Assembly (NCBI GenBank): GCA_001001705.1
Contig: LCOG01000002.1
Location: 20,056-84,055, forward strand
Source of the DNA: Parcubacteria group bacterium GW2011_GWA2_47_26
GTDB taxonomy: Bacteria; Patescibacteriota; Patescibacteriia; GWA2-47-26
DNA length: 64,000 nucleotides
Direction: 5' to 3'
The translations under genes and the position numbers were made by a program. This document shows, in pieces, positions 1 through 64,000 of this stretch (the first letter of the stretch is position 1; the number at the start of each line of letters is the position of its first letter). Under the pieces are notes generated by a model. The model saw only the letters and a list, made by a program, of their open reading frames with translations. It did not search any database and was not told where the DNA came from.

Positions 1-12
1 GACAATTATAAA

Positions 13-1482
<1,470 letters not shown>

Positions 1483-1521
1483 ATTGTTGATGTAAATTTA
1501 AATATTTAAATATCCAAAAAT

Positions 1522-1923
1522 ATGCCCAACAATAAAACTAGAATTCTCTTGGTTGAGGACGATACATTTCTCGCCGGAATTTACGCTCATAAATTTGAGG
1601 CCGAGGGCTTTGAAGTTCTCCTTGCCACGGATGGCGAGGCGGGCGCTAAAGTCGCCGCCAAAGAATTGCCCAATATAATTCTACTGGATATTCTTCTGCC
1701 TAAAATGGACGGTTTTGAAGTTTTGGAAAAGGTTAAAGGCGATGCAAAAACCAAAAATATACCCGTAATCCTGCTTACTAATCTTGGCCAGAAAGAAGAC
1801 GTTGATAAGGGATTGAAATTAGGGGCTTCAGATTACTTAATTAAGGCACATTTTATGCCCCAGGAAACCGTGGAGAAGGTTAAGAAGGTTCTAGCTGCTA
1901 ATCCTGCAAGGTCTGGGAAATAG
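1522..1923 (+). CDS. CheY-like response regulator receiver domain protein
   Basis: ILLVEDD...LLDILLPKMDGFEV receiver-domain signature (acid pocket D, phospho-accepting D, K near C-terminus); sits between pilB and pilC. Confidence 0.8.
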   Translation: MPNNKTRILLVEDDTFLAGIYAHKFEAEGFEVLLATDGEAGAKVAAKELPNIILLDILLPKMDGFEVLEKVKGDAKTKNIPVILLTNLGQKEDVDKGLKLGASDYLIKAHFMPQETVEKVKKVLAANPARSGK

Positions 1924-1929
1924 ACGGGT

Positions 1930-3126
1930 ATGCCGCTTTTTCGTTATCGCGCGAAAGATGCTCAAGGCAGGATGGTTGAAGGCCGCGTAGAGGCGTCGAC
2001 CCTCATTCTAGCCGAGGCTGCGCTTAAAGATCGCGGTTATGAGATTGTTTTACTTGGAGAGGTAAAACGCAAATTCAGTCTTCCGACTTGGGAGCGGGTT
2101 AAAACCCGCGACCTTGTTATTTTTGCGCGGCAGTTGTCCGTGCTCATTGGGGCTAATGTTCCAATCGTGCAGTCGTTGCGTACAGTTGTGCGTCAAACGC
2201 CCAGCCCAGTTTTAAATAAAATATTGCATCAAGTTGCTGATGAGGTTGAGGCAGGAGCGCGACTGTCGCTTGCCTTTGCTAAACACCCCAAGATTTTTGA
2301 TGAATTTTTTGTGAACATGATAAAAGCGGGCGAGACTGCCGGCCGTTTGAACGAAGTTCTGGGTTATCTTGCTGATCAAAAAGAAAAAGACTACGATCTC
2401 AATTCAAAAATTCGCGGGGCCATGATGTATCCTGCCTTCATAATATTCGGCATGATTGTGGTCGGGATTATCCTGCTGGTTTATATTATTCCGCAATTGA
2501 CCTCCACGCTTCAGGAAGCTGGAGTGGAGCTTCCTTTGACTACGCGGCTTTTAATTGGGGCTTCCAGGGCCGTGAAAGAATACGGCTGGTTAATGCTTAT
2601 TGGTCTTATAGCTCTAGTCGCTGGTCTTCGTTACGGTTTGCGCAATCCTGAATTCCGCGCGGGCTGGGATAAAAATAAACTGCGCTTGCCCGTTGTCGGT
2701 GCGCTGTTTCAGCGCATTTATTTAGCGCGTTTTTCACGCAGTTTGAATACTCTGCTTGCCGGCGGTGTTGACATTGTTGCCAGTTTGAAAGGCGTGGGCA
2801 AGGTTATTGGCAATGCGCACTATGAACGGCTCGTGCGACAAACTGTGCGCGAGGTAGAAGACGGCAATTCAATCATTACCGTATTTAAAGACGATCCTTT
2901 AGTGCCCGCCATGATCTCGCAAATGCTTTCGGTTGGCGAGGAAACTGGCCAGCTTTCCGGAATTTTGGAAAAGCTCACGAATTTTTATACGCGCGAAGTT
3001 GATAATGCCGTTACTGATCTAGTGTCCGTTATTGAACCACTGCTTATGATTGCAATTGGCGTGGGGGTCGGCATGATTGTGGCTTCAATAATTTTGCCCA
3101 TGTACCGTTTGTCCGGACAGTTTTAG
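1930..3126 (+). CDS. pilC: Type IV pilus inner-membrane platform protein PilC (GspF family)
   Basis: GspF-family duplicated domain architecture with TM segments; position after pilB. Confidence 0.9.
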   Translation: MPLFRYRAKDAQGRMVEGRVEASTLILAEAALKDRGYEIVLLGEVKRKFSLPTWERVKTRDLVIFARQLSVLIGANVPIVQSLRTVVRQTPSPVLNKILHQVADEVEAGARLSLAFAKHPKIFDEFFVNMIKAGETAGRLNEVLGYLADQKEKDYDLNSKIRGAMMYPAFIIFGMIVVGIILLVYIIPQLTSTLQEAGVELPLTTRLLIGASRAVKEYGWLMLIGLIALVAGLRYGLRNPEFRAGWDKNKLRLPVVGALFQRIYLARFSRSLNTLLAGGVDIVASLKGVGKVIGNAHYERLVRQTVREVEDGNSIITVFKDDPLVPAMISQMLSVGEETGQLSGILEKLTNFYTREVDNAVTDLVSVIEPLLMIAIGVGVGMIVASIILPMYRLSGQF

Positions 3127-3130
3127 TCTA

Positions 3131-3170
3131 TTTGTGACCTAGTCACATTTTTATGTGGCTAGGTCACAAA
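3131..3170. promoter_or_regulatory. Inverted repeat TTTGTGACCTAGTCACAT-tttt-ATGTGGCTAGGTCACAAA between pilC and the first pilin gene
   Basis: Near-perfect dyad; half-site repeated at 8309. Confidence 0.45.
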
Positions 3171-3258
3171 TCACATCACAAAGGGTCTATCGTAAGTCCA
3201 CTAGATTATGTTATACTAAATATATTCAAGCTATGTGGATAACTGACACCGAAGGTGT

Positions 3259-3335
3259 CAGCCTGACCCCGCCAAAGCGGGGGAAGGATCCCCAGCATAC
3301 AAGAATGAGATTCTTCACTATGTTCAGAATGACAC
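3259..3335. repeat. Family A palindromic element (degenerate copy) upstream of pilin gene
   Basis: GTCAGCCTGA...GGAAGGATCCCC...GATTCTTCACTATGTTCAGAATGACA. Confidence 0.5.
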
Positions 3336-3388
3336 TATCAAAGCGCGGGCCTGCCCACCGAGTGTTACGGGGCGAAGCGCCGAACGGT

Positions 3389-3868
3389 ATGTGCGGCGGG
3401 ACGAGAGGCGGGTTTACTTTAGTGGAGCTCCTTATTGCTATCGCGATTATTGGAATTCTCTCCACCGTGGCAACCGTGTCCTTGACCAAAGCCCGTCGTC
3501 ATGCGCGGGATACAAAACGGGCTTCGGATATCCAGCAGATGCGCAATGCTTTGCTGATTTATTCTAATCAAAAGGCGGGTTATCCAGATGGGTCGGTTAC
3601 AGAATGTACTACTATAGGATGTGTTTTGGGCGAGGGGCAGGCACAATGTCTTGATGATTCCGTGGCCGGATTACATGCGTCCGGTACTTGCGACGGCCTA
3701 ATCATTATGCAGCGGGTTCCTAAAGAAATAGTGGCTACCCACCCGCCATATCGTTATCTGAAAACGGCGACAGGATATACGATTAGTTTTACATTGGAAG
3801 GTGCGGTTGGAGATTTATCGGGCGGCAATTGTATTGCGAAACCGGAAAATATAACATGTAGTCCGTAA
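3389..3868 (+). CDS. Type IV pilin (prepilin with class III signal)
   Basis: Leader MCGGTRGG then mature end FTLVELLIAIAIIGILSTV; ORF track extends 5' to 3155 but the pilin leader starts at ATG 3389. Confidence 0.75.
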   Translation: MCGGTRGGFTLVELLIAIAIIGILSTVATVSLTKARRHARDTKRASDIQQMRNALLIYSNQKAGYPDGSVTECTTIGCVLGEGQAQCLDDSVAGLHASGTCDGLIIMQRVPKEIVATHPPYRYLKTATGYTISFTLEGAVGDLSGGNCIAKPENITCSP

Positions 3869-3942
3869 AGGTCTTTATGTTCTGGCAAAAATTCATGGCT
3901 TAAGCCGATTTTTGCTAGAACAATCAGAAAGGGGGTGAGATA

Positions 3943-4476
3943 ATGAAGAAACAAACATACAAGAAAGGGTTTACTTTGATCGAGCTATTGGTGGTAATTG
4001 CCATTATCGGAATCTTATCAACCTTAGCCGTTATCTCACTGGGTAACGCCAGAACAAAAGCACGTGATTCCAAGAGACTTTCGGATATGCGCAGTGTAGA
4101 GAGTGCTTTGGAAATTTATTACACGGATCAGCAGGCGTATCCAGTAGCCGCCACTACCAATCCATGTCTTATAGCCACGAGCATTGAGAATTGTTGTTTG
4201 AATAATATTTCCGGGGCAGAAGGTGGTTGGAAAACCGCCGGCAACTGCACAGGGGGTTCTACCCTGATAACAGTTCCGAACGATCCTAGAAACACAGGGA
4301 CATGGGATAACTACGTTTATTTGCGACCAGATGCCAATACTTATTCTGTTGAATTTGCTCTAGAAGCGGATCCTGATAGCACTGGTCCACTTGTGATTAC
4401 GTCATCTACCACAACGACAAACTGTCTCTCATCAGGAGGTATGACTGCAAATACAGGCGCGGCAGGATGTCCGTAG
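3943..4476 (+). CDS. Type IV pilin (major pilin candidate)
   Basis: MKKQTYKKG|FTLIELLVVIAIIGILSTLAV classic prepilin N-terminus with Glu at +5; strong GGGTGAG RBS upstream. Confidence 0.85.
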   Translation: MKKQTYKKGFTLIELLVVIAIIGILSTLAVISLGNARTKARDSKRLSDMRSVESALEIYYTDQQAYPVAATTNPCLIATSIENCCLNNISGAEGGWKTAGNCTGGSTLITVPNDPRNTGTWDNYVYLRPDANTYSVEFALEADPDSTGPLVITSSTTTTNCLSSGGMTANTGAAGCP

Positions 4477-4568
4477 TCAGAGTCATAAGATGTATATGTG
4501 AAAGTAAAGGATCGCCCATACACAGGGGCGGTCCTTTTGTGGTACACTACAGATGTAGAACAACTGTT

Positions 4569-5504
4569 ATGAATATAATTTTTGTCATAATACTTGGCCT
4601 TGTCGTGGGCAGTTTTTTGAATGCCTATATTTTTCGTTTGCATAGAAGTACAACTCTTAACCCTTCCCTGCATAACCCCCTCCAACTCCCCCTTATCTTA
4701 AGGGGGAGAGATCGATCACCCCCCCCTCTTAGGATAAGAGGGGGTGAGGGGGAGTTACGAAGTGTCTGGCGCGGCAGGTCATACTGTCCAAAATGTAAAA
4801 AACCCTTAGCCTGGTATGAACTGATTCCAGTTCTGTCGTTTATTTTACAGTTGCGCCGTTGTCGCGGCTGTAAGCAAAGGATTGATTGGCAGTACCCGGT
4901 GGTGGAGTTGAGTACGGCAGTTCTGTTTGTGCTGGCTTATCTAGCACAAAGAATTATGAATCAGGCCGTAATTCATGATTTCCTATTCCTGATTCAACAA
5001 CTGGTAGCCTGGTACTTGCTTTCCGTCCTTGTCATCCTTTTCGTTTTTGATCTCCGCTATGGCCTAGTGCCGGATAGAATGGTGTTGCCTGCGATTGTGA
5101 TAGCGTTTTTTAGCATGGTCATCCTAAATGCAGTGAAGGATCCCATGATTCCCGATATAGACGGGATTCTTCGCTTCGCTCAGAATGGCACAAACCTCTA
5201 CGTTCTCTTAGCCATCGCTGTCGGCGCCGGATTTTTTGCTTTACAATACTACGCTTCAAAAGGCCGCTGGCTTGGCGCTGGCGATATTCGTATTGGCGCT
5301 TTAATGGGAGCAATGTTGGGCTGGCCGCTGATTATTGAGGCACTGGTTCTATCCTACATGATCGGCGGAGTCGTTGGACTGCTATTGATTGCAACAGGTA
5401 AAAAGCGTTTTGGCCAAACTGTGCCTTTAGGAACATTTTTAACTCTGGGCACAGCAATAACTTTTTTATATGGCGAACAAATTTGGCATTGGTATTGGGG
5501 ATAA
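4569..5504 (+). CDS. pilD: Prepilin peptidase PilD (A24 family); carries an in-frame family E palindromic element
   Basis: CPKC...CRGC tetracysteine motif before multiple TM helices, A24 peptidase core; ORF track starts at 4467 but hydrophobic N-terminus MNIIFVIILGLVVGSF starts at ATG 4569. Confidence 0.8.
   Translation: MNIIFVIILGLVVGSFLNAYIFRLHRSTTLNPSLHNPLQLPLILRGRDRSPPPLRIRGGEGELRSVWRGRSYCPKCKKPLAWYELIPVLSFILQLRRCRGCKQRIDWQYPVVELSTAVLFVLAYLAQRIMNQAVIHDFLFLIQQLVAWYLLSVLVILFVFDLRYGLVPDRMVLPAIVIAFFSMVILNAVKDPMIPDIDGILRFAQNGTNLYVLLAIAVGAGFFALQYYASKGRWLGAGDIRIGALMGAMLGWPLIIEALVLSYMIGGVVGLLLIATGKKRFGQTVPLGTFLTLGTAITFLYGEQIWHWYWG
4671..4766. repeat. Family E element (two hairpin units) within pilD
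   Basis: CATAACCCCCTCCAACTCCCCCTTATCTTAAGGGGGAGAG...CCCCCCCTCTTAGGATAAGAGGGGGTGAGGGGGAGTTACGAAGTG. Confidence 0.8.
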
Positions 5505-6144
5505 TGGGCGCGGGCCTGCCCGACTGAAATTTCTGCCGTGCAAAAATTTGGGTGGTTTTACTTTGGCAGAAGTTTTAGTAGCGATGTTTATTTTTACTGT
5601 TATCACAACAGCGGTGGTTGTTAATTATCGAGTGGGCGATCGCAATACTGAATTACGTCTTGCCGCAGAAGAAGTCGCCTCGTTTATTCGCAATGCGCAA
5701 ATTATGGCCCAAGCCGGGCGGACGATAAAATTATGCGTAAGCGGTGGTGTTCAGGACAGAGTATGCGAAGGAGCCGTGGGAGTTTGTAGTGGTGGAACAA
5801 CCTGCAGTGATCAAACGCCACGCGGCGGTTATGGAATATTTTTGCAGGCTGCTAGTACCCCCCCGATATTTTTTGCAAATAGCATAAATCCAGACGAAAG
5901 AAGTTATAATGAAGGCGAAAATGTACCGACTATTAGACTACAACTTCCTTCAAAAATTAGCATCGCATCAATTAATCCGTCGTTACCGCTCACGATCGTC
6001 TTTGCACCGCCACGGCCGCGGACCTGGATAAATAATAACAGTGACATTGTAGAGGCACGCATCATCTTACAGCATGCCGATACTGGTGCGACACGTACCG
6101 TAATTATCAAAAGCGTGAGCGGCAGAATAGAAGTTAATCCGTAA
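5470..6144 (+). CDS. Pseudopilin / minor pilin (GspH/FimT-like); true start possibly TTG at 5539 giving leader MGG|FTLAEVL
   Basis: GGFTLAEVLVAMFIFTVITTAVV prepilin motif. Confidence 0.65.
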   Translation: MANKFGIGIGDNGRGPARLKFLPCKNLGGFTLAEVLVAMFIFTVITTAVVVNYRVGDRNTELRLAAEEVASFIRNAQIMAQAGRTIKLCVSGGVQDRVCEGAVGVCSGGTTCSDQTPRGGYGIFLQAASTPPIFFANSINPDERSYNEGENVPTIRLQLPSKISIASINPSLPLTIVFAPPRPRTWINNNSDIVEARIILQHADTGATRTVIIKSVSGRIEVNP

Positions 6145-6262
6145 TCCCGTTAGAAGCCGCGGTCGCGTTATTATCTGGCACAATATTTATGCAGAGGGTC
6201 AATTTTACCAAAATAAATCTAACCGGCAGGGCGGAGAGACCGCAACCTGCTTCTCACGGGAT
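6144..6262. repeat. Family B hairpin element filling the intergenic junction and ending on the AT of the next start codon
   Basis: ATCCCGTTAGAAGCCGCGGTCGCG ... GAGACCGCAACCTGCTTCTCACGGGAT|G. Confidence 0.75.
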
Positions 6263-6848
6263 GAAAAAAGGACAAGGACTGTTGGAAACCATTGTCGCGC
6301 TTGGCATTATTATGACCGGGCTTATGGCTACGATTACTCTTGTGATTTCTAATTTGCGCGCGCAGCGCGATAGCGCGAGCCGGCTTGTTGCGGTAAATTT
6401 GGCGCGCGAGGGTGTTGAGGTCGTGCGAGCAATTCGGGATACGAATTGGCTTGCTGGGAGTGATACTTGGGCAGGTATTCTGCGGGGTAGCGACACCACG
6501 GCCGTGCTCCAGTTTGAGCCATCGACCTTGAGCTACGAGCTCAACTATGACCCGTCCGGTATAGACAATGTGCAAGCGCAAATTTGTAAATCCAGCGTCG
6601 AAGACCACAGAGGAGTGTATGTTCAGCCGGGGCCATGTGGTCGTCCTGGTTTAGAACCTACGCGATTTCGGCGCCTTCTTAATGTAACGAGTATAAAGTG
6701 CCGTGACGATGGCGCTTTGAGTGTCGCATGTGTTGAACTGGGGTCTGATACTGTAGTGGGTATAACAGTGAATTCTGCTGTGCGATGGGACGAAGGCGGA
6801 CAAACAAAAAATGTGGAAATTATAGAAAAGCTATATGACTGGCGGTAA
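6261..6848 (+). CDS. Pseudopilin (PilV/PilW-like minor pilin)
   Basis: MKKGQG|LLETIVALGIIMTGL prepilin-like N-terminus with Glu+5; ORF track start 6189 lies inside the repeat element, ATG 6261 is the likely start. Confidence 0.6.
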   Translation: MKKGQGLLETIVALGIIMTGLMATITLVISNLRAQRDSASRLVAVNLAREGVEVVRAIRDTNWLAGSDTWAGILRGSDTTAVLQFEPSTLSYELNYDPSGIDNVQAQICKSSVEDHRGVYVQPGPCGRPGLEPTRFRRLLNVTSIKCRDDGALSVACVELGSDTVVGITVNSAVRWDEGGQTKNVEIIEKLYDWR

Positions 6849-7416
6849 AAAAGGATTCACTTTAATGGAGATGCTTGTGGCTTTGGCGATATTTTCTACG
6901 GTGGTGACGATCACTACGGACATCTTTTTTTCCTATCAACGCACCCAGCGCAAAACCGAGGAGCTGCAAAAAGTTGTCAGTACGGCGCGTTTTGTTTCTG
7001 AAGCCATCGTGCGCGAGGTTAAGGAAGGCACGATTGATTATGGATACACCAATTATGTACGTAGCGGTGATGCTCTTAGCAACCCCCAGACTGTTTTAGC
7101 GTTAAAAGACGCCGAAGGTCGCCAAGTAATATTCAGTCAATCAGGTCAGAATGGGTGTCCAGAAGGATCAGATCCATGTATTATTCTGACCCGCGATAGT
7201 GGGTCAGAAAGCATTACACCTAGAGGTGTGCGCGTGAATTCTTTGCAGTTTTATATCTCGCCAGCGCAAGACCCTTATAGTTTTGACATCGGACGCGGTG
7301 CTTTTATGAGTAATGCCCAGCCGCGCGTTACGGTTTTTATGTCGCTCATGGATAGTGAAAGACGCACGCAATACGATTTGCAAACTACAGTGGTAAGTCG
7401 GGCGTATAAACGGTGA
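6835..7416 (+). CDS. Pseudopilin (GspJ/PilW-like)
   Basis: MTGGKKG|FTLMEMLVALAIFSTVV prepilin motif. Confidence 0.7.
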   Translation: MTGGKKGFTLMEMLVALAIFSTVVTITTDIFFSYQRTQRKTEELQKVVSTARFVSEAIVREVKEGTIDYGYTNYVRSGDALSNPQTVLALKDAEGRQVIFSQSGQNGCPEGSDPCIILTRDSGSESITPRGVRVNSLQFYISPAQDPYSFDIGRGAFMSNAQPRVTVFMSLMDSERRTQYDLQTTVVSRAYKR

Positions 7417-7499
7417 GTATGAAATTTATAATGAAGAATATAGAATGTAAAATGGACGGGCCTGCCCGCCGAGTGTTATGGGGCGAAGAACCGAATGGC

Positions 7500-8294
7500 A
7501 TGCGCGGCGGGGCGAGAGGCGGGTACTCTCTGCTTTTGGCTTTGCTCATTACTGCGTCAGTCGCGGCGGCGTCTTCGGCGTTGGCGCGAATTATTGTGGC
7601 GGAAATCCGGCAGACTCGTTTTGTGGATAATGCCATTGTGGCGCAAGCCGCGGCCGAAAGCGGAGGAGAGCTGGGATTATTTCTGTTAAGAAAGACAAAC
7701 TATTTCAATAATCCACTCATTGCCGAGGCTATCTTGTCTCCCATTTCTATTGATACCGCTGGAGGTATCAGAGCAAGTGTAGTGGTTAGACCAACAGAAA
7801 CGCTACCAGTCTTTACCATTAGACAGAATGACTTCATCTCTTTTGCCATCCCTAATACTAGCCGCGCCCCACATCAAATAAACATCGCTTGGCGACCACT
7901 TGATCCAGTGGCCTGTGGTTCTAGTTGGATAGAAGTGGCACAGACGGTCTGGGATCCAGAAGATTTTTCAACTACTTACAATGCATGGCGTCAGCCGTAT
8001 TCCGCTCCTGCGAGAGCCACTGAAACTGTCGCAGTGCCTTTATTTTTAAGATCCAGAGGCGGACCGCGTGCTTTAGCGGTTGAGGAGTTGCGCATCAAGG
8101 CACTTTATTGTGATATTGCAGAATTACGTATCACCCCCTCTGAGCTATCCTCACGTGTTACTATTAATGCAATAGGCGAATATCGCGATTCAAAACAAGC
8201 CTTTAACATCGTCGCTCCCCGCAGTGCGCCTTTAGGCGGGTTGTTTGATTTTGTACTCTTTTCAGAAAGTGAGCTTAAAAAAGGAGTGGACTAA
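7500..8294 (+). CDS. Pilin-like protein with atypical N-terminus (PilX-like candidate)
   Basis: MRGGARGG|YSLLLALLITASVAAA hydrophobic helix after a leader similar to that of the 3389 pilin; conserved upstream nucleotide block. Confidence 0.5.
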   Translation: MRGGARGGYSLLLALLITASVAAASSALARIIVAEIRQTRFVDNAIVAQAAAESGGELGLFLLRKTNYFNNPLIAEAILSPISIDTAGGIRASVVVRPTETLPVFTIRQNDFISFAIPNTSRAPHQINIAWRPLDPVACGSSWIEVAQTVWDPEDFSTTYNAWRQPYSAPARATETVAVPLFLRSRGGPRALAVEELRIKALYCDIAELRITPSELSSRVTINAIGEYRDSKQAFNIVAPRSAPLGGLFDFVLFSESELKKGVD

Positions 8295-8308
8295 ATTATG
8301 GGGTAATG

Positions 8309-10469
<2,161 letters not shown>

Positions 10470-10489
10470 AGTAAGGTGAACACGTCGAA

Positions 10490-12355
10490 GTGATACATAT
10501 TATGCTTTCATCAGTTGATGAAATAAAAATACGACTGGATATTGTTGATTTTATTTCGACGTATGTGCAGTTAAAAAGAGCAGGCGCCAATTTTAAGGCG
10601 CTTTGCCCTTTTCATACTGAAAAAACGCCATCATTCATGATCTCCAAGGCAAAGCAGATGTGGTACTGTTTTGGTTGTAATGAAGGCGGGGATATTTTTA
10701 AGTTTTTAATGAAGATGGAAGGATTGGATTTTCCCGAAGCCCTAAAAATTTTAGCGGATAAGGCCGGGGTGGAGTTGCCCAAATACGACAAGCGGCTTGA
10801 AAGTCAAAAAAATACTCTACTAGAAATTCTGCGGCTAGCAGTAGAATTTTATTCAAAACAGTTGCATGCTCCGGCAGGACAGTCGGCTTTGAATTATTTG
10901 CAAAGGCGCGGTTTATCCGAAAATGTGATCAATCAGTTTGCCTTAGGTTATGCGCCGGATTCTTGGGATGCTCTTACTAACACCTTGCGTGCGCGATTTA
11001 AACCTGAAGACATATTTGCAGCCGGCCTTGTTGTGAAGAAAAATAGGGACGTTTCTAATTTTGCAAAGCAAAATTTAGAGACGTCCCATTTTTCCTCGTA
11101 CTACGACCGTTTTCGTCATCGGATTATGTTTCCCATCCGTGATGTCAACGGCAATGCAGTGGGCTTTACAAGTCGGCTTTTGGACGAGAAACGCGCTGAA
11201 GGCAAGTATATTAATACCCCCGAAACCATGCTCTACAACAAAAGCCGCGTGCTTTATGGGTTGGATTTAGCGCGCCAAGCTATGCGCCAATTGAATTACG
11301 CCGTGATTGTAGAGGGCAATATGGACGTGATTGCCTGCCATCAGTTTGGCATGTCTAATGTGGTGGCCGCCTCCGGCACTGCCATGACCATCGATCATCT
11401 TAGATTGCTCAAACGCTATACAAATAATCTTGCCATTGCCTTTGATGCTGATCCGGCTGGCGTCAGTGCCGCGAAACGCGGTATTGATCTTGCTCTGCAA
11501 GAAGGAATGAGGGTCAAGATTATTACAATTCCCAAAGATTGCGGCAAGGATCCCGATGAATGTATTCGTAAGAATAAAAAGGCTTGGGCCATTGCAGTTG
11601 GTGCGGCTCGCGAAGTCATGGATTATTATTTGGAGCGTGCAACTCGCAATTTTGATATAAAAACCGCAAAGGGTAAATCCGATTTTGCCAATCTCCTAAT
11701 GACCGAAATTAAAAAATTGCCGGATTTGATAGAACAAGATTTTTGGTTGAAAAAAGTTGCCGAGGCCTTGCGCGTTGATGATAAGTTATTGCGGGAGCAG
11801 ATGGCAAGAGTTGGTAACGCCCCTCAACCTCCTCTTAAGTTAAGAAAGGGAGTTACGCGTGAGGTGCCGGCAGAGACTAATATGCGCCCGAGGGCCGAGC
11901 TACTTTCGGAACGACTGCTTGCCCTTTTTCTGGCCGTGCCGCAATACGCGGAAAGCATCATTGAAGCTGTGCTTCCGGAGATGTTTTGTCCCGCGGGCAA
12001 TCAAGACCTTTACACCCAACTTGTGCAATGTTATACTGCTTATAATTCACAAGGCTCCGCTTCGGCGGGGGCTGATTTCAGCCAATTTTGGCATAACTGG
12101 TGCGTAAATCACGCACCAGAACTTTCATCCACAGCCGCTATTCTTGAACTTTATAAAGACAAGGAGTTTGCGGGTTGGGACGACATCCAGTTAAGGCGGG
12201 AAAAAAATTTTTTAACTAAAGAAATTCGGCGCGAATATTTACACAAGCGCCGTTTTGAGCTTACCGAAGCAATGCGCCAAGCCGAGAAAGAGGATGATAA
12301 AGCGCAGGTGGCTGAACTTACCCGCGAATTTGAGGCGCTTGCGGCGCAAGAATAG
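10490..12355 (+). CDS. dnaG: DNA primase DnaG (in-frame family F and E elements)
   Basis: CPFHTEKTPSF...CFGC zinc-binding domain, TOPRIM region. Confidence 0.9.
   Translation: MIHIMLSSVDEIKIRLDIVDFISTYVQLKRAGANFKALCPFHTEKTPSFMISKAKQMWYCFGCNEGGDIFKFLMKMEGLDFPEALKILADKAGVELPKYDKRLESQKNTLLEILRLAVEFYSKQLHAPAGQSALNYLQRRGLSENVINQFALGYAPDSWDALTNTLRARFKPEDIFAAGLVVKKNRDVSNFAKQNLETSHFSSYYDRFRHRIMFPIRDVNGNAVGFTSRLLDEKRAEGKYINTPETMLYNKSRVLYGLDLARQAMRQLNYAVIVEGNMDVIACHQFGMSNVVAASGTAMTIDHLRLLKRYTNNLAIAFDADPAGVSAAKRGIDLALQEGMRVKIITIPKDCGKDPDECIRKNKKAWAIAVGAAREVMDYYLERATRNFDIKTAKGKSDFANLLMTEIKKLPDLIEQDFWLKKVAEALRVDDKLLREQMARVGNAPQPPLKLRKGVTREVPAETNMRPRAELLSERLLALFLAVPQYAESIIEAVLPEMFCPAGNQDLYTQLVQCYTAYNSQGSASAGADFSQFWHNWCVNHAPELSSTAAILELYKDKEFAGWDDIQLRREKNFLTKEIRREYLHKRRFELTEAMRQAEKEDDKAQVAELTREFEALAAQE
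11041..11095. repeat. Family F hairpin element within dnaG
   Basis: AAATAGGGACGTTTCTAATTTTGCAAAGCAAAATTTAGAGACGTCCCATTTTTCC. Confidence 0.75.
11820..11859. repeat. Family E single unit (degenerate) within dnaG
   Basis: CCCCTCAACCTCCTCTTAAGTTAAGAAAGGGAGTTACGCGTG. Confidence 0.55.
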
Positions 12356-12382
12356 GGATGCCTATTATTAAATTCAAAGATC

Positions 12383-13552
12383 ATGCCGAAGAAAAAAATC
12401 AAAGCCAAAACCAAAGTTAAAAAAATCAAACGCAAAAAAATCGTGCGCCGTCCTAAAGTTGCGCCTCCGTCCGAAGAAGCAGTGAACGCTTTATTTCAAA
12501 AAGGGCGCATGCGCGGATTTTTTACAGAAACGGAATTGATGTACGCCTTTCCCGAAGTGGAAGAGCACTTGGATTTTTACGAAAAATTTTTAGACCGCAT
12601 TGAACAAGCTGGTTTGAATGTTGTTGAAACGCGCGAGTCAATTTTAGGGGCTCGACCGCAATATGAAGAAACCCTTAAAAAAGTTAAATCCGCAAAGGAA
12701 GAAGTAAAAAGTGTAGGCATAGGTGAAATCTCTGCGGATTCAGTGCAAATTTATTTGCGTGAGATTGGTAAGATTCCTCTTTTAACTCCGGAGGAAGAAG
12801 TGGCTTTGGCTAAGCGCAAGGAAAGGAATGACAAAGAAGCGGAGAAACGTTTGATTGAGGCAAACTTGCGGCTCGTGGTTTCTATTGCCAAAAAATTCGT
12901 GGGCAAGAGTCTTTCGCTTTTGGATCTTATCCAAGAGGGCAATATCGGGCTTTTCCGCGCTGTAAAAAAATTTGAATATCGCAAAGGGTACAAATTTTCC
13001 ACTTACGCGACATGGTGGATTAGGCAGGCCATCACCCGCGCCATTGCTGATCAGTCGCGCACTATCCGTATTCCCGTGCACATGGTTGAGACCATTAATC
13101 GGTTTCAAACGGTGGAGCGCCGGCTCATTCAAGATTTAGGACGTGAACCATTGCCTGAAGAGATTGCCGCGGAAATGGGCGAGTCGGTTGAGAAAATCAA
13201 TTATATTATCAAGATCGCCCAAGATACGGTCTCGCTAGAAACTTCCGTTGGTGAAGATGAAGAGGATTCTACGCTCATGGATTTCATCGAGGATATCCGC
13301 AGTATTCCGCCCGATCGTGCCGCGGCCCAGCAACTTTTGCGTGAATATGTGCGGGAATCTATAAAGGATCTTAGCCCGCGCGAGCAAAAAATTCTGGAAA
13401 TGCGTTTTGGGCTTGTAGATGGCATTACTCATACTCTTGAAGAAGTGGGGCGAGAATTTGACGTTACCCGCGAGCGCATTCGGCAGATTGAAGCAAAGGC
13501 CCTGGACAAAATTCGCGCCCAGGCTACTATTGAAAAATTGCGGGACTATTGA
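12383..13552 (+). CDS. rpoD: RNA polymerase sigma-70 factor RpoD
   Basis: Regions 1.2-4.2; [28 protein letters not shown] region 2.4/3.0. Confidence 0.9.
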
Positions 13553-13574
13553 TATTATAATTTCTCCGACAGAG

Positions 13575-13646
13575 CTCCGAGGTGGCGCAGCGGTAGCGCA
13601 GGGGACTGTTAATCCCTTGGTCGTGGGTTCGAATCCCACCCTCGGA
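13575..13646 (+). tRNA. tRNA-Asn (GTT)
   Basis: Cloverleaf: acceptor TCCGAGG/CCTCGGA, anticodon loop CTGTTAA, T-arm GTGGGTTCGAATCCCAC; no encoded CCA. Confidence 0.8.
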
Positions 13647-13662
13647 GCTCTGTCGGAATACT

Positions 13663-14217
13663 ATGACTATTACAATGCATCAGTTAGAAAGACTGTTTCT
13701 TTATGTTGGTTTATTTTTTTTAATTACGCCCACATACGCGCAATCTCCAACCGTCTCCATTATTTCTCCAGCTCCTGGCGAGGTTGTTTATGGCGATAGT
13801 ATCACGGCGAATGTAAGGATGCCGGATAATTTTATATTGGGGCAAGATGGTTATTTGTATTTTTGGCTTGATGCGCCGCTTGAGCGCGACAGCTCCAATG
13901 CCGTGATTGTTCCAGAGGCACAACATACTTTTGCGCAAGTTACTTCGGGCTTGCATACGCTTTGGGTTGAGCTTGTAAATCAAAACTATGCTTCTCTTTC
14001 TCCCAAAGTTGAAGCAATGGTGGAGTTTGAAACTGTGGTAGAGGGGCTTGCTGGTCCAGGCGGCGGTCCCGGGCCAGTCCCGCCCCAAACAAGTGGCGGT
14101 TTTTTATCAGTCTCTAGCAATACCGTGGCCGTAATTATTTTGATAGGGGTTGCGATTGTAGTTTTATGGTATTTGTTTGGGCGACATAAAAAGGTGTCGC
14201 CTACTAAGAAAACTTGA
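13663..14217 (+). CDS. Hypothetical cell-surface protein (signal peptide, Pro/Gly linker, C-terminal TM anchor with basic tail)
   Basis: N-terminal signal LFLYVGLFFLITPTYAQS; C-terminal GPGGGPGPVPPQTSGG + TM + GRHKK. Confidence 0.5.
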   Translation: MTITMHQLERLFLYVGLFFLITPTYAQSPTVSIISPAPGEVVYGDSITANVRMPDNFILGQDGYLYFWLDAPLERDSSNAVIVPEAQHTFAQVTSGLHTLWVELVNQNYASLSPKVEAMVEFETVVEGLAGPGGGPGPVPPQTSGGFLSVSSNTVAVIILIGVAIVVLWYLFGRHKKVSPTKKT

Positions 14218-16340
14218 GCGCAGAAGTATTGTGCATGGCAATTAATTATCAACGCGAACTAAACGCCGAGCAGTTGCGTGTAGTCAATGACGGAAACGGT
14301 CCTTGTTTAGTTTTAGCCGGAGCTGGAACAGGCAAGACGCGGACCATTGTGTACCGCGTTGCTTATTTATTGGAACAAGGCATTGATCCGGGCAAGATTT
14401 TGTTGGTTACTTTTACCAATAAAGCCAGCCGCGAGATGTTAAGAAGAGTGGAAATTTTGCTTGGCCACACGCCCGAAGGTCTTTGGGGCGGAACTTTTCA
14501 TCATGTGGGCCATGCAATTTTGCGCCGTTATGGATCGCGCATCGGACTCGCGTCCGGTTTTACTATTTTAGATCAGGATGACAGCATGGAATTGCTAAAA
14601 TCAACTATGGCAGAGCAGGGCCTGTCCACTAAAAAAGATGATAAATCTTTTCTAAAACCCGAAGTATTAGATAACTTAATTAGCTTTTCTGTAAATAGCG
14701 CGCGCGCATTGCCAGAGCTTGTTGAGGAATGGATACCTAAACATGCACATCTAACGCCGGAAATTTTACGCCTCGCAAGCGCCTACGAGCAAAAAAAGCG
14801 CGAACGTAATGTTGTAAGTTTTGATGATTTGCTTTATTTCTGGCTATGCCTTTTGCGTGAGAGGCCCGAGGTGCGCGAGAGTCTAGGCGGTAAGTTTGAT
14901 TATATATTGATTGATGAATATCAGGATACAAATCGTTTGCAAGGTATGATCGTTGAAGAACTTGCTCGTCAAAGTGAAGGCGGTGGGGCTTGTGGTAAAA
15001 ACGTTCTTGTGGTTGGCGATGATGCCCAATCAATCTACGCCTTCCGTGCCGCGACCGTTGAAAATATTATGCGTTTTCCCGAGGTATTTCCCGGCGCAAA
15101 AATTTTCCGTCTTGAACAGAATTATCGCTCTACGCAAGCAATTCTTGATCTGGCGAACGCATGCATCGCTTGCAATCGCCGGCAATTTGAAAAGGAACTT
15201 AAAAGTGCTTGTCATCCTGAGCGAAGCGAAGGATCCCGGCCTAATCGAGAATCACGGGATTCTTCGGCCTCTGGCCTCAGAATGACAGACTATGAGGGCA
15301 CTAGGCCGGAGCTTATTGGGTGCGCTGACGCTACCCAAGAGGCTAGATTTATTGCGGGCAAGGTTTTGGAGTTTCACGACGAAGGCGAATCTCTCCTTGC
15401 AAGCGCTGTACTCTTCCGTGCGGCCTATCAAGCCATGCAGCTTGAACTAGAACTTCAAAAGCGAGGGGTGCCCTATGTTGTTCGGGGCGGTATTCGTTTT
15501 TTTGAACAAGCGCATATCAAAGACGTGGTGGCGTATCTAAAAGTGGTAGCGAATCCAACTGACGAGATTGCTTGGCAGCGTGTGCTAAAAATGGAAGAGG
15601 GAATTGGTGCAAAAACTGCCGCGGTGCTTGCGCAACGCATGATTCATAACTCCCCCCAACCCTCTCTTACCTTAAGAGGTGGTGATATAGTGAATATTCC
15701 TACCCAAAGAGCGCGGGGAAGTGAGGAGGGGTTACAAAAAGTTCTTGCCCGTATTGAAAAATTAAAATCTTTAGATAAGGTCTATAGAATGATTGATTAT
15801 TTATTAGAAGCATTTTACGAAAATTATGCCGAAGCAGTTTTTGAAAACGCGCGAGAGCGGCTTGAAGATTTAAGACAACTCGCGCTTTTTGCCAAAGAGT
15901 ACCAAGAGCTAGAACAATTTTTAGCTGATGCAACCCTTTCAGAAGGCTTTCGCGGGGAAAGAAAAGGGAACGTTTCTAATTTTGTCGAGCAAAATTTAGA
16001 GACGCTCCCTTTTCTTAATGAAGATCAAGAGCATCTAGTGCTCTCTACGATTCATCAAGCTAAAGGCTTGGAGTGGAAAAATGTTTTTGTGGTGGGTCTG
16101 ATTGATGGTCAATTTCCGCATTACAAATCTCACGGTAGCCGCGCAGAGCTCGAAGAAGAACGGCGTCTTTTTTATGTGGCAGTGACGCGCGCCAAAGAGC
16201 AGCTCTTTCTAACCTATCCCGTAACCAGTATGGGCTCGCTTGGCACAGCCGTGCACCAGCCGTCTTTATTTGTCCGCGAACTCAACCCGCATTTGTTTAA
16301 GACCATGCTGGATGACGAAGAAGTCGTCGTTGAAATATAA
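14214..16340 (+). CDS. uvrD: ATP-dependent DNA helicase UvrD/PcrA family (in-frame family A, E and F elements)
   Basis: Walker A AGAGTGKT, helicase motifs through VTRAKEQLFL. Confidence 0.9.
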   Translation: MSAEVLCMAINYQRELNAEQLRVVNDGNGPCLVLAGAGTGKTRTIVYRVAYLLEQGIDPGKILLVTFTNKASREMLRRVEILLGHTPEGLWGGTFHHVGHAILRRYGSRIGLASGFTILDQDDSMELLKSTMAEQGLSTKKDDKSFLKPEVLDNLISFSVNSARALPELVEEWIPKHAHLTPEILRLASAYEQKKRERNVVSFDDLLYFWLCLLRERPEVRESLGGKFDYILIDEYQDTNRLQGMIVEELARQSEGGGACGKNVLVVGDDAQSIYAFRAATVENIMRFPEVFPGAKIFRLEQNYRSTQAILDLANACIACNRRQFEKELKSACHPERSEGSRPNRESRDSSASGLRMTDYEGTRPELIGCADATQEARFIAGKVLEFHDEGESLLASAVLFRAAYQAMQLELELQKRGVPYVVRGGIRFFEQAHIKDVVAYLKVVANPTDEIAWQRVLKMEEGIGAKTAAVLAQRMIHNSPQPSLTLRGGDIVNIPTQRARGSEEGLQKVLARIEKLKSLDKVYRMIDYLLEAFYENYAEAVFENARERLEDLRQLALFAKEYQELEQFLADATLSEGFRGERKGNVSNFVEQNLETLPFLNEDQEHLVLSTIHQAKGLEWKNVFVVGLIDGQFPHYKSHGSRAELEEERRLFYVAVTRAKEQLFLTYPVTSMGSLGTAVHQPSLFVRELNPHLFKTMLDDEEVVVEI
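15211..15287. repeat. Family A element within uvrD (encodes HPERSEGS...)
   Basis: GTCATCCTGAGCGAAGCGAAGGATCCC...GGGATTCTTCGGCCTCTGGCCTCAGAATGAC. Confidence 0.8.
15647..15692. repeat. Family E single unit within uvrD
   Basis: CATAACTCCCCCCAACCCTCTCTTACCTTAAGAGGTGGTGATATAGTG. Confidence 0.6.
15958..16016. repeat. Family F element within uvrD
   Basis: GGAAAGAAAAGGGAACGTTTCTAATTTTGTCGAGCAAAATTTAGAGACGCTCCCTTTTCT. Confidence 0.75.
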
Positions 16341-16402
16341 TGACAAGAAAATAGAGTAAACCATCGCCTCGCTTTCCTTTGATGTTTTTGACGTTAAAGA
16401 AA

Positions 16403-16440
16403 ATTATCACTTTTCATGCGGCCGCATGAAAAGTGATAAT
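16403..16440. promoter_or_regulatory. 38-bp perfect palindrome ATTATCACTTTTCATGCGGCCGCATGAAAAGTGATAAT, candidate operator for the downstream ArsR-family regulator
   Basis: Perfect dyad symmetry, 75 bp upstream of the ArsR-type gene, no T-run after it. Confidence 0.5.
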
Positions 16441-16515
16441 CATACTCAAGGTGGAGTATAGTATTTGACAAGTTTTACCGCCGCCGTTAATATAGATATA
16501 TAGACGCAAATCTAT

Positions 16516-16794
16516 ATGTTACGGAAAAAGAAGCAGTGTGTTAATTGCTTTAATGTGCTGGGCGATCCGACGCGGGCGCGGATATTGGAGGCCATTAAGC
16601 GTCGACCCTTGAATGTGCGCTCTATTTGCGCCTTATTTGATTTGCGCCAGCCAACAATTACCCATCACCTCCAGACCCTGTACGCCGCCGGCTTAATTAC
16701 CCGGCAAAAACACGGTCGAGAAGTTGAATATAGTTTTAATAAAGATTATCCCTGCGGCAAATGCAATATCTTTGCCATCCCATTGCAGTTTTAA
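16516..16794 (+). CDS. ArsR/SmtB-family HTH transcriptional regulator
   Basis: LGDPTRARILEAI...ICALFDLRQPTITHHLQTLYAAGLI winged-helix signature. Confidence 0.75.
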   Translation: MLRKKKQCVNCFNVLGDPTRARILEAIKRRPLNVRSICALFDLRQPTITHHLQTLYAAGLITRQKHGREVEYSFNKDYPCGKCNIFAIPLQF

Positions 16795-16803
16795 AGGTAT
16801 TCG

Positions 16804-16923
16804 TCCCGTTAGAAGCCGCGGTCGCGATACATTGGAGAGCTAAATATTATGCAAAAGGTCTATATTATAACAACAAACATTAACCAGCAGATCGGGAAGA
16901 CCGCGACCTGCTTCTAACGGGAT
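16804..16923. repeat. Family B element between the ArsR-family gene and nifS, ending on nifS ATG
   Basis: TCCCGTTAGAAGCCGCGGTCGCG ... GAAGACCGCGACCTGCTTCTAACGGGAT|G. Confidence 0.8.
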
Positions 16924-18331
16924 GAACGAGAAACGCACAGTATATCTTGATCATGCCGCGGCCACACCTCTTGATCCGCAAGTTAAAGAGGCTATGTTGC
17001 CATATCTGGGCGAACAATATGGCAACCCCTCGGCAATCTATGCGCCGGGGCGCATTGCTCGAGAAGCTTTGGATAATGCGCGCGAGACAGTAGCACAGGC
17101 TTTAAATTGCACCGCCGCCGAAATTATGTTTACCGGTAGCGGCACCGAGTCTGCTAATCTGGCCATTTTCGGCGTCGCACGAGGGTATCGTCGTGACCAA
17201 GTCACTGCCGCAGGCGCAACCCGTGACTTGGTCACAAAAGGCCACATCATCACCACCAACATTGAACATCATGCTGTTTTAAATTCCTGCAAAGCCCTTC
17301 AAAACGACGGTTTTGAAGTTACTTATTTGAAAGTAGATCATGACGGGCTTGTAACAGCCGAGCAATTTAAAGCCGCTATTCGGCCGGACACGATTTTAAT
17401 TTCCATCATGTACGCCAATAACGAGATTGGCACAATTGAGCCGATACATGAACTCACGCGCGCAATGCAAGAGCGCAAAAAAGAACTCGGACGCAAGCCA
17501 AATGACCCCCCATTTTTTCATACTGATGCCTGTCAGGCCGCGGGATATTTAGATATTGATGTGAAGAGCCTCGGGGTGGACCCCGTTAGAGGCAGGTCGC
17601 CCCAAGGTGACCGTAGCACTGCCTCTAGCGGGGTGGCCTCTAGCGGGGTGGATTTAATGACAATCAATGGAAGCAAGATTTATGGGCCCAAAGGCACTGG
17701 TGCTCTTTTTGTGCGCCGTGGCTTGAAACTGCAACCGCTAATTTATGGGGGCGGACAAGAAATGAAATTGCGCTCTGGAACAGAGAATGTGGCTGGTATT
17801 GTGGGGTTGGCCACGGCGCTTAAAATTGCGACGCAACTACGCGATAAAGAGGGGCAGCGCTTAATTGCACTGCGTGATCAACTGCTTACTGGCATTATGG
17901 ATCGCATTCCAAAGGTGGTATTAAATGGACACGCCACCAAACGTTTGCCGAACAATGTTGATGTGTCAATTTTAGACATTGAAGGCGAAGCCATGCTTTT
18001 GTATCTGGATGAGCATGGTATATATGTATCAACCGGCAGCGCTTGTGATTCCCAAGCTCTGGATCCCTCGCATGTGATTTTGGCTCTAGGCAAGCCCTAT
18101 GAATTCGCGCACGGCAGTATCCGGTTTACTTTGGGGCGCGCGACTAGCGCAGCAGATATTGATTATGTATTGGATGTCCTGTCGCAGATTGTAAGCACCC
18201 TGCGCAAAATATCGCCGGTGCGCATAGATGTGAATGCAACCGGTATAACTGCTAAGACCGCGTTTGTTGGGGACGGTCTGCCGCATTTCGTAAAACAGCA
18301 GAGTAATAGAGGAAAAAAGGACCGCCTCTAA
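16922..18331 (+). CDS. nifS: Cysteine desulfurase NifS/IscS (class V aminotransferase) with in-frame family D and C elements; stop codon lies inside a family F element
   Basis: PLP-binding region, TGSGTESANLAI, active-site Cys loop STGSACDS. Confidence 0.9.
   Translation: MNEKRTVYLDHAAATPLDPQVKEAMLPYLGEQYGNPSAIYAPGRIAREALDNARETVAQALNCTAAEIMFTGSGTESANLAIFGVARGYRRDQVTAAGATRDLVTKGHIITTNIEHHAVLNSCKALQNDGFEVTYLKVDHDGLVTAEQFKAAIRPDTILISIMYANNEIGTIEPIHELTRAMQERKKELGRKPNDPPFFHTDACQAAGYLDIDVKSLGVDPVRGRSPQGDRSTASSGVASSGVDLMTINGSKIYGPKGTGALFVRRGLKLQPLIYGGGQEMKLRSGTENVAGIVGLATALKIATQLRDKEGQRLIALRDQLLTGIMDRIPKVVLNGHATKRLPNNVDVSILDIEGEAMLLYLDEHGIYVSTGSACDSQALDPSHVILALGKPYEFAHGSIRFTLGRATSAADIDYVLDVLSQIVSTLRKISPVRIDVNATGITAKTAFVGDGLPHFVKQQSNRGKKDRL
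17192..17235. repeat. Family D element (GTGACCAAGTCAC doublet) within nifS
   Basis: GTGACCAAGTCACTGCCGCAGGCGCAACCCGTGACTTGGTCAC. Confidence 0.8.
17575..17657. repeat. Family C element within nifS (encodes VDPVRGRSPQGDRSTASSGVA)
   Basis: GTGGACCCCGTTAGAGGCAGGTCGCCCCAAGGTGACCGTAGCACTGCCTCTAGCGGGGTGGCC with duplicated terminal arm. Confidence 0.8.
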
Positions 18332-18369
18332 TTTTGCAGAGCAAAATTTAGAAGTGGTCCCTTTTTCCT
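18313..18369. repeat. Family F element containing the nifS stop codon and the iscU ORF 5' end
   Basis: GAAAAAAGGACCGCCTCTAATTTTGCAGAGCAAAATTTAGAAGTGGTCCCTTTTTCC. Confidence 0.8.
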
Positions 18370-19058
18370 TGAATCTGCCTAATCTGTTTATGATTATCAC
18401 ACCATCCGACCTCAAAACCTCTGATGTAGTGCATCCCACGACTGGCCAAAAGTGGGTCTATTCCGATGTTGCACGCGATCACTTTTTTAATCCGCGCAAT
18501 CTAATGCTCAAAGATCCTAAAGACGGCGAATATGACGCCGTGGGCGTAGTTGGGAGTCCGGCCTGCGGTGATGTCATGACCATGTGGCTTAAAATTGACA
18601 AAGCAGACGAGCGCATCTACAAGTTGAAATGGCGGACATTTGGCTGCGGCAGTGCGATTGCGGCAACTTCCATGTTTTCCGCCATGGTTATGGAAAATGG
18701 AGGCAGGACAATTGACGAAGCGCTTAAAATCACTCCTCAAGATATAACCGAGCGTCTTGGCGGTTTACCCGGCCGCAAAATTCATTGTTCTGTGTTGGCG
18801 GATAAGGCCTTTCGAAAAGCTATCAACAATTATTTTCGTACAACTCACCAACATCAGCGCATTGTTGTGGAGGGCGCAAAGGTGATTGATACGGTATTGA
18901 ATATAACTGACCGCGATATTGAAGAGGCTGTGCTTGAAGGCGCGACTACCCTTGAGGAAGTGCAAAATAAACTCAAGGTTGGCGTGGGCTCGCCAGAGTC
19001 AATCCCGGAGCTTGAGCAGTTAATAAGATTTTATAGCGAAAAATATTATGACGGATAG
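18354..19058 (+). CDS. iscU: IscU/NifU-type Fe-S cluster scaffold with C-terminal extension (start uncertain, possibly 18390)
   Basis: YSDVARDHFFNPRN, three conserved Cys (GSPACGD, FGCGSAIA, HCSVLA). Confidence 0.8.
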   Translation: MVPFSLNLPNLFMIITPSDLKTSDVVHPTTGQKWVYSDVARDHFFNPRNLMLKDPKDGEYDAVGVVGSPACGDVMTMWLKIDKADERIYKLKWRTFGCGSAIAATSMFSAMVMENGGRTIDEALKITPQDITERLGGLPGRKIHCSVLADKAFRKAINNYFRTTHQHQRIVVEGAKVIDTVLNITDRDIEEAVLEGATTLEEVQNKLKVGVGSPESIPELEQLIRFYSEKYYDG

Positions 19059-19096
19059 AGAAGAAAAATAATCAATAACTCAATAACTTCAACAAT

Positions 19097-19612
19097 ATGT
19101 TACAAGTCGGAAGAAAAGCCCCAGACTTTACTGCCGAAGCTCTAGTGGGCAAAGAATTTAAAACAATTAATTTAAGCGACTACAAAGGCAAGTGGATAGT
19201 TTTATTTTTCTATCCGCTGGATTTTACTTTCATCTGCCCAACCGAGATTCGTGAGTTCTCCAAAAGGCACGATGAATTTGTAAAACTCAATGGCCAGGTT
19301 ATCGGCGCTTCAACCGATAGCGTATACTCGCACTTGGCTTGGACAAAAGAGCTGGGCGAGCTTAATTATCCCTTGCTCTCCGATAACACCCATGAGATCA
19401 GCCGCAATTACGGGATTCTTCTTGAAGATAAAGGAGTTGCCTTGCGTGGAACATTTATTATTGATCCGGAAGGAGTATTGCGCTATCAATTGGTTCACGA
19501 TCTTTCTGTTGGCCGCAGCGTTTCCGAAACTCTGCGCGTATTGCAAGCTTTGCAAACCGGTGAGCTTTGCGGCATTGAATGGAAACCCGGCGAGCAAACG
19601 CTTGGGAAATAA
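19097..19612 (+). CDS. Peroxiredoxin (AhpC/TSA family)
   Basis: FYPLDFTFICPTEI peroxidatic Cys motif. Confidence 0.9.
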   Translation: MLQVGRKAPDFTAEALVGKEFKTINLSDYKGKWIVLFFYPLDFTFICPTEIREFSKRHDEFVKLNGQVIGASTDSVYSHLAWTKELGELNYPLLSDNTHEISRNYGILLEDKGVALRGTFIIDPEGVLRYQLVHDLSVGRSVSETLRVLQALQTGELCGIEWKPGEQTLGK

Positions 19613-19633
19613 CACGGCAACAGTCCCAAAATT

Positions 19634-20605
19634 ATGACAATAGGGGAGGCTTTGAAGTGGGGCATAAAAAAACTCACTGGCTCTGGGGTGGACCCCGTTA
19701 GAGGCAGGTCGCCTCAAGGTGACCGTAGCACCGCCTTTGGCGGGGCGGCCTCTAACGGGGTAGATTCTCCTGCGCTGGATGCGGAGGTTATTTTAGCGCA
19801 TGTGCTCGGTGTTCCCCGCGCCGAGCTCTATATCCACCCCTTGACCACTCTACTACCGGCAGAAGCGGCGACATATAAAATTTTGATCAAGCGGCGTTTT
19901 AAGCGCGAGCCCGTCGCCTATATTACGGGTCATAAAGAATTTTACGGCATGGATTTCATCGTGGACAAATCTACGCTTATTCCTCGACCGGAAACCGAAA
20001 TGCTCGTGGAGGAAGCGCTAAAGGCGGTTAAGGCTAGGAACACAAAGACATTGTGTGTTGTTGATGTTGGCACTGGTTCGGGTTGTATTATTGTATCCTT
20101 AACTAAAATATTAAACCAAATAAGCCGCCACAAGACCTTGCATTTTTTTGCCACAGAGATCTCACCGCAAGCTCTTAAAATAGCCAAGCTCAACGCCAAA
20201 CGCCATAGTCTTGCTGATAAAATAGTTTTTAGAAAAGGCTATTTGCTCAAACCGATCTTATCCAATCTAGAAAAAACGGTACCGCAATCAAGATTATTGA
20301 TTACGGCAAACTTGCCCTATTTGCCTACAGCCGAGTGGCGGCGCGCCATGGAAGACGTGCATTATGAACCGCGCCAAGCTCTGGATGGCGGTAAAGACGG
20401 ACTAGAATACTACCGGCATTTGTTTGAGCAATTAAAATCCTGGCGCGGCATTAAAAAATTTGCTAACGTGGCCGTGCTCGCTGAAATTGATCCGCATCAG
20501 GTTAATGAATTTACAACTCTGATAAAATCATTTTTCTCGCGAGCCAGTTTATCAATCAAAAAAGATCTGGCCAGCCTTGATCGAGTTGCGATCGCGGTAC
20601 TATGA
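19634..20605 (+). CDS. prmC: Release-factor glutamine methyltransferase PrmC/HemK (in-frame family C element)
   Basis: VVDVGTGSGCI SAM motif, NLPYLP (NPPY-type) motif. Confidence 0.8.
   Translation: MTIGEALKWGIKKLTGSGVDPVRGRSPQGDRSTAFGGAASNGVDSPALDAEVILAHVLGVPRAELYIHPLTTLLPAEAATYKILIKRRFKREPVAYITGHKEFYGMDFIVDKSTLIPRPETEMLVEEALKAVKARNTKTLCVVDVGTGSGCIIVSLTKILNQISRHKTLHFFATEISPQALKIAKLNAKRHSLADKIVFRKGYLLKPILSNLEKTVPQSRLLITANLPYLPTAEWRRAMEDVHYEPRQALDGGKDGLEYYRHLFEQLKSWRGIKKFANVAVLAEIDPHQVNEFTTLIKSFFSRASLSIKKDLASLDRVAIAVL
19687..19762. repeat. Family C element within prmC
   Basis: GGTGGACCCCGTTAGAGGCAGGTCGCCTCAAGGTGACCGTAGCACCGCCTTTGGCGGGGCGGCCTCTAACGGGGTAGA. Confidence 0.8.
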
Positions 20606-20669
20606 GAGCCAAGAGGCTCTTTTTGTTGTGGATATTTGCAGTGGTGTGCTATACTGTAGATAAACAAAT

Positions 20670-23267
20670 ATGGAGCTCCTGATGAAGTTTGTGAGCAGGG
20701 CATGGCGCAAGCTGAAACAGCCTAAGGTTTTAGGCATTGTTTTAGTTGTGGCTTTTGCGGCGTTGATTGTTGCACCAGTGTTGGCACAACCAAGAATAGA
20801 CGTCCCCACTCCCGCCGAACCAACTCTGCCGGACTTTGTTGAAAAGACTATTATAGCTTTAGCTCAAGCTTATTTGCGATTGGTTCAGCCTCTGCTGAAC
20901 TCTTTGATTAGCCAAGTAGTTTGGGTCTCTGGCTATAGCGATTTTGTCAATTCTCTGCCGGTCGTGACTGGTTGGGTAATTGTGCGCGATATTGCCAACA
21001 TGTTCTTTATTATTGTGCTTTTAATCGTGGCATTTGGCACAATTTTAGGGCAAGAACAGTACCATTACAAAAAACTTTTGCCAAAACTTTTGCTTTTGGC
21101 CATACTGGTAAATTTCTCGCGCACCATTGTCGGAGTTTTTACTGACGCGGCGCAAGTAGTCATGCTGACTTTTGTTAATGGTTATTCTGCCTCGGCCGGC
21201 GGCAATTTCGCCCAAATGTTTGGAATTACAGAACTGCTCAAAGCGGACGCCTCGTGTCTTCAGCTTACCGCGGGCGGCGCCTTGAATGTTCAAACGCAAA
21301 CAGTCGGATTTTTATTAGCCGCAATTTTGGTAACCATCTCTGTAATTACGGTATTTGTTGTTTTGGCCGTGCTGATTTTACGCGTGATAATGCTCTGGCT
21401 TTTGACTATTTTATCACCAATTGCTTTTTTAACCGGGACTTTTCCGCAAGGGCAAAAATATTATGCGCAGTGGTGGAAGGAATTTACTGATCAGGCCGTG
21501 GTTGGGCCAATGCTGGCGTTTTTCCTGTGGTTGTCTTTGGTTACGGCTGGCGGAGGAAACGCCTATACTATCATCAATACTTCCAACGCCGTGCAATTAG
21601 ATGCTGCCCAGAGCGCGCCAACCGGCTGTACTTCCGCAGGCACAGCTCCCGCCCTCGCCTCCTTTATCATCAGCATCATGATGCTTTTGGCCGGCGTGCA
21701 AATGTCCCAGCAAATGGGCGGGGCCATCTCCGGAGTCGCCGGCCGGGCCAAAGGTTTTGCCACCAAATTCGCCAAATCAGGGTTTGGAGCGCGGTACGCT
21801 TGGAAATATGGGGGCAAACAGACGGCCGGGTTCCTTGATCGCCAGCAAGGACGTTTCACCGGTATTCAGTTTGCCAAGATTCCGGGAAGATTTAAGGAAG
21901 CCTTGAAAGAAAGGCGCGAGAAAAACGAACAGGCCATAAAGGATAGGGGTTATAGATTGGCCGGAGCGGCCCAAAAATATGTGGGAGCATTACCTATTGC
22001 AGGGCGTCCTTTGGCCGGAATATATGGAGCTTTGGCAGCACCTGATGTTTTGGTCAAGAGTTTTTTGACCAGAGGAATTATGGCGCGGACGGCCCGAGGA
22101 TTACAAGGCAGCGCATTGTATAAATTCCGGCATGCTGACAAAGCAGAAAAAGAGCGGAAGCAAGCAGGGGTCATTGATGAAGGTTTGGCAACTGAAAAAA
22201 CACAATATGAAATCAATAAGTCAAATTTAGATGTGCTTGCACAAAATAGAGCTCGGTATGCGGTACTTTCTTCAAGGGCTACGGCTGGTACCGCCCTCAC
22301 CCCTGCAGAGCTAGTAGAACAAGCGGAGTTAACCGCTGCGATTACAGCGGCGGCACCTGATGAAATAAGATGGCGGACAGATACAGGCACATATGAAGAT
22401 ATTTCAGCAGAAAATAGCCGCGCCACAAGCAGGCAAAAATCAGCTCGGCTCAACGCAAGCGCTGCAAAATCAGAAGGAAAATACGCGCGCGGAGAGGTGC
22501 GCTATGATGTGGCGCGTGAAAATGTGCAGTTTCGACAAGAAAGCGAAGCGCAAAAGACCGTAGATCTTACCAGATCCACTAATGAACTGATAGGAGATCT
22601 TGAGCGTGCAGTTGCAAAACGCGACCAGGCTACTGCCGCATTGCTTTCTAAAACAATTGCCCAGCGCGGAGATACTGGAGATATGCTGAAGCGTTTTGGA
22701 ATTACCGCTACCGGCGTAGCGGGTTTGCATGAATATAAAAACAATGTTTTGCGCAAGCAAGCAGGCCTTGATCAATCATACGCTGATAAAACAGCAGTAC
22801 GTATGTCTGAACACGCCTGGAAAGCTGGGGATATGGATTATGGCAATGCCTATAGAGTTGATCCAATTACCAATGAAGTGAAAGAACAATCGGGCGATGA
22901 AGCGGCTAATATTTCTGCAAAGCGCATGGAGGGCAAGAGCATCTCGTCTATTCTTTCTTCGATTAAACCAGGAGCGTTGAGCGAAACTACTTCAGATGGC
23001 AAGGAACGCATGTCCGGAGTAGCCGCGGCATTGCTTGCGCGCACCAACTCCGAATCGCCAAGAGTCTTGGCCGATCTTTTGCGGCGCGGATTATTCCCCG
23101 CGGAAATTATGAGAGTTATGAAAGGGCAATTGGGAGTATTGGAGACATTGGCTAGCGCGGGCACGCTTAGGCCCGAAATTGTAGAGGGAATTAGAACTGC
23201 ACCGGTCGCCCCGCCTGGACTTTCAACCGAAAATATTGTATCGGAAATTTTAAGGGTAAGGTCGTGA
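20670..23267 (+). CDS. Large polytopic membrane protein with long hydrophilic C-terminal domain; VirB6/TrbL-like candidate
   Basis: Signal/TM then at least 5 TM helices, Ala/Lys-rich coiled C-terminus; neighbourhood with VirB4. Confidence 0.4.
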   Translation: MELLMKFVSRAWRKLKQPKVLGIVLVVAFAALIVAPVLAQPRIDVPTPAEPTLPDFVEKTIIALAQAYLRLVQPLLNSLISQVVWVSGYSDFVNSLPVVTGWVIVRDIANMFFIIVLLIVAFGTILGQEQYHYKKLLPKLLLLAILVNFSRTIVGVFTDAAQVVMLTFVNGYSASAGGNFAQMFGITELLKADASCLQLTAGGALNVQTQTVGFLLAAILVTISVITVFVVLAVLILRVIMLWLLTILSPIAFLTGTFPQGQKYYAQWWKEFTDQAVVGPMLAFFLWLSLVTAGGGNAYTIINTSNAVQLDAAQSAPTGCTSAGTAPALASFIISIMMLLAGVQMSQQMGGAISGVAGRAKGFATKFAKSGFGARYAWKYGGKQTAGFLDRQQGRFTGIQFAKIPGRFKEALKERREKNEQAIKDRGYRLAGAAQKYVGALPIAGRPLAGIYGALAAPDVLVKSFLTRGIMARTARGLQGSALYKFRHADKAEKERKQAGVIDEGLATEKTQYEINKSNLDVLAQNRARYAVLSSRATAGTALTPAELVEQAELTAAITAAAPDEIRWRTDTGTYEDISAENSRATSRQKSARLNASAAKSEGKYARGEVRYDVARENVQFRQESEAQKTVDLTRSTNELIGDLERAVAKRDQATAALLSKTIAQRGDTGDMLKRFGITATGVAGLHEYKNNVLRKQAGLDQSYADKTAVRMSEHAWKAGDMDYGNAYRVDPITNEVKEQSGDEAANISAKRMEGKSISSILSSIKPGALSETTSDGKERMSGVAAALLARTNSESPRVLADLLRRGLFPAEIMRVMKGQLGVLETLASAGTLRPEIVEGIRTAPVAPPGLSTENIVSEILRVRS

Positions 23268-23300
23268 TAAGGCGATCCGAAAGACGATCATATTAATTAT

Positions 23301-24512
23301 ATGCCCAACATGCAAAGAATAAATTCAAAAGAATATGCAGAACAAGTAAAAACGACGGCGCGCAACCTAGCTATATTTGGCGATCGTGCCGGCGCGTTTG
23401 AGTTTGCGCGCGCGATTCAAGAATTATTAAAAAATCCGGAGCTAAACGCGGAGGTGCGCCCACTGTACGAAGATGCGGAGCGGGACGCCTTATTTGCCGC
23501 GATTCCTGTGCTTCCGGATCGTGAAGTTTTGCAAGGGCTGGAAAAACATCTTGCGTATTATCTTGGGCAAGAAAATTATGATTTGCTCTCGGTCATAAAA
23601 AGCAAGCTTTCAGGCATTGATATTGTTGAAGAACGTGATGCGTTCCGCGCGATGTTACGCGATTCTTTAATGAACGCGGACGGCAAAATTTCCGAAAAGA
23701 TTGAGTTGCTGGATGGAAGTCAGGAGGGATCCCCGCGTAATTGGCTGTCATATTATTTGCAAACTGTTGGCGGCGTAATTCCCGACACGTTTAAGCGCAC
23801 AGAGTTTATTGCCAGCCGTCCGGTTGAGCATGCAAAACCAGTAGAACAAGCGCGGCTTAAGCGATTGATTGAGTTGTTTGATTACTTGCGGCTTTCCTCG
23901 GCTACGGGCGCGGGTTTTGAGGAGGAATTAGTGGCGGATTTTGACGAGCGGATCATGATTTTGCAAGATGGCAAAGTCACGCAAATTGATCCCAAAACCG
24001 ATGAAATTATGAGCAAGACTATGCCGGCAATGCTCACGGCGTTAAAGCAAGCATGGGCCAGACAAGCCGCGCAGCCGACTGATTTAGAAAAAGAAGCGCG
24101 GGAGCAGGCCAAAAGCCTTAATCCCGCTCAAAGCCAGCAAACAATCGCGGAGATTTTTACAGCCAAGAGTTCTAAAGATCAAAAAAACGGATTAGCGGCT
24201 TTATATGGCGCGATTGGCGGCGGTTTGGATATATTTCTCAAACAGATTTTGCCGACTTTACAAGCTCATCTTAAAGATGCGCCTGAAGCAGAGCGGAGCG
24301 CTTCGCTTTTGCAAAGCGGACTGATTACTCCAGCGGTGGCCAAAATATTCTTGCGGATTTATTTGGAAAAACTTTTGGGTTTTTCTATGGACCATGCCGC
24401 GGCTTTGGTTGGGCGCATGTTGGGCACTTTGTCTCCGGCAGAGCGCGACAAATACTTCAAGGTTGCTTATTACGATTTTGAAAAAGGCTGGTTTGTTTGG
24501 GGCGAAGTTTAA
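23301..24512 (+). CDS. Hypothetical protein
   Basis: Long ORF, no recognisable motif. Confidence 0.55.
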   Translation: MPNMQRINSKEYAEQVKTTARNLAIFGDRAGAFEFARAIQELLKNPELNAEVRPLYEDAERDALFAAIPVLPDREVLQGLEKHLAYYLGQENYDLLSVIKSKLSGIDIVEERDAFRAMLRDSLMNADGKISEKIELLDGSQEGSPRNWLSYYLQTVGGVIPDTFKRTEFIASRPVEHAKPVEQARLKRLIELFDYLRLSSATGAGFEEELVADFDERIMILQDGKVTQIDPKTDEIMSKTMPAMLTALKQAWARQAAQPTDLEKEAREQAKSLNPAQSQQTIAEIFTAKSSKDQKNGLAALYGAIGGGLDIFLKQILPTLQAHLKDAPEAERSASLLQSGLITPAVAKIFLRIYLEKLLGFSMDHAAALVGRMLGTLSPAERDKYFKVAYYDFEKGWFVWGEV

Positions 24513-24619
24513 TTCCATTCAAGGTGCCTCGTTGATTATGTCCGATGAAATTTTAATCAAAGGTACCGATGGCCCGCCTACGTTTCTGCTCCGTTTTAAT
24601 TCCGAGCAATAAAAAAAGA

Positions 24620-24643
24620 CTAGCATACTCGCTAGTATGCTAG
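24620..24643. promoter_or_regulatory. Inverted repeat CTAGCATACT-cgct-AGTATGCTAG upstream of the TrpR/YerC-like gene
   Basis: 10-bp arms; same arms recur at 25305. Confidence 0.5.
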
Positions 24644-24690
24644 GACCATATTTCTAGCGTGTCATCAGATGTGCGCTTAGACTATAGCCT

Positions 24691-25308
24691 ATGGCAAAAT
24701 TTAGTTCCCGACAAAGACTGGACCATAAACAGCGGCAAAAGGTATTGCTCGAGCTTTGCCATGCGTTAGTTGTGGTCAAGAAATTGGATGAAGCCGCTAA
24801 AGTGCTTGGCGATTTATTATCTGACCAAGAAATTGAAATGATTGCTAAGCGTTTGCAAATTGCAAAATTCTTGCTTCAGGACAAGAAGTACGAGGAAATT
24901 ATGGAGCAGTTAAAAGTTAGTGCTACTACTATTGCCCGAGTAAACCTTTGGCTCCAACAGGCCGGTGATGGGTTTCGGATGGTGATGTCCCGTGGGCTCG
25001 CTAAGAACAGTGTCAAGATTCCGGAGTGGCAGCCTCCGGCACGCAAAAGCGAAATGGCACGACGTTTCCCGCTTTATTATTGGCTGCAGGGATTGCTGGA
25101 AGGCATTATCCGCGCCGCAAATAATCGTCAGCGTGCAAAGATGCTGGAGACGCTCAAAGTGTTGAGGGTTTCTGGTAAAGGCAAGCGCGAAGTGTTTCGC
25201 TATGTGGAAGAGCTGATTCATAATCAGCAACGGAGCCCAAATCCGCGTCGTTTGCGGTCACTTGAGCTTGAAAAGGAAATGCAATTGGAGAAAGTAAAAC
25301 AATACTAG
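24691..25308 (+). CDS. TrpR/YerC/YecD-like DNA-binding protein
   Basis: LSDQEIEMIAKRLQIAKFLLQDKKYEEIMEQLKVSATTIARV helix-turn-helix resembling the Trp-repressor-like YerC family. Confidence 0.55.
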   Translation: MAKFSSRQRLDHKQRQKVLLELCHALVVVKKLDEAAKVLGDLLSDQEIEMIAKRLQIAKFLLQDKKYEEIMEQLKVSATTIARVNLWLQQAGDGFRMVMSRGLAKNSVKIPEWQPPARKSEMARRFPLYYWLQGLLEGIIRAANNRQRAKMLETLKVLRVSGKGKREVFRYVEELIHNQQRSPNPRRLRSLELEKEMQLEKVKQY

Positions 25309-25328
25309 CATACTAGCTAGTATGCTAG
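25305..25328. promoter_or_regulatory. Perfect palindrome CTAGCATACTAGCTAGTATGCTAG overlapping the stop codon of the TrpR-like gene
   Basis: Second copy of the same dyad; extends to a 30-bp perfect palindrome. Confidence 0.5.
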
Positions 25329-25472
25329 TATTAGCCAGATCAGATTCGGATCTTGCAAATCTTGTAAAAAAAGGACGGGATCACAAAAAGGCCCTTGCGG
25401 GCCCTTCGGATGAATTATCTATAATTTATAATAACACATGGGGTATAATTGTCAAGGATGGGGTGTGGATAG

Positions 25473-26807
25473 GTGAACACTATGCAAGATGAAATTTTAG
25501 TTAAAGGCACAGATGGGAAGTGGTATCTTCTGCAAGGGGAGGAGTTGGTGCCGTATGGGGCAGGTACGCAGGGACCAGATAAGCAGGCGGCAGGCGTGAA
25601 ACAAGAGTTGCCTAAAGGGGTGACAGAAGAGAGGCATAAAAAATTGGAAAAGGTGACCAAAGCGGTAGAGGAGCCACATGTGGCAAAAGAAATTTTCTTG
25701 CCAGCCGTAGCTACTCCGCCCCTTCCGGCTGTTTCTGCTCCCGCGCTTCGTGACTTGGTCACTGCCGCAGGCGCAACACGTGACCAAGTCACAGCTCCGG
25801 CCTATATTCCGCCGGAGTTGCCCGAATTAGTCGCGCCTGCTTTGGGGCCGGTAACACACGAAGGACATCCTTTATATAAGGAATTGCAGGAGCTTGTGGA
25901 TCAGGTGGTAAGTGAGAGCGCCGAAATAATTCGCGCTCAAGCGCCAGCTTGGGACGAAATTTTGCAAAAACGTTTCCGGTTCGTGATCTCGGCACGTTTG
26001 CGGGATATGCGGGACGCGGCAGAAACCAAAGCCTTGATATTGCGTGATCAGAAGATTGGTGGTTTAGGTTTGCGCGAGGCAGACGCGCAAAAGGTCACGG
26101 AGTTTACCGAGCGCGTTTTTCAAGAATTTCAAAAAAAGTGGCAAGAGTTTGAGGCAAAGCGCATTGAAGAATGGAAGCGCAAGAAGCGCGAAGAAGCGGC
26201 TCATAGCGAAGAAGTTTGCAAGAAAAAAGAAGAGCAGGAGATGGAGGAGAGATACGCCCGCCTTACAGGCGAGGTTGCAAAAGTGGCAGAGGTGGCAAAT
26301 GAGCCAAAGATTAAGGTACCCAAACCTCAAACCTCAAACCTCAAACCTCAAACAGCCCCAAATATTAAAGCTCAAAAGCCAAGGATAATAGAGCAATCCA
26401 GAACATCTGTCACTTCTGAAACATTTGCAACATCTGTGACTTTGCCGCGAAGCAGCAAAGTCACAGATGTCCGTACCCCGCCGAAACTCTTGGGACCGGT
26501 GGAGGAACTGCAAAGCATAAGCCCCCAAGATTTTAGACGGCTGGGCGCGCCTGGCGAGGCAACTGCAAAAATCAAGGCCAAAGTAGATTTTTTGGCGCAA
26601 GAATCATTTACAAAATACAGAAATGGAATCAAGGCTTGGCAAAGTTCGCCACTGCACAGACTGTATTTATTCATTAGCGGAATATCCTTACGGGAACGCA
26701 AGAGTATTGAGCAAGTTATAGGTGATTTACAGGTGCAAAACAAAGACACACTCACACCTGACGAATTTCATGCTATAATGGAGTTGAATAAACAATTGAG
26801 GTTTTAA
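25473..26807 (+). CDS. Hypothetical K/E-rich coiled-coil protein with PQTSNLK repeats
   Basis: Long ORF; contains an in-frame family D element and a 7-nt tandem repeat. Confidence 0.55.
   Translation: MNTMQDEILVKGTDGKWYLLQGEELVPYGAGTQGPDKQAAGVKQELPKGVTEERHKKLEKVTKAVEEPHVAKEIFLPAVATPPLPAVSAPALRDLVTAAGATRDQVTAPAYIPPELPELVAPALGPVTHEGHPLYKELQELVDQVVSESAEIIRAQAPAWDEILQKRFRFVISARLRDMRDAAETKALILRDQKIGGLGLREADAQKVTEFTERVFQEFQKKWQEFEAKRIEEWKRKKREEAAHSEEVCKKKEEQEMEERYARLTGEVAKVAEVANEPKIKVPKPQTSNLKPQTAPNIKAQKPRIIEQSRTSVTSETFATSVTLPRSSKVTDVRTPPKLLGPVEELQSISPQDFRRLGAPGEATAKIKAKVDFLAQESFTKYRNGIKAWQSSPLHRLYLFISGISLRERKSIEQVIGDLQVQNKDTLTPDEFHAIMELNKQLRF
25750..25791. repeat. Family D element within the 25473 gene
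   Basis: GTGACTTGGTCACTGCCGCAGGCGCAACACGTGACCAAGTCAC. Confidence 0.8.
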
Positions 26808-26816
26808 GGTATGCAA

Positions 26817-27020
26817 TCCCGTTAGAAGCCGCGGTCGTTGGTTTGTGGAGTAGATAATATTCATATGCAGAAAGGTCAAATGGTTTTAATAAATAACCTC
26901 GCAGGGCGGGCGACCGCGACCTGTCCCGTTAGAAGTGTTGTTCTAACGGGTAATCAATCAGGAGTCTGGGGAGTGTTCAGTATTATGGGCACTTCTAACG
27001 GGACCTGCTTCTAACGGGAT
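26817..27020. repeat. Family B element (expanded/composite) ending on the ATG of the PrgI-like gene
   Basis: ATCCCGTTAGAAGCCGCGGTCG ... GGCGACCGCGACCTGTCCCGTTAGAAGTGTTGTTCTAACGGG ... ACTTCTAACGGGACCTGCTTCTAACGGGAT|G. Confidence 0.75.
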
Positions 27021-27444
27021 GCAACAATTCGTCGTCCCCCAATTCATTGATGTTGAGGATAAGATCATCGGCCCGATTACCACGCGGCAGTTTATTATTA
27101 TGCTTGTCGTGGGACTGGCAATTTTTATCTTCTATAAAATACTGGCCTTTATTCCTTTTGTAATCTCGGCAATCCTTTTGTTCGGTGCCGGAGGAGTAAT
27201 TGCATTCTTGCGCATTAATGGTCAACCCTTTCATTTTTTTCTGCTTAACGTCTTTCAGACTTCGCGCCGGCCAAAATTAAAAGTTTGGAACAAAGAACTG
27301 ACTGACGCGGAATTAAGAGAAAGATTAACTGCTCCACTGCCGCCGCATCCACTGCCGCCGCCGCGCAAAGAATTGTTGACCACTTCACGGCTGAACGAGA
27401 TAGCGCTGGTCGTGGACACTGGCGGTGTTTATACGCCGGAATAA
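27019..27444 (+). CDS. PrgI/VirB3-like small membrane protein (T4SS component candidate)
   Basis: 141 aa, two hydrophobic helices, immediately upstream of and overlapping VirB4. Confidence 0.5.
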   Translation: MQQFVVPQFIDVEDKIIGPITTRQFIIMLVVGLAIFIFYKILAFIPFVISAILLFGAGGVIAFLRINGQPFHFFLLNVFQTSRRPKLKVWNKELTDAELRERLTAPLPPHPLPPPRKELLTTSRLNEIALVVDTGGVYTPE

Positions 27445-28147
27445 TATGCCCGAAATGCAATCAAAAAAATTAGCCGGAGCCAAACCCGGGCCCGCAGTCC
27501 AGCAGTATCTTGATATTGCGGAAATAAAAGAAGATGTAGTGGTTTTAAAAGATGGAACCCTGCGGGCCGTGCTCGCGGTTGCTTCAGTAAATTTCGGTTT
27601 AAAGTCCGAAGATGAACAAAATGCCACCATCTCCGCCTATGTGCAATTTATCAATGCTCTAGAGCATCCTTTGCAGATCGTGATTCAGTCCCGCAAGCTT
27701 AATATTGATGAGTATATAAATCGCCTGGAGCGCGCGGAGCATGAGCAGACCAATGATCTTCTGCGTCTGCAGATTACAAACTACCGCTCTTTTATTAAAG
27801 AATTGGTTGAACTCGGCGAAATAATGTCTAAACGTTTTTTTCTTGTTGTGCCATACTCGCCATTATCCGATAAACGCAAAGGGTTTTGGTCTAGGTTTTC
27901 AGAGCTTTTGCGTCCGCTAGTTACCGTGCGCATTCGAGAAGAGCGTTTTCGCGCTCATCGCGGAGCTCTTTTGCAAAGAGTCTCACATGTGCAAAACGGG
28001 CTGTCTTCCATTGGGCTGAAATCACAAGCGCTGGATACCCAAGCTTTGATTGAGTTGTACTACAGGGTTTATAATCCTGATATCGCTGAAGTGGAAAAAT
28101 TGCAGGATCTGGCTAAGATTAAGACTGAAGAGTCGTACGCGGTCTGA
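27425..28147 (+). CDS. virB4: VirB4/TrsE/PrgJ-family ATPase, N-terminal portion (split gene)
   Basis: N-terminal domain typical of Gram-positive VirB4 homologues; ends at TGA directly before a family G element. Confidence 0.65.
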   Translation: MFIRRNNMPEMQSKKLAGAKPGPAVQQYLDIAEIKEDVVVLKDGTLRAVLAVASVNFGLKSEDEQNATISAYVQFINALEHPLQIVIQSRKLNIDEYINRLERAEHEQTNDLLRLQITNYRSFIKELVELGEIMSKRFFLVVPYSPLSDKRKGFWSRFSELLRPLVTVRIREERFRAHRGALLQRVSHVQNGLSSIGLKSQALDTQALIELYYRVYNPDIAEVEKLQDLAKIKTEESYAV

Positions 28148-28149
28148 TT

Positions 28150-28235
28150 ATGTAGCATGTAGCCTGTAACATATAACACAAGATTGAAATTGAGTACGCT
28201 CTTGGGTTACATGCTACATGTTATAAGTTTACATG
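28150..28235. repeat. Family G hairpin element separating the two virB4 ORFs
   Basis: ATGTAGCATGTAGCCTGTAACATATAACACAAG...TTACATGCTACATGTTATAAGTTTACA. Confidence 0.7.
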
Positions 28236-28239
28236 ATTT

Positions 28240-30114
28240 ATGCCTTTACTCGGTAAGAAAAAACCCCCGATAGCTATCGGGGCGCCCCAGGTGACTGTGG
28301 CGGCGCAAAAAGCCAAAGCGGCCGAAGAGCGCATCGTGCTTGAAGAAGAGCGCGTATATCGGCGCGGTGTAGTTTCAGTGCGCGATATTATAGCGCCGGC
28401 TTCCATGCAGCTGACGCCTTCTTTTGTGAAGCTGGGCGATGTTTTTGTGCGCACCATTTTTGTCGTTTCTTATCCTCGCTATATCGCAGTGGGTTGGTTT
28501 ACGCCCATTGTTAATTTGCCGGTAACTTTGGATATTGGTATGTTTTTCTATCCGGTTAAGTCCGATGTTATTTTGAAGCAATTGAAGAAGAAAGTCGGCA
28601 CGCTTGAGGCCCAAGTTATTGCTGATTCGGAAAAAGGCGCTCCGCGCGATCCGATTCGCGAGACCGCCTTGCGCGATATTGAAAAGTTGCGCGACGATTT
28701 GACCCAAGGGACAGAAAAGTTTTTCCAGTTCGCTCTTTATGCGACAATTTACGCAAAAGACAAAGCCGAGCTGGAAAAGCTGACCGAGGATATAGAAGCG
28801 CTCTTCGGCAGCAAATTGATTTATTCTAAAAAAGTATTTTTCCAGGCGGAGCAAGGCTTTAATTCCACAATTCCGTTAGGCAATGACGAACTCATGATTG
28901 CCTTTAACATGAATTCCTCCCCGATTGCCTCTTCGTTTCCGTTTATCTCCGCGGATTTAACCTCGGATAACGGCATTCTCTACGGCATTAACCGTCACAA
29001 CAATAGCCTCATCCTGTTTGATCGTTTTTCTCTGCAGAATGCCAATTTCGTGGTCTTTGCCACCTCTGGCGCCGGTAAAAGCTATACCATGAAATTGGAA
29101 ATTTTGCGCTCTTTAATGCTTGGCACAGACGTAATTGTGATTGACCCGGAAATGGAATACAAGCATTTATCCGACGCGGTTGGCGGCACCTATATAAATA
29201 TTTCCCTGGCGGGCGAGGCCAAAGTAAATCCTTTTGATCTTTCGCGCCCGGTTGGCGAAGAGGTTAAGACCGAAGATATAATCCGTTCCGCGGTTATCAC
29301 GATTAAAGGATTGTTAAAAATAATGCTTGGTCAATTTACCCATGAAGAAGATGCCCTGATGGATCGCGCGCTTATTGAGACTTATGCGAAAAAAGACATT
29401 ACCGCCACCTCTGATCTTTCTAAAGTGGAGGCGCCAATTATGTCTGATTTGCAAGAAGTGCTGGAGGGCATGGAAGGCGGGGCTTCTTTGGCCGAGCGGC
29501 TGAAAAAATATACGACTGGAACATTTGGCAGTCTTATCAATAGCCCGACCAATGTTGATATGCGCAACCAGTTAGTGGTTTTCTCTGTTCGCGATTTGGA
29601 GGACGAGTTGCGGCCGATTGCCATTTACTCGTTAGTCAATTATATCTGGAATGTGGTGCGCTCGGAGCGCAAGAAAAGAATTTTGACCATTGATGAGGCT
29701 TGGTGGCTTATGCAAAATGAGGATTCGGCAAAATTCATTTTTGCGCTTGTTAAACGCGCGCGAAAATATTATCTTGGAGTAACAACCATTACGCAGGATG
29801 TAAACGACTTCCTGCTTAATCCTTACGGTAAAGCGATTGTAACCAACTCCGCCCTCCAGTTGCTTTTGAAGCAATCGCCCGCCGCTATCGATCTAGTCCA
29901 GCAGACCTTTATGCTTACTGAAGGGGAGAAATATTTACTTTTGGAATGTGCGGTTGGAGAAGGCATCTTTTTTGCCGGCGCAAAACACGCCGCTATAAAA
30001 GTCGTGGCTTCCTACGCCGAAGATCAGCTTGTTACGACCGACCCTCGCCAACTGCTTGAGCTGGAGGCGGCTAAGAAAGAATTTGAGGAACAAATGATGC
30101 CTAAGGGCCTATGA
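28240..30114 (+). CDS. virB4: VirB4/TrsE/PrgJ-family ATPase, C-terminal ATPase portion (split gene)
   Basis: Walker A FATSGAGKSYTM, Walker B ILTIDEAWWLM, conserved C-terminal motifs. Confidence 0.85.
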   Translation: MPLLGKKKPPIAIGAPQVTVAAQKAKAAEERIVLEEERVYRRGVVSVRDIIAPASMQLTPSFVKLGDVFVRTIFVVSYPRYIAVGWFTPIVNLPVTLDIGMFFYPVKSDVILKQLKKKVGTLEAQVIADSEKGAPRDPIRETALRDIEKLRDDLTQGTEKFFQFALYATIYAKDKAELEKLTEDIEALFGSKLIYSKKVFFQAEQGFNSTIPLGNDELMIAFNMNSSPIASSFPFISADLTSDNGILYGINRHNNSLILFDRFSLQNANFVVFATSGAGKSYTMKLEILRSLMLGTDVIVIDPEMEYKHLSDAVGGTYINISLAGEAKVNPFDLSRPVGEEVKTEDIIRSAVITIKGLLKIMLGQFTHEEDALMDRALIETYAKKDITATSDLSKVEAPIMSDLQEVLEGMEGGASLAERLKKYTTGTFGSLINSPTNVDMRNQLVVFSVRDLEDELRPIAIYSLVNYIWNVVRSERKKRILTIDEAWWLMQNEDSAKFIFALVKRARKYYLGVTTITQDVNDFLLNPYGKAIVTNSALQLLLKQSPAAIDLVQQTFMLTEGEKYLLLECAVGEGIFFAGAKHAAIKVVASYAEDQLVTTDPRQLLELEAAKKEFEEQMMPKGL

Positions 30115-30178
30115 CATGTAGCCTGTAACATGTAGCTCAAGGTCTTGTGTTATATGTTACAAGTTATAAGTTACAAAA
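30112..30178. repeat. Family G element after virB4
   Basis: ATGACATGTAGCCTGTAACATGTAGCTCAAGGTCTTGTGTTATATGTTACAAGTTATAAGTTACA. Confidence 0.7.
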
Positions 30179-30184
30179 ACCCAT

Positions 30185-30781
30185 ATGTCTCGCCGCACTA
30201 AAATAATCCTCGTAAGCGTTATAGTGATAATTATTTTGATTATACTTTTCTGGTTGATTTGGATAGGGCCGCAAATGTTGCGGCGCAATACAACAAATGT
30301 GCCCGCGCCACCACTAGAAACTCAAGGCGGGCTTGCCTTGCCTCTGTCGCCCGCAACTCCTCTCGGCGCGGCGCCGCAGACCGCCGAAGTCGGCGCGGAA
30401 GTGGCCCAGGCCTCGCTTGAAGCTTTTGCGCGCTCCTTTATTGAACGCTACGGCAGTTATTCCAACCAAAGCAATTATGACAATCTTGAAGATTTATATC
30501 CTTTTATGACTAAAAATCTTCAGCAATCAACTCAAGATTTTGTGCAAAGTGAACGGGCTAAAATGCGGACGCAAACACCAGCTTATTTTGGCATTACTAC
30601 GCGAGTATTATCTAGCATGGTGTCTCTATTGAATGATGATCGCGCCGGACTAGTTATTAAGACGCAACGGCGCGAGTCTGGCTCTGACCCGAACGCTTCG
30701 CGGCTCTATTATCAAGATGTAGAACTGAAACTAGTAATGGTGGGGGAGCAATGGAAAGTTGATGTGGCGGAATGGCAATAA
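30185..30781 (+). CDS. Bitopic membrane protein, VirB8-like (NTF2-like) candidate
   Basis: Short cytoplasmic N-term, one TM, ~150-aa external domain; position after VirB4. Confidence 0.35.
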   Translation: MSRRTKIILVSVIVIIILIILFWLIWIGPQMLRRNTTNVPAPPLETQGGLALPLSPATPLGAAPQTAEVGAEVAQASLEAFARSFIERYGSYSNQSNYDNLEDLYPFMTKNLQQSTQDFVQSERAKMRTQTPAYFGITTRVLSSMVSLLNDDRAGLVIKTQRRESGSDPNASRLYYQDVELKLVMVGEQWKVDVAEWQ

Positions 30782-31502
30782 AATGGTACGGCTTATGCTG
30801 TTTCAGAGGTGCATAAACTTTACCATTGATACCCTTTTCCCCATCGAATGCCTGGGATGTAAAAAAGAAGGCGAGTGGTTATGTCAGGACTGTTTGGCAA
30901 AAATTCCCATTGAAACCAAGGAGGACTGTTTTGTTTGCAAAAAACCGTCCGCCGGCGGTAAAACTTGTTTTTCCTGTCAACGCAATTTTTCACTTCAAAG
31001 CGTGGCATGGTTAACAGATTACGACAATGCCTTAGTGCACCGGGCGCTTCATATAGCCAAATATGGATATGTTAAGGCAGTATTAGTCGCGCTTCTCAAT
31101 AGTTTAGTGCCGCATCTATCTCATAAGTTTAGATTTTTTGATCTTGATCCGCGGGCGGTCATGTTTATACCCGTTCCCTTGCATCTGCGTCGTTTGCGGG
31201 ATCGCGGATTTAATCAGGCGCAAATTGTAGCCGAGTCATTTGCTCGCGCGACTAATGGCATTTGCGTAAACGCATTGACGCGGAGACGTTTTACAATACC
31301 GCAGGTTAAGCTTGACGAGGCGGATCGGGCGAGAAATATTAAAGGAGTTTTCAAATGCCTAGATCAAGCAACCGTCGCCGATCACTATGTGTTTATTGTA
31401 GATGATGTGGCAACAAGCGGAGCAACACTCAATGCTTGCGGCGAAGAGCTACAAAAAGCCGGAGCGCGAGGAGTATTTGGATTGGTAATTGCGAAGGGTT
31501 GA
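30759..31502 (+). CDS. comFC: Competence protein ComFC (phosphoribosyltransferase-domain DNA-uptake protein)
   Basis: N-terminal double CxxC zinc finger, C-terminal PRTase motif VFIVDDVATSGATL. Confidence 0.8.
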   Translation: MMWRNGNKMVRLMLFQRCINFTIDTLFPIECLGCKKEGEWLCQDCLAKIPIETKEDCFVCKKPSAGGKTCFSCQRNFSLQSVAWLTDYDNALVHRALHIAKYGYVKAVLVALLNSLVPHLSHKFRFFDLDPRAVMFIPVPLHLRRLRDRGFNQAQIVAESFARATNGICVNALTRRRFTIPQVKLDEADRARNIKGVFKCLDQATVADHYVFIVDDVATSGATLNACGEELQKAGARGVFGLVIAKG

Positions 31503-31513
31503 AAACAAAAAAA

Positions 31514-31597
31514 CGGAAGGGGTGGGACTCGAACCCACAAGCCCTTGCGGGCGCCGGTTTTCAAGACCGGTTCCTTAGCCATTCGGAGCACCCTTCC
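31514..31597 (-). tRNA. tRNA-Ser (TGA)
   Basis: Reverse complement folds: GGAAGGG acceptor, anticodon loop CTTGAAA, long variable arm, T-arm GTGGGTTCGAGTCCCAC. Confidence 0.75.
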
Positions 31598-31598
31598 A

Positions 31599-31685
31599 CG
31601 GAGAGGGTGGGATTTGAACCCACGAGCCCCCTTACGGGGGCAGAGTTTAGCAAACTCTTGCCTTGGACCACTCGGCCACCTCTCC
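31599..31685 (-). tRNA. tRNA-Ser (GCT)
   Basis: Reverse complement GGAGAGGTGGCCGAGTGGTCCAAGGC..., anticodon loop TTGCTAA, long variable arm, T-arm GTGGGTTCAAATCCCAC. Confidence 0.75.
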
Positions 31686-31733
31686 AATAAATCACATTTT
31701 ACCAGTAAAATACATTGTGGTCAATAATAAGCT

Positions 31734-32243
31734 GTGGTATACTTTAATACTATGCCAGAGACAGAAACTAAACAATACGGTAAAGAACTTTTATCCTGGG
31801 AAGCGGATGAATACAGTCAAGGACACAAGGGTCTTTTGTGGTATTTTATGGCGACCATCGCGGCCGTTGCTTTTCTTATCTGGGCAGTGGCCACTCGCAA
31901 TTTTTTATTCGCTTTCATCGTAATCATGTTCGCGGTAATTACCGCAACCCATGCCCTGCGTCCGCCAATGCGCTATCGTATCGGCCTTTTTGAGCGCGGA
32001 TTAGTTTTTGGAACCAGGCTCTATCTATGGAAAGATATAAAAAACTTCTGGATTGTCTACGAACCGCCAGAAGTAAAAACGCTTTACTTTGATTTTGGGG
32101 GCTTGCGTCCGCGTTTGCCTGTGCCACTTATAGACACTGACCCCAATCGCGTACGCAAAACTTTACAGGAATTTTTGATGGAAGACGTTGAACGGATCGA
32201 AGAACCTTTGTCTGATTGGGTTGCGCGGGTGCTGAAGTTATAA
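31734..32243 (+). CDS. Hypothetical membrane protein (two TM helices)
   Basis: ORF with hydrophobic segments; no motif recognised. Confidence 0.5.
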   Translation: MVYFNTMPETETKQYGKELLSWEADEYSQGHKGLLWYFMATIAAVAFLIWAVATRNFLFAFIVIMFAVITATHALRPPMRYRIGLFERGLVFGTRLYLWKDIKNFWIVYEPPEVKTLYFDFGGLRPRLPVPLIDTDPNRVRKTLQEFLMEDVERIEEPLSDWVARVLKL

Positions 32244-32408
32244 TGGGACTGTTGCTAAATACGCTTTCGTAACGAAAGGTAAGAATTTTGAGCGAGACGA
32301 AGTGAAACATTTGAAGCATATACGGCGTATATGTTGAGATCCGCAAGCTCGCATTCTATCCGTTGAACTACGGGCGCAAAAGGCGCTGGATTCTTTATTG
32401 TATTCTAC

Positions 32409-34697
32409 ATGATCCGCTATAACTTATCAAGTCCAGTAAGTGCACTATCGCATATTGGCCGCACCGTGGAGACTCAACTGCGACACCTAGGAGTTCTCAC
32501 CATACAGGATCTCCTTTTTTATTTTCCGGTTCGCTACGACGATTTGCGCAATATCACCGAGATTAAAGATTTAAAAATCGGCGAAAGGGCAGTAGTGCGT
32601 GGAAAAATTGAGCTTATTCAAAGCCGCCGCAGCAAATATAGAAAGAAACTCCTTACCGAGGCCATTGTCTCTGATGCGACGGGCAGTTTAAAAATACTTT
32701 GGTTTGGCCAGCCTTGGCTAATTAAAATGTTTAAAACCGGCGATGAGCTGTATTTGGTTGGCGAAGTTAAAGACGATGGCTCCGGCGCGTATATGTCCTC
32801 GCCAAGCTATGAGCGCGCAAGCGGGCACGCGACAATTCATACGGGCCGCATTGTGCCAGTTTACGCTTTGACCGAAAAGCTTTCTCAAAAACAAGTGCGT
32901 TTTTTAATGAGTCGCGCTTTTCCGCTCGCTTCGAGCATAGTTGATTGGCTGTCTCAAGATTTGAGGACAAGATACAAATTATTGGATTTAAAACGCGCTA
33001 TTTCTTTTGTGCATTTTCCGCCGGATAATCAAAAAATGGAAGCGGCCCGGCGGCGTTTGAAATTTGATGAATTGCTGCGCTTGCAGATTTTTGCCGCTAA
33101 AGTAAAACAGGAACTCAAAAAATTACCCGCCCCGAAAGCGGTATTTAATGAGAAGGCGACAAAGCAATTTGTACAAGGCTTGCCTTTTGAGTTAACCGAG
33201 GCGCAACGCAAAGCGGCCTGGGAAATTGTCAAAGATATTAGTCGGCCGCGCCCAATGAATCGTTTGCTGGAGGGCGATGTTGGATCGGGAAAGACTGTCG
33301 TGGTTGCGATTGCGGCATTGAATGCGGTTGGTGTTTGTGACCATGTCACCGCGGCTAGTGACCTGGTCACAAACAAAGGTCAGGTGGCCATTATGGCGCC
33401 GACCGAAATTTTGGCGCGTCAACATTTCAAAACATTTTCAAAATTACTTGGACCCCATGGTGTGCAAGTAGAGTTACGCACCAGCAGTGAAAAAGGTAAA
33501 AAGGGGATTATAGACAGCAATGTAGTTGTGGGAACACATGCTTTAATACAAGACAGTGTAAAGTTCAAAGATTTGGTGCTCGCGGTTGTTGATGAACAGC
33601 ACCGTTTTGGCGTGCGTCAACGGCAAGCGCTCAAGGATAAGCGCGAGGATGGAAAAATGCCCCATCTGCTTACTTTGACCGCCACGCCAATCCCGCGTAG
33701 TTTGGCTTTAGTATTTTATGGCGATCTTGATCTCTCCGTGCTTAATGAAATGCCCAAGGGGCGGCAGAGAATTGAAACCGTGTTGGTAAGTAACGCTTCC
33801 CAACCCCCTCCTCATAAACCCACCCACCCTCCCCTTAAGTTAAGGGGAGGAGGCGAAAAAGGGACCGCCTCTAATTTTGCAAAGCAAAACTTAGAAGTGG
33901 TCCCTTTTTCGCGGGAACAGGCCTATCAATTTATCCGTACTGAAGTTGCCGCCGGCCACCAAGTCTTTTGGACATGCCCGATTATTGATCCTTCCGACAC
34001 GCTTGGTGTAAGAGCCGCGACCGAAGTATTTGAGCATTTGCGCACCGAAATTTTTTCTGATCTGCGCATTGGACTCTTACACGGGCGCATGAAGTCAAAA
34101 GAAAGAGAAAAAGTGATGGAAGCGTTTGTAGGCCCATCTTGTCATCATGAGCGTAGCGAAGGATCTCGGGATTCTTCGCCTGCGGTTCAGAATGACAGAG
34201 GACACACGATTGATATTCTCGTAGCCACGCCGGTTATTGAAGTTGGTATTGATGTGCCTAATGCTACAGTCATGGTTATTGAAGGAGCACAGCGTTTTGG
34301 CTTAGCCCAGCTTCATCAATTTCGCGGACGCGTTGGCCGGGGCGAGGCGAAATCGTATTGTTTGTTGATGGTGGAAGAAAAAGGGACCGCCTCTAATTTT
34401 GCTGCGCAAAATTTAGAAGTGGTCCCTTTTTCTGCGCGTATCAAGGCATTTTTAGAGTGCGACAATGGTTTTGAACTCGCCGAGCGCGATTTGACGCTTC
34501 GCGGTCCTGGCGATACTTATGGCATTGCCCAATCCGGTTTTCCGGAATTCAAAATCGCGAGTTTCGCGGATGTTGAAATTGCCAAAGAGGCCAAAGAAGC
34601 GGCGGAGGTGATTTTAACGCGCGATCCGGAACTTACGAACTATTCCGAGCTCAAACAGGCGATACTTGATAAAGAAGGCCGGACGCATTTAGAATAA
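32409..34697 (+). CDS. recG: ATP-dependent DNA helicase RecG carrying five in-frame palindromic elements
   Basis: Wedge domain, Walker A GDVGSGKT, DEQH box, helicase C motifs QFRGRVGR. Confidence 0.9.
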   Translation: MIRYNLSSPVSALSHIGRTVETQLRHLGVLTIQDLLFYFPVRYDDLRNITEIKDLKIGERAVVRGKIELIQSRRSKYRKKLLTEAIVSDATGSLKILWFGQPWLIKMFKTGDELYLVGEVKDDGSGAYMSSPSYERASGHATIHTGRIVPVYALTEKLSQKQVRFLMSRAFPLASSIVDWLSQDLRTRYKLLDLKRAISFVHFPPDNQKMEAARRRLKFDELLRLQIFAAKVKQELKKLPAPKAVFNEKATKQFVQGLPFELTEAQRKAAWEIVKDISRPRPMNRLLEGDVGSGKTVVVAIAALNAVGVCDHVTAASDLVTNKGQVAIMAPTEILARQHFKTFSKLLGPHGVQVELRTSSEKGKKGIIDSNVVVGTHALIQDSVKFKDLVLAVVDEQHRFGVRQRQALKDKREDGKMPHLLTLTATPIPRSLALVFYGDLDLSVLNEMPKGRQRIETVLVSNASQPPPHKPTHPPLKLRGGGEKGTASNFAKQNLEVVPFSREQAYQFIRTEVAAGHQVFWTCPIIDPSDTLGVRAATEVFEHLRTEIFSDLRIGLLHGRMKSKEREKVMEAFVGPSCHHERSEGSRDSSPAVQNDRGHTIDILVATPVIEVGIDVPNATVMVIEGAQRFGLAQLHQFRGRVGRGEAKSYCLLMVEEKGTASNFAAQNLEVVPFSARIKAFLECDNGFELAERDLTLRGPGDTYGIAQSGFPEFKIASFADVEIAKEAKEAAEVILTRDPELTNYSELKQAILDKEGRTHLE
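33337..33370. repeat. Family D short element within recG
   Basis: GTGACCATGTCACCGCGGCTAGTGACCTGGTCAC. Confidence 0.65.
33793..33854. repeat. Family E unit within recG, directly abutting a family F element
   Basis: CCCAACCCCCTCCTCATAAACCCACCCACCCTCCCCTTAAGTTAAGGGGAGGAGGCG. Confidence 0.65.
33855..33910. repeat. Family F element within recG (copy 1)
   Basis: GAAAAAGGGACCGCCTCTAATTTTGCAAAGCAAAACTTAGAAGTGGTCCCTTTTTC. Confidence 0.8.
34141..34197. repeat. Family A element (short form) within recG
   Basis: GTCATCATGAGCGTAGCGAAGGATCTCGGGATTCTTCGCCTGCGGTTCAGAATGAC. Confidence 0.8.
34376..34432. repeat. Family F element within recG (copy 2)
   Basis: GAAAAAGGGACCGCCTCTAATTTTGCTGCGCAAAATTTAGAAGTGGTCCCTTTTTCT. 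Confidence 0.8.
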
Positions 34698-34698
34698 G

Positions 34699-34775
34699 GA
34701 AAAGAGAACGCCTCTAGTAAAAAAGAGAACGCCTCTAATTTTGCTGCGCAAAATTTAGAAGTGGTCCCTTTTTCT
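34699..34775. repeat. Family F element with partial left-arm duplication, just after recG stop
   Basis: AAAAGAGAACGCCTCTAGTAAAAAAGAGAACGCCTCTAATTTTGCTGCGCAAAATTTAGAAGTGGTCCCTTTTTC. Confidence 0.75.
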
Positions 34776-34873
34776 GCCCAGCCGGTATATATGCCCCGTG
34801 TCAAATCATCTAATCATGACACCGAACCGTACACTTGGGTATACGGAGAGTGCCACAATATGCTTTCCAAAAC

Positions 34874-34909
34874 GTCCCGTGTTTGGCTCGATCGAGCCAA
34901 ACACGGGAC
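34874..34909. repeat. 36-bp perfect palindrome GTCCCGTGTTTGGCTCGATCGAGCCAAACACGGGAC
   Basis: Direct reading; followed by tandem GAAACGTCATAGG x2 at 34922..34950. Confidence 0.7.
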
Positions 34910-35254
34910 GAGTAGCGTTAAGGAAACGTCATAGGGAAACGTCATAGGGAACTAGGGTATAATTTTAGATGATTTAATTTATGACAATTTAATTTGTGCA
35001 CTTGACGCAGGATGGCCTGCTATTGTAGTATGTCAAAATTACCGCGTTGGTCAGGGGTTTTAAGTAAATGAGCCCCCTCACTAGCGCGGTAATAAATTAG
35101 CGTAAACACAGTGAACACATGGGCTGCCCACCCAAGCCGGGTGTTGTGCCAACCTTTTGATGGAGGAGCGGGGCGAATTAGCTGACACGATCCGCCACTA
35201 CGCGGGGGGTCACGAAGTACAAGCAACCTCGGACCGAAGAGGGGATCTGCAACA

Positions 35255-35516
35255 AATGAGTACGAACAACGGCAACGGTCAGAGCGGTGGGAACGGCCAC
35301 CATGGCAAGTTCCAGTCGTGCAACAACGACTTCTGCCTCCGCAATGGAGGCGTGATCGCGCCCGGCGAGTCGTGCCAGCGCGTGGGGAGCGAGCTCTTCC
35401 ACGCGGGCTGCTACCAGCTCTGGCAGCAGCACGTGGCGGAGCGTCAACGCCGTTTCGGTGGCGACGCCTCGATCCGCCACCGCACGCGCGCGGCGGTCAA
35501 CACCCTCGTCCCGTAG
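35255..35516 (+). CDS. Small Cys-containing protein encoded in a high-GC segment (start uncertain; ORF track 35157)
   Basis: GC3 about 90% in this frame versus about 50% in flanking genes; followed by a hairpin terminator. Confidence 0.3.
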
Positions 35517-35640
35517 CCCGCCAACCCCCTCACTTTTTGCTCCTTCCGTAGGCTCCTCCGCCTAAACCGCTGGCGGAGTTCGCAGCCGCAAACCCGCCCC
35601 GACACCTCGCGTGCCGGGGCCTTTTCTTTTTTGCATACAT

Positions 35641-35667
35641 AAAAAGCTCCCACATGGGGAGCCTTTT
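35641..35667. terminator. Rho-independent terminator-like hairpin AAAAAGCTCCCACATGGGGAGCCTTTT (bidirectional)
   Basis: GC stem GCTCCC/GGGAGC flanked by A-run and T-run. Confidence 0.6.
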
Positions 35668-35752
35668 GATGGGGTCCGATCACGGTGACTCGTGAGAAGC
35701 CTTATCAACAATTTAATCGTACTTGGATTCAAAAATTTAGAGCAACAATTAT

Positions 35753-35795
35753 TTCCCCTCTTAAGATAAGAGGGGATTAAGGGGAGTTATGAAGT
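35753..35795. repeat. Family E unit, intergenic
   Basis: ATTTCCCCTCTTAAGATAAGAGGGGATTAAGGGGAGTTATGAAGT. Confidence 0.6.
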
Positions 35796-35883
35796 ATGAA
35801 GAGAGTCATATATTTAACATTAGTTTCATAACCCCTCCCGCAGCACCTCGGACGCGGGTTGTTTTTTATCTACAAGCTATACT

Positions 35884-37458
35884 TTATGGACATGGTCTGC
35901 TTTCCAGGCCTTTGATCAAATTTGTGGGATCCAGTAGTGACGGTGGTTTTGTAATTAGAAATTCTCGCGCACATTTGTTAGTGCCGATAGTACTCTGCCC
36001 CGGGGGGGGATTCCATCTAAAATTTCTTCGTGCCCGTCCTGGATAAGCTTCAAGGTGTAACATATCACAAAATGTGGCTTTTCCAAGAGTTTGTCCTTTA
36101 GTCACAGTGGCTCGCGCTCTTATACTGGATGGAACCGTTCCGCTATTTATCTCTCCGTATACTACCGTGATGTTGAGTTTTGGATGAAATACAAGTACAG
36201 CTACGCTTTGTCCCCCGCTGCATGGATAAAAATTATAAGTGTTAACAACCTCACCGCTGTCCAGCGCTACTACTTCGCCATCGCCTTGAGTATAAAGGTC
36301 AATCCCGGCGTGGCATCTCGCCCCTTGGGCACGGTCATCGCCCCAATTCCAAGAGATTTGTTGTAGACTGCCGGTCTTTATTGGGAGACATTGGTCCGTG
36401 ATGTTGTAGTTTGTAGCCCCGGTGGTCCATGTCCCAGTTTCTCGAATTTCCTCACCTGCTCCCGGGGGCTCAAGCTCTATCTTTTCTATTTGCTCTACTC
36501 GCAACGGCTGAAAAACCACCAAATCTGGATTTATAATCATCAAAATTATGTACGATCCCAAAACCAGTATAAGTCCAACCGAGGCATCCGCGATTTTGCG
36601 TTTGGCGTCGCTTATTTTATCCGGACTGCCGCCGGCGGTGAGCCATTTGAATCCGGCGTAAACAATCATTATTCCCGCGATTACCCCCACCACGGAAACC
36701 AAAAATTTATATACTGCGGCCAGGTATTGAGCGAGAAAATCAATGATCAGAAATTCTCTATCGCCTTCAGTTGTTCTAAATGGCACGGTAAAAGGTTGCA
36801 GTGTAACGAGCGGAATTTGCAAGCGGGGAAGAGCGATTTGAGCTGGGGGGAGTTCGGAGGTTGGAACGCATTGAGAGACAAATGTGCGTGTGGCCCGATG
36901 CCCCTCTTCTCTGATCTGACATCTAAACCCACTTGCGCAATCAGCATCTGTACCACACCCCTCACTTGCTGCTGTTAAAACACATCTCTCACTTTGACAT
37001 TGTAAGTTTGGCGAAGAAGAAGATACACATTGACTATTATTATTACAAGGGCATCCAATGGGCATGAACCCGTTGTGCCCCGGCCCTCTCGGCGCCATGA
37101 TGTCAGAAAAAGACATGCATGCATTGCGTGGCGAAACCCAAGCCTGACCCGCCGAGCATCGTCGATCGTTACAGTTTATAGTTTCAGCTGTTCCTTCGCC
37201 GCCTTGACATACGCGTAAACTCGTATTACATATTCCACCTCTTCCACAATCTGAATTACTTAAACATGCGCCCCCGCTATGAAAATATGCGGTTTGCATG
37301 CATTGCCTTGCGGCGAACTGGCAGAGATGGGGAGGGGCAAGACTAGCGCAATCGGAATCTTGGGTACAAGGTGTTGCTTGCGAGGTTAGCGGTAACATGA
37401 ATAATAGCAATGAAATAATGCTGAGCACTAAAAGCAATTGTTTTTGCGACCGTAACAT
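35884..37458 (-). CDS. Secreted Cys-rich protein with central TM hairpin (TrbC/VirB2-like) and C-terminal M23 (LytM) peptidase domain
   Basis: Signal peptide; repeated C-x-x-D-x-D-C motifs; two TM helices separated by a charged loop; M23 signatures HAGIDL...G.V.A...G.V and HLH (MLHLEAY). Confidence 0.7.
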   Translation of the reverse strand: MLRSQKQLLLVLSIISLLLFMLPLTSQATPCTQDSDCASLAPPHLCQFAARQCMQTAYFHSGGACLSNSDCGRGGICNTSLRVCQGGEGTAETINCNDRRCSAGQAWVSPRNACMSFSDIMAPRGPGHNGFMPIGCPCNNNSQCVSSSSPNLQCQSERCVLTAASEGCGTDADCASGFRCQIREEGHRATRTFVSQCVPTSELPPAQIALPRLQIPLVTLQPFTVPFRTTEGDREFLIIDFLAQYLAAVYKFLVSVVGVIAGIMIVYAGFKWLTAGGSPDKISDAKRKIADASVGLILVLGSYIILMIINPDLVVFQPLRVEQIEKIELEPPGAGEEIRETGTWTTGATNYNITDQCLPIKTGSLQQISWNWGDDRAQGARCHAGIDLYTQGDGEVVALDSGEVVNTYNFYPCSGGQSVAVLVFHPKLNITVVYGEINSGTVPSSIRARATVTKGQTLGKATFCDMLHLEAYPGRARRNFRWNPPPGQSTIGTNKCAREFLITKPPSLLDPTNLIKGLESRPCP

Positions 37459-37461
37459 ATT

Positions 37462-38163
37462 TTAGCGTAATAATTCCTGTATAGATTGGTTTACAGTATT
37501 TTGATCAATTGCTCCTGAAAATTTCCTCTCGCCAATGAAGAAATACGGCGTGGCGTCAACGCGCAAAAGTATGGCCTCGTTGAAGTTGCGCGCGACAAGA
37601 TCTTTGGTGCGTTCGGTTTTAAGGCAGTCTTCAAAGGTGGCTGTGTTTAAGCGAAGCTCCTGCGCTAGCGGGATAAAACTGGTTTCAGCTAATTCAGTTT
37701 GCCGTTCAAACAAAAGATCATGATATTCCCAGAATTTTCCTTGCTCCTCGGCGCATCGTGCGGCCTGCGCCGCTTTTTCCGCCAAAGGATGCAAACGCGT
37801 ATTCGGCAGATCTTTCCAAACTAATTTTACGCGGCCGCTGTACTGTTCAAGCACGCTTTTCAAAGTGGCCTCCACTTCCGCGCAAGAAGGACAGAAAAAA
37901 TCCCCGAACTCTACAATTGCAATAGCTGTGACCAAGTCACTTTCCGTTGTGGCTTGGTCACGGCCCGCGGGATCTCCGCGTACCGGATCAGTGGAGCGGA
38001 TAATGGGGCGGGAAGGCAGTGCGATCGTTGTGACCAAGTCACTTTCCGTTGTGACTTGGTCACGGTCGTCCGGCGGTATAAATGTATAATACGCCACAAT
38101 ACCAACAAAACCCGCCAAAAGTAGAGCGACAATTACGATAATGATGAAAGAAGGAGTACGCAT
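37462..38163 (-). CDS. dsbA: Membrane-anchored DsbA-like thiol:disulfide oxidoreductase (two in-frame family D elements)
   Basis: N-terminal TM, thioredoxin CPSC active site, DsbA-like helical insert. Confidence 0.7.
   Translation of the reverse strand: MRTPSFIIIVIVALLLAGFVGIVAYYTFIPPDDRDQVTTESDLVTTIALPSRPIIRSTDPVRGDPAGRDQATTESDLVTAIAIVEFGDFFCPSCAEVEATLKSVLEQYSGRVKLVWKDLPNTRLHPLAEKAAQAARCAEEQGKFWEYHDLLFERQTELAETSFIPLAQELRLNTATFEDCLKTERTKDLVARNFNEAILLRVDATPYFFIGERKFSGAIDQNTVNQSIQELLR
37928..37961. repeat. Family D variant within dsbA (copy 1)
   Basis: GTGACCAAGTCACTTTCCGTTGTGGCTTGGTCAC. Confidence 0.75.
38030..38063. repeat. Family D variant within dsbA (copy 2)
   Basis: GTGACCAAGTCACTTTCCGTTGTGACTTGGTCAC. 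Confidence 0.75.
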
Positions 38164-38187
38164 GTTGATTGGACCGTAGTCGGTAGT

Positions 38188-39405
38188 CTACCGTAAATTA
38201 ACCCTATACAACTGCCCGGAAATGCTGTCTGTAAAATAGAGAATCCGTTCGTCGTCAGATACAACAATATTATTGATGGTGTGATCTTCAGAAGGAATCG
38301 CGATTAAAGAGCGCTCGCCGGTGCGAAGATTTACGCGATAAAGATTGTCCGGGGTATTGCCGACTGCAGTCGGATACAAGCCGGCTCCGCGGGGAAGTTC
38401 AGTCGGTACGGCGCAATAGATTATTTCATCGGATCCAAAAGTGCATTTATCCACCCAAGTGTTAAGTCCGAGCGGGGTTTTGCCTTGCCCAATAGTGTCC
38501 GGCGTGGCCCCTGCAATCCAAAGCAAGGGTTTCCAATCCTCATCTCCGGAGGTAGCCGAGTAGAGTAGGCGCTCCCCGTCGGGCGAAAAGCGTCCGCGGA
38601 AACCAATGCCATTGGCGACCAAAGCGGGAAAATTTTCGCCTTGCTTTCCAACCATGAGTATTTCTTGTTCATTAAGCCCGCGCGGCGTACCCGTGCGCGA
38701 GAAGGCAATGATTTGGTCATTAGGCGACCAAGCTACCTGCACTTTATCAGCATTATTGCCCAAAGGTTCAATCGGCCTGGTACCCGAGCCGTCATTATTA
38801 GCGGTAGCCAGCCACCTGGAATCCTCATCAATACCAACAGACAAAAACGCCAAAGCCTCCGAGCGGGGAGAAAAATTAAATTGTTGCCAGTGGCTGGGAA
38901 GGGTCGTAGCCCGTTCAGTTTCAAAATTATATACGATATTTGATCCGTCAGGATATTCAAGCACAGCCTGATTGCGGTCCGGCGCCCAAGTAACATTGGA
39001 GACATTAAAGAACACGCGATCCGAAAGCGGCTCCAAAGTCCCATCAGGTCGGATGCGGTAGAACTTGCCGTCAGAACGATTGTAGTAGTTTACCGAGGAG
39101 CCGTCCGATGATATAGACGGCGTCAGTGTGGCAAAGGTGGTAAGCGCGGTGGTCTGCGTTAGTCCGCCTGTGGCAAGGGGTGAAGGCTGGAGTGTCGCGG
39201 CAGGTGTAACAACAGTTGGACGAGGTGGAGCAGGCAAGGCCGGAGGAAGCCCTACAGTAGGCGGCACAGCGGGCGGAACTGCTTCCGGTGCCGCCGGCGG
39301 CGCTATGATTGGTCTAAAAAAGAACCACCAAATGCCAAAGCCAATCGCGGTAGAGATAATTATAAAGCCTATGATGAGGATGATGCGTTTAATGCGTTCT
39401 TGCAT
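38188..39405 (-). CDS. Membrane-anchored TolB-like beta-propeller (PD40/WD40-like) protein with Pro/Ala-rich linker
   Basis: N-terminal TM, PAAPEAVPPAVPP linker, repeated SPDG/SPND beta-propeller blades. Confidence 0.5.
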   Translation of the reverse strand: MQERIKRIILIIGFIIISTAIGFGIWWFFFRPIIAPPAAPEAVPPAVPPTVGLPPALPAPPRPTVVTPAATLQPSPLATGGLTQTTALTTFATLTPSISSDGSSVNYYNRSDGKFYRIRPDGTLEPLSDRVFFNVSNVTWAPDRNQAVLEYPDGSNIVYNFETERATTLPSHWQQFNFSPRSEALAFLSVGIDEDSRWLATANNDGSGTRPIEPLGNNADKVQVAWSPNDQIIAFSRTGTPRGLNEQEILMVGKQGENFPALVANGIGFRGRFSPDGERLLYSATSGDEDWKPLLWIAGATPDTIGQGKTPLGLNTWVDKCTFGSDEIIYCAVPTELPRGAGLYPTAVGNTPDNLYRVNLRTGERSLIAIPSEDHTINNIVVSDDERILYFTDSISGQLYRVNLR

Positions 39406-39443
39406 ATTCGTCTCTATTATATTTTAACCGATTTAAGACGAAA

Positions 39444-40124
39444 TTAGAAATTACAGTCTATGCCAATTTTATAACGAGTAATATATTTGAGCGTTCCACT
39501 TACAGAAATGTCGGATTCACACAAAACAGCGATTGAAGCGGCGATAACCAAAATAGTTCCTAGGACAAATAAACCAATTCCCATAATCAATAAAAAGCGG
39601 TACAATTGCGGCGGTAATTTTATAAGTCCAAATAATTCTTTGGGTTTGTCAGCGCCTTGAAATGATTGCAAGATAGGGAGGCGTACGCCTTCTCCGCCAT
39701 GAGCCGATTCTGTTTGTGGTTTTTTTGTGCCAAGTTCTTTATGAATTGCTTTAGCTTCGCTGGAAGCGGCAACTTCTTCTCGTCTGGCTGCTAAACGAGC
39801 GGCCAGCTCTAGTGGAACGCGTATCACTTTGATTATTATGCGAGCAAGAGCAAAAAGCAAACGAAAGACAATTCCGATCCAAGGAATAGCGCCCAAGAGT
39901 GTCCCGCAACCTTTAGCCAATAGCTCGCCCTTTTTCATTATGCCGACCGAGACAGAGGGAGTCTCGGCAGTTTCCCTTTCATGCGCGCGTTTAGCTTGCT
40001 CTTCCAGGGCCTTGGCTCGTTTTTTTTTCATCTGCTGGCTTTCTTTTTCAAATTCAACTTGCCGATCCTGCTCATCCACCGATTCTTGTTCGTCATTCTC
40101 TGAAACTTGTAGAATCCAGAACAT
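39444..40124 (-). CDS. Hypothetical membrane protein with acidic N-terminus
   Basis: ORF with several hydrophobic helices. Confidence 0.5.
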   Translation of the reverse strand: MFWILQVSENDEQESVDEQDRQVEFEKESQQMKKKRAKALEEQAKRAHERETAETPSVSVGIMKKGELLAKGCGTLLGAIPWIGIVFRLLFALARIIIKVIRVPLELAARLAARREEVAASSEAKAIHKELGTKKPQTESAHGGEGVRLPILQSFQGADKPKELFGLIKLPPQLYRFLLIMGIGLFVLGTILVIAASIAVLCESDISVSGTLKYITRYKIGIDCNF

Positions 40125-40140
40125 AGTTTTTATTTAGTTC

Positions 40141-40228
40141 TCCCCCTTAGGTTAAGGGGGAGTGAAAGGGGGTTACGAGACGCTCATAACCCTCCCCAGC
40201 CCTCCCTTAACTTAAGGGAGGGAGAAAG
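40141..40228. repeat. Family E double unit, intergenic upstream of htpX
   Basis: TCCCCCTTAGGTTAAGGGGGAGTGAAAGGGGGTTACGAG...CATAACCCTCCCCAGCCCTCCCTTAACTTAAGGGAGGGAG. Confidence 0.7.
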
Positions 40229-40234
40229 ATTCAC

Positions 40235-41119
40235 CTATGCCATCGATCTCAACACCTTTATTCTATCTCCAATCGGCGGATGCGTGGAAAAAAGAGTAGT
40301 CAGCCATTTGCGCGTGCCACCAAAAGGATTGGCAATATAAAGATGGGCCGTAGCTTCATTGGCGCGGGCAAGCGGCCGGTTTTCACGGCCAATTTTTTCT
40401 AGCGCACGCGCCAGTCCTTCCGGAAAGCGCGTCATAAGCGCACCAGACGCGTCCGCCAGATATTCGCGTCGGCGCGAAACAGCAAATTGTATAAGCTGCG
40501 CGATAAGCGGCGCTAAAATCATGAGAACAATGCCGACTACTAGTAGCATGGGGTGTAGACCACGATCCCGATCATCCCGGCGGCCGCCAAAGAGGTGCGC
40601 ACGGAGCATCCAATTTGATAGCAGGGCGATGATTCCCACAAGCACAATCACCATCGTCATAATGCGAATGTCATAATTTTTTATGTGTGACAGCTCATGG
40701 GCAAGTACCCCTTCCAATTCCTCATTTTCCAGTTTTTCAATTGCGCCGGTGGTAACCGCGATTGAGGCATGTTTGGGATCTCGGCCAGTCGCAAAAGCGT
40801 TTATCGCGGGGTCTTGGATTATATGCAGGTGCGGCATGGGCATTCCCTGTGAAATGCAAAGATTTTCTATCATACGCCAAAGATACGCGTTTTGTTCTTT
40901 GTTTATTTGCTTGGCTCCCGAAACCGCAAGTGCGAGCTTATCGCCCTTATAGTATGAAATGAGCGCCATGAAAAACGATATAAAAGCCGCAAATACAAGC
41001 CCGCCCGAGCCATGACCGTATAGATAATCGTAAAGATACCCAAGGCCGAGCACTACGGCGACAAAGATTATAATAAGCGCCCATGTCCTGCGCTTATTGG
41101 CCGTGATTTGATTGTACAT
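40235..41119 (-). CDS. htpX: Zinc metalloprotease HtpX (M48 family)
   Basis: HELSH motif, TM topology. Confidence 0.85.
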   Translation of the reverse strand: MYNQITANKRRTWALIIIFVAVVLGLGYLYDYLYGHGSGGLVFAAFISFFMALISYYKGDKLALAVSGAKQINKEQNAYLWRMIENLCISQGMPMPHLHIIQDPAINAFATGRDPKHASIAVTTGAIEKLENEELEGVLAHELSHIKNYDIRIMTMVIVLVGIIALLSNWMLRAHLFGGRRDDRDRGLHPMLLVVGIVLMILAPLIAQLIQFAVSRRREYLADASGALMTRFPEGLARALEKIGRENRPLARANEATAHLYIANPFGGTRKWLTTLFSTHPPIGDRIKVLRSMA

Positions 41120-41204
41120 ACCTGTTTTGAATCACTAAGCGAATCAAACTAATTTTGTTCGAATGATTCGTTTATCATTAGTGCGAATTCGCTTAGCGAT
41201 CAAT

Positions 41205-41762
41205 TTAGAATTTCACCTTTACCGCTTCTCTCATTCTAGCCTCTTCTACCTCAAAAAATTCTCGTGCTGTAAAACTAAACATACCTGCTACTATATTAGA
41301 AGGGAAGCTCTGGATCCGGGTGTTTAAGTCCATGACATTTTGATTGTAGAAACGTCGGGCCGCTTGGATTTTATTTTCCGTGTCAGAAAGCTCATCTTGG
41401 AGTTGTAGGAAGTTCTGCGAGGCCTTTAGATCCGGATAGTTTTCCGCGACTGCGAATAGCGATTTAAGAGTTTCCGTAAGCATGTTTTCCGCTTTGGCAT
41501 GCTCGGCCATGGTTCGGGCTCCCATTGCCGCGGTGCGCGCGGCTGTGACTTTCTCCAAAGTTTCCCGCTCATGGGTCATATAGCCCTTGACTGATTCAAC
41601 TAGATTGGGGATAAGGTCGTACCGCCGCTTTAATTGTACATCAATATCGGACCATGACTCTTGCGCGCGGTTGCGGCGGACAATTAACCCGTTGTAGGTG
41701 GCAATAAGCCAAAGAATTAAGAGAGCCGCGGCGACAATAATAATCCAAGCGTAAGTAGGCAT
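41205..41762 (-). CDS. lemA: LemA family protein (ORF track extends to 41954; likely start at 41762)
   Basis: N-terminal [20 protein letters not shown] then LemA core; LemA-HtpX pairing is common. Confidence 0.75.
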
Positions 41763-41835
41763 ATGTTTGATAGTTGTTAAGTTTATGCATATATTGTACA
41801 ATAATATACCTAATAAACGCAACCACAACTTTAAT

Positions 41836-43227
41836 ATGCGTCTTGAGCCAACAATGTTTAGAAAATACGATATCCGCGGCCGGGTCTCCGATGCGGAATT
41901 TAACGAAAAAAGCGTGGAGGCTATCGCGAAAGGCTTTGGAACCATGTTGCGCAAAAGGGGAGTAGAAACTTGCGTTTGCGCTTATGATAATCGAGCCTAT
42001 TCCAAAGGGTTGACCGAAGTAGCCATGGCCGGTCTCGCTTCAACTGGTGTGTCCGTACGCAATATTGGCCTGGCCACTGTGCCAGTGGCGTACTGGGCCC
42101 AATACTTTTTAAAGATCAAGGGGGTATGTATGGGCACAGCTTCGCATAATCCCAATGGCTGGTTTGGGTTAAAACTGGGTTTTGATTATACCTCTACTCT
42201 TGTGGAAGAGGAGATTCGCGAGCTATATAGCATTATTGAGCGCGAAGAATTTCAAGTTGGTCAGGGCGCGATTGAAACTGTGGATGGCGTGATCGAGGCC
42301 TATCAGGAAGATGTGGTCGGCCGTGCCACTTTGCACCGCCCTCTGACAGTCGTAGTAAATTGCGGAAACGGCACAGCCGGCCCTATCAATGTTCCAGTCT
42401 TAGAAAAGCTAGGTGTCAAAGTCATCGGACAATTTATTGAGTCTGATCCGACCTTTCCTAATCATGAGCCTAATCCGAGTTTAGTGGAGTTTCAACGCGC
42501 GCTTTCTTCTAAAGTGCTGGAAACCAAAGCGGATTTAGGAATCGGCTTTGATGCCGATGGAGACCGCCTAGGCTTGATTGATAATTTAGGCCAATCATTT
42601 TTTTCAGATAAAGCTTTTATTCTGCTCACGCGTCTGGCTTTGGAAAAAGAACCAGGCGCTAAAATAGTCTTTGATGTCAAAAGCACGCAAGCTTTGATTG
42701 ATGACATAAAAGCCCATGGCGGCGTGCCAGTCATGTGGAAAACAGGCCATTCGTTTATCAAGGCCAAAGCCAAAGAAGTTGACGCGGCGCTCGGAGGGGA
42801 ACGCAGTGGGCATATTTTTGTGCGGCGCGGTTATTATGGCTATGATGATGCGCTTATGGCCGCTTTGAAATTTTTGGAATATGTAAGCGGACAATCCAAG
42901 ACTGTGGCGGAGCTACACGACGAGGTTTCCACTTATGCGGCTTCGCCGGAAATTAAAGCGCATTGCGCCGATGAAATCAAGGAACAAGTGGTAGCGCGCA
43001 TCGTGCAAGAATTAAAACAGGAGTTTGGGCCAGAGCGCGTCATAGATATTGATGGCGCAAGAGTAGATTTTGGAGACGGCTGGGGGCTGGTGCGCTATTC
43101 TTCCAACCTACCCGAGTTGGTACTCGTGTTTGAGGCTAAGACCAAAGAGCGGATGCGGGAAATCAAGGAATTATTTCGCGCGCGATTGCAAAAGCACCCG
43201 GAAGTCGGCCCATTTGAGAACGAATAA
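41836..43227 (+). CDS. Phosphoglucomutase/phosphomannomutase (alpha-D-phosphohexomutase family)
   Basis: Active-site GTASHNP, Mg-binding FDADGDR, sugar-binding GERSGH. Confidence 0.85.
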
Positions 43228-43303
43228 GTCTCCAATCACTAAGCGAATGTTGGCGAATGATGAACGAATAGCGCATTAGCTCTGATTAGTTTTAATTAGT
43301 TCA

Positions 43304-44140
43304 GTGATTTGTGAGAATATGACCATTGGCATTTTTGATTCAGGGCTGGGTGGGCTTACAGTAGCAAAAGAGATCATGCGGGTTTTACCCGTGCAGAAGA
43401 TCGTTTATTTTGGCGATACTGCCCGTGCGCCTTATGGCGGTAAAAGCCCGCAGGAGGTTGCCAAGTACGCCCTGGAAAATACGCAATTTTTGCTCAAGAA
43501 AAAAGCTAAGACGATTGTTATAGGTTGTAATACCGCTTCAGCCGTGGCCGGGGAGATTCTGCGCAAGAAATTTTCAGATGTTCCAATTCTTGAAGTTATA
43601 ACCCCCGCAGTGCGAGAGGCTTTGAGACTTACACGAACTGGTAGGGTTGGCGTTATCGGTACGCGCACTACAATTCAAAGCGGCGCATATCAACGCTGGT
43701 GTTCTATTTATACGCGAGCCTGTCCTTTATTTGTTCCACTGGTTGAAGCTGGTCACCTTGATCATCCGGCAACACAAAATGTAGCTTACCGGTATTTAAA
43801 ACCATTGAAAGACGCGCGTATTGATACCCTGATTCTTGGCTGTACGCATTATCCCTTTCTAAAATCCGTTATCTCGCGTATTATGGGTAGTAATGTACAA
43901 CTGGTAGATTCCGCGCAGACAGTGGCAAAGGAAGTTGTTGCGTTCATAACCCCTCCCACCTCCCCTTATCTTAAGGGGAGGAGTCTAGTTGGTTCCTCTC
44001 TTAAGTTAAGAGGGGCAGGGGGAGTTATGAAAGTGCCAAAACACGAGTTCTACGTGAGTCAAATTACGCCCAAATTCCGTGAGCTTGCGGAAAAATGGCT
44101 AGGGCAAGAGATAATGCTTAAGATTGCTAAGAGAGTGTAG
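43304..44140 (+). CDS. murI: Glutamate racemase MurI (in-frame family E element near C-terminus)
   Basis: IGIFDSGLGGLTV, GDTARAPYG, GCTHYP motifs. Confidence 0.9.
   Translation: MICENMTIGIFDSGLGGLTVAKEIMRVLPVQKIVYFGDTARAPYGGKSPQEVAKYALENTQFLLKKKAKTIVIGCNTASAVAGEILRKKFSDVPILEVITPAVREALRLTRTGRVGVIGTRTTIQSGAYQRWCSIYTRACPLFVPLVEAGHLDHPATQNVAYRYLKPLKDARIDTLILGCTHYPFLKSVISRIMGSNVQLVDSAQTVAKEVVAFITPPTSPYLKGRSLVGSSLKLRGAGGVMKVPKHEFYVSQITPKFRELAEKWLGQEIMLKIAKRV
43945..44034. repeat. Family E double unit within murI
   Basis: CATAACCCCTCCCACCTCCCCTTATCTTAAGGGGAGGAG...CCTCTCTTAAGTTAAGAGGGGCAGGGGGAGTTATGAAAGTG. Confidence 0.8.
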
Positions 44141-44218
44141 TCCATACGAAAGTACGAAATATTACGAAAGATACGAAAAATTTTCGTATCTTTCGTAGCG
44201 CAGTTTTCGTAATTTCGT

Positions 44219-45544
44219 ATGATTACTCTATTTATCTTTCTCGCCGTTCTATCTGTCCTTGTTTTTGTCCACGAATTTGGACATTTTTTTGTGGCAAAAA
44301 AGGCCCGATTGCGTGTTGATGAGTTTGGCATAGGTTTTCCTCCGCGGCTTATTGGAATCCGTAAAAAAAATGTCATCCTGAGGGAGTCCCGCGCCTGCGG
44401 GACGACGAAGGATACCGCACATAAAAGAACGGGATTCTTCACTGCGTTCAGAATGACGAATTGGGAGGTTGTTTGGGGCCACCCCGTTAGAGGTAAGACG
44501 CCAGAGGCGTCTGCCGATGCCCTCGGGCATCGGACCTCTAACGGGGTTGACCCGCACGCGGGCGGAACGCTTTATTCTATCAACCTGTTTCCTTTCGGCG
44601 GTTTTGTGAGAATCAAGGGAGAGTCTGGAAATGAGCGACTGGATCAGGATAGTTTTGCCAGCCGCGGCGCCGGAGTCAGAATTATGATTGCCGCGGCCGG
44701 AGTATTGATGAACGCGCTTTTGGCAGTGGTGCTCATTGCCGCGGGTTATAGACTAGGCTTTCCCCAAGCTATCTCGGATCAACCGTCAAAGTACGCGCAA
44801 ATCTCTGATCAGCATATTGAAGTCATGGGAGTCTTGCCAGATAGTCCCGCGGCGCAATCCGGTCTTAATGTTGGCGATCGTATTTTGGCAGTCGGTGTAG
44901 CGTCAGAGACAGCCGCTTTGCGTGAGCTTCAGAACTCCGAGGACTTTCGCAATGTTACAAAGGAGTTAGTCGGAGAGTCGGTAACGCTTGTTGTTGAATC
45001 TGATAAAGTGCGGCGAGAAATTCAAGTGACCCCTAAAATTTTAGAGCAAACTGGCAAGGCCGGAATAGGCGTGGCTATCGTTGATGCCGCAATAGTCCGC
45101 TATCCTTTATGGGTGGCATTGCCCAAAGCTTTTGAAACCGTGGGGATTTTAGCGAAAACGATTGTCGTAGCTTTTGCCGATATTGTCCGCGATGCTCTGC
45201 TTGGTCGGCCAGTTACGGCTGAACTGGCTGGTCCGGTTGGTATTGCCGTACTCACTGGTCAGGCCGCACGCATGGGTTTTGTATTTTTATTGCAATTTAT
45301 TGCGATCCTGTCCATTAACTTGGCCATTCTTAATGTTCTGCCGATTCCCGCGCTGGATGGCGGCCGCATCCTGTTTATTCTGATTGAAAAGCTAAGGCGT
45401 CGTCCTGTCGCGGTAAAAGTGGAAATGATGATTCAGCAGATCAGTTTTGTTTTGCTTCTGCTCCTGATTATTTTTGTGACCTATCGCGATCTCGGCCGCT
45501 ACGGCGGACGAATTACTGAATTTTTTAAGAACATGGTACAATAG
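44219..45544 (+). CDS. rseP: RseP-like site-2 protease (M50) with PDZ domain; adjacent in-frame family A and family C elements inside the first loop
   Basis: HEFGHF zinc motif, PDZ GLNVGDRILAVG, LDGG motif. Confidence 0.9.
   Translation: MITLFIFLAVLSVLVFVHEFGHFFVAKKARLRVDEFGIGFPPRLIGIRKKNVILRESRACGTTKDTAHKRTGFFTAFRMTNWEVVWGHPVRGKTPEASADALGHRTSNGVDPHAGGTLYSINLFPFGGFVRIKGESGNERLDQDSFASRGAGVRIMIAAAGVLMNALLAVVLIAAGYRLGFPQAISDQPSKYAQISDQHIEVMGVLPDSPAAQSGLNVGDRILAVGVASETAALRELQNSEDFRNVTKELVGESVTLVVESDKVRREIQVTPKILEQTGKAGIGVAIVDAAIVRYPLWVALPKAFETVGILAKTIVVAFADIVRDALLGRPVTAELAGPVGIAVLTGQAARMGFVFLLQFIAILSINLAILNVLPIPALDGGRILFILIEKLRRRPVAVKVEMMIQQISFVLLLLLIIFVTYRDLGRYGGRITEFFKNMVQ
44372..44457. repeat. 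Family A element within rseP (GAGGAGTCCCGC subfamily)
   Basis: GTCATCCTGAGGGAGTCCCGCGCCTGCGGGACGACGAAGGAT...GGGATTCTTCACTGCGTTCAGAATGAC. Confidence 0.8.
44478..44550. repeat. Family C-like element within rseP, directly after the family A copy
   Basis: CCACCCCGTTAGAGGTAAGACGCCAGAGGCGTCTGCCGATGCCCTCGGGCATCGGACCTCTAACGGGGTTGACC. Confidence 0.7.
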
Positions 45545-45576
45545 AATAACCATGAACCCATAGCAGGTTTTTCCGT

Positions 45577-45654
45577 TGTCATTCTGAGCGAAGCGAAGAA
45601 TCCCGTGGAAAATGAACGGGATCCTTCACTACGCTACGCTCCGTTCAGGATGAC
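45577..45654. repeat. Family A element, intergenic rseP-pheS
   Basis: GTCATTCTGAGCGAAGCGAAGAATCCCGTGG...GGGATCCTTCACTACGCTACGCTCCGTTCAGGATGAC. Confidence 0.8.
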
Positions 45655-45687
45655 AAAAAAGATTAAAGGAAATCCATCGCCAGTTTT

Positions 45688-46821
45688 ATGGAGCTATCTA
45701 AATTAAAAGATAAAGCTCTGCGCGACATTGCGAAAATAGATAGTGTTGAGCGGCTGGAGGCATTGCGCATTCACTATCTTGGCCGCAAAGGAGAAGTGAC
45801 CAAACTTTTTACAACCCTGCCTAAATTAAACGAGGAGGAGCGCAAAATACGCGGGCAAGAGTTGAATGTGCTCAAGCGGGAGATTGAAAAAGTGCTATTG
45901 GCACGTGGCAAAACCCTAGAGCATGAGAAATTAGGCACGCTTGTCAAGGCCGAAAAATTGGATGTGACGCTTCCGGGTGCGCGGCCGTCGCTCGGGCATC
46001 TGCATATTACAAGTCAAGCCATAGAAGAGATCAGCCGTATTTTTGCGCAAATTGGTTTTAACCGCGTGCGCTATCCTGAAATTGACTGGGATTATTATGC
46101 GTTTGAAAGTTTAAATATGCCCAAAGGGCATCCCGCGCGCGATGAGTGGGAGACGTTTTTCATGCCATGGGAACATCCGCGCTTGGGGCGTATGGTCTTG
46201 ACTCCGCATACATCTAATGGCCAAGTGCGTGAAATGGAGAGGAGAAAGCCGCCAATTCGCATGACCAATATTGCGAAATGCTATCGCCGCCAGTCCGATA
46301 TATCGCACGTGCCCATGTTTCATCAATTTGAAGGTTTGCTTGTAGATCGCGCGGTGTCCGTGGCTAACTTAAAGGGTACTCTTGATTACTTTGCGTGCGC
46401 GTTTTTTGGTCCGGATCGCAAAATCCGTTTGCGGCCATTTCATTTTCGTTTCACAGAACCGTCATTTGAGGTGGATGTATCGTGCGGCGTGTGCGGTGGA
46501 ACCGGATTTGTTTTTAACCCCTCCCAACCTCCCCTTAACCTAAGGGGAGAAGAGCAATCGGAACCCCCTCTTAGATTAAGAGGGGGCGTGGGGGAGTTAC
46601 AAGAGCGGTGTAGACTTTGCAAATCCGGCTGGCTTGAGCTGGGCGGCGCTGGCATGGTGCATCCCAATGTGTTAAAAGCTGGCGGGCTTGATCCTAAAGA
46701 GTGGCGCGGTTTTGCGTTTGGCTGGGGTGTGGAGCGCACTTATATGATGAAAGCGGGATTGAGGATAGATGACATTCGGGTTTTGTATAGCAATGACTTG
46801 AGTTTTTTAGAACAATTCTGA
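45688..46821 (+). CDS. pheS: Phenylalanyl-tRNA synthetase alpha subunit (in-frame family E element)
   Basis: Class II aaRS motifs 2 and 3 (FRFTEPSFEVDV, GFAFGWGVERT). Confidence 0.9.
   Translation: MELSKLKDKALRDIAKIDSVERLEALRIHYLGRKGEVTKLFTTLPKLNEEERKIRGQELNVLKREIEKVLLARGKTLEHEKLGTLVKAEKLDVTLPGARPSLGHLHITSQAIEEISRIFAQIGFNRVRYPEIDWDYYAFESLNMPKGHPARDEWETFFMPWEHPRLGRMVLTPHTSNGQVREMERRKPPIRMTNIAKCYRRQSDISHVPMFHQFEGLLVDRAVSVANLKGTLDYFACAFFGPDRKIRLRPFHFRFTEPSFEVDVSCGVCGGTGFVFNPSQPPLNLRGEEQSEPPLRLRGGVGELQERCRLCKSGWLELGGAGMVHPNVLKAGGLDPKEWRGFAFGWGVERTYMMKAGLRIDDIRVLYSNDLSFLEQF
46516..46602. repeat. Family E double unit within pheS
   Basis: AACCCCTCCCAACCTCCCCTTAACCTAAGGGGAGAAG...CCCCCTCTTAGATTAAGAGGGGGCGTGGGGGAGTTACAAGAG. 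Confidence 0.8.
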
Positions 46822-46828
46822 CACAAAG

Positions 46829-46884
46829 TGTCATCCCCGACCGCGATCGGGGATCCGTGGATTTCCGCTTTCGCGGGAATGACA
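46829..46884. repeat. Family A-like short element, intergenic pheS-pheT
   Basis: GTCATCCCCGACCGCGATCGGGGATCCGTGGATTTCCGCTTTCGCGGGAATGAC. Confidence 0.6.
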
Positions 46885-46894
46885 ATAAAGAATT

Positions 46895-49609
46895 ATGAAC
46901 TTATCGGTTTCCTACAAATGGTTAAAAGAATATTTGCCCGGACTTAAGGCTGACCCGGAAGAGGTGGCGGCCAAATTGTCCCTGCATTCTTTTTCTGTTG
47001 AACGCTGGCAGAGAACGGGAGAAGGACTTAATGAGCGTATTGTGGTTGGAAAAATTAAAAAAATCGAACAACATCCCAATGCGGATAAGTTGAAAGTTGC
47101 GCATGTGCAAGTCAGTCCACAGTCGACAATCGACAGTTCACAGAAAATTGTTTGTGGCGGTACGAATATCCGCGAGGGACAGCTCGTGGCTTTGGCATTG
47201 TCGGGCGCAAAGGTGCGTTGGCACGGGGAAGGGGAGTTGATTGAACTCAAGCCCACAGAGATTCGCGGAGTCCGAAGCGAAGGCATGATTTGCGCGGCTA
47301 ATGAAATTGGTTTATTTGAAATGTTCCCGCATAAGGAGAGGGAAATTTTGGATTTAACCGCGACCGGTGCGCAAGTTGGCGTGCCGCTTGCCAAAGCGCT
47401 TGGGTTAGATGACACGATTTTTGAGGTTGAAGTAACTACCAATCGTCCTGATGCAATGGGGATAGTGGGCTTGGCAAGAGAGGTAGGGGCGATTTTTGGC
47501 GTGCCGTTGAAGTTGCCGCAGATTAAGCAGATTAAGCAGATTAAGCAGATTAAGCAGATTAAGCAGTTGGAGGTGCGCATAGAGACTTCCAAACTTTGCC
47601 CGCGCTATATCGCCGTCATGATGGAAGGCATTAAAGTAGCGCCTTCGCCTTGGTGGCTGCAGAGAAAATTAATTGCAAGCGGAATTAGGCCGATAAATAA
47701 TTTGGTGGATATTACAAACTATGTTCTTTTAGAATATGGCCAGCCGTGTCATGCGTTTGATGCGGGGAAATTGAGCGACGGAAGTGACCATGCCACTGCC
47801 GTAGGCGCAACACGTGGCCTGGTCACGGAGAGCTGTTCCATTGTAGTCCGCATGGCTAGGAAAGGAGAAAAGATTTTAGCATTGGATGGAAATACGTATG
47901 GTCTTGACGAAAATATTTTGGTGATTGCTGATGCAAAGCGACCAGTGGCGATTGCAGGAATTATGGGAGGAGAGGAAACAGGCGTACATGCAGATACAAC
48001 GCGCATTGTGTATGAGATTGCGAATTTTGATCCGATTACGGTGCGCAAGGGTGAGCATCAATTGGCGCTTACCAGTGATTCTTCCGCGCGGTTTAATAAA
48101 GGTTTGCCAGTGAAGTTATCAGAATATGCCGCGGCGAGGTTGATTGAACTAACCAAAGAGGTGGTGGGTGGTGAAGTCATGGGTGTGGTTGACAAGAAAT
48201 CTCTACGCCGTCATCCTGAATGCAGTGAAGGATCCCGTGGAAGTAAGAACGGGATTCCTCGCGGAGTGCAACCCCGCACCGAACTCCGTTCTGGTGCGTG
48301 GGCTCGGAATGACAAGCTAGTTGTAGCTGTGTCTCCGCAAGATGTGGCGCAAAACATCGGCATTGATATTCCAAGAGCGCAAATGAAAAAATATCTTACT
48401 GCTTTAGGATTTAAGGTTAGCGGTTCAGCTAAAAAATGGTCAGTTGCGTTTCCTTACTGGCGCACAGTTGAGGCTGATGGAGTGGCTGATATCTCTGAAG
48501 AAGTAGCGCGGATGTATGGGTATCATAATCTGCCAAGTGTTTTGCCAGCAGGCACTTTGCCAGACGAGGCGCCCAATCCGGATTTTGCCCATGAGCAAAC
48601 AGTCAAAGATATACTGCGCGGCGCAGGCTTTACCGAGTTATATACTTACTCATTTGTCTCATCTGACGATATAATCAAAGCTGGCCTTGACGCAGGTGAG
48701 GACGCCGCAGCAATTGCTAATCCGCTCACTTCGGAGCTTACGCACATGCGGCCATGGCTTGGCATTTCTATATTGCGCGCGATTGAGAAAAATCAGACGA
48801 TGGCTGATGTGCTTAAGTTTTTTGAATTATCAAATGAATACCATCCCCGTCATAGCGGTCATTCCGAGCCCGCGCACCAGAGCGAAGCTCGGTGCGGGGT
48901 TTTACTCCGCGAGGAATCCCGTGCTTTACAGAACGGGATCCTTCGTCGCATTGCTCCTCAGGATGACACTGCGTGTCAACTGCCTGAAGAACGTCAAAAA
49001 CTTATCGTGGCGGGAGCGGGCAAGGAAGAACACGACGGAGAAAATTTTTATATTATAAAAGGTTTAGCCGAATATTTGGCCGTAACTCTAGGCTTGCCAA
49101 AATTGAGCTTTGTGCCAGCCCCAAAAAGCTCCGCGCTGTATAAATGGTTCCATCCGGCGCGGGTTATATGGTGTAAAGCAGGCGAAGATTTTCTGGGCCC
49201 GTTGGGCGAGGCGCACCCGACACTGCTTAAGGCCTTTGGCATCACGCGCCGTGTGGCTTTTCTAGACTGGGAAATTAAAGCGCTTTTTCCCTTGATTGGC
49301 AAAGGGCGTGTCTATAAATCTCCTCTAGCATATCCGCCAGTCAAACGCGATGTTGCGTTTATTGTGTCTAAATCTGTACAATATGCAAGTATCTTGGAGA
49401 CTATAGTAAAGCTTGATCCACTGATTTATGAAGTTGAGCTTTTTGACCAATACGAAGGCAAAGGCGTACCTGCGGATTCCAGAAGTTTAGCTTTTCACAT
49501 AACCTATGCCAGTTATGAACGCACCCTGACTGCGGAAGAAGCAGAACGTGTGCATGACAAGCTCACGAAAATTTTAAAGGAAAAATTTGACGCAAAAGTG
49601 CGCGAGTAA
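46895..49609 (+). CDS. pheT: Phenylalanyl-tRNA synthetase beta subunit (tandem QIK repeat, family D and two family A elements in frame)
   Basis: N-terminal tRNA-binding OB fold, B3/B4, FDX-ACB C-terminal domain. Confidence 0.9.
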   Translation: MNLSVSYKWLKEYLPGLKADPEEVAAKLSLHSFSVERWQRTGEGLNERIVVGKIKKIEQHPNADKLKVAHVQVSPQSTIDSSQKIVCGGTNIREGQLVALALSGAKVRWHGEGELIELKPTEIRGVRSEGMICAANEIGLFEMFPHKEREILDLTATGAQVGVPLAKALGLDDTIFEVEVTTNRPDAMGIVGLAREVGAIFGVPLKLPQIKQIKQIKQIKQIKQLEVRIETSKLCPRYIAVMMEGIKVAPSPWWLQRKLIASGIRPINNLVDITNYVLLEYGQPCHAFDAGKLSDGSDHATAVGATRGLVTESCSIVVRMARKGEKILALDGNTYGLDENILVIADAKRPVAIAGIMGGEETGVHADTTRIVYEIANFDPITVRKGEHQLALTSDSSARFNKGLPVKLSEYAAARLIELTKEVVGGEVMGVVDKKSLRRHPECSEGSRGSKNGIPRGVQPRTELRSGAWARNDKLVVAVSPQDVAQNIGIDIPRAQMKKYLTALGFKVSGSAKKWSVAFPYWRTVEADGVADISEEVARMYGYHNLPSVLPAGTLPDEAPNPDFAHEQTVKDILRGAGFTELYTYSFVSSDDIIKAGLDAGEDAAAIANPLTSELTHMRPWLGISILRAIEKNQTMADVLKFFELSNEYHPRHSGHSEPAHQSEARCGVLLREESRALQNGILRRIAPQDDTACQLPEERQKLIVAGAGKEEHDGENFYIIKGLAEYLAVTLGLPKLSFVPAPKSSALYKWFHPARVIWCKAGEDFLGPLGEAHPTLLKAFGITRRVAFLDWEIKALFPLIGKGRVYKSPLAYPPVKRDVAFIVSKSVQYASILETIVKLDPLIYEVELFDQYEGKGVPADSRSLAFHITYASYERTLTAEEAERVHDKLTKILKEKFDAKVRE
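47518..47566 (+). repeat. Tandem 9-nt repeat (CAGATTAAG x5) inside pheT encoding QIKQIKQIKQIKQIK
   Basis: Direct reading of sequence; motif shared with family H hairpins. Confidence 0.85.
47784..47826. repeat. Family D element within pheT
   Basis: GTGACCATGCCACTGCCGTAGGCGCAACACGTGGCCTGGTCAC. Confidence 0.75.
48210..48313. repeat. Family A element within pheT (copy 1)
   Basis: GTCATCCTGAATGCAGTGAAGGATCCCGTGG...GGGATTCCTCGCGGAG...CGGAATGAC. Confidence 0.75.
48859..48968. repeat. Family A element within pheT (copy 2)
   Basis: GTCATTCCGAGCCCGCGCACCAGAGCGAAGCTCGG...GGGATCCTTCGTCGCATTGCTCCTCAGGATGAC. Confidence 0.7.
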
Positions 49610-49647
49610 TATTTAACAAATGTATTTTAAAAAATTAATGCACTAAT

Positions 49648-50004
49648 ATGATCACCGAAACAAAAGATATATTTTATTTAGTACTGGCTTTTTGCGTGCT
49701 CTGGTTTACAATTTTTGTCTGCTGGCTTCTGTACTATTTTATCGCGATTATGCGGGATGCGCGCGGTATGGTTCGCGATGTGCGTGAAAAAATTAGCCGC
49801 ATTGAAGAGGTAGCCCATCTGGTTAAAGATAAAATTGAAAAGTCCCTCTCAATTTTCGTGGTTTTAGCCGATGGTTTTAAATATATCTTACAATTTCTTG
49901 GTGAGCGCGGTCGTTTTAATGGGCGTAAGACTAGAAAACGCAAAAGTGAAGAGACCAGAGATGAAGCTAGAGAAGAGCACGAAGAACACTTGACAGAAAA
50001 ATGA
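49648..50004 (+). CDS. Hypothetical small membrane protein
   Basis: One TM helix, charged C-terminus. Confidence 0.4.
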   Translation: MITETKDIFYLVLAFCVLWFTIFVCWLLYYFIAIMRDARGMVRDVREKISRIEEVAHLVKDKIEKSLSIFVVLADGFKYILQFLGERGRFNGRKTRKRKSEETRDEAREEHEEHLTEK

Positions 50005-50044
50005 TAGTAATGTTAAAGTAACATACTGCCACAGACCACAGGCA

Positions 50045-50160
50045 TATTAAGCCCTGTGCAGGCGTAATCCATGCAACTTGTAACATATAGCATGAAACCC
50101 GAGAGCATAGTCAATTGCAATCTTGTGTTTCATGTTACAGGCTACATGTTGTGTGTATCA
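50045..50160. repeat. Family G-related element upstream of rplJ
   Basis: ...CTTGTAACATATAGCATGAAAC...CTTGTGTTTCATGTTACAGGCTACATGTTGTG shares the TGTAACAT / CAGGCTACATG motifs. Confidence 0.55.
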
Positions 50161-50267
50161 TTTGTCTGTGGCCTAAAGGTCGCAGTTTTTTTGTAACTTT
50201 CCCGGAAAGTTACAACCCGCCGAGCATGCGCGATGAACCGATAGGCGGGTGTATTCACTGAAGTATT

Positions 50268-50801
50268 ATGGCTAAAACACGAGCACAAAAAGAGCAAACC
50301 GTTGCAGAGTTGACGGATAAGTTGGAAAAAATGAAGGGCGCGGTGGTTGTTGACTTTCAAGGTCTTAAAGTTAAGGATGCCCAGAAAATTCGCGTGAGGT
50401 CTTGGCAAGAAGTCGTAGATTATGAGGTTGTGAAAAAAAGCCTCTTAAAACTGGCTTTGCAAAATTCCGCGCTTGGCGGAGCAGTGGACACTAAAATGCT
50501 TCAAGGCAATATAGGTATTTTCATTGCCTACAAAGACGAGATTGAGGCCGCAAAATTTGCCGCGCAATCGGCAAAAGATTTTGATGCAGTGAAGATATTG
50601 GGCGGATTTTCAGAGGGCCGATTTGTTGATGCGTCGGCTATCAAAGCCTTGGCCAGTTTGCCGGGTCGCACTGAACTCCTAGCTAAGCTAGTTGGCTCAA
50701 TCAAATCTCCAATATCCGGTTTTGTCAATGTACTGGCTGGCAATCTGCGCGGATTAGTCCAAGTGCTTAAGGCAATAAAGGAATTTAAATCTGCAGAATA
50801 A
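50268..50801 (+). CDS. rplJ: 50S ribosomal protein L10
   Basis: MAKTRAQKEQTVAEL... L10 signature; followed by rplL. Confidence 0.9.
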   Translation: MAKTRAQKEQTVAELTDKLEKMKGAVVVDFQGLKVKDAQKIRVRSWQEVVDYEVVKKSLLKLALQNSALGGAVDTKMLQGNIGIFIAYKDEIEAAKFAAQSAKDFDAVKILGGFSEGRFVDASAIKALASLPGRTELLAKLVGSIKSPISGFVNVLAGNLRGLVQVLKAIKEFKSAE

Positions 50802-50807
50802 GCAATA

Positions 50808-50845
50808 AGCAGATTAAGCAATTGCTTACTCTGCCTAATCTGCTA
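50808..50845. repeat. Family H hairpin AAGCAGATTAAGCAATTGCTTACTCTGCCTAATCTGCT after rplJ
   Basis: AGCAGATTAG/CTAATCTGCT stem. Confidence 0.6.
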
Positions 50846-50862
50846 ATTCACTAATCAAAAGT

Positions 50863-51267
50863 ATGTCTGATGAACAAAAAAATATTGAGGTCCCTGAAAA
50901 ATTTAAGGGACTCGTAGAGCAGATTGAGAAGCTTTCCGTTCTTGATCTCTCGGAATTAGTAAAAGTTCTAGAAGATAAATTCGGAGTTTCTGCCGCAGCT
51001 CCGGTAATGGCTGTGGCCGCCGGCGCTCCAGCCGCCGCCCCCCCCGCTGAAGAGCAAACCGTCTTCAATGTGGAGCTTACGGAGTCGGGCGCCAATAAGA
51101 TCGGCGTGATTAAAGTCTTGCGCGAACTAACCCAGCTTGGCCTTAAAGATGCCAAGGACTTGGTTGATGCCGCGCCGAAGATGGTAAAGGAAGGGGTTGG
51201 CAAGGCTGAAGCCGAAACCATGAAAAAGAAGCTAGAAGAAGCCGGTGCCAAAGCGACCTTGAAGTAA
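50863..51267 (+). CDS. rplL: 50S ribosomal protein L7/L12
   Basis: Ala-rich hinge, C-terminal [23 protein letters not shown]. Confidence 0.9.
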
Positions 51268-51288
51268 AGGCCAATATAGCTAAAACTA

Positions 51289-51317
51289 AAACTCGCCGGA
51301 TACACCGGCGAGTTTTT
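51289..51317 (+). terminator. Rho-independent terminator after rplL
   Basis: CTCGCCGG-ataca-CCGGCGAG followed by TTTTT. Confidence 0.7.
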
Positions 51318-51336
51318 GATGTGTGTGTGTTGAATA

Positions 51337-52395
51337 ATGAATCTATGTAGGGTATACTGTATAACTAGTATGACTCTAGAATCGCTCGCCCCGTATTTAG
51401 TAATTGCAGGTATTATTCTGCTTCTTTTTTGGACGCAGAAAAGCAAGCTTAAGGGCGTATTCGGCGCAGGAACGCCGATTTTGAATAGTTACACCACGGA
51501 TTTTACACTGCTCGCCAAAGAAGGAAAGCTCAAACCCGTTATAGATCGGATTAATGAGCATGCGCGGATAATCCAAATTTTATCACGCAAGGAAAAGAAT
51601 AATCCGATTCTTTTAGGCGAAGCAGGCGTAGGAAAGACCGCTATTGTTGATGGGTTGGCGCAAAGCATCATTGCCAGCGAAGTGCCTTCTTCTTTACTTG
51701 ACAAGCGCGTCCTGGGCCTTAATGTTTCAGCTTTAATTGCGGGAACAAAATACCGCGGCGAATTTGAACAGCGTTTGAAAAAAATCGTGGAGGAAATTCA
51801 GCGTGCTGGCCGGAGCGTTATTTTGTTTATTGATGAGATTCATCTGCTTGTTCAGGCCAAGGGGTCAGAGGGCGCACTAGACCCGACCGATATTTTAAAA
51901 CCCGCGTTGGCTCGCGGAGATCTTCAAGCTATTGGCGCTTGCACCATGGAGGAATATAACCAGTATATCAAGCCTGATTCAGCTTTAGAACGCCGGTTTC
52001 AGCCGGTTTTTGTTGGCGAGCCTTCAGTAAAAATGACCATTGAAATTTTAAAGGGCGTGAAAAAAGTATATGAAGATCATCATCATGTGCGCATTACTGA
52101 TGAAGCCGTTAAAACCGCGGCCGAGCTTTCGCACGAATATATCAAAAAACGCTTTTTGCCGGATAAGGCCATTGATTTAATTGACGAAGCATCCGCAAAA
52201 GTGCGTTTGGAAACCATCGAGATACCTAGACGCATTGAAACGCTCAAGACTTCTTCCAATAAAAAGTTGGAAATTGTGCATCTGCAAAAAATGTGGGATG
52301 ATGATAAAAATGGCATATTGCCAGCGGTTGAACCCGAGCAAATTCGGGAAATTATCACTATGTCAACCGGTCTGCCGGTGAGGAAGTTAAAGTAG
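51337..52395 (+). CDS. Clp/Hsp100-family AAA+ ATPase, membrane-anchored, first nucleotide-binding domain only (truncated or naturally single-domain)
   Basis: N-terminal TM; Walker A GEAGVGKT, Walker B ILFIDEIH, ends at the TGLPV motif that normally precedes the second nucleotide-binding domain; stop abuts the poly-G repeat. Confidence 0.7.
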   Translation: MNLCRVYCITSMTLESLAPYLVIAGIILLLFWTQKSKLKGVFGAGTPILNSYTTDFTLLAKEGKLKPVIDRINEHARIIQILSRKEKNNPILLGEAGVGKTAIVDGLAQSIIASEVPSSLLDKRVLGLNVSALIAGTKYRGEFEQRLKKIVEEIQRAGRSVILFIDEIHLLVQAKGSEGALDPTDILKPALARGDLQAIGACTMEEYNQYIKPDSALERRFQPVFVGEPSVKMTIEILKGVKKVYEDHHHVRITDEAVKTAAELSHEYIKKRFLPDKAIDLIDEASAKVRLETIEIPRRIETLKTSSNKKLEIVHLQKMWDDDKNGILPAVEPEQIREIITMSTGLPVRKLK

Positions 52396-52396
52396 A

Positions 52397-52440
52397 AGTT
52401 ATCCACATGAGATATTGCGCAAAATCGTGGGGGGGGGGGG
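52397..52440 (+). repeat. 44-bp direct repeat AGTTATCCACATGAGATATTGCGCAAAATCGTG(G)12, copy 1, abutting the clp-like stop
   Basis: Identical to copy at 53669 including 12-G homopolymer. Confidence 0.8.
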
Positions 52441-52479
52441 AGACTAGAGGAATGACATTAGCACTTAAAAAATAAGGGT

Positions 52480-52872
52480 ATGCTAGATAACGAAGTCACC
52501 AACAATGAAATCATGGAGTTTCTAAAAGAAACAGTAGCGACCAAAGAAGATCTTAAAGCCTTCGCCACGAAAGATGATCTTAAATCTTTTGCCACCAAGG
52601 AGGATCTGAAGGCCTTTGCGACCAAAGAAGATTTGAAAGCCTTTGCCACGAAGGAGGATTTGTACAGGGCCAAAGACGAGATTTTAGCGCGTTTGGCAGA
52701 ATTTCAGTTTGAGCTTGAAGAGATTAAAAAACGGCTGGAGAAAATTGAAAAGACGCTTAAGGAAGATACAGATGCACTAGTTATGGAGGTAGAACAATTG
52801 AAAGAACGGGTTGCAGTATTAGAAGTGCATCTTGGAATTCAAAAAATGGCCGCAGTAAGCAATAATTTATAG
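52480..52872 (+). CDS. Hypothetical coiled-coil protein with five ATKEDLKAF tandem repeats
   Basis: 27-nt tandem coding repeats. Confidence 0.5.
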   Translation: MLDNEVTNNEIMEFLKETVATKEDLKAFATKDDLKSFATKEDLKAFATKEDLKAFATKEDLYRAKDEILARLAEFQFELEEIKKRLEKIEKTLKEDTDALVMEVEQLKERVAVLEVHLGIQKMAAVSNNL

Positions 52873-52900
52873 AAAACAAAAGGGCAGATTAAGCCTTGAG

Positions 52901-53641
52901 TTGTCGACTAAATATCCAAAACCTATGTTGTCGCAGACATCTAAAATAATTATTGCCATTGCTATTACGGCTATTGTCGCGGGTGGGGCAATATTTTTGT
53001 GGCAGGGCCGTATTCAACAATCAAGACAACCTGAAAATTTTCAAATAGAACAAATAGAACAATCTAAACAACTTCTTGAGACAACGCCGTCATCAGCGGC
53101 AAAACAGCAGCAATATGATTTTTTCTGCTACCCAAAAGGACAAGCGCCCCAACAGGTCAAAATTATATTAAATCCTCTTCTTGATCGCGCGGGTTGGCGT
53201 AATGCTGATGGCGGTGCAAGGGTTTGTCTTGATACAAGCGGGTCTTTTAGACGCGCACTTGTCCTGACCAATGACTGTCATCCTACCGATGATGTGGCCA
53301 ACCCCGCTGAACCATGTCGAACGACAGCTATAGTACTTATTGACCTTGTGACAGGGTCAATACGGTCTCTTGTAAGTCAAACGATTACTGATGAATTTTA
53401 TGGTACGCGTCCCTTTACCGAAATTCTAAGTTGGGCATCCGACTCTGTGGCATATCGTGCACTTCCAATACGTGGCGCTGGTGAATACGGTGATATAGAA
53501 TGTGTGCCGCAGGATATTAAAAAATATTACGCGTATCAAGACCGCGTGCTTACCATCGCCGATGGTCAATCTCGTGTTTTGCAAACGTGTTATAATGTCT
53601 CCTGTTCTGATTTGAGCGAGCTGGAATGTGTGCCACAGTGA
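52901..53641 (+). CDS. Hypothetical secreted Cys-containing protein (ECVPQ motif twice)
   Basis: N-terminal TM/signal, 8 Cys. Confidence 0.5.
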   Translation: MSTKYPKPMLSQTSKIIIAIAITAIVAGGAIFLWQGRIQQSRQPENFQIEQIEQSKQLLETTPSSAAKQQQYDFFCYPKGQAPQQVKIILNPLLDRAGWRNADGGARVCLDTSGSFRRALVLTNDCHPTDDVANPAEPCRTTAIVLIDLVTGSIRSLVSQTITDEFYGTRPFTEILSWASDSVAYRALPIRGAGEYGDIECVPQDIKKYYAYQDRVLTIADGQSRVLQTCYNVSCSDLSELECVPQ

Positions 53642-53668
53642 TAGTGGTTGAAATAGGAGAGAGGTTTC

Positions 53669-53712
53669 AGTTATCCACATGAGATATTGCGCAAAATCGT
53701 GGGGGGGGGGGG
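53669..53712 (+). repeat. 44-bp direct repeat with 12-G tract, copy 2
   Basis: Identical to 52397..52440. Confidence 0.8.
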
Positions 53713-53826
53713 TAAACTGGATGCAAACACTGTTTTGTATTGTGATGAAAGTAGGTCTAGCAATAAGCAATATCAATAATACTTAACACTAGTGAATATT
53801 TAACTAAATGATTTTTAACCCACTAT

Positions 53827-54204
53827 ATGTTAAAAAGGATCACAAAATCGGCAGTATTTGCATTATTAGGTCTTAATCTGGTAACGATTACAAATCAACT
53901 GGTTCTTGCCCAGTCAAGATGTGTTCTCAATGGACAAGAAGTCCCTTGTGAAGAATTGGCTGAATCAGCAAAAGGAATGATAGGCTGGGGCATAGGTTTA
54001 CTTGCCGTGATATTTGTTGTTGGGATAGCGGCGACAATTTTTTGGCTTTTGATGATAGTGCATGCCGCCTCTCACCCTATTGAGAATAGAGCGATGTGGA
54101 TTATCTTGATGGTGTTAACAGGCGTAGTCGGCGCGTTGATTTATTATTTTGTTGTTAAGCGAAAATTCAATGGACAACTGTCACAGCCCACTGTAACGCG
54201 GTAA
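53827..54204 (+). CDS. PLD-nuclease N-terminal (PLDc_N) domain small membrane protein
   Basis: WGIGLLAVIFVVG...WIILMVLTGVVGALIYYF pattern. Confidence 0.55.
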   Translation: MLKRITKSAVFALLGLNLVTITNQLVLAQSRCVLNGQEVPCEELAESAKGMIGWGIGLLAVIFVVGIAATIFWLLMIVHAASHPIENRAMWIILMVLTGVVGALIYYFVVKRKFNGQLSQPTVTR

Positions 54205-54231
54205 CACATAATATATATTTGCCATAATTTT

Positions 54232-55323
54232 ATGGAGACACAAAATATGCCACCCGTAACAACTCAAACCAAAACCAAAGTCGGAGTCGGAACAAAAGTC
54301 GCCGTAGCCCTGCTTATTGTAGGCGGAGCCGTAGCCGCGGCTTTTGCGATACCTAGGATTATAAACAAACCCATGTTTTTGGTACGCTTGCTAGATCTTA
54401 CCGTGACAAGTATCAGCCCGGACTTAACTACGAAGAGAACAACTGTCCGTGTGCAGAATATTGGTTCAGGACCTATCAGCAGTGCTCCGTCTGGACCTAG
54501 TGCTTCAAGATTAAAGCTAGAAGCGGTTGACGCGGATGGCATGATAATTGGATCTTCTGTAACCACAGTTGATCTTCCGCCCAGTATTGCGGCTGGATCA
54601 GAATGGGTGGCAGCGATTGACCTTTTTCCTGCCGGTTATTCTGGCCCCGAGTCTATAGTGGACTATCCTGTCGGAATGGTTGCTTTTCGTGCTACCGTAG
54701 ACTATGACAATGTCATCAGGGAAAGCAACGAAGATAATAACATTTTAAAACTGGCTTGGTCTCCACCTGCGCCTGTGGCACCCGTTGCATCCCGTTTATC
54801 ATTTACCCTTGCGCCGACATCGCCCTCTGGCGCAGGAGTCGGAGTGAATGAGGTGTTGCGATTTAATGTTACGAATGAGTCACCGGTTGATGCCGCTCTT
54901 ATAGATATGCATTTTGATGGCGCTGGCACTGATAATGCGGGGTCAAGATGGCCTGAAACCGGGCCACTAATGCGCAGTTGGAGATTATATGATCAAACGG
55001 ATTTATCTACCGCGCTCGGAGATTTACTGACAGTTCCTAGAGTACTACGCTGGGATGGTGCAAATTGGAATACTACAGATGCAGAAATAGAATTTAGTGG
55101 CCCCGGTTTCCTTTTGATATCAGCCGGCACTACTAGGACCTTGATTTTGAAAGTTGATACCATAGGAGCGAGTGCGGTTAGGGATGATCTGGTGCGCTTT
55201 GACTTAATGAGAGTAACTTGGGTGAATGCAGGCACGACGGGTCCACTGTCTGGGGCAGGTTCTCCTTTTGAACCAGGCGTAGTTGGCACACCGCTTGTGA
55301 CAGGCAATACGCTTAGCTATTAA
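54232..55323 (+). CDS. Secreted CARDB-like (cell-adhesion related) domain protein
   Basis: N-terminal anchor, CARDB-like block DLTVTSISP...VDYDNVIRESNEDNN. Confidence 0.5.
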   Translation: METQNMPPVTTQTKTKVGVGTKVAVALLIVGGAVAAAFAIPRIINKPMFLVRLLDLTVTSISPDLTTKRTTVRVQNIGSGPISSAPSGPSASRLKLEAVDADGMIIGSSVTTVDLPPSIAAGSEWVAAIDLFPAGYSGPESIVDYPVGMVAFRATVDYDNVIRESNEDNNILKLAWSPPAPVAPVASRLSFTLAPTSPSGAGVGVNEVLRFNVTNESPVDAALIDMHFDGAGTDNAGSRWPETGPLMRSWRLYDQTDLSTALGDLLTVPRVLRWDGANWNTTDAEIEFSGPGFLLISAGTTRTLILKVDTIGASAVRDDLVRFDLMRVTWVNAGTTGPLSGAGSPFEPGVVGTPLVTGNTLSY

Positions 55324-55407
55324 TTAGAGGTGGTAAAATTACACAAAAGCAGTCCCGCAACCGCGGGACTGCTTTTGTGTTGGAAGAATAAGGGACCGTT
55401 GCCGAAT

Positions 55408-55480
55408 GTCATCCTGAGCGCAGCGAAGGATCCCGAGCATCTAAAAAATAACGGGATTCTTCACTTCATTCAGAATGACA
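55408..55480. repeat. Family A element, intergenic
   Basis: GTCATCCTGAGCGCAGCGAAGGATCCCGAG...GGGATTCTTCACTTCATTCAGAATGAC. Confidence 0.8.
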
Positions 55481-55595
55481 ATGGAAAAAATTATATTCGG
55501 CAACAGTCCCATTAAGACAAGACGAAGCAAGCTCTAAAACTCTCGTTCCGAAATTGACACGATCGTGTCAATTTCGGGATAGCCTGCGGGACCGA

Positions 55596-55660
55596 AAAAG
55601 AGAACACTTCTAAATTTTGCAAAGCAAAATTAGAGGCGTTCTCTTTTTCGGCGTTCTCTT
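55596..55660. repeat. Family F element with right-arm duplication, intergenic
   Basis: GAAAAAGAGAACACTTCTAAATTTTGCAAAGCAAAATTAGAGGCGTTCTCTTTTTCGGCGTTCTCTTTTTCC. Confidence 0.7.
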
Positions 55661-55666
55661 TTTCCA

Positions 55667-57967
55667 CTATTTTTTCAGGTGGGGCATTGTGAAAGATATA
55701 ACGTCAGCGCCTCTTAGTATGTACGCGATTTTCTGCCCTTCGTTTATCGCAAAGTCTTTGAGGTTAGTGAAAGTTTGGCTTGTATATTGCGCTTTTAGTG
55801 TGCCATTATCTTTGTTAAAAACAACGAGTCGATTTCCGCTCTGGTTTAATATGTAAAGATATTGTGAGGCTTCGTTAGTCCACAGTTTCGTGGCTTGCGT
55901 AAGCACCGGGTCAATATTTTTAAGCGCAAAATTTGTTTTTAGACCTTTGCGAAATTCTGTTACATTGCCTGATTCATCAAGAACATAGGCTGTGCCGTCC
56001 ACCGTCAGCGCCAAAGCAGTGTTAATTGCGGTTCTATCTTTTATCCAGGCCGCGCCGGAGTTAAAACCCTGCGCCATGGGCTCGTACTTATAAATCTGAT
56101 TCTCACTCGGGTGCAATGTATAAAGCCGACGATTGTATATGGTCGCATCGCGCGCTCCACTGCGTAGTGTTCTAGGTTCACCTAGCTTATTCTCTGCGTA
56201 ATTATAAATATAAGCTCTGTCACTGTTAATTAATAGGAGTGCGTTACGCTGGGGATGAGCAAGCATTACGTTCAATGCGGTTATATTTTCTGGTGTAAAT
56301 TTTTGTGTTACATTATTTTGCGACCAGACTAACGCATTTGTGCTATAAGCAAAAAGCGCATTATCTTTCAAAAAAATCCCTTTGGCCTCTGGCAGTAGCT
56401 CGCGAAGATCAAGTACTGTTGTTGGATTTTCTATAACGATAATGTGGCGCAGCCGTTCTTCTACGCCCTGCAAGGCAGCAACCAACATGCTGGTTTCGTT
56501 TTCGTCTGCCGCTGATTTTAAATAACGCAAAGGAATATTTGCCGTTACTTGTCTTTTAAACGCGGATAAATTTTGCAAGCGCGCTTTTGCTTCTTCAATT
56601 TGCAAGCGCGCTTGTTCCTCGTTATTGTAAATTAGTGATGCGCTCGCCGTATCTATTAGGGTTTGTATGCCCGTAATCTCGGTTTGCAGTTGATTTTCTG
56701 CCGATCTTATTATCCCTCTGCGGTTGGCAAAAAGCACGCTCTCGCTAAAAACGAAAATTAGGGTAAGAAGGGCAATGAAGATTATTTTGCTTTTAAGCGA
56801 AAGGCCGTTGAATTTATTGGCTAGATAGTTTACTTTTGTTCTGAAAAGAAAGAGCAGTTTCTGTTTGAGCAGTTTCATGTCTGTAGCGCGCGCAAACCGC
56901 GCCAAAATTTTCTGGCGAAAACTTGTGTTGGCAATTGAAACACGTGTCCTTTGTATAATCTGCGCCGCCTTTTGCGGGTATTTGGCAAGGCGGATAAAAT
57001 ACGAAGATATTGTTCTATGTTTTAAGGGTGTCGTTGGAATAGGTGGAGCCGTTGTAGCTATGGCTTTACGCGTCTCTTTAATTGGAATGGCTATTGTGTT
57101 TTTAATAGTCTTTAATTTATTCCCGAATTTATTATTAAAGTGATCAAAAAAAACTGTCAAGGTTTTCTGGGTTTGATGTACAGAGGCTTGTATTGATTGT
57201 AGAAATGGTTTTAAAAGCGGCGGCGAGAGCATTTCTTCAGTGCGAGCTTCGGTTTTAAGCAGAGTAGCGATAGATGACCCCGTTGATTCAGTTGGGCGCA
57301 GAACTTGCGGTTTTGCCTCCAATAAAACAGCCCGGAAAATTGGCGGCTGTACATTCCGCGTTTCAATGCTTCGCCTAATAGAGGCGAGTTTATTTTCGGA
57401 ACTGCGTGAACGCGCGATCTCTTTTAAGTCGTTGGATTTTAAAAGGGGAGACAGATGTTTGGAAACCACAAGCAGATAAGCATGCGGCGCCAAAACTCCA
57501 TTATGAAAATTGCTGAAATGAAGCGGCCCGCTTGCCCCCATTTCTCCAAAATTGCTGATTGCATTGCCGCTGACGTGGAGTACGGCTATCTCGCCGGAGC
57601 TCGTGAAAAACAATTGTGTTCCCGAAACGATGCCAAGACTGGCATGGATGCGCGGCAGGTCGTGGGCTCGTTCTTTAATTTTATTTTCAAAAATGGCAAG
57701 TTTTTTTTCAAAAAATTGTTCGGCTTGTGTACGATCTACTGGAATATACTCAAAAGCCGTTGCCAGACGCAAAGCGTAGTCAAAGAGATCGTTGGCCGCT
57801 TCGCGATCTTGTGAGGATAGTGCCTCCAGCTCGGCGTCGTTGAAACCGAAAAGTCCAAAGAATTGAGTCTCCGTTGAGAATTTTCCGCGGCGCACTACCG
57901 ACGTCCACGCCGAGAAGGCGCGATGGTGTATTGTGGTCTCAATGTGGATAGTTAATCTTTGGTTCAT
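55667..57967 (-). CDS. Hypothetical bitopic membrane protein (766 aa)
   Basis: Long ORF with central TM; start codon abuts a family B element. Confidence 0.5.
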   Translation of the reverse strand: MNQRLTIHIETTIHHRAFSAWTSVVRRGKFSTETQFFGLFGFNDAELEALSSQDREAANDLFDYALRLATAFEYIPVDRTQAEQFFEKKLAIFENKIKERAHDLPRIHASLGIVSGTQLFFTSSGEIAVLHVSGNAISNFGEMGASGPLHFSNFHNGVLAPHAYLLVVSKHLSPLLKSNDLKEIARSRSSENKLASIRRSIETRNVQPPIFRAVLLEAKPQVLRPTESTGSSIATLLKTEARTEEMLSPPLLKPFLQSIQASVHQTQKTLTVFFDHFNNKFGNKLKTIKNTIAIPIKETRKAIATTAPPIPTTPLKHRTISSYFIRLAKYPQKAAQIIQRTRVSIANTSFRQKILARFARATDMKLLKQKLLFLFRTKVNYLANKFNGLSLKSKIIFIALLTLIFVFSESVLFANRRGIIRSAENQLQTEITGIQTLIDTASASLIYNNEEQARLQIEEAKARLQNLSAFKRQVTANIPLRYLKSAADENETSMLVAALQGVEERLRHIIVIENPTTVLDLRELLPEAKGIFLKDNALFAYSTNALVWSQNNVTQKFTPENITALNVMLAHPQRNALLLINSDRAYIYNYAENKLGEPRTLRSGARDATIYNRRLYTLHPSENQIYKYEPMAQGFNSGAAWIKDRTAINTALALTVDGTAYVLDESGNVTEFRKGLKTNFALKNIDPVLTQATKLWTNEASQYLYILNQSGNRLVVFNKDNGTLKAQYTSQTFTNLKDFAINEGQKIAYILRGADVISFTMPHLKK

Positions 57968-58075
57968 CCCGTTAGAAGTTTAAGAATAATTTTCTTTTAA
58001 GTACCCGCTAGACGTCAGTCGGCTTCGCCTACTGTTTTTCGTATACGAATGTCGTGCTTAAACTTCTAACGGGAT
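57966..58075. repeat. Family B-like divergent element abutting the start codon of the minus-strand 766-aa gene
   Basis: CAT|CCCGTTAGAAGTT ... CTTAAACTTCTAACGGGAT; reverse complement reads CTTCTAACGGGATGAAC exactly as at nifS. Confidence 0.6.
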
Positions 58076-58130
58076 TGACGCGACTGTATTTTTAGTATAC
58101 TATAGATGAAGATATTGTAAAGATAAGCCT

Positions 58131-58766
58131 ATGCGCAAGCGCGCGTCACTCGAACAAATTTTTGGCTCAAGGGTCCGTGTGAGACTGCTCAAGCTTTTTT
58201 TAGAGCATCCCGATGATCGTTTCTATGTCCGTGAGATAACGCGGCTGACACGGTCGCATATTCATTCAGTACGGCGCGAACTTGCGAATCTGTCCAAGGT
58301 TGGACTGGTGCGGATTTACATTGATAAAAATGCAAACGGCGGCATTACTTACAAAAACAGCGCAAATAATTTACAGCGCAAATATTATGAAGTTAATCCC
58401 GAGTGTGTAATTTTTAACGAGCTACGATTACTGTTAATCAAAGGACAGCTTTTGCTCCAAGAAGAACTTGCGAGGCAACTGTCTGCGGCGGGCGCGGTTA
58501 ATTACTTAGCCTTGACTGGATTTTTTGCCGATCTTCAAGGATTGCCAACTGATCTGCTTTTAATAGGCCGCGTTAGTAAAAAGAAATGCGCGAAATCAAT
58601 AGAAGATTTTGAAGAAGAATTCGGGCGCACCATTAATTATACGATTTTGACCTTGAAAGAATTTTTGGAGCGCAAGGAAATGACCGATCGCTTTCTTTAT
58701 ACGCTGCTGGAGTCAAAAAAAATTGTTCTTGTAGATAAACTGCCCGTCTCGTCGCGCATTGGCTGA
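58131..58766 (+). CDS. Putative winged-helix transcriptional regulator
   Basis: N-terminal wHTH-like region (VRVRLLKLFLEHPDDRFYVREITRLT). Confidence 0.4.
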   Translation: MRKRASLEQIFGSRVRVRLLKLFLEHPDDRFYVREITRLTRSHIHSVRRELANLSKVGLVRIYIDKNANGGITYKNSANNLQRKYYEVNPECVIFNELRLLLIKGQLLLQEELARQLSAAGAVNYLALTGFFADLQGLPTDLLLIGRVSKKKCAKSIEDFEEEFGRTINYTILTLKEFLERKEMTDRFLYTLLESKKIVLVDKLPVSSRIG

Positions 58767-58781
58767 TTGTGTTGAAGTGCC

Positions 58782-58933
58782 GTCATTCTGAGGAGTCCCG
58801 CAGGCGCGGGACGACGAAGAATTTCGCACGAATCCCGTTAGAGATCGCGGACGCAGTCCGCGTCCTATCTCTAAACGGGACGAATGTGCGGAATCTCGCA
58901 TACGCGAGAGATCCTTCACTGCGTTCAGGATGA
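58782..58933. repeat. Composite element: family A termini enclosing a CCGTTAGAG...CTCTAAACGG hairpin (family C-like)
   Basis: GTCATTCTGAGGAGTCCCGCAGGCGCGGGACGACGAAGAAT...CCCGTTAGAGATCGCGGACGCAGTCCGCGTCCTATCTCTAAACGGGACG...GATCCTTCACTGCGTTCAGGATGAC. Confidence 0.7.
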
Positions 58934-58942
58934 CTACTAATT

Positions 58943-59260
58943 ATGTCCACCACTACCTTACAAATTGTGATTAAAAATAAACGCGCCTTGCTTAAAAGTG
59001 GCGTAAAAAAAATAGAGTTCAACTTGGATGAGAAGCCATTGCTATGGGGTATTGCTAAAATGCTCCGCCGCCTCCGCGACTTACAAGGTTTGAGTGTAGA
59101 CATGGAAGAAACGTCTTTTAGTGGAACTCGCGAGGCAGTCGCCGTGGTTAATACCATAGCTTGGGCGCTCAAAATAAAAGTCAACGGGCAGGCGCAACTC
59201 CGACCGACTTATCAGCGTGAGCCCAATATTACCAAACCCAAACATGACACCACGCACTAA
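58943..59260 (+). CDS. Hypothetical protein
   Basis: ORF only. Confidence 0.35.
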   Translation: MSTTTLQIVIKNKRALLKSGVKKIEFNLDEKPLLWGIAKMLRRLRDLQGLSVDMEETSFSGTREAVAVVNTIAWALKIKVNGQAQLRPTYQREPNITKPKHDTTH

Positions 59261-60770
59261 ATTATATCGTTTATTAGAAATAATACCCGGAGCGCTAATC
59301 TGGACGACTTTGATCGGCGCGATTATTTTTTCAATTGTTAAACCAATTTGGGCCTTATACTTTATTTTAATCTTCGACGTTTATTGGCTGTTTCGCGTAG
59401 TTTACTTTGTTTTTTATTTGATGATTTCCTGGCGCAGGTTAAAAGTGGATTCCCGTGTTGATTGGCTTGATAAGTTAAAGCGGGAGAAACCAGATTGGAC
59501 GCGGATTTGGCATTTAATTTTTCTGCCCACTTCTAAAGAAGATATCGAAATTTTAAGAGCGACGCTTGCCTCGCTTTCTAAATCCAGATACGAGGCAAAA
59601 CGTTTTATTATTGTGCTCTCCGGAGAAGAGCGCGGCGGCGGAGAGCGATTTTTGCGCGATGCCGAAATATTGCAAACCGAATTTCAGAACTCTTTTGGCC
59701 ATTTTTTAACCATCCTGCATCCGGAAAATTTGCCGGATGAGATTCCGGGCAAAGGCTCAAATCTTAATTTTGCCGGTCATCGCGTGCGTGAGTTTATTGA
59801 CGGCTTGAAAATTCCCTATCCGGATATTATCGTTTCCGCTTTTGACATTGATACAATTACTCACCCGCAATATTTTGCCTACTTGAGTTATAAATATCTG
59901 ACCGTGCCTGATCCCTTGCATTCTTCTTATCAGCCCATTGCCTTGTATAATAATAATATCTGGGAAGCCCCGGCTTTAATCCAAATCGCTTCTTTGGGCA
60001 CTACTTTTTGGCTCATGACTGAATTACCGCGTCCCGAGCGGCTCTTTACTTTTTCCTCGCACAGCATGCCTTGGACTGCGCTCACGGAGGTTGGTTTTTG
60101 GCAAAAGGATATTGTAACTGAAGACTCCCGGATATTTTTACAATGCTTTCTTCATTACAATGGCGACTATCGGGTTACCCCGCTTTATCTGCCGGTTTCC
60201 ATGGATACGGTTACGGGCGCAAATTATCTGCAGAGCCTGGTTGCCCTTTATAAACAGCAAAGGCGCTGGGCTTGGGGCATTGAACATTTTCCGTACATGG
60301 TTTGGCATTTTTTTCAACGCCGGGCAATTCCTTTGCGCAAAAAAATCAAATTTATCTGGAATCTTGGCGAGGGGATGTATTCTTGGGCTACTGCGCCTAT
60401 CTTAATTTTTATTCTAGGACGCCTGCCTTTTATCGCCGGAGATAGTTTTCTTGGTGTCTCGGTTTTTTTTCAGCTCACGCCTCTGATGCTCCAATGGCTA
60501 ATGCGCGCCGCTATGGTTGGAATCTTAGTCTCGGCAATATTGACTTCCAAACTTTTACCGCCTCTGCCCTCGACAACTTCTTCTTATCGCCGACTGCTCG
60601 TGATACTGCAATGGCTGCTTCTTCCGCTCACGTTAATTATATTTGGTTCAATCCCAGCCTTTGACGCCCAAACTCGGCTAATGCTCGGAAAGTATTTAGG
60701 ATTTAACGTTACGGAAAAATATAGACAAAAACTATCCAGCAGGACATTGGATGTAGTGGCAAAAATATGA
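59217..60770 (+). CDS. Membrane glycosyltransferase family 2 (processive, QxxRW type)
   Basis: DxD (FDIDT), QQRRW motif, N- and C-terminal TM helices. Confidence 0.75.
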   Translation: MSPILPNPNMTPRTKLYRLLEIIPGALIWTTLIGAIIFSIVKPIWALYFILIFDVYWLFRVVYFVFYLMISWRRLKVDSRVDWLDKLKREKPDWTRIWHLIFLPTSKEDIEILRATLASLSKSRYEAKRFIIVLSGEERGGGERFLRDAEILQTEFQNSFGHFLTILHPENLPDEIPGKGSNLNFAGHRVREFIDGLKIPYPDIIVSAFDIDTITHPQYFAYLSYKYLTVPDPLHSSYQPIALYNNNIWEAPALIQIASLGTTFWLMTELPRPERLFTFSSHSMPWTALTEVGFWQKDIVTEDSRIFLQCFLHYNGDYRVTPLYLPVSMDTVTGANYLQSLVALYKQQRRWAWGIEHFPYMVWHFFQRRAIPLRKKIKFIWNLGEGMYSWATAPILIFILGRLPFIAGDSFLGVSVFFQLTPLMLQWLMRAAMVGILVSAILTSKLLPPLPSTTSSYRRLLVILQWLLLPLTLIIFGSIPAFDAQTRLMLGKYLGFNVTEKYRQKLSSRTLDVVAKI

Positions 60771-62707
60771 CAAAAGTACGTTCATCTCGGCGAAAATTAT
60801 TCTACGCCGTTATCGTATTTACGGTTTTAACTCTGTCCGTGTTAGCGGTTTTTTCTTACAGTTCGCTAAATAGCGCGCGAATAAATGTTCTCGCCGCAAA
60901 GAATGCCGCTCTGTCTGCCAAAGATGCCTTGCTTACAGAACGCGATCCCCGCGCTGCACAAAACTTTTTAAATGAGTCAAAAAAATATTTTGATGAAGCC
61001 GCGTTTAAGATACAGCGCGTGCGTTTTCTCAAATTTGTTCCATGGGTTGGTGCGCAATGGAAAGCCGTGGATGCTGGCCTGCGCGCCGCCTCAATAGCCT
61101 CGGGCGCTCTTTCCAAGGCCGCGGCTCTCGGGGCAGATATTTTAGGGCCATTGGCTCGCTTGGAAAATGTGCAGATCGGCGAGATTCCAATTGCGGAGCG
61201 CCAGCGAATTTTGAAAAATATGTTTGAAAGCGCGCCGCAGATGACTGGCATTAAAGCCGAGATTGAACTTTCCCGATATCTCATTGATTCTGCGCTGCGG
61301 CCCGGGGTTTTGCCAGTAGTCCGCGAAAATTTGGATTTACTGCGCGGCAACCTGAATACAGTGCAAACGGTTTTAGAAGACAGCGCTGCGCTTGTCCATT
61401 TCGCGCCGCTCTTTCTCGGTTATGCCAGTCCAAAAACTTATCTTTTTGTGCTTGAAAATAGCGACGAGCTTCGGCCAACAGGCGGTTTTATCGGAACCTA
61501 TGGCCTGCTCACTCTTGAAGCAGGGCATATTGCCAATTTTTTTACTGATGATGTTTACAACCTAGATCGTTTTGCGCCGGGAGCAAAACGTCCGCCGTCC
61601 CCGCCGGAATTGCAGCAATATTTGCAGCAGCCGCGTTTTTATTTGCGCGATGCCAATTGGGCGCCGGATTTTCGCGAATCAGCAAAAACAATTTTGCAAT
61701 TTTATAAAGATGAGGCGATGTATGTTAGGAACCCTCCGTCCTCCGTCCTCCGTCCTTCGTCATCCGAACTTGACGGTGTCATTGCCGTCATGCCCTCGGC
61801 TATTAAGCCGTTATTTGAATTAACAGGACCTATTACTGTAGAAGGCCAAACCTTTACCGCTCAAAATTTAACCGAGGCCCTGGAATTTGAAGTGGAGATT
61901 GGTTTTCAGGAGCGCGCTATCCCGCGGCCGCAACGCAAAGCTATAATTGCCGAGCTTACCCGCGCTTTGATTGCTAAGATTTTTGCTCTCCCATGCTCAA
62001 AGTGGCCGCAAGTCCTGCATATCTTGCGCATGGCCTTGGACGAAAAACACATTTTGCTTTATGCTAATGACCCTGTAGCCCATGGAATTATTGAGGAAGA
62101 AAATTGGGCCGGCAGTATAAGCGCGGCAGGCGGAGACTATTTGGCGATTTTTGACGCCAACATGTTTGCCCTGAAAACCGATCCTTACATTGAGCGCGCG
62201 ATTTTCTACAATGTTAGTAAAGAAAATGACGCGTTTATTGGAAACGCGGAAATAGTTTATAGTTATCCAAAAGCCGGGCCGGCTTGGAAGACCAAAGGTT
62301 ATCGAACATACACCCGCGTTTATGTGCCGCAGGGCAGTGTGCTTTTGGAATCCTCGGGCGCCATGAAAGAAGAAGGCTCGCGAGAGTCCGGTCAAGTAAA
62401 AATAGGACAGGAATACGATAAAACCGTCTTCGGCGCATTTCTGGCGGTACAAGTTGGCGAAGTTAAACGGTTGAGATTTAAATACCGCTTGCCCGATAGT
62501 GTGGCCGAGATAATTAATGCGGGCGCTTATTCCTTGCAAGTTCAAAAACAGCCCGGGACGCTCGGACACACTTTGACAACGGTAGTTGATACTGATAAGA
62601 TACCCCAGTCCTGGAGTCCGACTGGCCTTAACGTTAGTCGTGATGGCTCACGGTTGAATTGGCAGACCAGTTTGCGGAAGGATCAAGAGTTTAGAATTCA
62701 GCTCTAA
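60767..62707 (+). CDS. DUF4012-like secreted protein
   Basis: ELRPTGGFIGTYG motif characteristic of DUF4012; N-terminal TM anchor. Confidence 0.55.
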   Translation: MTKVRSSRRKLFYAVIVFTVLTLSVLAVFSYSSLNSARINVLAAKNAALSAKDALLTERDPRAAQNFLNESKKYFDEAAFKIQRVRFLKFVPWVGAQWKAVDAGLRAASIASGALSKAAALGADILGPLARLENVQIGEIPIAERQRILKNMFESAPQMTGIKAEIELSRYLIDSALRPGVLPVVRENLDLLRGNLNTVQTVLEDSAALVHFAPLFLGYASPKTYLFVLENSDELRPTGGFIGTYGLLTLEAGHIANFFTDDVYNLDRFAPGAKRPPSPPELQQYLQQPRFYLRDANWAPDFRESAKTILQFYKDEAMYVRNPPSSVLRPSSSELDGVIAVMPSAIKPLFELTGPITVEGQTFTAQNLTEALEFEVEIGFQERAIPRPQRKAIIAELTRALIAKIFALPCSKWPQVLHILRMALDEKHILLYANDPVAHGIIEEENWAGSISAAGGDYLAIFDANMFALKTDPYIERAIFYNVSKENDAFIGNAEIVYSYPKAGPAWKTKGYRTYTRVYVPQGSVLLESSGAMKEEGSRESGQVKIGQEYDKTVFGAFLAVQVGEVKRLRFKYRLPDSVAEIINAGAYSLQVQKQPGTLGHTLTTVVDTDKIPQSWSPTGLNVSRDGSRLNWQTSLRKDQEFRIQL

Positions 62708-62793
62708 GCAGATTAAGTACTAAGCAGAGTAAGCAATTGTTGATTGCCTAATCTGCTTACTCTGCCTAATCTGCTTACTCTGCCTAATCTGCT
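62706..62793. repeat. Family H repeat cluster (AGCAGATTAAG / CTTACTCTGCCTAATCTG x3) between DUF4012 gene and mreB
   Basis: Three tandem CTGCTTACTCTGCCTAAT units plus the inverted AGCAGATTAAG. Confidence 0.6.
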
Positions 62794-63801
62794 ATGTTTA
62801 TCAAAAAAATCGGCATTGATCTAGGCACGACAAATGTGCGTGTTTATGTTCCAAAAAAGGGGATTATTATCAATGAGCCCTCGGTTGTAGCCATCTCTAC
62901 CCTGGACAAGAAAATTTTAGCTGTAGGAAGGGACGCCAAAGAAATGTTGGGACGCACCCCCGATACGATTGTCGCTTCTCGGCCAATGAAAGACGGAGTC
63001 ATTGCGGATTACAAAACAACCGAGGCCATGCTCCGTTATTTCATCAACAAAGCTTTGGGTGGCGTTAAACTATTTCGCCCCGAAGTCATGGTCGCGGTTC
63101 CCGGCGGCATAACTTCAACCGAACGCCGTGCCGTTATTGACGCAACAATTGCGGCTGGCGCCAAAGCCGCCTACATTATTAAAGAGCCGATTGTCGCCGC
63201 GATTGGGGCGGATATTCCAATTGGCAGTCCTTCTGGTTATATGATTATTGAAATTGGCGGCGGAACCATGGAAGCCGCGGTGCTTTCCTTGGGTGGAATT
63301 GTCTCGTCGGCCTCGGTGCGCGTGGGCGGCAATCGTTTGGATGCGGCCATTGCTGAACATGTGCGGCGAAGGTACAATGTTGCGGTAGGTGAGCGCACGG
63401 CCGAGGATATAAAAATACAAATCGGTTCCGCGCTTTATTTAAATGATCAGCTTTCCATGGAAGTCACAGGTAGGGATATGATTCAAGGTTTGCCCAAGAG
63501 GATTACGGTTACCTCGCACGATGTTACTGAAGCCATTGGCAACGCGCTGGAGCAAATGGTTACAACCATTAAAGAAGTTTTGCACGAAACTCCGCCCGAA
63601 CTTTCCGCGGATGTCATGGAAAAAGGCATGGTCGTCTCCGGCGGAACATCCCAACTGCGCAATTTAGCCGAATTATTTTCCGAAGCAACCGGCGTTCCGG
63701 CTATGGTCGCGGAAGAACCCGCGCTATGCGTAGCAAAAGGCACCGGCGTTGCGCTTGAAAACCTGGAGTCCTACAAACGCAGCATCCTCGCCTCGCGGTA
63801 A
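62794..63801 (+). CDS. mreB: Rod shape-determining protein MreB
   Basis: IGIDLGTTN phosphate-1 motif, actin fold motifs. Confidence 0.9.
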   Translation: MFIKKIGIDLGTTNVRVYVPKKGIIINEPSVVAISTLDKKILAVGRDAKEMLGRTPDTIVASRPMKDGVIADYKTTEAMLRYFINKALGGVKLFRPEVMVAVPGGITSTERRAVIDATIAAGAKAAYIIKEPIVAAIGADIPIGSPSGYMIIEIGGGTMEAAVLSLGGIVSSASVRVGGNRLDAAIAEHVRRRYNVAVGERTAEDIKIQIGSALYLNDQLSMEVTGRDMIQGLPKRITVTSHDVTEAIGNALEQMVTTIKEVLHETPPELSADVMEKGMVVSGGTSQLRNLAELFSEATGVPAMVAEEPALCVAKGTGVALENLESYKRSILASR

Positions 63802-64000
63802 AACTAAAAGACAGTGCAATTTTCCGTTGTGGATACGTGCCGTGTCAACTCATATTAGGATGACACCGTAGCGCCCCTCGGTTGGGTCATCAAAAAAGAC
63901 ACCGTAGCGGGCATTAATTTTTTCAATGGTTTAAGCTTTGGTTCGACCTTTTGTGCTGACGTTTGTTTGGCTTGATATGCCTTGTACAGAAGATTCAATG

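Follow-up and report, generated by a model that had tools for sequence, protein, structure and literature searches.

Small hairpin repeats are a known kind of selfish DNA, and in the genome considered here they are unusually dense inside essential genes. REPs are extragenic by definition. In Rickettsia, several families of palindromic elements (RPE) lie in frame within unrelated housekeeping genes that stay unbroken, according to the account of Ogata et al. (2000) given in PMC10969869. A second described system is that of Ssn, GIY-YIG nucleases that are single-strand-specific and bind and cut NTS/SRM repeats as ssDNA (Chenal 2025, PMC11893778). The Ssn nuclease is 94 aa long, and the published layout is NTS-gene-NTS. 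The repeats, of which CGTCATTCCCGCGMAVGCGGGAATC is an NTS example, include the dRS3/NIME of Neisseria, where the NTS/Ssn pair modulates transformation (PMC11893778). The published SRM string, HGTCWYN(0-2)YYVSBRHN(0-5)WNVSBRGN(0-2)RNCYNB, was derived from 29 genomes in 4 phyla (PMC11893778).

The host is a groundwater Parcubacteria/Uhrbacteria-like CPR bacterium with a genome that is 88 % coding. In the window, i.e. the whole 64-kb stretch of DNA that was analysed, 43 small non-coding palindromic repeats of at least six families were catalogued, and about 29 of these lie fully inside long ORFs, in frame, the ORFs staying open. The genes concerned include ligA, uvrD, recG, pheS, pheT, murI, prmC and rseP; insertion status was checked against orthologues for rseP, murI, pheS and recG. 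Intragenic copies of family A use only the two TGA-free phases (five in phase 0, four in phase 1, none in phase 2), and the intergenic copies have stops in most frames. Rfam searches at gathering and permissive thresholds returned just three tRNAs and chance miRNA-like hairpin matches, with no family over any element. Full-text literature searches gave nothing relevant for the family A arm sequence, nor for palindromic elements or MITEs combined with CPR terms. The features discussed below are listed in Table 1.

Table 1. Positions of the host gene, the elements and the native stretch between two of them, numbered from the first letter of the window
Feature	Position	Strand	Details
rseP (site-2 / M50 zinc metalloprotease), host gene	44219..45544	+	ORF, Pfam, orthologue alignment, structure match
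Family A element, 86 nt	44372..44457	+	GTCATCCTGAG...TTCAGAATGAC; in frame, residues 52-80 (VILRESRACGTTKDTAHKRTGFFTAFRMT)
Native rseP stretch between the two elements	44458..44480	+	Orthologue alignment, structure prediction
Family C element, 67 nt	44481..44547	+	In frame, residues 88-110 (HPVRGKTPEASADALGHRTSNGV)
Intergenic family A copy, rseP-pheS spacer	45578..45654	+	Spacer 143 nt here, 10-16 nt in L125 and L126
Solo hairpin, pheS-pheT spacer	46829..46858	+	TGTCATCCCCGACCGCGATCGGGGATCCGT; sole window site fitting the published SRM string
C/B-type element, 110 nt, divergent promoter region upstream of ORF 58131-58766	57966..58075	+	L128 and L129 lack it
Family A element, 153 nt, spacer between ORFs 58131-58766 and 58943-59260	58782..58934	+	Intact ends
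C-type hairpin (family D19), 46 nt, in the tip of the central hairpin of the preceding element	58834..58879	+	CCCGTTAGAG...CTCTAAACGGG
Second nested case: C/B-type element carrying another C-type copy (26923-27004)	26816..27020	+	CCTG/CCTG flanks the inner copy

Two elements in the RseP loop

The rseP ORF is unbroken and encodes 441 aa with both the HEFGH and the LDGG motif. Pfam places Peptidase_M50 and PDZ domains on a public protein identical to the product, which matches the solved RseP structures 7W6Y/7W6X. The inserts fall in a length-variable beta-hairpin loop after the HExxH helix; this product has 68 residues there, against 4 at the equivalent place in solved RseP.

In the family A copy, two GTCAT-hairpin-ATC arms (expanded left arm, 44372–44415; right arm, 44433–44457) stand in inverted orientation around a central stem loop. 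The family C copy has a 14-bp terminal stem, ACCCCGTTAGAGGT / ACCTCTAACGGGGT, within which lie small hairpins at 44497–44511 and 44514–44533. Folded as DNA it reaches −35.1 kcal/mol (z = −9.4), and its flanks hold no direct repeat. A preliminary description of this DNA had placed both copies in rseP as one composite unit with a spacer of about 20 nt, adding some 60 residues. Both copies are present, within 1–3 nt of where they had been put (44478–44550 for the family C copy). The supposed spacer, however, encodes NWEVVWG, aligns with RRKIVWG of the orthologues with an empty site and is predicted to form a beta strand. Because the stretch between them is native coding sequence, the two copies are separate in-frame insertions. 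The net gain is about 53 residues, the empty-site orthologues being 387–388 aa long.

Most orthologues have neither copy. The family A copy is missing in 15 of 17 aligned orthologues, and the family C copy in all of them apart from those of the same population; L003 carries A alone, and A with C occurs only in this population. In the rseP tree, L003 clusters with the empty P0007 and P0010 in 300 of 300 bootstrap replicates and the window sequence branches elsewhere, so that a family A copy sits at the identical nucleotide of rseP in two non-sister lineages. The protein collection searched contained no rseP relative at 58 to 96 % identity, the range from which the insertions might have been dated. 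In the AlphaFold model, pLDDT is below 50 exactly at residues 52–79 and 88–115 and 75–90 elsewhere, and the inserted peptides are predicted to be disordered. Peptides that span the insert junctions include ...IRKKNVILRESR and WGHPVRGK.

Nested copies and the gene junctions that hold them

A family A element with intact ends enclosing a B/C-type hairpin had also been reported, as had the occurrence of one family A subfamily, recognized by its inner arm, at both loci. Both observations were borne out, with the outer element ending at 58934 rather than 58933. The two copies have the same expanded left arm with its loop inverted: GAG(G)AGTCCCGC-NNNN-GCGGGACGACGAAG is found in both, the 4-nt loop being GCCT in one and its reverse complement, AGGC, in the other. 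A further small hairpin lies at 58895–58908.

The nested C-type hairpin is bordered by direct repeats of ACGAAT at 58828–58833 and 58880–58885, and excision of the hairpin together with one ACGAAT rebuilds the hairpin TTCGCAC-GAAT-GTGCGGAA. Since the flanks match and removal restores the central hairpin of the family A copy, nesting by insertion is supported. In the second nested case, given for comparison, the intact homologue at 16804–16922 has a single CCTG.

Relatives lack the spacer in which the nested element lies. At this junction L128 (86 % identical) has a stop codon 2 nt from the next start and in L129 (70 % identical) the two genes overlap by 4 nt; both relatives are without the A copy and without the C-type hairpin, and in no relative was the C-type hairpin found alone. 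Spacers elsewhere also differ, those of rseP-pheS and pheS-pheT in L125 and L126 being empty or occupied by a different family.

Nature of families A and C/B

On sequence and folding, family A appears to be of the NTS/SRM type, with the GTCAT-hairpin-ATC unit as its arm, and not special to this genome. The arms have the features of that unit, namely a 5′ GTC(A/T)(C/T) lead, a hairpin and (A/G)NC(C/T), oriented and self-folding. Each arm folds alone as ....(((((..((...))..)))))..., with the register of the Neisseria NTS, and pair 6 covaries among 536 arms (T-A 256, C-G 206, G-C 38). A fixed orientation of the element was considered as the cause of mispairing between family A ends and was rejected, as each arm pairs within itself and the arms carry different covarying pairs.

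A search of the window for the 25-nt arm pattern gave 12 matches, compared with 0.00 in 100 shuffles. The arm occurs in at least 120 genome stretches from most bacterial phyla, across which it is almost invariant, and in other phyla paired arms enclose arbitrary cores of 60–150 nt or a whole gene. Small GIY-YIG ORFs in loci of other genomes selected by the arm lie between or beside arms in four of four cases; their products are 93–98 aa with GIY-YIG as the sole Pfam match. Conversely, around 80 metagenomic GIY-YIG genes an arm was found within 200 nt upstream in 63/79, downstream in 68/78 and on both sides in 54/77, the background being 0.23 arms per kb. Given this shared architecture, and given arms on both sides of a GIY-YIG gene in the manner of an IS, the family A copies are best explained as derivatives of the Ssn system that have no gene. 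The published SRM string fits none of the family A arms in the window, where it has one match (Table 1) against 0.32 in shuffles; this lowers the claim of strict membership, not that of shared architecture. Flanks of the A copies have no consistent target duplication, just a tendency to T/GTCAT...ATGAC/A.

Family C, in its sequence features, behaves like a MITE. Copies of C/B end in (T)CCCGTTAGARG (C-type ends are also written TCCCGTTAGAAGC), have a variable core and contain no ORF. There are eight in the window, or nine with the inner nested one, of 46–205 nt, and among 1.1 Mb examined the family C termini are confined to Uhrbacteria-like loci. Flush direct repeats of 4–6 nt occur at four of nine copies (the eight of the window and one in L126): ACGAAT at 58834, CCTG at 26923, TGCAA at 26816 and TGAA in L126. 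Half of the copies are without one, among them those in rseP, at 16804 and at 57966. To our knowledge, no parent IS with family C/B ends is known.

Age, competing readings and relation to known systems

The preliminary description had taken the arrangements as a sign of recent, repeated insertion and perhaps of ongoing activity. That insertion was repeated and lineage-specific holds, because the sites are empty in relatives, including the 86 % relative beside the nested copy; its recency is not supported. Copies of family A in the window are 43–81 % identical to each other with no near-identical pair. Among population assemblies at 99.5–100 % identity, the rseP site is covered in three and the nested site in its full length in four, all with identical arrangements; a fifth contig breaks off within the left arm of the 58782 copy. 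The strain comparison that the description had proposed thus yielded no assembly without either arrangement; the only structural differences found among assemblies are deletions of 48 nt in rseP, at a distance from the elements, and of 7 nt in a glycosyltransferase gene, and an indel of 105 nt beside a P-type element. An assembly artefact is ruled out, as both loci are reproduced by independent assemblies. The search for empty sites that it had also proposed did succeed, at rseP and at the nested spacer (86 and 70 % relatives), and no divergent relative has an identical nested arrangement, which would have spoken for an ancient, fixed one.

Some sites are nonetheless shared with relatives as distant as 70 % identity, which also speaks against ongoing activity. 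Elements of family P in murI and pheS and of family A in recG are common to the window and L127, in host proteins 70–75 % identical. These elements are 82–84 % identical against 40–46 % at third codon positions of the host genes, a conservation above silent sites that would not be expected if old insertions simply decayed neutrally. Sequence conservation is unable to date the elements, because the family A arm is almost invariant across phyla.

The reading that is probably correct is that rseP received two independent insertions, of a gene-less derivative of an Ssn system (A) and of a MITE-like element (C), and that nesting and adjacency arise mainly from the small number of tolerated sites. 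The two elements would have entered independently on either side of a native 7-codon strand of the RseP loop, both in stop-free frames and presumably translated, contributing disordered loops of about 29 and about 22 residues. At 58782–58934 the A copy would have entered the gene junction first and the C-type hairpin would then have entered the tip of its central hairpin, duplicating ACGAAT. Room for 50–150 extra bases would exist in variable surface loops, at gene junctions and within the elements themselves, and hairpin elements may in addition prefer hairpin tips. Adjacent pairs (gap ≤25 nt) number three against 0.76 expected under random placement (P = 0.03), in a test that leaves out the two nested cases. 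Shared target preference is a possible cause of this adjacency, and few tolerated sites in an 88 %-coding genome explain the weak clustering at least as well. Translation of the inserts and tolerance of the added peptides are presumed. We only infer mobilization in trans, of family A by an Ssn-type nuclease and of family C by a transposase, since neither an ssn-like or other GIY-YIG gene nor a transposase with matching ends was found in the 64 kb or in the relatives examined (Uhrbacteria loci L125–L129, about 70 kb).

A burst of transposition that is recent or still under way, with elements homing on one another or on common hairpin and loop targets, would account for the A copy at one rseP nucleotide in two non-sister lineages, for the pheS-pheT spacer and a recG loop being occupied by different families in different lineages, for a nested C-type copy exactly in a hairpin tip with a target duplication, for the three adjacent pairs and for sites empty in the 86 % relative. 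It is nevertheless unlikely: young pairs of A copies and presence/absence polymorphism at either locus are both lacking, no autonomous partner is in view, and the adjacency excess is small and to be expected anyway if a few per cent of positions tolerate inserts. Homologous recombination of short patches, e.g. by natural transformation, could instead have spread filled alleles (element plus flanks) with no need of fresh insertion. The A copy of L003 came with about 27 nt of replaced flank resembling that of the window, which hints at recombination rather than clean insertion: L003 has IRKKS-[A]-GWE in place of FQRINGRRK, like IRKKN-[A]-NWE in the window, yet immediately downstream it is 100 % identical to its sister L126, and both filled alleles have an A7–8 run 5′ of the element. 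Against this, the flanks resemble each other chiefly as protein (left flank, 11/18 nt), the two copies have different apical modules in their left arms and no donor was found, and such spread is regarded as improbable.

That the inserts are ancient, fixed and functional, selected as protein loops or as DNA/RNA hairpins (regulators, terminators, nuclease sites) rather than carried as selfish passengers, is suggested by the conservation of the sites shared with L127 and by the effect of the NTS/Ssn pair on transformation in Neisseria (PMC11893778). The closest relatives of a filled lineage are empty, however, the A and C composite is unique to one population, and the inserted peptides are predicted to be disordered, with internal modules that differ between copies. 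Conservation of the arm is uninformative about the host gene, because the family shows it in all phyla, and a functional origin is quite unlikely. The solo unit at 46829–46858, the arbitrary cores or whole genes between paired arms in other phyla and the layout NTS-gene-NTS (PMC11893778) raise the question of whether family A is unitary at all; single GTCAT-hairpin units may have been seeded separately, two of them bracketing a pre-existing C-type hairpin at 58782, with no nesting by insertion. The ACGAAT repeats inside the central stem, the restoration of that stem on removal, the absence of both elements from L128 and L129 and the absence from all relatives of a C-type hairpin standing alone make this decidedly doubtful.

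The composite and nested arrangement is by itself ordinary in a repeat-rich genome. On the favoured reading of two independent insertions, what matters is that a repeat in a CPR genome is tied to the Ssn nucleases and their hairpin repeats, a system whose biochemistry is known, and that such repeats are not restricted to intergenic DNA, most copies being in DNA ligase, helicases, tRNA synthetases and a membrane protease (translation presumed). In CPR annotation, repeat elements may lie behind many of the unexplained insertions and ‘CPR-specific’ loops of conserved proteins. The peptides VILSEAKD, CHPERSEGS, PPLNLRG and PVRG...SNGV would then flag repeat DNA and not protein motifs. The copies also offer a natural survey of the loops in essential proteins that can take up 20–30 extra residues. 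It is conceivable, though doubtful, that in-frame palindromic elements of host-dependent, reduced-genome bacteria in general (in CPR, and in Rickettsia and Wolbachia in the literature) are products of Ssn-type GIY-YIG nucleases and hairpin repeats, reaching the same nucleotides repeatedly in separate lineages through structure-directed ssDNA insertion or patch recombination. If so, the unexplained RPE phenomenon would gain an enzyme and the loop extension of essential proteins would be a systematic process and not a curiosity.

Like MITEs, family C/B has conserved TIRs, a variable core, no coding capacity and many copies, and it inserts into other elements; it differs in a duplication of inconsistent length, missing at the rseP copy, and in that the DNA examined holds no parent IS with C/B ends. 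With REP/BIME and their RAYT (IS200/IS605-like), family A shares short hairpin units, inverted pairs, a lack of target duplication and a link to a small hairpin- and ssDNA-specific nuclease flanked by the repeats, whereas the RAYT enzyme is a Y1 HUH transposase and not a GIY-YIG nuclease. The likeness to NTS/SRM extends to the GTCAT, hairpin and ATC unit, to single units and inverted pairs, to multiple copies in many phyla and, in other genomes, to a GIY-YIG gene of about 94 aa flanked on both sides. Differences are an arm hairpin of CYTGA-GCGAAGC-GAAGR, or expanded versions of it, that is off the published string, 8 of 11 A copies inside ORFs against 2 % reported for N. meningitidis (PMC11893778), a CPR host, a group unmentioned in PMC11893778, and an ssn gene not seen in this 64 kb. 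RPE, in the account of PMC10969869, resemble the present elements in that several palindromic families are inserted in frame in housekeeping genes, adding loop peptides, in a reduced-genome, host-dependent bacterium. The elements here belong to another phylum, measure 56–153 nt against about 150 nt for RPE (PMC10969869), and are denser, with 29 intragenic copies in 64 kb and with adjacent and nested copies. Because the host is a CPR bacterium, their relation to RPE is at most that of an analogue.

Composite and nested elements

The rseP gene of the window (ORF 44219–45544) is a full-length 441-aa protease of the M50/RseP type and holds one family A and one family C copy, the latter folding as single-stranded DNA at -35.1 kcal/mol (z = -9.4). 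The bases separating the copies encode NWEVVWG, which in an alignment of 17 orthologues is the conserved native RRKIVWG; thus, two insertions lie either side of a native strand. Orthologues with empty sites are 387–388 aa long, and the gain to rseP is therefore approximately 53 residues. Against the solved Kangiella RseP (7W6Y), 68 residues stand where there are 4, between the FGxGF and GTxY...PxGG strands and after the HExxH helix, in a loop that varies from 0 to ~60 extra residues among orthologues. In an AlphaFold model, pLDDT is <50 exactly at residues 52–79 and 88–115, with a short strand between these segments and a confident remaining fold.

The murI–rseP spacer (44143–44221) is a 79-nt palindrome of TACGAAA heptamers holding a 17-bp perfect hairpin (44163–44197); the orthologous spacer of locus L003 contains nothing similar. 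The P0001 assembly, near-identical and from the same population, has a 48-nt in-frame rseP deletion that removes 16 residues of a transmembrane helix. At locus L004 (1515–1621), likewise near-identical and of this population, there are 105 nt extra beside a P-type element, the window (35839) being without the rest of the element and a spacer. Either difference may be genuine variation or may come from how repeats were assembled.

At the second locus a family A copy encloses a C-type hairpin, as in the preliminary description, and the composite and nested arrangement is upheld by the sequence at both loci. The two A copies have the expanded inner arm GAG(G)AGTCCCGC-loop-GCGGGACGACGAAG, with a 4-nt loop of GCCT in one and its reverse complement, AGGC, in the other. 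When the C-type copy at 58834 and one ACGAAT are taken out, the hairpin TTCGCAC-GAAT-GTGCGGAA re-forms at the centre of the A copy. In L128, an 86 % relative, only 2 nt lie between the orthologous genes flanking this site, and in L129, a 70 % relative, these genes share a 4-nt overlap; the upstream C/B-type element (57966–58075) is absent in both. The sequence ATGACTACTAA (58929–58939) joins the final 5 nt of the A copy to 6 nt of flanking DNA and matches L128 1447–1457 exactly, where the downstream gene begins at the unoccupied site; in the window, the downstream ORF begins at 58943, a shift of 14 nt. The ATGAC that ends the A copy may derive from the target.

In the 1.1 Mb compared, the family C ends, (T)CCCGTTAGARG, are confined to this population and the Uhrbacteria locus L126. 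The core may be as short as a 24-nt hairpin or as long as 180 nt, then A+T-rich; all long forms are intergenic. Flush direct repeats bound several C copies (see table) and are absent at the rseP C copy and three others. On our analysis, family C would be a MITE, lacking only a known parent.

Composite, nested and gene-associated elements (window coordinates unless a locus is named)
Feature	Position	Remarks
Family A copy in rseP	44372–44457	Starts GTCATCCTGAG, ends TTCAGAATGAC
Family C copy in rseP	44481–44547	14-bp stem around two small hairpins
Enclosing family A copy	58782–58934	
C-type hairpin nested in this A copy	58834–58879	CCCGTTAGAG...CTCTAAACGGG; flush direct repeat ACGAAT/ACGAAT
Further small hairpin in this A copy	58895–58908	
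Family C copy, nested	26923–27004	Flush direct repeat CCTG/CCTG; single CCTG in intact homologue
Family C copy; additional nested pair	26816–27020	Flush direct repeat TGCAA/TGCAA
Family C copy in L126		Flush direct repeat TGAA/TGAA
Adjacent pair A + D20	3257–3413	Pseudopilin-like ORF (N_methyl motif); 68-nt D20 element 12 nt after A copy
Adjacent pair P + T	33815–33912	
GIY-YIG unit with family A arms	L007 7067–7405	
GIY-YIG unit with family A arms	L033 6137–6601	
GIY-YIG unit with family A arms	L105 4081–4533	
GIY-YIG unit with family A arms	L017 3370–3860	

Palindromic families across the window

The window (G+C 46.8 %, ~88 % coding) contains at least six palindromic families, and Rfam holds no family for any of their elements. 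The 43 catalogued copies make up ~5 % of the DNA; 29 lie wholly within long ORFs and keep the reading frames open. Their hosts include genes for NAD-dependent DNA ligase, a UvrD-type helicase, RecG, PheS, PheT, a class-V aminotransferase, PrmC, MurI, prepilin peptidase and RseP. Intragenic A copies are distributed 5, 4 and 0 by phase, only the two TGA-free phases being used; intergenic A copies have stops in most frames.

Several other repeats were observed. A second D20 copy (7457–7524) is 88 % identical to that of the A + D20 pair. One permissive loop of recG (window 33759–34694) carries a T-type element in the window and another insert at that position in L127 (2–652), and is empty in L126 (2–1228), giving different families in different lineages. 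The tRNA-Asn (13576–13648) lies within an 18-bp perfect inverted repeat (13565–13657) that lengthens the acceptor stem by 11 bp each side, and which may be a processing stem or a palindromic element with a captured tRNA. Loop-less perfect palindromes of 30–38 bp, with no sequence relationship to family A or C, are found intergenically at 16403–16440, 25301–25332, 34873–34910 and 55548–55577. Within pheT, a 9-nt tandem repeat, GCAGATTAA, is present in frame in 6 copies (47509–47575), and related TAATCTGCT/TACTCTGCC repeats occupy two spacers (50808–50849; 62705–62798). A 27-nt tandem repeat occurs in 4 copies at 52537–52659.

Repeated gain, age and placement

The closest relatives of the window are Candidatus Uhrbacteria. 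NCBI assembly GCA_001001845.1 and a Rifle groundwater metagenome each contain an RseP protein identical to its own, and a neighbouring protein bears the public source name Parcubacteria group bacterium GW2011_GWC2_45_7.

Neither element is present at the rseP site in 15 of the 17 aligned orthologues. P0001 has both A and C; in L003 rseP (58 % identical), an A copy with another apical module occupies the same nucleotide position, and there is no C copy. In a loop-masked neighbour-joining tree, L003 clusters with P0007 and P0010, both empty, in 300/300 bootstrap replicates and the window branches apart. The A copy has therefore either come twice or moved by recombination. L003 and L126 DNA are 78 % identical overall and 100 % identical just past the insert site, and ~27 nt of the L003 flank are replaced, IRKKS-[A]-GWE resembling IRKKN-[A]-NWE of the window, a hint that the A copy may have moved by recombination. 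The rseP–pheS spacer is 143 nt with an A copy in the window versus 10–16 nt in L125 and L126, and the pheS–pheT spacer is occupied by a solo SRM (a hairpin repeat of the Ssn nucleases) in the window and by a C/B-type element in L126, and is empty in L125.

Sites empty in relatives, and filled differently between lineages, bear out the preliminary description as regards repeated insertion. Its suggestion of recent or ongoing activity is not borne out: P in murI, P in pheS and A in recG are common to the window and L127, at a host-protein identity of 70–75 %; the A copies of the window share just 43–81 % identity with each other; and neither arrangement differs among population assemblies, drawn from at least four samples. 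The rseP arrangement is the same in all assemblies covering the site (n=3), as is the nested arrangement in all four spanning the whole locus, a fifth contig ending inside the left arm. At shared sites the elements are 82–84 % identical versus 40–46 % for third codon positions of host genes; the arms are near-invariant across phyla, and element conservation is thus unusable as a clock.

Target preference had also been proposed from elements lying beside or inside each other. The clustering is weak, with 3 adjacent pairs in the window versus 0.76 expected from random placement (P = 0.03). Such clustering would be expected in a compact genome where added DNA is tolerated only in variable loops, at gene junctions and within the elements themselves. 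Hairpin tips or single-stranded DNA may nevertheless be genuinely preferred targets, and recurrence at the same site is consistent with this.

Family A arms and GIY-YIG nucleases

The 25-nt family A arm pattern is matched 12 times in the window and never in shuffles. When each species was represented by one genome, arms were found in at least 120 genome stretches, the matches listed including Nitrospirota, Bacteroidota, Chloroflexota, Acidobacteriota, Firmicutes, Planctomycetota, Omnitrophota, Proteobacteria, Saccharibacteria, Gracilibacteria and others. Cores between these arms are 10 to 150 nt, and the GCGAAGC hairpin within the arm is often swapped for a longer one, likewise in the window. 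Each arm folds on itself, with a GTC lead and a stem starting AT(C/T)C and finishing G(A/G)AT; position 6 and its partner covary inside the arm (536 arms; T-A 256, C-G 206, G-C 38, few mismatches). Because pairing and covariation are within each arm, the two ends of one A element are often unmatched.

Small GIY-YIG ORFs in the arm-selected loci number four (one decayed), all between or beside arms, with no others there. These units are tiny and IS-like, a 93–98-aa GIY-YIG gene lying between arms or having arms on both sides, and are hosted by Saccharibacteria, Gracilibacteria and two other genomes; the L017 copy has a decayed N-terminus. Conversely, in 80 metagenomic loci chosen by GIY-YIG protein alone, arms lie ≤200 nt from the gene upstream in 63/79, downstream in 68/78 and on both sides in 54/77, over a background of 0.23 per kb.

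These elements are of interest for how densely they occur within essential genes and for a possible link to an enzyme, rather than for the composite or nested arrangement per se. A literature search found no description of such elements in CPR bacteria. The intragenic, in-frame habit seen here is that of Rickettsia palindromic elements (RPEs). Ssn nucleases are single-domain GIY-YIG enzymes of ~94 aa that bind hairpin repeats (NTS, CGTCATTCCCGCGMAVGCGGGAATC; generally SRM) and cut the single-stranded DNA form only; the repeats flank the Ssn gene in an IS-like manner, and NTS are inside genes in only 2 % of cases (PMC11893778, which mentions neither CPR bacteria nor RPEs). The arm–GIY-YIG gene–arm layout of the loci above is the arrangement published for Ssn (PMC11893778). 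Family A arms have the same GTCAT...ATC frame as NTS/SRM, yet fail the degenerate SRM string of PMC11893778, which fits one site in the window, the solo hairpin at 46829–46858. Family A would work like the NTS/SRM repeats of Ssn nucleases, of which it would most simply be a variant.

Follow-up and report, generated by a model that had tools for sequence, protein, structure and literature searches.

In a 64-kb stretch of DNA from a groundwater Parcubacteria genome (hereafter the window, meaning the whole stretch that was analysed), a gene for a Clp-family AAA+ ATPase stops shortly after its first ATPase domain and is followed at once by a repeated sequence that ends in a long run of G. A preliminary description of this locus regarded the gene as a truncated clp gene and the repeats as the borders of an inserted two-gene cassette. 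The locus therefore raises two questions, namely, whether the ATPase gene is truncated and what the repeated sequence (hereafter module E) is.

The Clp-like ATPase gene and its family

The ATPase gene and its upstream signals comprise the following features.
51288–51316 (+): terminator-like hairpin with a T-run, closing the rplJ-rplL unit upstream of the ATPase gene; 12-bp stem with 7 GC pairs
51330–51358 (+): promoter-like site TTGAAT-17-TATACT, just 5′ of the ATPase start codon; 9/12, consensus match only
51370–52395 (+): membrane-anchored, single-ring, ClpC-D1-like AAA+ ATPase, complete, 341 amino acids, assigned by Pfam, the match to ClpC (6em9) and the family alignment

The ATPase gene likely starts at the ATG at 51370 and not at 51337, because gene callers use 51370, homologues begin there and 51337 falls inside the promoter-like site; its TAG stop codon occupies 52393–52395. 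A weak sroD match at 51288–51316 was below the gathering score and is probably the terminator-like hairpin. The encoded protein has an N-terminal hydrophobic helix and the C-terminus ...TGLPVRKLK, and only AAA (1.7e-11) and AAA_lid_9 (1e-29) were found in it by Pfam, as expected from the preliminary description, which had recognized an N-terminal transmembrane helix, a first nucleotide-binding domain and an end after TGLPVRKL. Neither the Clp_N domain (PF02861) nor the second ring (AAA_2 and ClpB_D2-small) was matched by Pfam in this ORF. The best match among solved structures was to residues 158 to 434 of ClpC (6em9; S. aureus ClpC D1, E = 4.5e-101), and a second stretch was aligned to ClpC residues 426 to 491. 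The Walker A (GEAGVGKT), Walker B (LFIDE) and pore loop (KYRGEFE) motifs are all present. The bit score of 384 was far below the NCBIfam cut-offs for ClpB/ClpA (1232).

Dozens of homologues of 330 to 395 amino acids were found in Patescibacteria, each built from a single membrane helix and a ClpC-type domain 1 and terminating right past the W/TG.P motif. In an alignment of 16 family proteins, 15 members were 51 to 85% identical to the window protein, with 90 invariant columns including the Walker A, Walker B and pore-loop positions. A membrane helix replaces the Clp_N domain in every aligned member, the second ring occurs in none of the 16, and the family build includes a short remnant of the M domain. 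By sequence, the gene is complete, not truncated, and belongs to a conserved, unnamed D1-only family of Patescibacteria.

The main model of the preliminary description, in which an inserted cassette took the place of the 3′ half of a two-domain clpB/clpC gene, is refuted by comparison with related proteins and loci. The ORF does end directly past the motif by which ClpC continues into D2, and a six-frame motif scan for the missing Clp D2 found none in the window. However, all 16 aligned proteins, with their N-terminal membrane helices, end no more than 10 residues from this motif, and the same single-domain anchored architecture is present in three GTDB Patescibacteria genomes. A relative whose ATPase is 83% identical (L008) has its stop at the same residue (...TGLPGRKLK*), followed by a 16-bp spacer with no repeat and no G-run. 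Related genomes, in which an intact clpB/clpC had been proposed as a check, thus show the single-domain anchored form. For annotation, this is a correction: "truncated" Clp genes of such genomes represent a genuine and conserved one-ring, membrane-anchored family rather than pseudogenes.

Like ClpC and ClpB, the window ATPase has a D1 AAA+ module, AAA_lid_9 and the linker motif that precedes D2. Unlike them, it has a membrane helix in place of Clp_N, a short M-domain remnant and no D2 ring, and because it has no D2 ring it also lacks the ClpP-docking loop borne by D2. Of seven loci that were examined, six, among them this one, have anchored surface proteins (CARDB, FG-GAP or unclassified) beside the D1-only ATPase. 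From this gene neighborhood, the D1-only ATPase may be an uncharacterised machine of Patescibacteria for the handling of envelope proteins.

Module E and the genes that follow it

Downstream of the ATPase gene, the two copies of module E and four further genes lie on the same strand.
52397–52440 (+): module E copy 1, 44 bp identical to copy 2; TTATCCACA at 52399–52407 and palindrome core TTGCGCAA at 52415–52422, with weaker similarity on to about 52451
52429–52440 (+): G12 homopolymer of copy 1, ending 39 nt upstream of the coiled-coil ATG
52480–52872 (+): small coiled-coil protein gene, 130 amino acids, ATKEDL-repeat, DUF1640-like; more than 1500 relatives in many phyla, some with PF07798
52925–53641 (+): gene for an N-terminally anchored extracytoplasmic 8-Cys protein, 238 amino acids, a rare family according to homologue searches
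53669–53712 (+): module E copy 2; TTATCCACA at 53671–53679 and TTGCGCAA at 53687–53694
53701–53712 (+): G12 homopolymer of copy 2, ending 114 nt upstream of the pldN ATG
53713–53718 (+): putative −10-like hexamer TAAACT, directly 3′ of the copy-2 G-run; TATAAT match 4/6
53827–54204 (+): pldN, small membrane protein gene, 125 amino acids, PLDc_N-type domain; absent at the loci of relatives
54232–55323 (+): gene for a membrane-anchored CARDB-domain surface protein, a conserved type of neighbor of the ATPase gene

The window contains exactly two copies of AGTTATCCACATGAGATATTGCGCAAAATCGT followed by G12, both on the forward strand, with 0 mismatches over 44 bp and a start-to-start distance of 1272 bp; shuffled sequence gave zero matches to this repeat. 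The identical 44-bp repeats with G12, described before as about 1.27 kb apart, were thus confirmed. The count of 12 G in total per copy also agreed, whereas the notation "GTG(G)12" used for it would mean 13. Both copies are intergenic and lie on the coding strand; copy 1 is separated from the ATPase stop codon by a single base, and copy 2 begins 27 nt past the stop codon of the 8-Cys gene. Over about 50 to 55 bp, module E consists of the DnaA-box-like 9-mer TTATCCACA (one per copy), 7 nt, the imperfect palindrome ATATTGCGCAAAAT, 4 nt, a run of 11 to 13 G and the hexamer TA(G/A)ACT.

The 5′ boundary of the module is sharp, with 7/30 matches between the sequences upstream of the two copies. Past the G-run, the copies match at 8/11 positions (p ~0.002) and the similarity then decays, so that the repeat takes in the −10-like hexamer in addition to the identical 44 bp upstream. 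The copy-1 counterpart of TAAACT is TAGACT, as read in other assemblies: the window has G12 followed by AGACT, and four other assemblies have G11 to G12 followed by TAGACT or start within the run and read ...G followed by TAGACT. With this T restored in copy 1, the repeat is 50 bp long with one mismatch.

The G tracts are far above chance, because about 0.004 runs of at least 12 G or C are expected per 64 kb and two G12 runs were observed; 8-mers of G or C gave 13 matches in the window against 1.2 expected. The run was read as G11 in one assembly (L004), as G12 in four (the window, L001, L052 and L059) and as at least G13 in another (L055), and one contig begins with 13 G ahead of TAAACT of copy 2. 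Sequencing error by Illumina at long homopolymers may equally account for these differences. Polymorphism of repeat lengths in this population is real: assemblies disagree by two units on a 9-nt repeat within pheT. The modal length of G12 is the same in both copies, which fits recent duplication as well as selection.

The copies of module E, or their unique junctions, are present in eight or more independent assemblies (ENA, JGI and Logan-type) from several samples. At the loci of relatives, module E is absent and the next gene directly follows the ATPase gene. Scans for further copies with an exact 31-mer in genome contigs and a 23-mer in metagenome contigs gave 0 matches in collections that apparently lack the contigs of this genome; they say little on extra copies, because the metagenome collection evidently lacks the JGI contigs L004 and L052, which carry this locus, and no near relative was recovered from the genome contigs. 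The best identity in a search for related loci in both contig collections was 62%, which is informative on architecture and not on module E. The 8-mer TTGCGCAA is over-represented in the window (11 copies against 4.06 expected). A regulon of TTGCGCAA sites was considered and rejected, since the other nine copies apparently all lie within ORFs, and the excess was taken as an effect of composition or codon usage. A 14-nt match, TCAGTTATCCACAT, at 3233–3246 (−) is intergenic and adjoins a different repeat element; no meaning was established for it.

Copy 1 heads the coiled-coil and 8-Cys genes, and copy 2 heads the genes for the PLDc_N membrane protein and the CARDB surface protein. The coiled-coil gene has 27-nt tandem repeats at 52537–52659, and in its protein an ATK[ED]DL core is found five times, at residues 20, 29, 38, 47 and 56. 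The five ATKEDLKAF repeats reported earlier therefore hold as cores, but only three are exact, the others being ATKDDLKSF and, as the last, ATKEDLYRA. No homology was found between this ORF and the ORF after the ATPase gene in L008. The 8-Cys protein has eight Cys residues and an N-terminal hydrophobic anchor, in agreement with its earlier designation as a secreted 8-Cys protein. Among close relatives only the protein itself was found, and about 15 remote homologues were detected; the family has seven invariant or near-invariant Cys residues, and several homologues have a lipobox. Its AF2 model (pLDDT 80.6) gave no fold match when compared with the PDB. The CARDB protein of the window is 32% identical (E = 9e-22) to the CARDB protein of locus L007. 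A DsbA-like gene is located elsewhere in the window.

A possible promoter module with a variable spacer

We tentatively read module E as a promoter module that has been duplicated and whose spacer is hypermutable, comparable to the fim promoters of Bordetella; by analogy this is possible, somewhat short of probable. The G-run would be a slippage-prone spacer between an upstream recognition element and the −10-like hexamer, and the recognition element would be the palindrome, as the site of a regulator, or else TTGCGC, serving as a −35 hexamer. Whenever replication added or removed G residues, each of the two transcription units would turn on, turn off or take an intermediate level, independently of the other and reversibly. 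With G12, TTGCGC and TA(A/G)ACT are 20 nt apart, and the optimum of 17 to 18 nt would require G9 or G10. The observed alleles would then be low or off states, given this 20-nt spacing, unless a bound regulator rather than the −35 hexamer activates. The primary sigma-70 of the organism is complete, with regions 1.1 through 4, and the −35/−10 logic is therefore applicable here. The proteins encoded downstream of the module are membrane or secreted proteins, with N-terminal anchors, lipobox-bearing homologues, PLDc_N or CARDB.

Some features of the module fit this reading less well. The hexamers near the G-run are weak (TTGCGC 3/6 and TA(A/G)ACT 4/6), no promoter was called in module E by a consensus promoter scan, and the spacing of 19 to 21 nt at the observed G11 to G13 is outside the functional range of sigma-70. 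The five genes could also be transcribed from the ATPase promoter without an internal one, because no intrinsic terminator was predicted between the five same-strand genes from the ATPase to CARDB. Slipped-strand variation of the flanking promoters, suggested in the preliminary description, is the best-fitting reading in tract length and position, but the length differences seen among assemblies are, at the level of assembled sequence, inseparable from sequencing error.

In Bordetella, fim2, fim3, fimX and fimN share a common promoter element with a C-stretch of 7 to 22 nt whose length sets transcription (PMC1891110). The same work assigns homopolymeric tracts to promoter-overlap classes, "high" for 21 to 80 nt and "moderate" for 81 to 150 nt, and the G-runs, which end 39 nt and 114 nt before the respective starts, fall in the "high" and "moderate" classes (PMC1891110). 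Like the fim element, module E, as a candidate promoter module, is repeated ahead of surface-protein genes and contains a long G/C homopolymer, which in Bordetella lies upstream of the −10; here, the 12-nt tract is directly 5′ of the −10-like hexamer and 3′ of a palindromic candidate regulator site. The two systems differ in that only two copies of module E are known and the genes downstream are mutually unrelated rather than paralogues. Bordetella has the activator BvgA, whereas module E is known from its sequence alone.

In the Neisseria porA and opc promoters and the Mycoplasma hyorhinis vlp promoters, which drive surface-protein genes, a homopolymer lies between −35 and −10, and changes in its length alter the spacing and the promoter strength. 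The logic proposed for module E is the same. The hexamers and the "on" lengths of those promoters were defined experimentally; in module E, by comparison, the hexamers are weak and the spacing of 19 to 21 nt would be off.

Bacteria of the Candidate Phyla Radiation (CPR) are tiny, host-dependent and uncultured, and their surface proteins are thought to mediate host attachment and phage exposure. If the G-runs switch expression, this locus would give the CPR a concrete contingency-locus candidate. A full-text literature search found no paper tying phase variation by simple sequence repeats to CPR or Patescibacteria.

Other readings of the repeat

A recombination scar is the first alternative to the promoter module. 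The two copies would be attL/attR-like repeats left by site-specific or homology-driven insertion of the 1.27-kb two-gene segment, or a duplicated junction, and the G-run would be non-regulatory. The 44-bp identity and the sharp 5′ boundary are consistent with such an event, as are the lack of the bracketed genes in the closest relatives, the lower GC content of parts of the segment (0.37–0.41 against about 0.47) and the distribution of the 8-Cys family, whose genes in other CPR genomes are dispersed, each alone and in unrelated surroundings. However, those 8-Cys homologues are without flanking repeats, pldN is also absent in relatives yet lies outside the bracket, and the 3′ boundary decays rather than being sharp. 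The ORFs scanned from 35.9 to 64 kb, and the large ORFs scanned from 8 to 35 kb, contained no integrase or transposase domain. The segment has no terminal inverted repeats, and module E has no hairpin or attC-like fold; its GTTATCC is unlike the integron core GTTRRRY, its length of 44 to 50 bp far exceeds known target-site duplications, and the segment has no similarity to phage or plasmid records. No assembly contig fused the ATPase gene directly to pldN, and none had a circular junction. A single-copy attB was not seen because the relatives are without module E altogether. We therefore consider a scar unlikely, albeit with appreciable weight. The earlier proposal of attachment or duplication sites lacks the support of a recombinase among the scanned ORFs, of inverted repeats and of an empty site.

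Integron cassettes, att sites and Xer/dif modules resemble this locus in that two direct repeats bracket a few accessory genes, and differ from it in that the locus has no integrase, attC hairpin, GTTRRRY core, dif-like arms or GC-skew switch. Three specific candidates were rejected. An integron cassette was dismissed because the attC fold was no better than shuffles on either strand, the core did not match and no integrase was present among the scanned proteins. For a transposon or MITE, the repeat is direct and 44 to 50 bp long, compared with duplications of 2 to 14 bp, and no inverted repeat was seen on reading the segment ends. An oriC or terminus, or an Xer/dif site, was discarded on a GC skew that is positive through 58 kb with no sign change, on the absence of dif-like arms on inspection and on the presence of one DnaA-box-like 9-mer in each copy in place of a cluster.

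An action of module E at the level of RNA or elongation, in a single operon from the ATPase to CARDB, is rather improbable. On this reading, the G-run would stabilise the upstream message, as a G-quadruplex or a barrier to exonucleases, or would set polarity through pausing or slippage. A run of at least 11 G can in principle form a two-tetrad quadruplex. The short distances of 1 nt and 27 nt from the upstream stop codons, and the run of five same-strand genes with no predicted terminator between them, would suit this arrangement. However, the predicted folds had z values of −1.5 to +1.2 relative to shuffles on both strands (with tools that cannot model quadruplexes), and Rfam gave no match at module E (E-value ≤1). 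An RNA-level role also leaves unexplained the perfect identity of the 32 non-G bases and the extension of the repeat into the −10-like hexamer.

It is quite improbable that module E is an attachment or recombination site, about 50 bp long and with poly-G, for a small gene-cassette system of CPR bacteria served by a recombinase in trans, or else a regulatory element coupling DnaA binding at the perfect TTATCCACA box to a hypermutable G-run. If so, the cassette site or the DnaA-coupled G-run would belong to a hitherto undescribed type.

That the repeats or G-runs are artefacts of assembly or sequencing is very improbable: at least seven contigs begin or end inside a G-run and assemblies disagree on the next base (T, A or missing), but several independent assemblies from different samples read through to the correct flanks at copy 1 (L001, L004 and L059) and at copy 2 (L001, L010 and L052). 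Because these unique flanks differ between the copies, the repeats are not a collapsed or duplicated contig end. The locus documents how long homopolymers fragment metagenome assemblies.

The AAA gene and its locus

The locus that carries the two copies of module E, a duplicated intergenic repeat of about 50 bp with a G-run, was also found on an ENA contig of 84,239 bp and, in other groundwater samples, on many shorter contigs. The genes around E are all on the plus strand.

Features of the locus
5′ of the AAA gene, plus strand: pheS, pheT, then a 118-aa ORF, then rplJ and rplL
51288-51316: terminator-like hairpin after rplL
51330-51358: promoter-like site 5′ of the AAA gene
51370-52395, plus strand: AAA (Clp-like) gene
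52397-52440: repeat copy 1, between the AAA and coiled-coil genes
52480-52872, plus strand: coiled-coil gene
52925-53641, plus strand: 8-Cys gene (UX17_C0014G0008 in NCBI naming)
53669-53712: repeat copy 2, between the 8-Cys gene and pldN
53827-54204, plus strand: pldN, PLDc_N-type membrane protein gene
54232-55323, plus strand: CARDB surface protein gene
3′ of the CARDB gene: convergent 766-aa gene

A weak Rfam match to sroD (51229-51317; 31.8 bits, where the gathering score is 50; E = 0.0029) falls on the terminator hairpin of rplL and is most likely due to chance.

The preliminary description took the AAA gene for a truncated clp whose 3′ half had been replaced by a cassette. It was right about the N-terminal hydrophobic helix and the first domain; AAA and AAA_lid_9 are the only domains. 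Among 5.8 billion proteins searched, dozens from Patescibacteria, 330-395 aa long, have the identical domain set, and the same architecture was found at 368-385 aa in three GTDB genomes. In an alignment of 16 of these Patescibacteria proteins (51-85% identical to the window protein), all 16 have one hydrophobic helix at the start, retain the Walker A (GEAGVGKT), Walker B (LFIDE) and pore-loop (KYRGEFE) motifs, and end at most 10 residues from the W/TG.P motif. The AAA protein of a relative (locus L008; 83% identity) ends in TGLPGRKLK, at the residue where the window protein stops, and the next ORF begins 16 bp after the gene, with no repeat and no G-run between. The family of comparable length and this stop position refute the truncation, and a natural single-domain form without the repeat does occur in a relative. 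These results indicate that E was added after an already complete AAA gene.

The closest solved structure was Staphylococcus aureus ClpC, of which residues 158-434 (D1, the first AAA+ ring) align; a second weak aligned stretch runs to residue 491, the linker into the second ring, D2. The NCBIfam ClpB and ClpA models cover the AAA protein with their first half only, at scores far below cut-off. The supposedly missing second domain did not turn up elsewhere, with no D2 motif in any frame of the window. A full-text literature search found no paper on a one-ring membrane-anchored ClpC-like family.

Genes between the repeats and neighbors in relatives

The coiled-coil ORF has five repeats, as described previously, with five ATK[ED]DL cores. 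Small ATKEDL-repeat proteins like its product form a very large family spanning many phyla (>1500 matches), some of them annotated as DUF1640/PF07798. In one assembly (L004, JGI 3300025309), a 20-bp deletion at 52681-52700, flanked by ATTT microhomology, frameshifts this gene; it is either a population variant inactivating the gene or an assembly error.

The following ORF indeed encodes eight Cys and an N-terminal anchor. We found no close relative of the 8-Cys protein except itself, and a full HMMER scan gave about 15 remote homologues (21-29% identity over the aligned proteins). Seven Cys show little or no variation among them, and a lipoprotein signal is present in several. The homologues lie in unrelated contexts, such as upstream of mraZ or downstream of a NUDIX gene, and no flanking repeats were found around them. 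The AlphaFold model is beta-rich and confident (pLDDT 80.6), with no significant PDB match. A 616-bp ENA contig (L050; window 52674-53062) is identical to the window over its first 389 bp and then continues into unrelated sequence absent from the window. In it, the signal anchor of the 8-Cys protein is joined to a basic tail of 68 aa (P0243); either the contig is a chimera or it represents a rearranged variant.

In the relative L007 (72% identity), a CARDB protein gene lies 40 bp after the AAA gene, followed by ruvA and a femAB-like gene; its CARDB protein is 32% identical to that of the window (E = 9e-22). L006 has a CARDB gene upstream of the AAA gene and a 915-aa protein downstream, and in L012 and L013 the AAA neighbor is an anchored FG-GAP propeller protein. 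Thus, the AAA gene usually adjoins an anchored surface protein, whose family varies. Counting L014 together with these four loci, the neighbor is in every case an extracytoplasmic protein with an N-terminal anchor, of CARDB, FG-GAP propeller or unclassified type, so the one-ring AAA ATPase and surface proteins may be functionally connected.

Structure and possible role of module E

The two identical 44-bp repeats were confirmed: AGTTATCCACATGAGATATTGCGCAAAATCGT followed by G12 occurs exactly twice, with no third copy in the window even at three mismatches and none from shuffles. About 0.004 runs of 12 G are expected per 64 kb. After the G-run, copy 1 reads G12+TAGACT in L001 and L059, G11+TAGACT in L004 and G12+AGACT in the window, and copy 2 reads G12+TAAACT in the window, L001 and L052 and G12+AAAACT in L010. 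With the T restored in copy 1, the copies agree over 50 bp with one mismatch. On the 3′ side of the G-run, 8 of 11 bases match between copies (p about 0.002), and 5′ of the repeat no more bases match than chance would give (7/30); E therefore has a sharp 5′ edge, 44 perfectly conserved bp and a decaying 3′ edge, which opens with a −10-like hexamer. A perfect DnaA-box-like 9-mer lies in E together with an imperfect palindrome of 14 bp around TTGCGCAA; the G-run and then TA(G/A)ACT follow. The G-runs end 39 nt (copy 1) and 114 nt (copy 2) 5′ of the next start codons.

Our tentative reading is that a regulatory module, present twice, places a slippage-prone G-run 5′ of envelope-protein genes, which would make this a candidate contingency locus. 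In Bordetella, the fim2, fim3, fimX and fimN promoters share an element with a C-stretch, and transcription is set by how long that stretch is (PMC1891110). The primary sigma factor of the organism is complete, and the weak hexamers TTGCGC and TA(A/G)ACT, 20 nt apart at G12, would be 17-18 nt apart at G9-10; a consensus scan called no promoter in E. The copy-1 run is G11, G12 and G12 across spanning assemblies, one contig begins with 13 G before the copy-2 flank, and at least seven contigs start or stop inside a G-run. Such differences and breaks are expected of a length-heterogeneous tract and equally of Illumina chemistry at long homopolymers. Full-text literature searches found no paper tying simple-repeat phase variation of this kind to CPR or Patescibacteria.

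That the copies are an insertion or duplication scar is doubtful. Compared with L007, the window has three extra genes (coiled-coil, 8-Cys and pldN), two of which lie between the repeats; a copy of E at the head of each of two gene sets accounts for this pattern better than one cassette bracketed by E. The ORFs scanned between 35.9 and 64 kb and the large ORFs scanned between 8 and 35 kb yielded no integrase or transposase domain, and nothing similar was found in phage or plasmid collections. Among all contigs retrieved via four different proteins of the locus, none joined AAA directly to pldN and none had a circular junction. An element acting at the RNA level is improbable: folding both strands gave no hairpin in E (z-scores −1.5 to +1.2), and there was no Rfam match. 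An integron site was rejected, as GTTATCC of E does not fit the integron core, and an origin or terminus was ruled out, the GC skew being positive through 58 kb.

Other repeats and genes in the window

At 3233-3246 on the minus strand, 14 intergenic nt (TCAGTTATCCACAT) exactly match the start of copy 2 together with the two bases before it; they include a perfect DnaA-box-like 9-mer, and the Blast E-value within the window is 0.014. The palindromic 8-mer TTGCGCAA occurs more often than expected (11 versus 4.06; 11 reached by 0/100 shuffles), with sites including 2638, 13931, 15628, 22749 and 32544. By coordinates, the nine copies outside E appear to lie inside ORFs, which makes composition the probable cause of the excess.

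Within pheT (46895-49609), the 9-nt unit GCAGATTAA, which encodes KQI, is repeated in tandem and in frame five to six times at 47518-47565. L003 has two fewer units, lacking 18 nt at 47518-47535; unit number thus differs between samples, and this repeat-length variation in the population is genuine. The gene also has two in-frame, GC-rich, repeat-element-like insertions (~48150-48330 and ~48700-48830), with peptides such as SEGSRGSKNGIPRGVQP and NGILRRIAPQDD, and sites at 48178-48205 vary from one assembly to another. No Pfam match is on record for the 904-aa product, whereas the 898-aa L003 variant has normal PheT domains.

A short repeat element translating as GILHFIQNDN or EILHYVQNDT has copies at 55330-55515, where the CARDB gene and the 766-aa gene converge on an intervening gap, and at ~3290-3335, intergenic near 3.3 kb. 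A G/C-rich inverted repeat with a C8 run (4640-4790) lies within a listed coding sequence (ORF 4467-5504).

A TraG/VirB4-like ATPase gene (28240-30114), a T4SS-pilin-domain protein gene (35884-37458) and, at 718 in the first ORF, a Walker A motif of GspE/PilB type (GPTGAGKST) make secretion or pilus genes prominent in the window; several large ORFs (865, 403 and 444 aa) in the region 20670-30114 and 35884-37458 have no Pfam match. The 524-aa T4SS_pilin-domain gene, on the minus strand, contains in its 3′ part a G8 run (36002-36009; C8 on the coding strand) that could be a coding-region homopolymer switch.
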